Below, in pieces: positions 1 through 19,307 of a stretch of DNA of 19,307 nucleotides. The stretch is taken from assembly GCA_043753995.1 (NCBI GenBank), contig JAYUVP010000191.1:1-19307 (forward strand), in the 5' to 3' direction. Numbering within the stretch: the first letter of the stretch is position 1; every line of letters starts with the position of its first letter. A model generated the notes under the pieces. It was not told the origin of the DNA and did no database searches. It was given only the letters and a program-made list of their open reading frames with translations. Source of the stretch: Fibrobacterota bacterium. Lineage in GTDB: Bacteria; Fibrobacterota; Fibrobacteria; UBA11236. A program made the translations under genes and the position numbers.

Positions 1-1
1 C

Positions 2-1090
2 GGGGCTGCTGGTACTCGGCTCGACATGCTCACCTTCCATGCCAAGGGCGGGGTGAATATGGCCGACAACCATATCCGCATGAATATGGGCGGCCAAATC
101 GGCCAGCACCGGAATTTCTTCAACATTATCCGCGGCTTTCCAGAATACAAGAGCAAGCCCATCGTCATCGGCGAAGCGGACCCGGACGGTTGCGCCGCCT
201 GCCCGACCAGCTCGAATGCGGCCCATGGCTACCGTAACATACCGGTATACGGCGCCTATGTCGCGTCCATGATGAAGCATACCCTTCAGTTGGCCGATAG
301 CCTGGAGGTGAACCTGAAGGGCGTGGTCACCTGGGCCTGGACATTTCCTGGCAGCCCCTATTTTTCAGGCTATCGCGAACTTGCGAATAGCGGAATCCAC
401 AAGCCCGTACTTCAGGCCTTCAAGATGCTGGGAAGGTTGCAAGGCCGACGCATCCCCCTGAAGAGCGACGGGGCCCGAGGGTTGGCGAATATTCTGGCTA
501 GCAGCGTCCGCAATGCGCCCGACATTGACGGATTAGCCTCCAAAACCGAGAAACAGGTCACCGTGCTGCTATGGAATTACCATGACGACGTGGTGCCCGC
601 CTCCGCTGCGAGGATGCATTTGGAAATCACGGTTCCCGCCGGTTTTCCAGCCGAGGTGCGCCTGACCCATTACCGTATGGATAGCACGCGAAGCAATGCC
701 TATTCCGCCTGGCAGAAAATGGGAAGCCCCCAGCCACCCACGGCGGCCCAAATCACCCAGTTGAAAACCGCCATGGCCCTGGAAACCCTGGAGCCACCCC
801 GCCTAATCAAGGTGGATAGAGGCAAGGTCACCGTGGACTTCGATTTCCCCAGGCATGCCGTCTCTCTTATTCTAGTGGAAAACCCAGGGACAACCGGCAT
901 CCGGGCGGATGGCCAACCGCAGGGAAAGGCATCAGCAAACACAGCCTTGCCAGGGGGGAGTCGGCACCACGCCGGCCTATTACCCGTGCCTAAGGCCGGT
1001 GGGTGGAATGTTTTCGATGTTCGGGGGCGAGCCTTGGGGCATTTGAACGGCCCAGACCGAGAAGCAAAGCCGCCCGTAACCGGCGAATGA
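2..1090 (+). CDS. GH39 family glycoside hydrolase (beta-xylosidase-like), 5'-truncated by the window edge, with a basic C-terminal sorting-like tail
   Basis: The frame is open from base 2 (GAAGTRLDMLTFHAKGG), so the ATG at 26 is internal. GH39-type motifs: LDxxTFHAKG, PIVIGEADPDGCAAC (nucleophile Glu), TWAW-F, and HYRMDSTRSNAYSAWQKMGSPQ in the C-terminal beta-sandwich. The tail contains FDVRGR. Confidence 0.88.
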   Translation, partial: GAAGTRLDMLTFHAKGGVNMADNHIRMNMGGQIGQHRNFFNIIRGFPEYKSKPIVIGEADPDGCAACPTSSNAAHGYRNIPVYGAYVASMMKHTLQLADSLEVNLKGVVTWAWTFPGSPYFSGYRELANSGIHKPVLQAFKMLGRLQGRRIPLKSDGARGLANILASSVRNAPDIDGLASKTEKQVTVLLWNYHDDVVPASAARMHLEITVPAGFPAEVRLTHYRMDSTRSNAYSAWQKMGSPQPPTAAQITQLKTAMALETLEPPRLIKVDRGKVTVDFDFPRHAVSLILVENPGTTGIRADGQPQGKASANTALPGGSRHHAGLLPVPKAGGWNVFDVRGRALGHLNGPDREAKPPVTGE

Positions 1091-1130
1091 CCTCTAGGGG
1101 TACCCAGAGGGTTTGCCTAGAAAGCCGCTT

Positions 1131-2165
1131 TTAATTTCGTTGTGACGGCTTTTGCACGATGACGCCATACCACCCAAGGCCGTCATATTCCTGATAACCT
1201 AAGGTGCGCGCAAAGGCGATACATTCACCCTGTTTGTTGGGGTAATACCCCTTGCTGCGGCCGCCAGCATTCAGTGAGAACGGTGTGAGCAAGTCCTTTC
1301 CATCCGATGCCGCGATAATTCTGAGATGGTGATCGAGTAGTAGAACGCGGGTGTATTGCCACTCTTCCGGGGAAAGGTTTGGTTCATTTTTTACGATGAC
1401 CCGCGCTTGCTCATCCCAATCGAAATAAACGCCGAGAGCCCCAAGCACCTTGCCGTCGATTCGGCCCCCTTCGCGAACGGCCGTGGCATAGACGGCGACC
1501 AACTTTCCCTCATGGAAAGTATCGGCGAAAATCTCATCGACGACATATTGATCACCGCTACCGGTAGCCAAGCCACGAATCACCCAAGGAGATTGCGAGA
1601 GATTGGCCCCATTCACCTTGGCAAACTTCTCAGGTTGTGAGCTGGCGACCACCTTGCCTTGGGTATCGACCAAAACGAGGTTCAGGTAAACCGAATAGAA
1701 ACGGTTGATTAGGGAAAGTCTCAAGGCCGCATGCTCTCTGCTAACCTTATCACAAGCTTCTAGGCAACGGTATAAAGAATCGTCGGTGGCCCACCAACGC
1801 ACATCGGCGGTGCGCTCATATAGATTACGCACAATGAGTTGCACCAAGGTTTGAGCCATTTCCGTGAGTCGTTCAAATTCCTTGGTGTCGACCTGTTTTT
1901 TCAAGGTGTCGGTTTGATCTTTTAATTCGGTCAGAACCTTGGTGCGTAATTCCTTTGAATTGACTGCGGCTTGACTTGCGAGAAGCTTCACCTCGGCGGC
2001 CACAACCGAAAAACCCTTCCCCGCCTCCCCGGCGCGCGCGGCTTCGATGGAAGCGTTCAAAGCCAATAAATGCGTTTGGCTGGCGATTTTCTCATTGTTT
2101 TGGGCAAAACTCTCTACTCTTCCCTGAATGTTCTGAATAATATCGGAAATGCTCACCGCACTCAT
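1131..2165 (-). CDS. Soluble methyl-accepting chemotaxis protein: N-terminal MCP signalling hairpin plus C-terminal Cache-like sensor domain
   Basis: MCP tip motif [37 protein letters not shown] near the N-terminus. No hydrophobic TM segment. The C-terminal region has Cache-like features ([20 protein letters not shown]...[17 protein letters not shown]). The start is moved from 2240 to ATG 2165 because GGGAGA lies just upstream. Confidence 0.85.
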
Positions 2166-2730
2166 GATTGTCTCCCTGACCGCATGGATTATAGAGCTTG
2201 GGCGCAAGAAAGGGCAAAGAGAAATCAAATCCCCGTCCACTTAAGGCAGTATAGTGTTCCTTCCAACAAATACTGGGAATGTGATTACTGACTCATATCA
2301 GGGGTTTGTCCGCCATTGGCGCCCCCACTTAGGGGCCTTTGTCGTGCGTTATCGGATCGACTATTCTGGCCTATCCTTTAGGGCGCGCCCGTGCTGGAAG
2401 TACTAGACTTCAGATTTCGGCCCAAGATGTCATGCCTTTTTGAAAAATGCACCGAGTCCTATTCATCGTATTCGGGAGTGTTCTCTACGTCATAGTTTTC
2501 GCCATGACGATAAATAGAATGCTCATCCCATCGGCCCGAGGAGGTATAACTAACCATCCTATCCGACCATTGATAATCAATGATATTTCCATTTTCTTTG
2601 CCCTTGGGGAAGGCGAGGCCGACAGGAGCATCGGAGCAAGGCGGGCCGAGCCTGGGGGGCGTTTGGATGGCCCAGAACGAGAGGCTGAGCCCCCCGTAAA
2701 AAGGGTACACGAACAACGAAGAAAAAGAAG

Positions 2731-3822
2731 TCAGCGAGTCAGCGGCAAACGCCGTCCCGAGAGATCGACGATTCCGTTATGGCCAGGCCTCATGAGAAAA
2801 AAGGCTGCGTCCGCGGTCAAAGACAACTTGGGTTCTCGTCGATTCCTTCGGGTTCTTGGCAAGATGGCTAGCCTGCCGTGCGATGTCCAAAAAGCACCCG
2901 GGGGTATACCCACGGTTGCCATGTAAATATTGTCGCGATTGATGGCCATGGCTAGAATGGATTCCGGCGCTTCGGGGATTTCGCTCCAAGTCAATCCCCC
3001 ATCGCCAGATAGGAATAGATAGTCGCCACCGAAAGAGCCCGATCGGGCCACCGCGAGAAGACCGTCGGAGCTAACCATGTCGCAGATGAAACCGTCCTTT
3101 TCAAAAACGATTTTCTGACCCGGGCTCTTGGACCATGTATTCCCAAGGTCGGGCGAAAAGTGTATGCTGTCATCACTCGCCAACAATAAATTCGTCCCAA
3201 GGATGACCAGGTCCTCGGCCTCTTCATTATCGCCGCTCTGATACGGGATGGCCTTCCAAGTAAGCCCACCGTCTTGGGAGCGAAACAAGGTGCTTGAGCT
3301 GAAGAGACCACCGCCCAGGGCAACAAAAATATTCAACCCAGAAACAGCCAAGCTTTTGACTTTGGACTGGGAAATTCCAGTGGGCCGCGACCATGTGACT
3401 CCCGCGTCGCCGGATATTTGCAGGCCTTCATCGGTACCGGCAAATAACTTTCCGCCATCATAAATTAAGGCATGTATCCATTGATTCTTCAGACCCGGTA
3501 ATAAGCTCCAATTGGCGCCTTGATCGGAGGTGGCATAGATTCCATAGCCCGCGGCTAATACTCGGCTACCCTCGAAAGCAAAGGCATTCGTCGACTCGGT
3601 GGCGAGCGAGGCTGGCGTGGGTTTATAACCCGTTCCATCGGCAGAGAAGGTGTAAATGCCTTTGCCTTGGGTGCCCACATAGACGGTATTTCCGAATACG
3701 GCCATGCTATGGGAAGAGAGTCCACTGGTTCCTTGCACCGGACTCACAGCTCCCCATCCCTCCACTATCGCTAGGGCCATGACCGTGGTTGCGATCCAGG
3801 CTTGTGCAATCCGACTTCTCAT
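2731..3822 (-). CDS. Secreted BNR/Asp-box (WD40/YVTN-like) beta-propeller protein
   Basis: N-terminal signal peptide (MRSRIAQAWIATTVMALAIVEGWG). Five Asp-box repeats: SDQGANW, SGDAGVTW, SQDGGLTW, SPDLGNTW, SGDGGLTW. Basic tail ending VDLSGRRLPLTR. Confidence 0.82.
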   Translation of the reverse strand: MRSRIAQAWIATTVMALAIVEGWGAVSPVQGTSGLSSHSMAVFGNTVYVGTQGKGIYTFSADGTGYKPTPASLATESTNAFAFEGSRVLAAGYGIYATSDQGANWSLLPGLKNQWIHALIYDGGKLFAGTDEGLQISGDAGVTWSRPTGISQSKVKSLAVSGLNIFVALGGGLFSSSTLFRSQDGGLTWKAIPYQSGDNEEAEDLVILGTNLLLASDDSIHFSPDLGNTWSKSPGQKIVFEKDGFICDMVSSDGLLAVARSGSFGGDYLFLSGDGGLTWSEIPEAPESILAMAINRDNIYMATVGIPPGAFWTSHGRLAILPRTRRNRREPKLSLTADAAFFLMRPGHNGIVDLSGRRLPLTR

Positions 3823-3913
3823 GGGACCGTCCTTCGTTCAACAAGGTTAGATGATTGAGCCACGCCATTTGTCGCGAAATATTCAAGTAAGCCTGTATAG
3901 CCTTCGCACCCTC

Positions 3914-5284
3914 TCAGTCGCGGCGCCCGATTTTAAGCAGAGAGAGTGCTGGCCCCGTCATAGCCGTTGTTGCCAGAGCCATCAATACCATCATGGAGAA
4001 AAGTGCGGGCGTAAGGATGCCAAGATCGAGTCCGATATTGAGGACAATGAGCTCCATGAGGCCGCGGGTATTCATGAGGGCCCCCAAGGCAAAACTCTGT
4101 TTCCAAGGTGTCCCCATGAAGCGTGCCGCCAGGCATCCGCCTCCCATCTTCCCCACCACGGCTAAGACTAAAATCAAGGCCGCCAAGCCCCAGTCTTGCG
4201 CCCCATTCAAGAGGCTCAGCTCGGTTCTCAGGCCGGTGGCGGCGAAGAAAATGGGCAGCAAGTAAAGCGAGGCCGAGTATTCGAGCCGCTCTTTGAGAAA
4301 GGCCTTGAGGCCTATATGATCGGGGATGATGGCCCCCGCCAGGAAGGCACCGAATAAGGCATGAATGCCCAGAGTCTCGGTGGCCAGGGCGCTGAGGAAG
4401 AGGCCGATGAGGAGAAGGGTCGCCGTGCCTTTGCCGGGCAGGCCAGGATCCGAGAGCTTGAGCAGCCATCGGCTAAGCAAGGGTCGAATGATATAGAGCA
4501 TGAAAACCACATAGAGAGCAGCGCCCGCCGCGATCCACAAGGCTGACAGGGGACTTTCGGCCCTGGCCACCGCGATGACGACGGCTAGGATGGACCAGGC
4601 GGTGACATCGTCCACGGCGGCGCAGCCCAAGGCCGTGATGCCAAGGGTGCTGCCAGTCAAGCCGCGCTCCTCAAGAATGCGGGCTAGCACGGGGAAAGCG
4701 GTGATGCTCATGGCGATGCCCATGAAGAGGGCGAAGGGCAGGAAGCGCACGCCCTGGGGAGCATGGGTGCGGTAGACCAGCAGGGCCGCGCAAAGTCCTA
4801 GGAAGAAAGGGATGACTATGCTGGCATGGCTTACGAAAAGGGTGGTGCGGGCATGCTTGCGGAGAGTTCCCAAATCCATGTCGAGGCCAACGCCGAACAT
4901 GAAGAGCAGAATGCCCACCTTGCTGAGCAGGGAAAGGTTGGAGAGGCTGGCGGGAGGGAATAAAAAGGCTTCGGCAGCGGGCCAGGCCCAGCCCAGCAAG
5001 GAAGGGCCGAGGAGAATGCCGGCGGCCATTTGTCCCACCACGGCGGGCTGGCCAATCTTGCGGAAGAGATTGCCGCAGAGGAGACAGGCCATCATAATGG
5101 TGACGAGCTGAATGAGTAGGGTAGGCAGGGGTCCCAGGATCATTCCATGGGTGCCAGCTCCTGGTGCCGCAAGACCAGCAACGGAGGGGGTTGGCCCATT
5201 TCCTAGCTGAAGTATGGTCCAGCCGGCAAAACCGAAGACCAGGATCAAAAGGAGATAAGCTGTCATTCCGCGTGTTTTAGACAT
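3914..5284 (-). CDS. Cation:proton antiporter (CPA2 / Na_H_Exchanger, KefB/CHX-like), membrane domain only
   Basis: About 13 hydrophobic segments. Motifs GQPAVVGQMAAGILLGPS, MSITAFPVLARIL, AAVDDV, GIHALFGAFLAG, LPIFF..TGL, GKMGG and MNTRGLMEL. No C-terminal KTN or USP domain. Confidence 0.92.
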   Translation of the reverse strand: MSKTRGMTAYLLLILVFGFAGWTILQLGNGPTPSVAGLAAPGAGTHGMILGPLPTLLIQLVTIMMACLLCGNLFRKIGQPAVVGQMAAGILLGPSLLGWAWPAAEAFLFPPASLSNLSLLSKVGILLFMFGVGLDMDLGTLRKHARTTLFVSHASIVIPFFLGLCAALLVYRTHAPQGVRFLPFALFMGIAMSITAFPVLARILEERGLTGSTLGITALGCAAVDDVTAWSILAVVIAVARAESPLSALWIAAGAALYVVFMLYIIRPLLSRWLLKLSDPGLPGKGTATLLLIGLFLSALATETLGIHALFGAFLAGAIIPDHIGLKAFLKERLEYSASLYLLPIFFAATGLRTELSLLNGAQDWGLAALILVLAVVGKMGGGCLAARFMGTPWKQSFALGALMNTRGLMELIVLNIGLDLGILTPALFSMMVLMALATTAMTGPALSLLKIGRRD

Positions 5285-5455
5285 AATCGGGGTGGAAACT
5301 TAGAAAGGGGCCTTGCGGAGGGTCGGCCTTTTTGTTTGCCGACGGGAAACAGATTAAGTCTTTCCGATAGCCTGAAATGAATATTCTAATGCGATATTTG
5401 TATCAGTAAATCATTTTTCAAGAATGCGCCCGCGGGATCCCAACCCAACTTCACT

Positions 5456-6409
5456 TTGGGCGACCTGCTTTCGGGCCAGGTCATCGTGGCGAACAATCTG
5501 AGTCATTTCGGCAGCCCATTGATGGACCAAGGCAAACAGCATGCCATCCAGGCAGCCATCGAGACCGAGGGGCGCGGCTACCTCGGTTTTCACGCGACCG
5601 CCGACAACCAAAATGAGGGATGGTTTTGGTTGAACCATGTCCTATACCCCTTGAATTTCCGTGGCCACGGCCCGCGCGCGACCGTGCCGGTGTACAAGCA
5701 TTTGGCCGAGGCCAAGCACATCCTCCTGGAGGGCGTCTTGGCGAAGGGGACCACTCTGGCCACCACTCCCGACGAAATAGGCACCGCCGGGAACGAAAAA
5801 CTCTCCTACGTCCCGGTGCCCACTCGCATGATGAGAAATGAGTGTTACAGATTCGGACGCCAAATCGCCGACGACCCGGCCTTCAAGGACAAGGTGACCA
5901 TCCTTCTCAAATTCGATCCGCGTAGCTTAAGCGAGGCTGAGCTGGAAACTCAGTACCGCCGCAAGGGTGGCAATCTATACAGCTACCTCTACAAGGTCGG
6001 CGCCGGAATGACTTCCTACATCTATGCTGGCCATGAAAATGATGAGCTATTGGATCCCAATACCGGCTTCGATGGCGGCGTAGGAGATTTTGACCGCTAT
6101 GTAGCTCAGACTCTCTTTTTCCTGGCGGGTTATGACACCACCGCCTGTGACAATTCGTGCAATGGGCTGCCAGTGATCAATGCTCAGAACCACCTCCCCG
6201 ACCCACCGCCCTTCGACCCTCCGCTTCTCACCCAAAACCCCAAGGCCATATTCTTGGCGAACCAGATCTCCTTCAACGCCCGCGGACTCCTGGCAGGGGT
6301 TTACTTCCCTCAAAACTTGTTTTTCTTCTTGGGTTTCTTCGGCGCGGTTTTCACCTCAACTAAATGGGCATCGAGCTGTGGGCGGCGCCCCTCCCAGAAA
6401 TTCCGGTAA
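5456..6409 (+). CDS. ThuA-like (class I glutamine amidotransferase-like fold) domain protein, probably truncated or degraded at both ends
   Basis: ThuA-type motifs: FTLGDLLSGQVIVANN, GRGYLGFHAT, FRGHG, NECYRF (DEWY-like) and YAGHE. Only a TTG start with no clear RBS. The 3' end overlaps the antisense ArsR gene by 100 nt. Confidence 0.6.
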   Translation: MGDLLSGQVIVANNLSHFGSPLMDQGKQHAIQAAIETEGRGYLGFHATADNQNEGWFWLNHVLYPLNFRGHGPRATVPVYKHLAEAKHILLEGVLAKGTTLATTPDEIGTAGNEKLSYVPVPTRMMRNECYRFGRQIADDPAFKDKVTILLKFDPRSLSEAELETQYRRKGGNLYSYLYKVGAGMTSYIYAGHENDELLDPNTGFDGGVGDFDRYVAQTLFFLAGYDTTACDNSCNGLPVINAQNHLPDPPPFDPPLLTQNPKAIFLANQISFNARGLLAGVYFPQNLFFFLGFFGAVFTSTKWASSCGRRPSQKFR

Positions 6410-6693
6410 TTCTCCAGCCACTCGTTAGCCTCCGCGAGAGGCTCGGCCTCAAGCTTTCGAGGGCGCCGCTGGGCGTCCCGGCCAATGGAAACCAAACCCG
6501 CTTTCTCCAAGACACGGAGGTGTTTGGAGATTGCCGGCTGGGTCATCGCGAAGGGGGCGGCCAATTCGGTGACAGTGGACTCGCCATCCGCCAAATGGGT
6601 TAAAATCGCGCGTCGGGTGGGATCCGCCAGGGCGGCAAAAATGGCGTCCAAGTGGGGTGACGCGAGAGCAAATCCATAACCTATTGGTTTCAT
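6310..6693 (-). CDS. ArsR/SmtB family transcriptional regulator (subtype usually paired with SRPBCC genes)
   Basis: LDAIFAALADPTRRAIL, TVTELAAPFAMTQPAISKHLRVLEKAGLV and WLENYRNFWE are characteristic of this ArsR subgroup. Confidence 0.9.
   Translation of the reverse strand: MKPIGYGFALASPHLDAIFAALADPTRRAILTHLADGESTVTELAAPFAMTQPAISKHLRVLEKAGLVSIGRDAQRRPRKLEAEPLAEANEWLENYRNFWEGRRPQLDAHLVEVKTAPKKPKKKNKF
6678..6689. promoter_or_regulatory. Candidate ArsR autoregulatory operator AACC-N4-GGTT
   Basis: The inverted repeat AACC-TATT-GGTT lies in the first codons of the ArsR gene, just downstream of its predicted promoter. Confidence 0.5.
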
Positions 6694-6704
6694 AACTAAG
6701 TAGC

Positions 6705-6733
6705 AATATATAGCAGTATCATATTACCGTCAA
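6705..6733 (-). promoter_or_regulatory. Sigma70-type promoter of the ArsR gene
   Basis: Minus strand TTGACG (6733-6728), 17-nt spacer, TATATT (6710-6705). The predicted start site is about 5 nt before ATG 6693, so the transcript would be near-leaderless. Confidence 0.6.
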
Positions 6734-6773
6734 AACGCCATCCAACCTGGTATGGCTGGGGTCGCCATGCCCT

Positions 6774-8327
6774 ATGATTTGCGGTGAAACCCTAGCGCCT
6801 ACTGTGAAACTACTGACCCGATACATAAACGTCGACTACGCCTTCTTTCAGAAAGCTATTCCGGTCATTGGCTGGCTGGGTTTGGTGGGCAATTCGTCTT
6901 TCTATGCGATATTGCGTTTCGGATTCAAGTATTGGGAGGCATGGGAGCTGCGTCTGCTGGCCATGCTCTTTTCGTTTTCCCTTGTCTTTTACCCCAAAGA
7001 CAGGACCCTCAAGTCGTGGCAAAAGGCTTATTTCGAATGCGTGCTGGCGTTCATGCTACCTGGCATGTTCACCATCCTCTTCTTACGCAATGGCTGCAAT
7101 ACCTATTGGTTTGCTTCTCTGGTCTTCGCCGGGTTAACCCATGGCCTGATGTCGAAGCCCCAAATCTTTGCCTGGAGCTATTTGCTGGCCGCAGGCACCG
7201 CAACCCTGGAGCATCTCCAACAGTTTCCTGGCAATGGCCCCTTGGTCTTGACCAGCATGCAGGCCCAGCTTATCGCGTATTTCATGGGCATTATCGCCAC
7301 CGGCGTCAAGACGACCATGGAGCTTTCGCATGTCAAAATCATGAGCGCGCAAATCGCCCTTGCCGAAGCCGAGAATAATCTCAAGCATGCTGAAGATATC
7401 CGCATGGCCTACGAAGAGCTGAAGAAGCGCGAAGAGCTCATTCGTGTTTTCGTGCGCCCTTCCTTGGTCGAGGAGATAAGAAGCGGAAAAGATCCTTCGG
7501 TGTTTCAGCCCACCATGCGCAATCTCGCCATTTTATTTTGTGATATACGTGACTTCACGAAATTAACCGAGATCTTGAACCCCTACGAAAAGCAGACCTA
7601 TTTAAATCAGTATTTCACCATGATGACCCATCCCATCGTGGCGAATAAAGGCGAGGTCGACAAAATTATGGGGGATTGTGTCATGGGCATATTCCCTGAT
7701 GGAGAGAGCGCCACCCGAGCGGCCATAGGCATGCGTTTGGAATTGCAGAAGTTCAATCAGAAGATGTATGCCACCGGCCAGCACCTCATCAAGAATGGCA
7801 TAGGCATAGCGAAGGGCGAGGTGATGGTGGGCAATTTCGGGTCTTTCGAAAAACTCGATCGCACCGTTATTGGCGAAGCGGTGAACATTGCCGCCCGGCT
7901 GGAGTCAAAGACCAAGATGTACAACCTCGACACCATCGTCACCGAAGATGTCATTCGCGATATGGGCGAAGCTCCGGCCCACGTGCGCTGGATTGACTTG
8001 GTGCAGGTAAAAGGTTCGACCCGCCGTCTCAAGGTCTATGAAATTTACGGCCACCAACCCGAAGAGGTGCGGCGGTTCAAGGACGAGACGCGCGACTTAT
8101 TCGAAAAGGCGCTTACCATTTATTTCCGCAAGGGATTCAAGGACGCATCCCGACTTTTCAAGGCCATGCTCGAACGCGTGCCACCGCATCGGCACCAGCC
8201 CGGCGAATTGATGGACACTCTCTTGCGATACTATATCGCCCATTGCGATGCCTGGATCAATGACAAGACCGGCTCGTGGGAGCAGATCGAAAAATGGGAT
8301 GGCGTGCATGTCTTTTTCGAAAAGTGA
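6774..8327 (+). CDS. Membrane-bound class III adenylate cyclase with a ~6-TM CqsS/LqsS-like N-terminal sensor domain
   Basis: All six canonical catalytic positions are visible: FCDIRDFT (metal Asp), VDKIMGD (Lys for ATP, second Asp), DRTVIG (Thr, class IIIb-like) and VNIAARLE (Asn, Arg). Also a hydrophobic N-terminus (aa ~28-180), a coiled-coil linker, and a helical C-terminal extension ending WDGVHVFFEK. An alternative start is GTG 6804. Confidence 0.92.
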   Translation: MICGETLAPTVKLLTRYINVDYAFFQKAIPVIGWLGLVGNSSFYAILRFGFKYWEAWELRLLAMLFSFSLVFYPKDRTLKSWQKAYFECVLAFMLPGMFTILFLRNGCNTYWFASLVFAGLTHGLMSKPQIFAWSYLLAAGTATLEHLQQFPGNGPLVLTSMQAQLIAYFMGIIATGVKTTMELSHVKIMSAQIALAEAENNLKHAEDIRMAYEELKKREELIRVFVRPSLVEEIRSGKDPSVFQPTMRNLAILFCDIRDFTKLTEILNPYEKQTYLNQYFTMMTHPIVANKGEVDKIMGDCVMGIFPDGESATRAAIGMRLELQKFNQKMYATGQHLIKNGIGIAKGEVMVGNFGSFEKLDRTVIGEAVNIAARLESKTKMYNLDTIVTEDVIRDMGEAPAHVRWIDLVQVKGSTRRLKVYEIYGHQPEEVRRFKDETRDLFEKALTIYFRKGFKDASRLFKAMLERVPPHRHQPGELMDTLLRYYIAHCDAWINDKTGSWEQIEKWDGVHVFFEK

Positions 8328-8328
8328 T

Positions 8329-9879
8329 TTACCACGACGGTACGCTCAAGACGGTTTGCCCTGAACCCAGGCCCACCCGGCAAATCCAGGGCTTTTTTCC
8401 AATGGCGGACGAGGTGCCGGGCGGAAATCTTATTGGAAGATCCATGCTACCAGAGCCGAGGGCCGGTCGACGGATAACCAGGATGCGTCGCCCCTCGGAA
8501 TCGAAGATTTCCACGGAGAGAATGGCACTGCCGGAGGACTCCTCGGAATGTCGGGGGATTTCCACCCTGAGTAGGAGCTCCCTATCACCCGGAATGAAAG
8601 ATCGGAAAGCAGCGCGGAAGTGCTTTAATTCTGCGGTTCTGGACTTCCCAGACACGGGGACGGGGTTCTGGGTGTCAGGGAGATAGGTCACGTCATCGAG
8701 TTGGATGAAAAAAACCTGGCGGTGGGTGAGGTCGGGGGCGAGTAGGGAGACCTTATTGGCGCCCGGCTGCCAGCGATGGTATTCCTGCCAATAGACATAG
8801 GGGAAGATATAGTCGTCGTCCCCAGTTAAAGTAGTAGGCGACCAGGCAACCCCCTTGCGAGAGCGGTGGAGTTGGTTGGGCGTAGCCGGGTAGGTGCGCC
8901 ATAGGACTTCGGGAGCGCCCCCTGATGCGAGGTACAGAGAGGCATCGGCACCGGTTCCGCTGCTGATGAGTTCCCATGGGCTCCAGCTCACGGTCGTCCC
9001 CCGGGTCCGCGAAAGCACTATGGCCCGAGGCTCCGGGCTGATCTTCTGGCCGGTGACATAGACGGTGTCGTCACTTGCGGCTAATCGGCAATTCACCACC
9101 GACCAGGCTGCCGCGTTCTCAGGGGAGGACTCGGTCCAAGTTGCGCCACGGTTGTCCGAATAGGCAGACCGGAATCCCGGACTCGAGAAACCAACGAAGA
9201 CCCGACCGCCTTGAGAGGTGGTCACCGAGGGGCGCAGGTTTCCACCTCCCAGATCCGAAACCTTGTTGGCATCCCAGGTATTTCCGCCATCGGCGGAAAA
9301 AGCATAATAGGGCTTATTGGCCGATTCGTCGACGAAGGCGACGTGCAGGCCATTGACTCGATCGACATGCAGGAAGGGGCCTCCCGCCGCCGTGGTCTGC
9401 CAGGTCACGACAGATTGCACCAGATGGCGCGCCTCGAACTTGGCCCCGTCGATCGAGACCTTGTGGACGAGATTGGGCGCAGGCCCGTCATAAAAGACGA
9501 CGTGGATGTGATTATGTCCGTCAACGGCAATGGCGGCGCAGTCCCCTTCGCCCGTGGAGAGGGCGGTGTCGTTGATGGGGCCGAGATTCGCCCATTGCGC
9601 ATTCGCGGCCGTCCGCTTCCAGACATTGATTTCATTGCCTCCCCGCATCACCATGTAATAGTTACCCAAGGAATCGCGCGTGAGCGTACGGCCATTGTAG
9701 CTGAGAGGATGCACGCGGGAGGTCGACCAGGTGGTGATGGGTTCGGGGGCGGCGGTCGCCTGCCCAAAGGAGGCTAAAATCAACAGTGTCGCCAGGAATA
9801 AACCGGCGCCCTGAAGGCAGACACTCAAGCCAAAGGCGCGGTCGATGGAGGGTATAGCAAACAGAGTGGATTGCTGCAT
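8329..9879 (-). CDS. Secreted BNR/Asp-box (sialidase-like fold) beta-propeller protein with a C-terminal sorting-like domain
   Basis: ATG 9879 is preceded by AGAGGAGGT. Hydrophobic leader ending ATA-A. Repeated blades (IAVDGHNHIHVVF, LHVDRVNGLHVAF) and Asp-boxes SADGGNTW and SDNRGATW. The C-terminal domain contains VEIFDSEGRR. Its stop is 1 nt from the convergent cyclase stop. Confidence 0.8.
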   Translation of the reverse strand: MQQSTLFAIPSIDRAFGLSVCLQGAGLFLATLLILASFGQATAAPEPITTWSTSRVHPLSYNGRTLTRDSLGNYYMVMRGGNEINVWKRTAANAQWANLGPINDTALSTGEGDCAAIAVDGHNHIHVVFYDGPAPNLVHKVSIDGAKFEARHLVQSVVTWQTTAAGGPFLHVDRVNGLHVAFVDESANKPYYAFSADGGNTWDANKVSDLGGGNLRPSVTTSQGGRVFVGFSSPGFRSAYSDNRGATWTESSPENAAAWSVVNCRLAASDDTVYVTGQKISPEPRAIVLSRTRGTTVSWSPWELISSGTGADASLYLASGGAPEVLWRTYPATPNQLHRSRKGVAWSPTTLTGDDDYIFPYVYWQEYHRWQPGANKVSLLAPDLTHRQVFFIQLDDVTYLPDTQNPVPVSGKSRTAELKHFRAAFRSFIPGDRELLLRVEIPRHSEESSGSAILSVEIFDSEGRRILVIRRPALGSGSMDLPIRFPPGTSSAIGKKPWICRVGLGSGQTVLSVPSW

Positions 9880-9936
9880 TTTACCTCCTCTACGCTTCAA
9901 GGATGTGAGCCAGTTCGCGAATTCACTACGAATGGA

Positions 9937-10503
9937 TCAAAAACGGAGGGCCACCCCATTTGGATGTGCCACCAAGGTCAGGTTGAGCCGTCGTTTTTGC
10001 CGTGCCTGTTGGTTCATTTTGACGGTTGACTTAATGAAAAAGACGGTTGAAATCGCGGTTATCGGAATTCCAATGAGCAATCCCAAAACGTTGACTCCGA
10101 AGGATGTTTGAACCGTGCCAGGCGAATCTTGGGCTCGTCTTTCCGCCTCTTCCTGCGCTTCTATTTGAGTCATCACCGCTCCCACTAGGGTAATCACCCC
10201 TCCCACCACGATTCCAGCAATGGCCACTCCGCGACGCTGCCTATGGAAGGCAATGGAAGAATCCAGTGACTTTGCCAATACACGATTTTTCTCTAAATCC
10301 ACATTGGCTTGATTGGAAGGCTGAAGGGCGGAATCCAGAGGCGCCCCAGAAACTTGAGCGGCGGCGGCAGCTTCGGTACCCGCCCCCTTGGCGGAATCCA
10401 CGCTCACCGTTGTATCCGCGGTACGGGTGGTATCTTGTCCGGTTTGGCCCGACGCCCATCCAACACTTAAGAATAGCACAATCATCACGAATCGAATATT
10501 CAC
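9937..10503 (-). CDS. Hypothetical exported/membrane protein
   Basis: AAGGAG lies 7 nt before GTG 10503 (TTG 10506 is an alternative). Signal peptide, Thr/Ala-rich linker, two Gly-rich hydrophobic segments, and a C-terminus of ...NGVALRF. Confidence 0.75.
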   Translation of the reverse strand: MNIRFVMIVLFLSVGWASGQTGQDTTRTADTTVSVDSAKGAGTEAAAAAQVSGAPLDSALQPSNQANVDLEKNRVLAKSLDSSIAFHRQRRGVAIAGIVVGGVITLVGAVMTQIEAQEEAERRAQDSPGTVQTSFGVNVLGLLIGIPITAISTVFFIKSTVKMNQQARQKRRLNLTLVAHPNGVALRF

Positions 10504-10581
10504 CAATCATCTCCTTGGTTGCAATAATTGGGCATAGATAAATCAAAGACATCCCGTCATCAATATCTCGCGTATGCCAAC

Positions 10582-10611
10582 AAAAAAAATGGGCCCCGAA
10601 AGGCCCATTTT
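10582..10611 (-). terminator. Intrinsic terminator of the PEP-CTERM gene
   Basis: Perfect stem AAAATGGGCC-CCGAAA-GGCCCATTTT (10586-10611) ending in a T8 run on the minus strand, about 25 nt after the stop at 10636. Confidence 0.85.
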
Positions 10612-10635
10612 AATCTCATTTCGGAAATGAAAAAC

Positions 10636-11163
10636 TTAGACCTTCTTTTTTTTGCGGAACCCAACAGCAAGGCCCGTTAAACCGAGACCGAAAAGCGCCA
10701 AGGTGCCGGGTTCGGGAACGGCTTCAGTGCGTTCAACGGAATAGGTGAGGTCGCTGTAGTAAATATCGCCACCGCCATTGTAATCGCGAATAACCTTCAG
10801 ATCATTACGAGCGAAAAATCCTTGATTGAAGGAATTCTTGATATCGGCAATCGTCGTGACATAGCCAGAAATGTTCTGGTCAACAAAAACACCGGTAGTC
10901 GTGTTGTATTCCAAGGAATGCCAAACCGTCGAACTGCCCGATTGAACGAAAGCCAAATCGTAAGTGTTCGTGGTGAGGGTATGAAATGAGAGCGAAAAAG
11001 CGCTCAAATCATTGAAGTCAATGGTCGTGCCATCAAGACCCGAGTCATAGGTTAGGAATCCGGAGGCAGCGGAGCCGAATTCGAAATTCACGGTAACGGG
11101 AGACGCGCTGATGCCGCTGACGAACATGGCGATTGCGGCTGCGGTCAACTTCAGTGTATTCAT
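10636..11163 (-). CDS. PEP-CTERM sorting domain-containing surface protein
   Basis: Signal peptide and a Ser/Thr/Asn-rich body. Canonical C-terminus VPEPGTLALFGLGLTGLAVGFRKKKKV (PEP motif, TM helix, basic tail). RBS AAGGGAG. Confidence 0.95.
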   Translation of the reverse strand: MNTLKLTAAAIAMFVSGISASPVTVNFEFGSAASGFLTYDSGLDGTTIDFNDLSAFSLSFHTLTTNTYDLAFVQSGSSTVWHSLEYNTTTGVFVDQNISGYVTTIADIKNSFNQGFFARNDLKVIRDYNGGGDIYYSDLTYSVERTEAVPEPGTLALFGLGLTGLAVGFRKKKKV

Positions 11164-11234
11164 TTATAACTCCCTTGTTAGTCATCCCAAAAACCAAATC
11201 TTGAATTGAATCTGGCCTCTGTGGGTAACTTGAA

Positions 11235-11251
11235 AGCAAGAGTAGAGCCAA
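11235..11251 (-). promoter_or_regulatory. Sigma54 (-24/-12) promoter of the PEP-CTERM gene
   Basis: Minus strand TTGGC-TCTACTC-TTGCT: GG and GC are separated by exactly 10 nt, about 70 nt upstream of the start codon. Confidence 0.65.
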
Positions 11252-11358
11252 AGCGATTGCAGCGAATTTACACGAATTTAGCCATCCGTATTGAACTGAC
11301 TGTCAAGTTTACCGTCGTCAAACCTTTTTTTATTACGCTAATTTCAAATACGGTAGAC

Positions 11359-11386
11359 AAAAAAAAGAACCCGTTTCCAGGTTCCC
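11359..11386 (-). terminator. Probable intrinsic terminator after the Cys-motif gene
   Basis: Minus strand GGGAACC-TGGAAACG-GGTTC followed by T8, about 50 nt after the stop at 11437. Confidence 0.6.
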
Positions 11387-11436
11387 GTTTCTTTGCTGAA
11401 AATGCAAACACCACCCAAATTGGATGGGAGGCATGC

Positions 11437-11886
11437 CTACATGGCGCAGCCACCCATTCCTTTGCAATCGTTATGGCCTTTACATTCATGCGCCTTACCG
11501 GCCACTTTTTCCGTAGGTATTCCCTTTTTCTTGGCCATCGCATCGAGACTGGCTTGAGTTGCTTTACAACCGCCCTGCCCCTTGCATTCGTTCAAGCCTT
11601 TGCAGGAATGCTTTCCGGCAGCCACAGGAGCCGCGGTTTTGGCCGCAGTCGAGTCTACTTTGACGGATTGAGCTGAGGCCTCAATCGCAGCGGGTTTTGA
11701 TGTCACAGCGTGAGCCGAGTCCACCTTCTTCGCGTGCTTTTTATCATGCTTCTTCGCAGGCTTTGCGCTATCCGAGGTTGCGGCAGGAGCTGCAGCAGCC
11801 TTGATCTCTTCAGCTTGCGCGGATATCGCAACAAGTCCCGAAGCGAGTCCAGCTATAGCCAATTGAGTGAGCAGATTCTTTTTCAT
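11437..11886 (-). CDS. Secreted Cys-motif protein with two HxCKGxNxCKGxGGC repeats; bufferin (BufA2)-like RiPP precursor or metal-binding protein
   Basis: GGAGG RBS, a signal peptide ending AQA, and an Ala/Lys/His-rich linker. Repeats HSCKGLNECKGQGGC (11610-11566) and HECKGHNDCKGMGGC (11490-11446). The ORF is solid; the family assignment is by recalled motif resemblance. Confidence 0.75.
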   Translation of the reverse strand: MKKNLLTQLAIAGLASGLVAISAQAEEIKAAAAPAATSDSAKPAKKHDKKHAKKVDSAHAVTSKPAAIEASAQSVKVDSTAAKTAAPVAAGKHSCKGLNECKGQGGCKATQASLDAMAKKKGIPTEKVAGKAHECKGHNDCKGMGGCAM

Positions 11887-11916
11887 GAGGCCTCCGTGAA
11901 TTATGGAATGAGGAAA

Positions 11917-12237
11917 TTACTTAGCGGCAGGGGCGGCAGCGGGAGCTGCAGGAGCAGCAGCTGCAGGGGCGGCAGGGGCGGCAGGGGCGGCAGGGGCGGC
12001 AGGGGCGGCAGGGGCGGCGGCGGCAGCCTTCTTCACCTTCTTGCTCTTCTTCTTGGCCTTGGTCGTATCGGCAGGAGCGGCAGCAGCATCAGCGGTAGGT
12101 GCGGCGGCAACGGGAGCAGCAGCCACAGGAGCGGCAGCAGCGGCGGGAGCGGCAGCAGCAGCAGGAGCCTTGGCCTCTTCGGCTCCGACAATCATGGCGC
12201 CAACGAGCAAGGTGGTGGCAATAATCTTGATATTCAT
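11917..12237 (-). CDS. Small secreted Ala/Pro/Lys-rich low-complexity protein
   Basis: RBS-like AAAGGGA, signal peptide MNIKIIATTLLVGAMIVGA, and AAP repeats flanking KAKKKSKKVKK. It ends 30 nt upstream of the next gene. Confidence 0.8.
   Translation of the reverse strand: MNIKIIATTLLVGAMIVGAEEAKAPAAAAAPAAAAAPVAAAPVAAAPTADAAAAPADTTKAKKKSKKVKKAAAAAPAAPAAPAAPAAPAAPAAAAPAAPAAAPAAK
11963..12016. repeat. Perfect 9-bp tandem repeat, (GCAGGGGCG) x6, coding Ala-Pro-Ala units
   Basis: Six exact copies read directly from the sequence, in frame within the 11917..12237 gene. Confidence 0.95.
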
Positions 12238-12332
12238 GGTATTCCCTTTGCCTTTGGTAGCTAAGGACCGTCCCCAGCTACACCAAAAGGCGGGGGAAAG
12301 CTAAATCGCCCTTGTTTTTTTGGTAAGACTTG

Positions 12333-15300
12333 TCAAGGTGAATATCCCAAATTAGGTGCCAGCCAACGTTCGGACTCCGCCAAAGAAAGGTCTTTCCGTC
12401 GGCTATACTCCTCCACCTGATCGCGGCCGAGTTTTCCGACACCGAAATAACGCGAGGCCGGATGGGCGAAATAAAGCCCGCTGACTGCCGCGGCTGGCCA
12501 CATCGCAAAGCTTTCAGTCAACTTCAGGGTAATATGCTCCTCGACTCCGAGTTGGCGGAAAAGCAATCCCTTTTCCGTATGATCTGGACATGCTGGATAT
12601 CCAGGAGCTGGGCGTATACCGTGATACTTTTCGCGAATCAAATCGCTTTTTGCCAATTGCTCGTCGGCGGCATGCCCCCAAAATTCTTTGCGCACTCGCT
12701 CGTGGAGGCGCTCAGCCAAGGCCTCGGCCAGCCTATCCGCGAGGGCTTTGGCCATAATGGCATTGTAATCGTCATTGGCTTTCTCATACCGGGCAACTAT
12801 TGGATCCAGGCCAACACCCGCGGTGACCGCGAATCCGCCAACATAATCGGCGATGCCGCTTTCCTTGGTTGCAATAAAATCACTGAGGGCGAGGTAAGCG
12901 CCATCCCCTTCCTTTTCGACTTGCTGGCGCAAGGTGTGAAAAGTGGCCACGACCTGCTTACGCGTTTCGTCGGCATAGATTTCAATGTCATCGCCGACCG
13001 CATTCGCGGGGAAAATTCCAAATACCGCTTGCGCCTTGAGTTCGCCTCCCGCGACGATTTCCTGGAGCATGTGTTTCGCATCGGCGAATAGTTTACGCGC
13101 TTCTTCGCCCACCTTCGCATCTTCCAGGATTTTCGGATACATGCCATGCAATTCCCAGGTTTGGAAAAAGGGCGACCAGTCGATATAGTCGACAAGCTCT
13201 TGCAGGGGATAATCCGCAAAGACTTTAACTCCAATGTTTTTGGGCTTGGTGACGCGACCGCTTTTCGCCTCCTCCACCCAATTGAGACGCAATCCCTTAG
13301 CGCGCGCGTCGGCAAGAGGCAAGAGGCGGCGATCGTTTTGGCGGCTGAGATATTCCTCACGCACGGCATCATAGCGTTTCCGAATCCCTTGCACGAAATC
13401 CGGCTTCTGTTCCTTAGACAAAAGACTTGACACCGTGGGCACGCTGCGGGATGCATCAAGCACATGCACCACGGGATGCTTATAAGCGGGAGCGATTTTG
13501 ACGGCGGTATGAGCCACGGAAGTGGTGGCCCCTCCGATGAGCAATGGGATGGTGAAACCCTGGCGCTGCATTTCCTGGGCCACATAAACCATTTCATCGA
13601 GCGAAGGCGTAATGAGTCCCGAAAGGCCGATGACATCGACTTTCTCTTCACGGGCCCTTTGTAATATGGTTTCGCAATTCACCATCACGCCCAAATCGAT
13701 GACTTGATAATTATTGCAAGCCATCACCACGCCTACGATATTTTTTCCGATATCGTGCACGTCACCCTTCACCGTGGCCATGAGCACCTTGCCCACGGGA
13801 CCTTGATTGGGATTCAGCAATTTGCGCGCTTCGATATAAGGCGTGAGCACGGCCACCGCTTTTTTCATGACGCGCGCGCTTTTCACCACTTGCGGCAAGA
13901 ACATTTGCCCCGAGCCAAAAAGATCGCCGACCACATTCATGCCATTCATGAGCGGGCCTTCGATAATCTCGATGGGGTTCTCGTATTTTTGGCGGGCTTC
14001 TTCGACGTCGACATCGATATAGTCGGTGATGCCTTTCACCAAGGCATGGGAAAGCCTTTGTTCGACGCTTTCCTTGCGCCAAAGACCTTCTTCCTGCTTG
14101 CTGCTCCCGCCCTTGCTGCCCTTGAGGGTTTCGGCATGATTCACGAGTCGCTCGGTGGCGTCGGCACGACGATTGAGAAGCACGTCCTCAACCATTTCCC
14201 GCAAATTCGGTTCGACGGCTTCGTAAATCTGAATCAGGCCAGCATTGACTATGCCCATATCCAAACCGGCGCGAATGGCATGGAATAGAAAGCAGGTATG
14301 CATGGCTTCGCGCACGGGATTATTGCCGCGAAAGCTAAAGCTGATATTACTAATGCCGCCGCTAATCTTGGCGCCGGGCAAATTCGTTTTGATCCAGCGT
14401 ACGGTTTCAATGAAGTCTTTGCCATAATTGGCATGCTCTTCTATGCCAGTCGCTACGGTGAGCACATTGGGATCGAAAATGATGTCTTGGGGCGGGAAAC
14501 CGACCTTGTCGACCAGGATGCGATAACTCCTCTCGCAAATGGCGATGCGGCGTTCATAGCTGTCGGCCTGTCCCTTTTCGTCGAATGCCATGACCACCAC
14601 GGCGGCTCCATAGCGTCGCACTCGATCGGCGCGGTGAATGAAGGCATCCTCACCTTCTTTAAGCGAAATCGAATTGACCACGCCCTTGCCTTGAATATTT
14701 TGCAAGCCCTTTTCGAGCACCGACCATTTGGAGGAGTCGATCATGATGGGACGCGCGGCAATATCCGGCTCGCCGGCGACTAAGCGCAAAAACTTCTCCA
14801 TGGCCGCTTCGGAGTCGAGCATGCCTTCATCCATGTTCACGTCGAAAATTTGCGCGCCGCTATCGACTTGCTGCCGGGCTATGCTCACGCCCTGCTCGTA
14901 ATCGCCAGCAAGAATGGCTTTGGAGAATTTGGGACTACCGGTGATATTGGTGCGCTCGCCCACATTCACGAAATTGGTTTCGGGGCGAATGATCATGGGC
15001 TCTAGGCCCGAGAGCTGGGTAAATTGCGGTACCAGGGGCATGGCGCGCGGAGGGTATTTGGCCACGGCAGTAGCAATGGCTCGAATATGATCGGGCGTGG
15101 TGCCGCAACATCCGCCGACAATATTGAGTAACCCGCTACTAGCGAATTCGTCTAGCAATCCTGCCATATAATCCGCCGAGTGATCGTAGCCACCGAAAGC
15201 ATTGGGCAAGCCAGCATTGGGATGACAGGAAATCGGCACCGGTGCCATTTGCGCGAGTTGCGCGACATAGGGGCGCATGAGCTCAGCCCCGAGGGCGCAA

Positions 15301-16055
15301 TTCACGCCCACGCTGAGAAGCTTGGCATGGCTGATGGAAATCCAAAAAGCCTCGACCGTTTGCCCCGACAAGGTGCGGCCCGACATGTCGACGATGGTGA
15401 CGGATACCATGATGGGCACGCGCATTTTACGCTCAGCAAAGACATTCTCGACCGCGAATAAGGCGGCCTTGCAATTCAAGGTGTCGATAAAGGTTTCGAG
15501 CAATAGGGCATCCACCCCGCCATCGAGCAAACCTCGGGCTTGCTCCTCAAAAGCAGCCACCAATTCATCCCAGGACACAGCGCGAAAGCCCGGATCATTG
15601 ACATCGGGTGACATCGACAAAGTCCGCGTCGAGGGGCCGATGGAACCCGTGACAAAACGGGGCTTGTCCGGCGTCTTTTGCGTCATGGCCACGGCTTCTC
15701 GCTTCGCCAGGGCTGCGCCCGCCTTATTGATTTCATAAACCAAATCACTCATGCCATAATCCGCCATGGAAATGGCATTGGCATTGAAGGTATTGGTCTC
15801 CAAAATATCGGCGCCGGCTTCAAGATAAGCGCGGTGTATGCCGCCAATGATTTCAGGCTGGGTGATAACAAGCAAATCATTATTGCCCTTTAAGTCATGA
15901 GGCCAATCCTTGAATCGATCGCCACGATAATCAGCATCTTGCAACTTATGCCGCTGTATCATGGTTCCCATGGCCCCATCCAGAATCAAAATGCGCTTCT
16001 GGATTTCAGCTTCAATCGGTGCCAAATTCGCTTGCTTCATACTATTCTCGCTCAT
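12333..16055 (-). CDS. metH: Cobalamin-dependent methionine synthase
   Basis: 1240 aa with all modules: Hcy-binding (LDGAMGT, NCALG, GGCCGT), pterin-binding (VGERTN, DVNMDEG), B12-binding ([27 protein letters not shown]) and activation domain ([14 protein letters not shown]). Confidence 0.99.
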
Positions 16056-16108
16056 GTTGACTTGTCGTACCCGGTTTTACCCAAAACTCATTTTTCACTT
16101 ATCCACTT

Positions 16109-17101
16109 TTAACTTGGAACTTTTCCCTTTTGACTTGATCCCCCTTTTTCCGCCAAGAGCATCAAGCCTTCCATTTCAGGATAGTCCCGGCTCGCCGAAG
16201 TGATTTCGGCATGGGTGCATTGCAAGCCCGCCTGCTCGACCCATTCGCGTAGGGCAGCTTCGGTGAATCCCAGCCAGAAGTCGCCAAATTTGGCGCGCAT
16301 CCACTCTTGATCGTGGGCAAGCAAATCGAGAACCAATAGGCGACCGCCCGGTGCCAAAAGTCGAGCGGCTTCCTTCACCGCATATTCGGGCTTGGCGGCA
16401 TGATGTAAAGATTGGGAAAGCAAGGCCAAGCTGAACTGCCCGTCGGGCAAACCGGTTGCTTCCATCGAGGCATGTAAAAACGAAGGCCGCGATTTCATCC
16501 CCGCAGCATTCGCCGTCGCTAACTTGATTTGTTCTTCGCTATCGTCCAACCCGGTGACTTCATTACCGCCCTCGGCCAGCAAAATGGCTAGGCGACCATT
16601 GCCGCAGCCTAAATCCACGATGCGTTCCCCGCGCAAGAGCCGCGCAATTCCTAAAGCCAATGCCTTCCAGGTTTGTCCAGGCGAAGGCATGTTCTGAACA
16701 GCCTGTGAATTGAAAAAGGCTCGCGAGGTTTCGGCTCGGCCTTCGAGCACTTTCCGGAGACTCCGCAAATCACGCTCCAGCCACTTCGCCGCTCCTAAAT
16801 GCGCCAGGGCTTGATCGATTAGGGTACGACGCGGTAAGTCGTGCAAGGCATCGGGTATGCGATAAAAAACTTTTTGGCCCTCTTTGCGACTTGACACCAT
16901 GCCCGCATCCTTGAGTGCGCCTAATTGAGTCGAAAGTGTGCTTTGTCCGGCTCCAAGGATTTTTTGCAATTCACCGACAGCCAATTCGCTTTCACGCAAG
17001 AGTGCCAAAATTCTCAGCCGCGTTTCGTCGGAAAGCAATTTGTAAATGGTGGTCAGCTCGGCCACCGGCAAAACAGCTTCTTGAGGCGAAAAAGGCTCCA
17101 T
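16109..17101 (-). CDS. sahR: ArsR-family HTH fused to a class I SAM-dependent methyltransferase-like domain (SahR-like SAM-cycle regulator)
   Basis: N-terminal LSDETRLRILALL...SRKEGQKVFY, then IVDLGCGNG and LSQSLHHA. It sits 53 nt upstream of metH on the same strand and has a palindromic operator at its start. Confidence 0.8.
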   Translation of the reverse strand: MEPFSPQEAVLPVAELTTIYKLLSDETRLRILALLRESELAVGELQKILGAGQSTLSTQLGALKDAGMVSSRKEGQKVFYRIPDALHDLPRRTLIDQALAHLGAAKWLERDLRSLRKVLEGRAETSRAFFNSQAVQNMPSPGQTWKALALGIARLLRGERIVDLGCGNGRLAILLAEGGNEVTGLDDSEEQIKLATANAAGMKSRPSFLHASMEATGLPDGQFSLALLSQSLHHAAKPEYAVKEAARLLAPGGRLLVLDLLAHDQEWMRAKFGDFWLGFTEAALREWVEQAGLQCTHAEITSASRDYPEMEGLMLLAEKGGSSQKGKVPS

Positions 17102-17109
17102 GACCTAAT

Positions 17110-17139
17110 TATATCAATATATCGCGATAGATTGATATA
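17110..17139. promoter_or_regulatory. 30-bp palindromic operator, candidate SahR binding site(s)
   Basis: TATATCAATATATCGCGATAGATTGATATA has 14 of 15 complementary pairs and lies 8 nt upstream of ATG 17101. Confidence 0.8.
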
Positions 17140-17633
17140 TAGTCCAAATTTCACCTTATTTTGCCCAGTTTCGTCTAAAAAGAGGAGGCGAACCTAGACC
17201 CCGAACCTATTCAAGACAGAGAGTAAACCGGCTTACCCAATAGGAGAAGAAACCTGATTTTCCGCTTTTTTTGGATTTTTCCACTCCTCCTTATTCGCTT
17301 AGCAGAAACCCGATAAATCCCTTTGCCTTTCCACGGGTGATTGCGTGAATTATGCCGCAGGTGGCGCTGAGTTGGTATCTCCTCCAGCGGATTCCCACGG
17401 ATTAAGGCCTTGGTAATTGCCCGCAGTGACTCAGGCAGAACCTTCGCGATTTATCGAGTTAACTCAGACTCCATCCAACCGAAACCGAAACACTATATCC
17501 TGGAAATTCCTTCGGATTCCCGTCTAGGCCGCGAAATTCTAACCGAGAAAGGCGTCACAAAGCCCATCCTATTCCATGTTTGGCGACAAGCCAAAGGAGC
17601 CCCCCTGCTGTCTACCCTACCCCCTTGGACGCC

Positions 17634-18794
17634 CTATTTCGGCGCCCACCAATTCCCGGAAATGAGTAGCATGGATAGCAGCTCCAAAGCCTCGCCATAA
17701 TAACTGGCTGGTTTACCGAGCATATCCCATCCGCGTGCCAGAAAATCGCCCGCCTCCGGGTCGGCAATGGACCCGGCAAGAAAAGGCGCCAAGAAAGCCA
17801 TTCTCAGCTCTTGTGAAAGCGGCTGACCATCCAAGCTATAACCGGCTTTAATGGCGGCAGGATCATTGTTGGTCGCCCTACGCAGCCAGGCTGAAATTTT
17901 CTGCACTGCGGCAAGGGCTTGAGGCGAACCATAATGCGCGTAGTCGGCCACCAACCTCAGGGGAACACGGCAGGCATTCCAGGAATAGGCATGGTCATGC
18001 GCTCTTTCCAAAAAATTCGCCGGTGCCGGACAGGGTGGATCTCCCACCACGAAATCTGGCATCAAACCGGTTTCAGGCGCATGGCTGCGCGTTAGCGATT
18101 CAATTAAATCAAAAGTGGTGGCCCGGACCTTTAGCCAGGTTTCATCGGCTGTCGCGTCATAATAGGCCTGAAAATGGCCAGTCATCCAATCGGAAGAACG
18201 GGTATTCAAACCATTCTTATCCCAATCACCTAATAAAGTCCGATAAGTCGGCCCCAGGTTAGCGGCCTTAATCCCCAAGGTGATGATTCTTTTCGCCTCC
18301 GCCAAATAATTCACTTTGCCGGCCGAACCCCATTGCGCATGCGCCAGCAAGAGAGAATAAGCCACGTCCATATCGCCATCGGTCGCGGAATCATTCGCGA
18401 GTGGGCCTTCATCTTCCGGGACTAGCCAAGTCATCAAATGCGGATTGCTTCGGCTAGGATGGTGACGGAAAAAATTGAAAAATCCGTCGAATAAATCGCG
18501 AGCCTCCGCATCCCAGCCTGCCATGAGGGCGATGATGATCATGCCGTATCCATGGGCCTCGGATATGGTTTTGTAATTGCCCCCCTCATAATTGTCGGGT
18601 CTATCGAGATAATAGCCGCCTCCCGGCGTTCCGCCATTGGAGGCCTTAAAATATTTGGCGCGGTAATAGGCATAAAAGGACGTGATTTCGGCATTCAATG
18701 CGGCTTGGTCACGTCCGGCTGGTTTGATGCAACCAGGAAAAGTCAAGCTTTGGGGAAAGGGTTTGGCTGGAGCGGATCTGGCTTCGGTTGTCAT
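17634..18794 (-). CDS. GH8 family glycoside hydrolase (chitosanase/lichenase/endoglucanase-like)
   Basis: TISEAHGYGM (catalytic acid Glu), DSATDGDMDVAYSLLLAHAQWG, TRSSDW, TGLMPDF and WNACRVP. ATG 18794 is preferred over the non-ATG start at 18878. Confidence 0.92.
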   Translation of the reverse strand: MTTEARSAPAKPFPQSLTFPGCIKPAGRDQAALNAEITSFYAYYRAKYFKASNGGTPGGGYYLDRPDNYEGGNYKTISEAHGYGMIIIALMAGWDAEARDLFDGFFNFFRHHPSRSNPHLMTWLVPEDEGPLANDSATDGDMDVAYSLLLAHAQWGSAGKVNYLAEAKRIITLGIKAANLGPTYRTLLGDWDKNGLNTRSSDWMTGHFQAYYDATADETWLKVRATTFDLIESLTRSHAPETGLMPDFVVGDPPCPAPANFLERAHDHAYSWNACRVPLRLVADYAHYGSPQALAAVQKISAWLRRATNNDPAAIKAGYSLDGQPLSQELRMAFLAPFLAGSIADPEAGDFLARGWDMLGKPASYYGEALELLSMLLISGNWWAPK

Positions 18795-18860
18795 AGAGGC
18801 ATAGGTAAATTCAAACCGGCTAAACTTCGATGCCAAGCCTCCCCTTTGGGAATACTTTGC

Positions 18861-19307
18861 ATGGGGTCGTAAGACCAAGGAGAAAAGTTCGCGCTCAGAT
18901 TCGCCCTAATGATGGCCTATGCCGCCCCCAGTCTAGCCCTGGAGGATTTCCCGGTCTATCTCGATGCTGGATGCGCAGTAGGCACTACCAGAGGGCTTGG
19001 AAATGGTTATGCCCAAGGTCCCTCCGACATGTTCTTCGGGAAGAAGGCCAATGGCGAGTAGTGGGACTTCGGGGTCAAATTCGCCGATGACCGCGCGTGG
19101 TCGGTCAAACCCTATGTCGATTTGCGCCTGTGGATCAAGAATAAGGGGACGAGCGCGAATTGGGCAAGAGCACAAAGGCCCAACAAGCGGGCCTGGCTTA
19201 TCGTTATCAATACGTGATGCCAGATATTAAAACGTATTACTCCCGCAGTGGCAAAGGCGATGTCTATGACTATTCCATGTTCTCAGACACCTTGGGTGTG
19301 AAGACTG
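18861..19307 (+). pseudogene. Probable decayed gene for a secreted protein, running off the window
   Basis: One frame from ATG 18861 reads MGS*DQGEKFALRFALMMAYAAPSLA-LEDFPVYLDAG...KKANGE*WDFGVKFADDRAWSVKPYVDLRLWIKNKG, with stops at 18870 and 19059. A second frame is open from 19145 to the window end (…AYRYQYVMPDIKTYYSRSGKGDVYDYSMFSDTLGVKT). Confidence 0.45.

Follow-up and report, generated by a model that had tools for sequence, protein, structure and literature searches.

A CqsS-like six-helix sensor joined to a class III adenylate cyclase in a Fibrobacterota genome that also carries a CqsA-like synthase gene

Introduction

For decades it has been debated whether adenylate cyclases, the nine mammalian enzymes included, use their six-helix membrane domains as receptors, and the main support so far for such a role comes from engineered CqsS-cyclase chimeras. 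In the accessible part of Beltz et al. (2016, PMC4821796), the six-helix domain of CqsS drives a class III cyclase upon CAI-1 in an engineered chimera. The CLANS survey, in that same part of the paper, gives weak local links only between CqsS and cyclase anchors, and no natural fusion is reported there; a 2025 review, as far as its accessible text goes, calls the chimeras synthetic proof-of-concept constructs ('synthetic cyclases') (PMC12414865). No natural CqsS-type cyclase fusion was found in the literature that we searched, most subscription journals being outside the scope of the search.

The gene studied here, P0001, raises the question of whether such a fusion exists as a natural gene and, if so, which signal it would answer. 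It lies in a window of 19,307 nucleotides (the whole stretch of DNA that was analysed) from a metagenome-assembled genome of Fibrobacterota (97% complete, 1.25% contamination). Two sediment-metagenome DNA runs of one study contain the stretch and may be its source; no RNA run is among the listed sequencing runs that contain it. An initial annotation, made from the letters alone, had pointed to a resemblance of the N-terminal domain to the Vibrio receptor CqsS, and had proposed an orphan receptor that reports its signal as cAMP.

Results

The gene and the domains of its product

The gene and the parts of its product are laid out as follows.

6774..8327, + strand: whole gene P0001, CqsS-like sensor and adenylate cyclase, 517 aa, stop included (ORF list, translation)
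6774..6857, + strand: cytoplasmic N-terminal segment, aa 1-28, with the N-x-D-Y motif conserved in the family (D21 Y22)
6858..7328, + strand: six-helix transmembrane sensor, aa 29-185 (AF2, hydropathy, CqsS homology)
7107..7118, + strand: W112 to S115, outer end of TM4, equivalent to CqsS W104/S107 in V. cholerae numbering (alignments)
7272..7298, + strand: TM6 residues I167, M171, G172 and A175, provisionally equivalent to CqsS F162, F166, G167 and C170 (CqsS-group HMM)
7329..7511, + strand: cytosolic signalling helix, then a short handle helix (aa 229-236) ahead of the cyclase (AF2)
7512..8051, + strand: catalytic domain of a class III (IIIb-like) adenylate cyclase, aa 247-426 (Pfam, OaPAC/bPAC, Foldseek)
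8061..8324, + strand: conserved C-terminal helical domain, aa 430-517, 88 aa (alignment A3, AF2)

The full-length AF2 model has a mean pLDDT of 87.2. In the N-terminal segment a helix is predicted at aa 7-17, residues 1-15 being of low confidence, and D21 is nearly invariant in an alignment of 25 sequences (A2). The sensor, modelled from A2 with a pLDDT of 93.4 and a pTM of 0.85, has its helices at 29-50 (TM1), 57-71 (TM2), 81-105 (TM3), 110-126 (TM4), 129-150 (TM5) and 155-185 (TM6); the loops are short, and both ends are placed in the cytoplasm by computed hydropathy and loop charges. R60, P96, N106, W112 and G124 are invariant in 19 of 19 cyclase-type relatives (alignment A3). TM6 and the signalling helix form one unbroken helix, aa 155-226, predicted with high confidence in the full-length model. 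The C-terminal domain contains three predicted helices (430-451, 455-466 and 483-496) and invariant P470, H472 and D481 (A3); it matched no Pfam family, the top match being DUF6950 (E 0.14).

The motifs on which the proposed resemblance was based were all located where they had been placed: GWLGL at 33-37, WEAWELR at 54-60, LVF at 70-72, YFEC at 86-89, MLPGMF at 94-99, LFLRN at 102-106, NTYWFAS at 109-115, H122 and LIAYFMGIIA at 166-175. The codon of W112 does start at 7107.

The sensor is related to CqsS

As a CqsS reference we took, from the plasmid collection, the 690-aa ORF that is convergent with cqsA in Vibrio campbellii (NZ_CP050465.1). In the same Pfam scan as was made for P0001, this ORF contains HisKA, HATPase_c and Response_reg, and its numbering reproduces the published F175 of V. 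harveyi, with an offset of +5 relative to V. cholerae W104, S107, F162 and C170. BLASTP of P0001 against it gave 53.1 bits (E 1e-12), with 24% identity across 174 aligned columns. A profile built from the cyclase-type and LytS-type N-terminal domains alone matches CqsS with 46.8 bits, and the same profile aligned by hhalign with the CqsS-group alignment gave a probability of 99.88% (E 3.4e-31, 194 columns). In the other direction, the genome has 15,184 six-frame ORFs that are 100 aa or longer, and when all of them were searched with a CqsS-group HMM, P0001 came first (62.7 bits, E 3.1e-17), followed by its two paralogues, which are encoded on contigs C235 and C283. The proposed resemblance thus holds against a real CqsS by BLASTP, by HMM in both directions and by hhalign, the last being the kind of profile comparison of the N-terminal domain that had been advised. 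On these alignments, true homology links the sensor to the receptor domain of CqsS/LqsS, with a similarity far above chance.

At the residue level, W112 and S115 align with V. campbellii CqsS W109 and S112, the equivalents of V. cholerae W104 and S107, in four independent alignments, in agreement with the mapping proposed in the initial annotation. According to the accessible part of PMC3376566, W104 and S107 of CqsS read the C3 head group of the ligand. In the same annotation F162 and C170 appeared to be changed to I and A. The CqsS-group HMM places these positions in the same register (F162 to I167, C170 to A175), F160, F162, F166 and the tail-length position C170 corresponding to Q165, I167, M171 and A175 in P0001; the hhalign realignment moves TM6 by four residues. 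Because of this shift, the mapping of TM6 residues is likely, but less firm than that of W112 and S115. In the provisional register, the phenylalanine 'gatekeepers' of CqsS TM6 are replaced in P0001 by aliphatic or small residues. LqsS too departs from CqsS at the gatekeeper and C170 positions, according to PMC3376566.

Finally, a quick maximum-likelihood tree with an arbitrary root was built from 101 sensor domains (3 of 104 rows were left out, their sensor match being under 140 profile positions). P0001 pairs there with P0008 (support 98) and falls outside the clade of Vibrio CqsS, which comprises 15 rows with a support of 100. As placed by this tree, the P0001 sensor is not a CqsS orthologue.

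The sensor belongs to a large modular family

A search with the sensor profile found 560 representative clusters at E ≤ 0.001. The output domains were scanned in 93 of the 118 matches with a length of 330 aa or more, a further 32 matches being shorter. They comprise 26 hybrid kinases, 22 other kinases, 17 cyclases, 9 GGDEF proteins, 3 SpoIIE, 3 of the LytS type, one Ser/Thr kinase and one Hpt-only protein, with 11 giving no family. Among the hybrid-kinase and cyclase matches none is named CqsS, and most are unnamed metagenome proteins. A word-based homologue search with aa 15-200 returned 4 close relatives only, all of them cyclases of 505-510 aa; a pattern search for related loci in a collection of genome contigs gave 79 matches, none of which was confirmed. 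Judged by these matches, the sensor is a modular superfamily with cyclase, kinase, GGDEF or phosphatase outputs that has no Pfam model, of which the CqsS sensor is one branch, and the sensor-plus-cyclase architecture of P0001 is not a one-off. Within the genome itself, the three paralogous sensors are only 27-31% identical to each other, for ∼50% over the whole proteins.

No Pfam or NCBIfam family was found in aa 1-200, even at E ≤ 10. An Atlas feature search, which gives neither alignment nor E-value, returned unnamed membrane-domain clusters, a minority being labelled MASE11, MASE2, MASE6 or MASE7; these labels are not backed by the Pfam scan of aa 1-200, and membership of a MASE family was considered and set aside. 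Searched against all PDB sequences, the sensor profile gave no match at E ≤ 10, and hence the sensor has no solved homologue in that set. Foldseek of the sensor model against the PDB gave nothing at E ≤ 0.001, the top match being the membrane domain of AC9 (E 0.18). When sensor and stalk were compared with 48,161 chains, the only ones with Z ≥ 8 were ImcA (Z 11.4), AC9 (Z 10.9) and AC5 (Z 8.7), over 188-197 residues, values below the ∼13 advised for helical bundles. The M. tuberculosis cyclase Cya/Rv1625c (7yzi) came at rank 28 with Z 6.5; an anchor of the Rv1625c type was considered and set aside.

The output is a complete class III cyclase

PF00211, detected at residues 247-422 with 56.6 bits (cut-off 21.9), is the sole Pfam family in P0001; the HisKA, HATPase_c and receiver output of the CqsS type is not present. 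OaPAC and bPAC match the catalytic half by sequence (E 7e-28) and by Foldseek (E 9e-16, rmsd 2.3 Å), and the alignment starts at about residue 206, taking in their helical stalk and handle. The description of this half as a catalytically complete class III cyclase proved accurate, all six catalytic residues being present: D257, K297, D301, T364, N371 and R375 are the same as in OaPAC and invariant in 19 relatives (A3). We take D257 and D301 to be the metal residues, K297 and T364 those of the substrate, and N371 and R375 those of the transition state, a threonine at the substrate position being the hallmark of class IIIb. A guanylate cyclase was set aside, as the Lys/Thr pair points to ATP. 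Class III cyclases dimerise, and by analogy with the family P0001 would form a putative head-to-tail homodimer with two active sites.

A CqsA-like synthase elsewhere in the genome, and next to the orthologous cyclase in a relative

No CqsA/LqsA-type synthase lies in the window, as had been noted at the outset, and P0001 is found in the middle of its contig, where the neighbouring genes, unrelated to it, encode an ArsR regulator, a Na+/H+ exchanger and a BNR protein. A search of the whole genome for cqsA/lqsA homologues, advised in the initial annotation, turned up a CqsA-like gene on another contig (G000:C114 7955-9172). Of the NCBIfam models, the one that fits it best is NF005526 ('alpha-hydroxyketone-type quorum-sensing autoinducer synthase'), with 297.9 bits versus 232.8 for BioF, a score that is under the curated cut-off of that model (428). 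Vibrio CqsA searched against the genome gives 186 bits for the C114 synthase and 79.5 for the true BioF, and the two synthases are reciprocal best hits. Among the best matches of the C114 synthase in the plasmid collection are a gene annotated as cqsA and two records from Vibrio, and in one of the latter, V. campbellii, the convergent CqsS gene was confirmed. The C114 cluster also encodes a GAF histidine kinase and two receiver proteins, the latter with a 95-aa N-terminal domain of no recognised family.

Among 296 genomes, 13 others carry an orthologue of the CqsA-like gene (E ≤ 1e-60), and 5 of these 13 have a cyclase with the same N-terminal domain on the same contig: adjacent in G258 and G263, and ∼2 kb, ∼3 kb and ∼8 kb away in G248, G076 and G016, respectively. 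The G258 cyclase, P0003, is an orthologue of P0001 (67.7% identical) and resembles it more than it does the two paralogues of P0001; its gene has a receiver gene on one side and, directly adjoining, the cqsA-like gene on the other. A convergent hybrid kinase is found beside the CqsA-like gene in 5 of the 13 genomes; the same sensor was seen in 3 of them, the N-terminus of the other 2 being beyond the fetched stretch. These kinases of the phylum, paired canonically with cqsA, belong to the same sensor branch, with 35-40 bits to the cyclase-type profile. Conversely, the sensor domain occurs in 28 genomes, of which 17 gave no CqsA-like match at E ≤ 1e-60.

As P0001 itself is not beside the synthase, the link between the two rests on orthology and on metagenome binning. 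The genome also contains six genes with a cNMP-binding domain and, on contig C210, a hybrid kinase whose N-terminus is weakly similar to that of CqsS (17.8 bits, E 0.0018); this kinase could be the real partner of the C114 synthase.

Discussion

The explanation that we favour, and that we consider moderately probable, is that P0001 turns the cognate hydroxyketone-type signal of its own genome's synthase into cAMP. It would be a homodimeric inner-membrane cyclase with an N-terminal domain that acts as a ligand receptor of the CqsS/LqsS superfamily, and the helix bundle would most likely take up a small lipophilic autoinducer. This ligand would probably be an alpha-hydroxyketone or an amino-ketone, produced by the C114 enzyme, a CqsA-like, acyl-CoA-dependent PLP enzyme. 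Its head group would be read by the outer part of TM4 (W112, S115) together with residues in TM1-3. Binding would then shift TM6, and the shift would be passed on through the cytosolic helix of ∼40 residues and the short handle, altering how the two class IIIb catalytic domains are arranged and, with it, how fast cAMP is made, up or down. The cAMP would be read by the cNMP-binding proteins of the genome or, more speculatively, by the GAF histidine kinase of the cluster to which the synthase and the two receiver proteins belong.

The initial annotation had instead an orphan receptor, which would eavesdrop on the hydroxyketone signals of other species. The window without a synthase speaks for this, as do the 17 of 28 sensor-bearing genomes where none was detected, and because of the latter there may truly be genomes that receive such a signal but do not send it. 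However, the present genome carries a CqsA-like synthase, and an orthologous cyclase adjoins such a gene in G258; because of these two findings the P0001 receptor is probably not an orphan, and eavesdropping appears improbable here. A receptor of the same superfamily might also report as cAMP some other membrane-soluble or lipid-derived signal, or a state of the membrane, with no relation to the CqsA-like product. The 560 clusters, with their varied outputs, are unlikely all to sense hydroxyketones, and the P0001 sensor falls outside the Vibrio CqsS clade in the quick tree, differs from CqsS at the TM6 specificity residues and has strongly diverged paralogues, while its gene, as well as 17 of the 28 sensor genomes, is without a synthase neighbour or a synthase at all, respectively. 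Against this count the position of the G258 orthologue between a receiver gene and a cqsA-like gene, the retention of the head-group tryptophan and serine, and the cqsA-paired kinases of the phylum that share the sensor branch (35-40 bits). Taken together, we find a signal unrelated to the synthase rather unlikely.

That the six helices are a mere device for anchoring or dimerisation, with no ligand, and that their likeness to CqsS reflects a shared scaffold ancestry, is in our opinion very improbable. For most bacterial six-helix cyclase anchors we know of no ligand, and the predicted fold does resemble those of AC9, AC5 and ImcA. But R60, N106 and W112, polar or aromatic residues in or at the ends of helices, are invariant, and an anchor would need none of them; the sensors diverge fast compared with the whole paralogues, a pattern expected of changing specificity; and the pairing with a signal synthase is repeated across genomes.

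P0001 may be a membrane adenylate cyclase, and a natural one, in which the anchor doubles as the receptor. A fuller circuit, in which the synthase makes the signal, three paralogous CqsS-like cyclases sense it or variants of it and answer with cAMP, and the GAF kinase and receivers decode it, is a tentative and somewhat unlikely proposal. The three sensors need not share a ligand, since they are so little identical to each other. If true, this circuit would be natural proof that the six-helix anchors of class III cyclases are ligand receptors. The P0001 family is the natural counterpart of the chimeras, in that a cyclase is coupled to a receptor domain for which the class of ligand is known, and several genomes encode such a cyclase beside the enzyme that should make its ligand. 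Hydroxyketone-type signalling may also extend well past Proteobacteria, to sediment-dwelling Fibrobacterota.

Comparison with known systems

CqsS of Vibrio and LqsS of Legionella have the same six-helix receptor with short loops and the same topology, and the conservation in P0001 is strongest over TM1-4, including the W/S pair. Their output is made of HisKA, HATPase and receiver domains, whereas that of P0001 is a class III adenylate cyclase, and the identity is ∼24%. As in the lqsA-lqsR-lqsS and cqsA-cqsS clusters, the synthase gene has those of receiver proteins at its sides and, in relatives, is joined by the gene of a six-helix receptor; some published clusters also hold an lqsR homologue, according to the accessible part of PMC3376566. 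Unlike in those clusters, the receptor is a cyclase (G258, G263, G248), the receivers carry the unfamiliar 95-aa N-terminal domain, and a GAF histidine kinase is included.

Among solved structures, the nearest relatives that the catalytic half has are the class IIIb enzymes OaPAC and bPAC, identical at the six catalytic residues, but their sensor is a soluble BLUF light domain whereas that of P0001 is a membrane domain. For the predicted sensor, the best fold likeness is to bovine AC9 (6r3q), human AC5 (8sl3) and P. aeruginosa ImcA (8wcn), although the six-helix domains of these proteins and of Rv1625c have no detectable sequence relationship to it. The CqsS-Rv1625c and CqsS-AC2 chimeras, as described in the accessible part of PMC4821796, follow the same design as P0001, a CqsS-type six-helix domain being joined at the end of TM6 to a cyclase dimer. 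The chimeras were made in the laboratory and their catalytic domain is of class IIIa, whereas P0001 belongs to a natural gene family and has a IIIb-like domain, a long stalk helix of its own and an extra C-terminal domain.

Gene content of the window

The sensor-cyclase P0001, a protein of 517 aa defined by its open reading frame and translation, is surrounded by unrelated genes:

3914-5284, minus strand: Na+/H+ exchanger
6310-6693, minus strand: stand-alone ArsR-type regulator, divergent from the cyclase
6774..8327, plus strand: sensor-cyclase gene
8329-9900, minus strand: BNR-repeat protein
12333-16055, minus strand: MetH, farther downstream of the cyclase

The gene content of the whole window bore out the statement in the initial annotation that no synthase is encoded there. 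Also present are an MCP with a dCache domain (1131-2240, minus strand) and a small PEP-CTERM protein (10636-11163, minus strand). A second ArsR, besides that at 6310-6693, is found at 16109-17101 (minus strand) as an ArsR-type HTH fused to a SAM-dependent methyltransferase domain; its gene lies directly downstream of the GH8 gene on the same strand, and upstream of MetH. The glycoside hydrolase genes, GH39 (26-1090) and GH8 (glycoside hydrolase family 8, 17634-18878), fit a polysaccharide-degrading sediment bacterium.

The N-terminal domain resembles the receptor domain of CqsS

Residues 1-200 of the window protein matched no Pfam or NCBIfam family, even at E <= 10. To obtain a reference CqsS, the CqsA-like protein of the genome was compared by tblastn with a plasmid collection, which led to a Vibrio campbellii record of 2.06 Mb that is classed as a plasmid. 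There, a 690-aa ORF adjoins a cqsA-like ORF and is convergent with it. It carries HisKA, HATPase_c and receiver domains and, numbered from its GTG start, the residues W109, S112, F165, F167, F171 and F175. Passages of a 2012 Sensors review (PMC3376566) give F175 for V. harveyi, and W104, S107, F160, F162, F166 and C170 for V. cholerae. Because of its kinase and receiver domains, and because its residues agree with V. harveyi F175 and, at an offset of five, with V. cholerae, this ORF is a genuine CqsS.

The initial annotation had aligned the N-terminus with the 6TM domain of CqsS, and this likeness was confirmed in four comparisons. BLASTP of residues 1-206 against V. campbellii CqsS gave 53.1 bits and E 1e-12, with 24% identity across 174 columns. 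An HMM of the cyclase-linked and LytS-kinase-linked sensors of the phylum, built with the CqsS-like kinases left out, matched CqsS residues 16-159 with 46.8 bits. When the alignment of these sensors was compared by hhalign (global option) with a CqsS group, made of V. campbellii CqsS and the 13 most similar representative-library proteins, the probability was 99.88% (E 3.4e-31, 194 columns). Finally, the CqsS-group HMM was run, all filters off, against the 15,184 ORFs (six frames, 100 aa or longer) of the whole genome: the window ORF ranked first (62.7 bits, E 3.1e-17), followed by its two paralogues (50.2 and 40.4 bits), the next score being 17.8 bits.

As first proposed, W112 and S115 were paired with CqsS W104 and S107 (V. 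cholerae numbering), and this in every alignment. The TM6 mapping fared less evenly: the register first proposed was reproduced exactly in HMM-to-sequence alignments (F162 to I167, F166 to M171, G167 to G172, C170 to A175), but was shifted by four residues in the hhalign realignment, so that residue correspondences in TM6 are provisional.

Predicted structure of the sensor and of the full-length protein

The AlphaFold model of residues 1-206, computed from the 25-sequence sensor alignment A2, had a mean pLDDT of 93.4 and a pTM of 0.85. Six helices are predicted (29-50, 57-71, 81-105, 110-126, 129-150, and 155 onward), joined by loops of 2 to 9 residues whose charges place both termini of the sensor in the cytoplasm. 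In the full-length model (mean pLDDT 87.2; 19-sequence alignment A3 of cyclase-type relatives), TM6 extends without a break over residues 155-226 as one helix. It is followed by a short helix (229-236), the cyclase fold and a helical C-terminal domain of 88 residues (window 8061-8324). This last domain is kept in every cyclase-type relative, with P470, H472 and D481 invariant, and it matched no known family and no solved relative.

Profile comparison with PDB sequences found no sequence relative of the sensor among solved structures, and a Foldseek search of the model returned nothing significant. When the model was aligned structurally with each of 48,161 chains, exactly three reached Z >= 8: ImcA, a 6TM diguanylate cyclase (Z 11.4 over 192 residues), bovine AC9 (Z 10.9 over 188 residues) and human AC5 (Z 8.7 over 197 residues). 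Cya/Rv1625c of M. tuberculosis ranked 28th of all chains (Z 6.5). Each of the top three is the six-helix anchor of a nucleotide cyclase, and each has a Z below about 13, where the aligner itself cautions that helical bundles may reflect a mere common arrangement. On these models the likeness to cyclase anchors is a notable resemblance, which we do not take as homology.

The cyclase half is catalytically complete

The sole Pfam domain of the protein is a class III nucleotide cyclase (residues 247-422, 56.6 bits for a cut-off of 21.9). Among solved structures, OaPAC and bPAC, two photoactivated adenylate cyclases, come nearest to the C-terminal half: the sequence alignment begins near residue 206 (E 7e-28), and both also match the catalytic half and stalk by fold (E 9e-16, rmsd 2.3 A). 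Six residues are the same as in OaPAC and invariant in 19/19 A3 members, which bears out the catalytic completeness stated in the initial annotation: we take D257 and D301 to be the metal aspartates, K297 and T364 the substrate pair, and N371 and R375 the transition-state pair. A Lys/Thr substrate pair is typical of class IIIb enzymes using ATP.

A CqsA-like synthase is encoded elsewhere in the genome

The protein had been read as an orphan receptor, with a genome search for cqsA/lqsA homologues as one of the checks. Such a gene was found outside the window, on contig C114:

G000:C114 7955-9172: CqsA-like synthase, best NCBIfam model NF005526
G000:C114 5257-10041 joined to G000:C85 4682-6571 (loci L046, L048): synthase cluster
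L046 7192-7893 and 9227-9898: two receiver proteins flanking the synthase

Against NF005526 ('alpha-hydroxyketone-type quorum-sensing autoinducer synthase') the C114 gene scored 297.9 bits, below the curated 428 and 65 bits above BioF. Comparison of the aminotransferase-fold genes of the genome showed the true BioF to be a separate gene, and V. campbellii CqsA matched the C114 gene with 186 bits and BioF with 79.5. The best plasmid-collection matches of the C114 protein were CqsA-type genes, from Cupriavidus (35.5% identity, E 2e-54), Streptomyces (annotated cqsA) and two Vibrio records.

The cluster reads MCP, receiver protein, synthase, receiver protein and convergent GAF histidine kinase. 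The two contig ends are joined because the single kinase gene spans both (residues 12-642 at the C85 end, 698-726 at the C114 end). The flanking receiver proteins are kept with the synthase across the phylum (orthologues in fetched loci L064-L067, L069, L051 and L062). Their N-terminal domain, 95 residues long in this genome and 95-100 aa overall, matched no Pfam family; one weak PDB match, 6sy9 ('Response regulator', E 8e-4), is presumably Legionella LqsR.

At G000:C210 23239-25068 (plus strand) lies the gene for a hybrid histidine kinase with H-box, HATPase and receiver and a polytopic N-terminus. Its N-terminus matched the CqsS-group profile weakly (17.8 bits, E 0.0018 genome-wide), and the kinase may be the synthase's classical partner.

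Synthase orthologues (E <= 1e-60) were detected in 14 of 296 phylum genomes, 11 of which also have the sensor domain. Their neighbourhoods were mapped in the 13 genomes other than the window's.

Synthase neighbourhoods in 13 genomes of the phylum
Sensor-cyclase on the synthase contig: G258 and G263 (adjacent), G248 (~2 kb), G076 (~3 kb), G016 (~8 kb)
Convergent hybrid kinase (classical cqsA/cqsS layout): G286, G287 and G288, with the sensor domain seen; G285 and G289, whose N-terminus lies beyond the stretch analysed
Contig end at the synthase: G256
Nothing within 1.5 kb of the synthase: G015, G278

The G258 cluster runs cyclase, receiver, cyclase, synthase, receiver, GAF kinase. Its cyclase adjoining the synthase is identical in sequence to P0003, the orthologue of the window protein (67.7% identity, clearly nearer to it than to the paralogues), and the second cyclase is the orthologue of the paralogue on C283. 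Because both sit in the G258 synthase cluster, the window gene is, judging by orthology, a dispersed member of what forms a single cluster in this relative. Conversely, the synthase was absent at E <= 1e-60 from 17 of 28 sensor-bearing genomes, where listening without producing is possible.

One locus, L068 (G288:C268), carries two CqsA-like genes in tandem (1987-3252 and 3427-4719) beside one sensor hybrid kinase.

The sensor is found with many outputs

Three paralogues of the same architecture are present in the genome, on C191 (the window), C235 and C283:

G000:C235 11600-13132 (L002 1501-3036): sensor, cyclase and C-terminal domain
G000:C283 2801-4372 (L003 1447-3021): sensor, cyclase and C-terminal domain

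Their sensors are 27-31% identical and the full-length proteins ~50%; such distant sensors on well-kept proteins suggest that ligand specificity diverged. A three-sequence profile matched 28/296 phylum genomes, and 25 ORFs scanned from sensor-bearing genomes comprised 17 cyclases, 3 hybrid kinases (CqsS architecture), 2 LytS-type histidine kinases and 3 without Pfam family, one of which still matches the window's cyclase half (263 bits). G254, an unpublished genome excluded from all alignments, is among the 28, and one of the 17 cyclases also rests partly on it. Family members are named as Fibrobacteria or Fibrobacterales MAG proteins in two sources.

A search of 1.84 billion representative proteins with the A2 profile yielded 560 clusters at E <= 0.001; of these, 133 reached <= 1e-10 and 37 reached <= 1e-30.

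Outputs of A2-profile matches (93 scanned of 118 listed of at least 330 aa)
Hybrid kinase: 26/93
Other histidine kinase: 22/93
Cyclase: 17/93
No family: 11/93
GGDEF: 9/93
SpoIIE phosphatase: 3/93
LytS-type kinase: 3/93
Ser/Thr kinase: 1/93
Hpt only: 1/93

In a quick tree (maximum likelihood, 101 sensor domains), rooted only for drawing, V. campbellii CqsS fell in a clade of 15 (support 100) with a long stem. The window protein lay outside it, paired with family member P0008 (support 98) amid cyclase and hybrid-kinase members, and the output label changed at least 40 times. Given these varied outputs and this position, the sensor is a modular input domain, and CqsS proper forms one branch of its superfamily. 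The sensor region has no Pfam model in CqsS or in any member tested, which may be why such fusions escaped notice.

Two other arrangements were seen. P0033, a Ser/Thr protein kinase from the representative library, carries the sensor C-terminally (residues 298-489), the reverse of all other architectures seen. Six proteins (P0022, P0027, P0054, P0065, P0069 and P0103; 339-469 aa) are sensor-cyclases of a second kind, shorter and scoring far higher against PF00211 (162-225 bits). Some adjoin the Vibrio CqsS clade in the quick tree, so the sensor became fused to class III cyclases on more than one occasion.

Proposed mechanism and comparison with known systems

A lipophilic autoinducer, most likely a hydroxyketone or amino-ketone made by the C114 enzyme, would partition into the membrane and bind in the helix bundle. 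The best-conserved sensor regions of the window protein are TM1-3 and TM4; for CqsS and LqsS, passages of PMC3376566 assign the shared ligand-binding motifs to TM1-3 and the discrimination of head groups to TM4. Movement of TM6 could then pass through the continuous helix and handle to a catalytic dimer, altering cAMP output in either direction. The genome has six cNMP-binding-domain genes, whose products might read the cAMP; more speculatively, the GAF kinase of the synthase cluster may be a further reader.

Searches of full-text literature, mostly outside subscription journals, turned up no account of a naturally occurring cyclase with a CqsS-type sensor. In the parts of Beltz et al. (PMC4821796) consulted, 1,616 six-helix modules were compared, the CqsS cluster being linked to cyclase anchors only weakly and locally, and an engineered CqsS-Rv1625c chimera shows that the same path from TM6 to cyclase works, CAI-1 regulating the cyclase. 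The available sections of a 2025 FEBS Journal review (PMC12414865) mention synthetic chimeras only. The CqsS-cyclase fusions known from these sources are synthetic chimeras, whereas the window gene encodes a natural sensor-cyclase.
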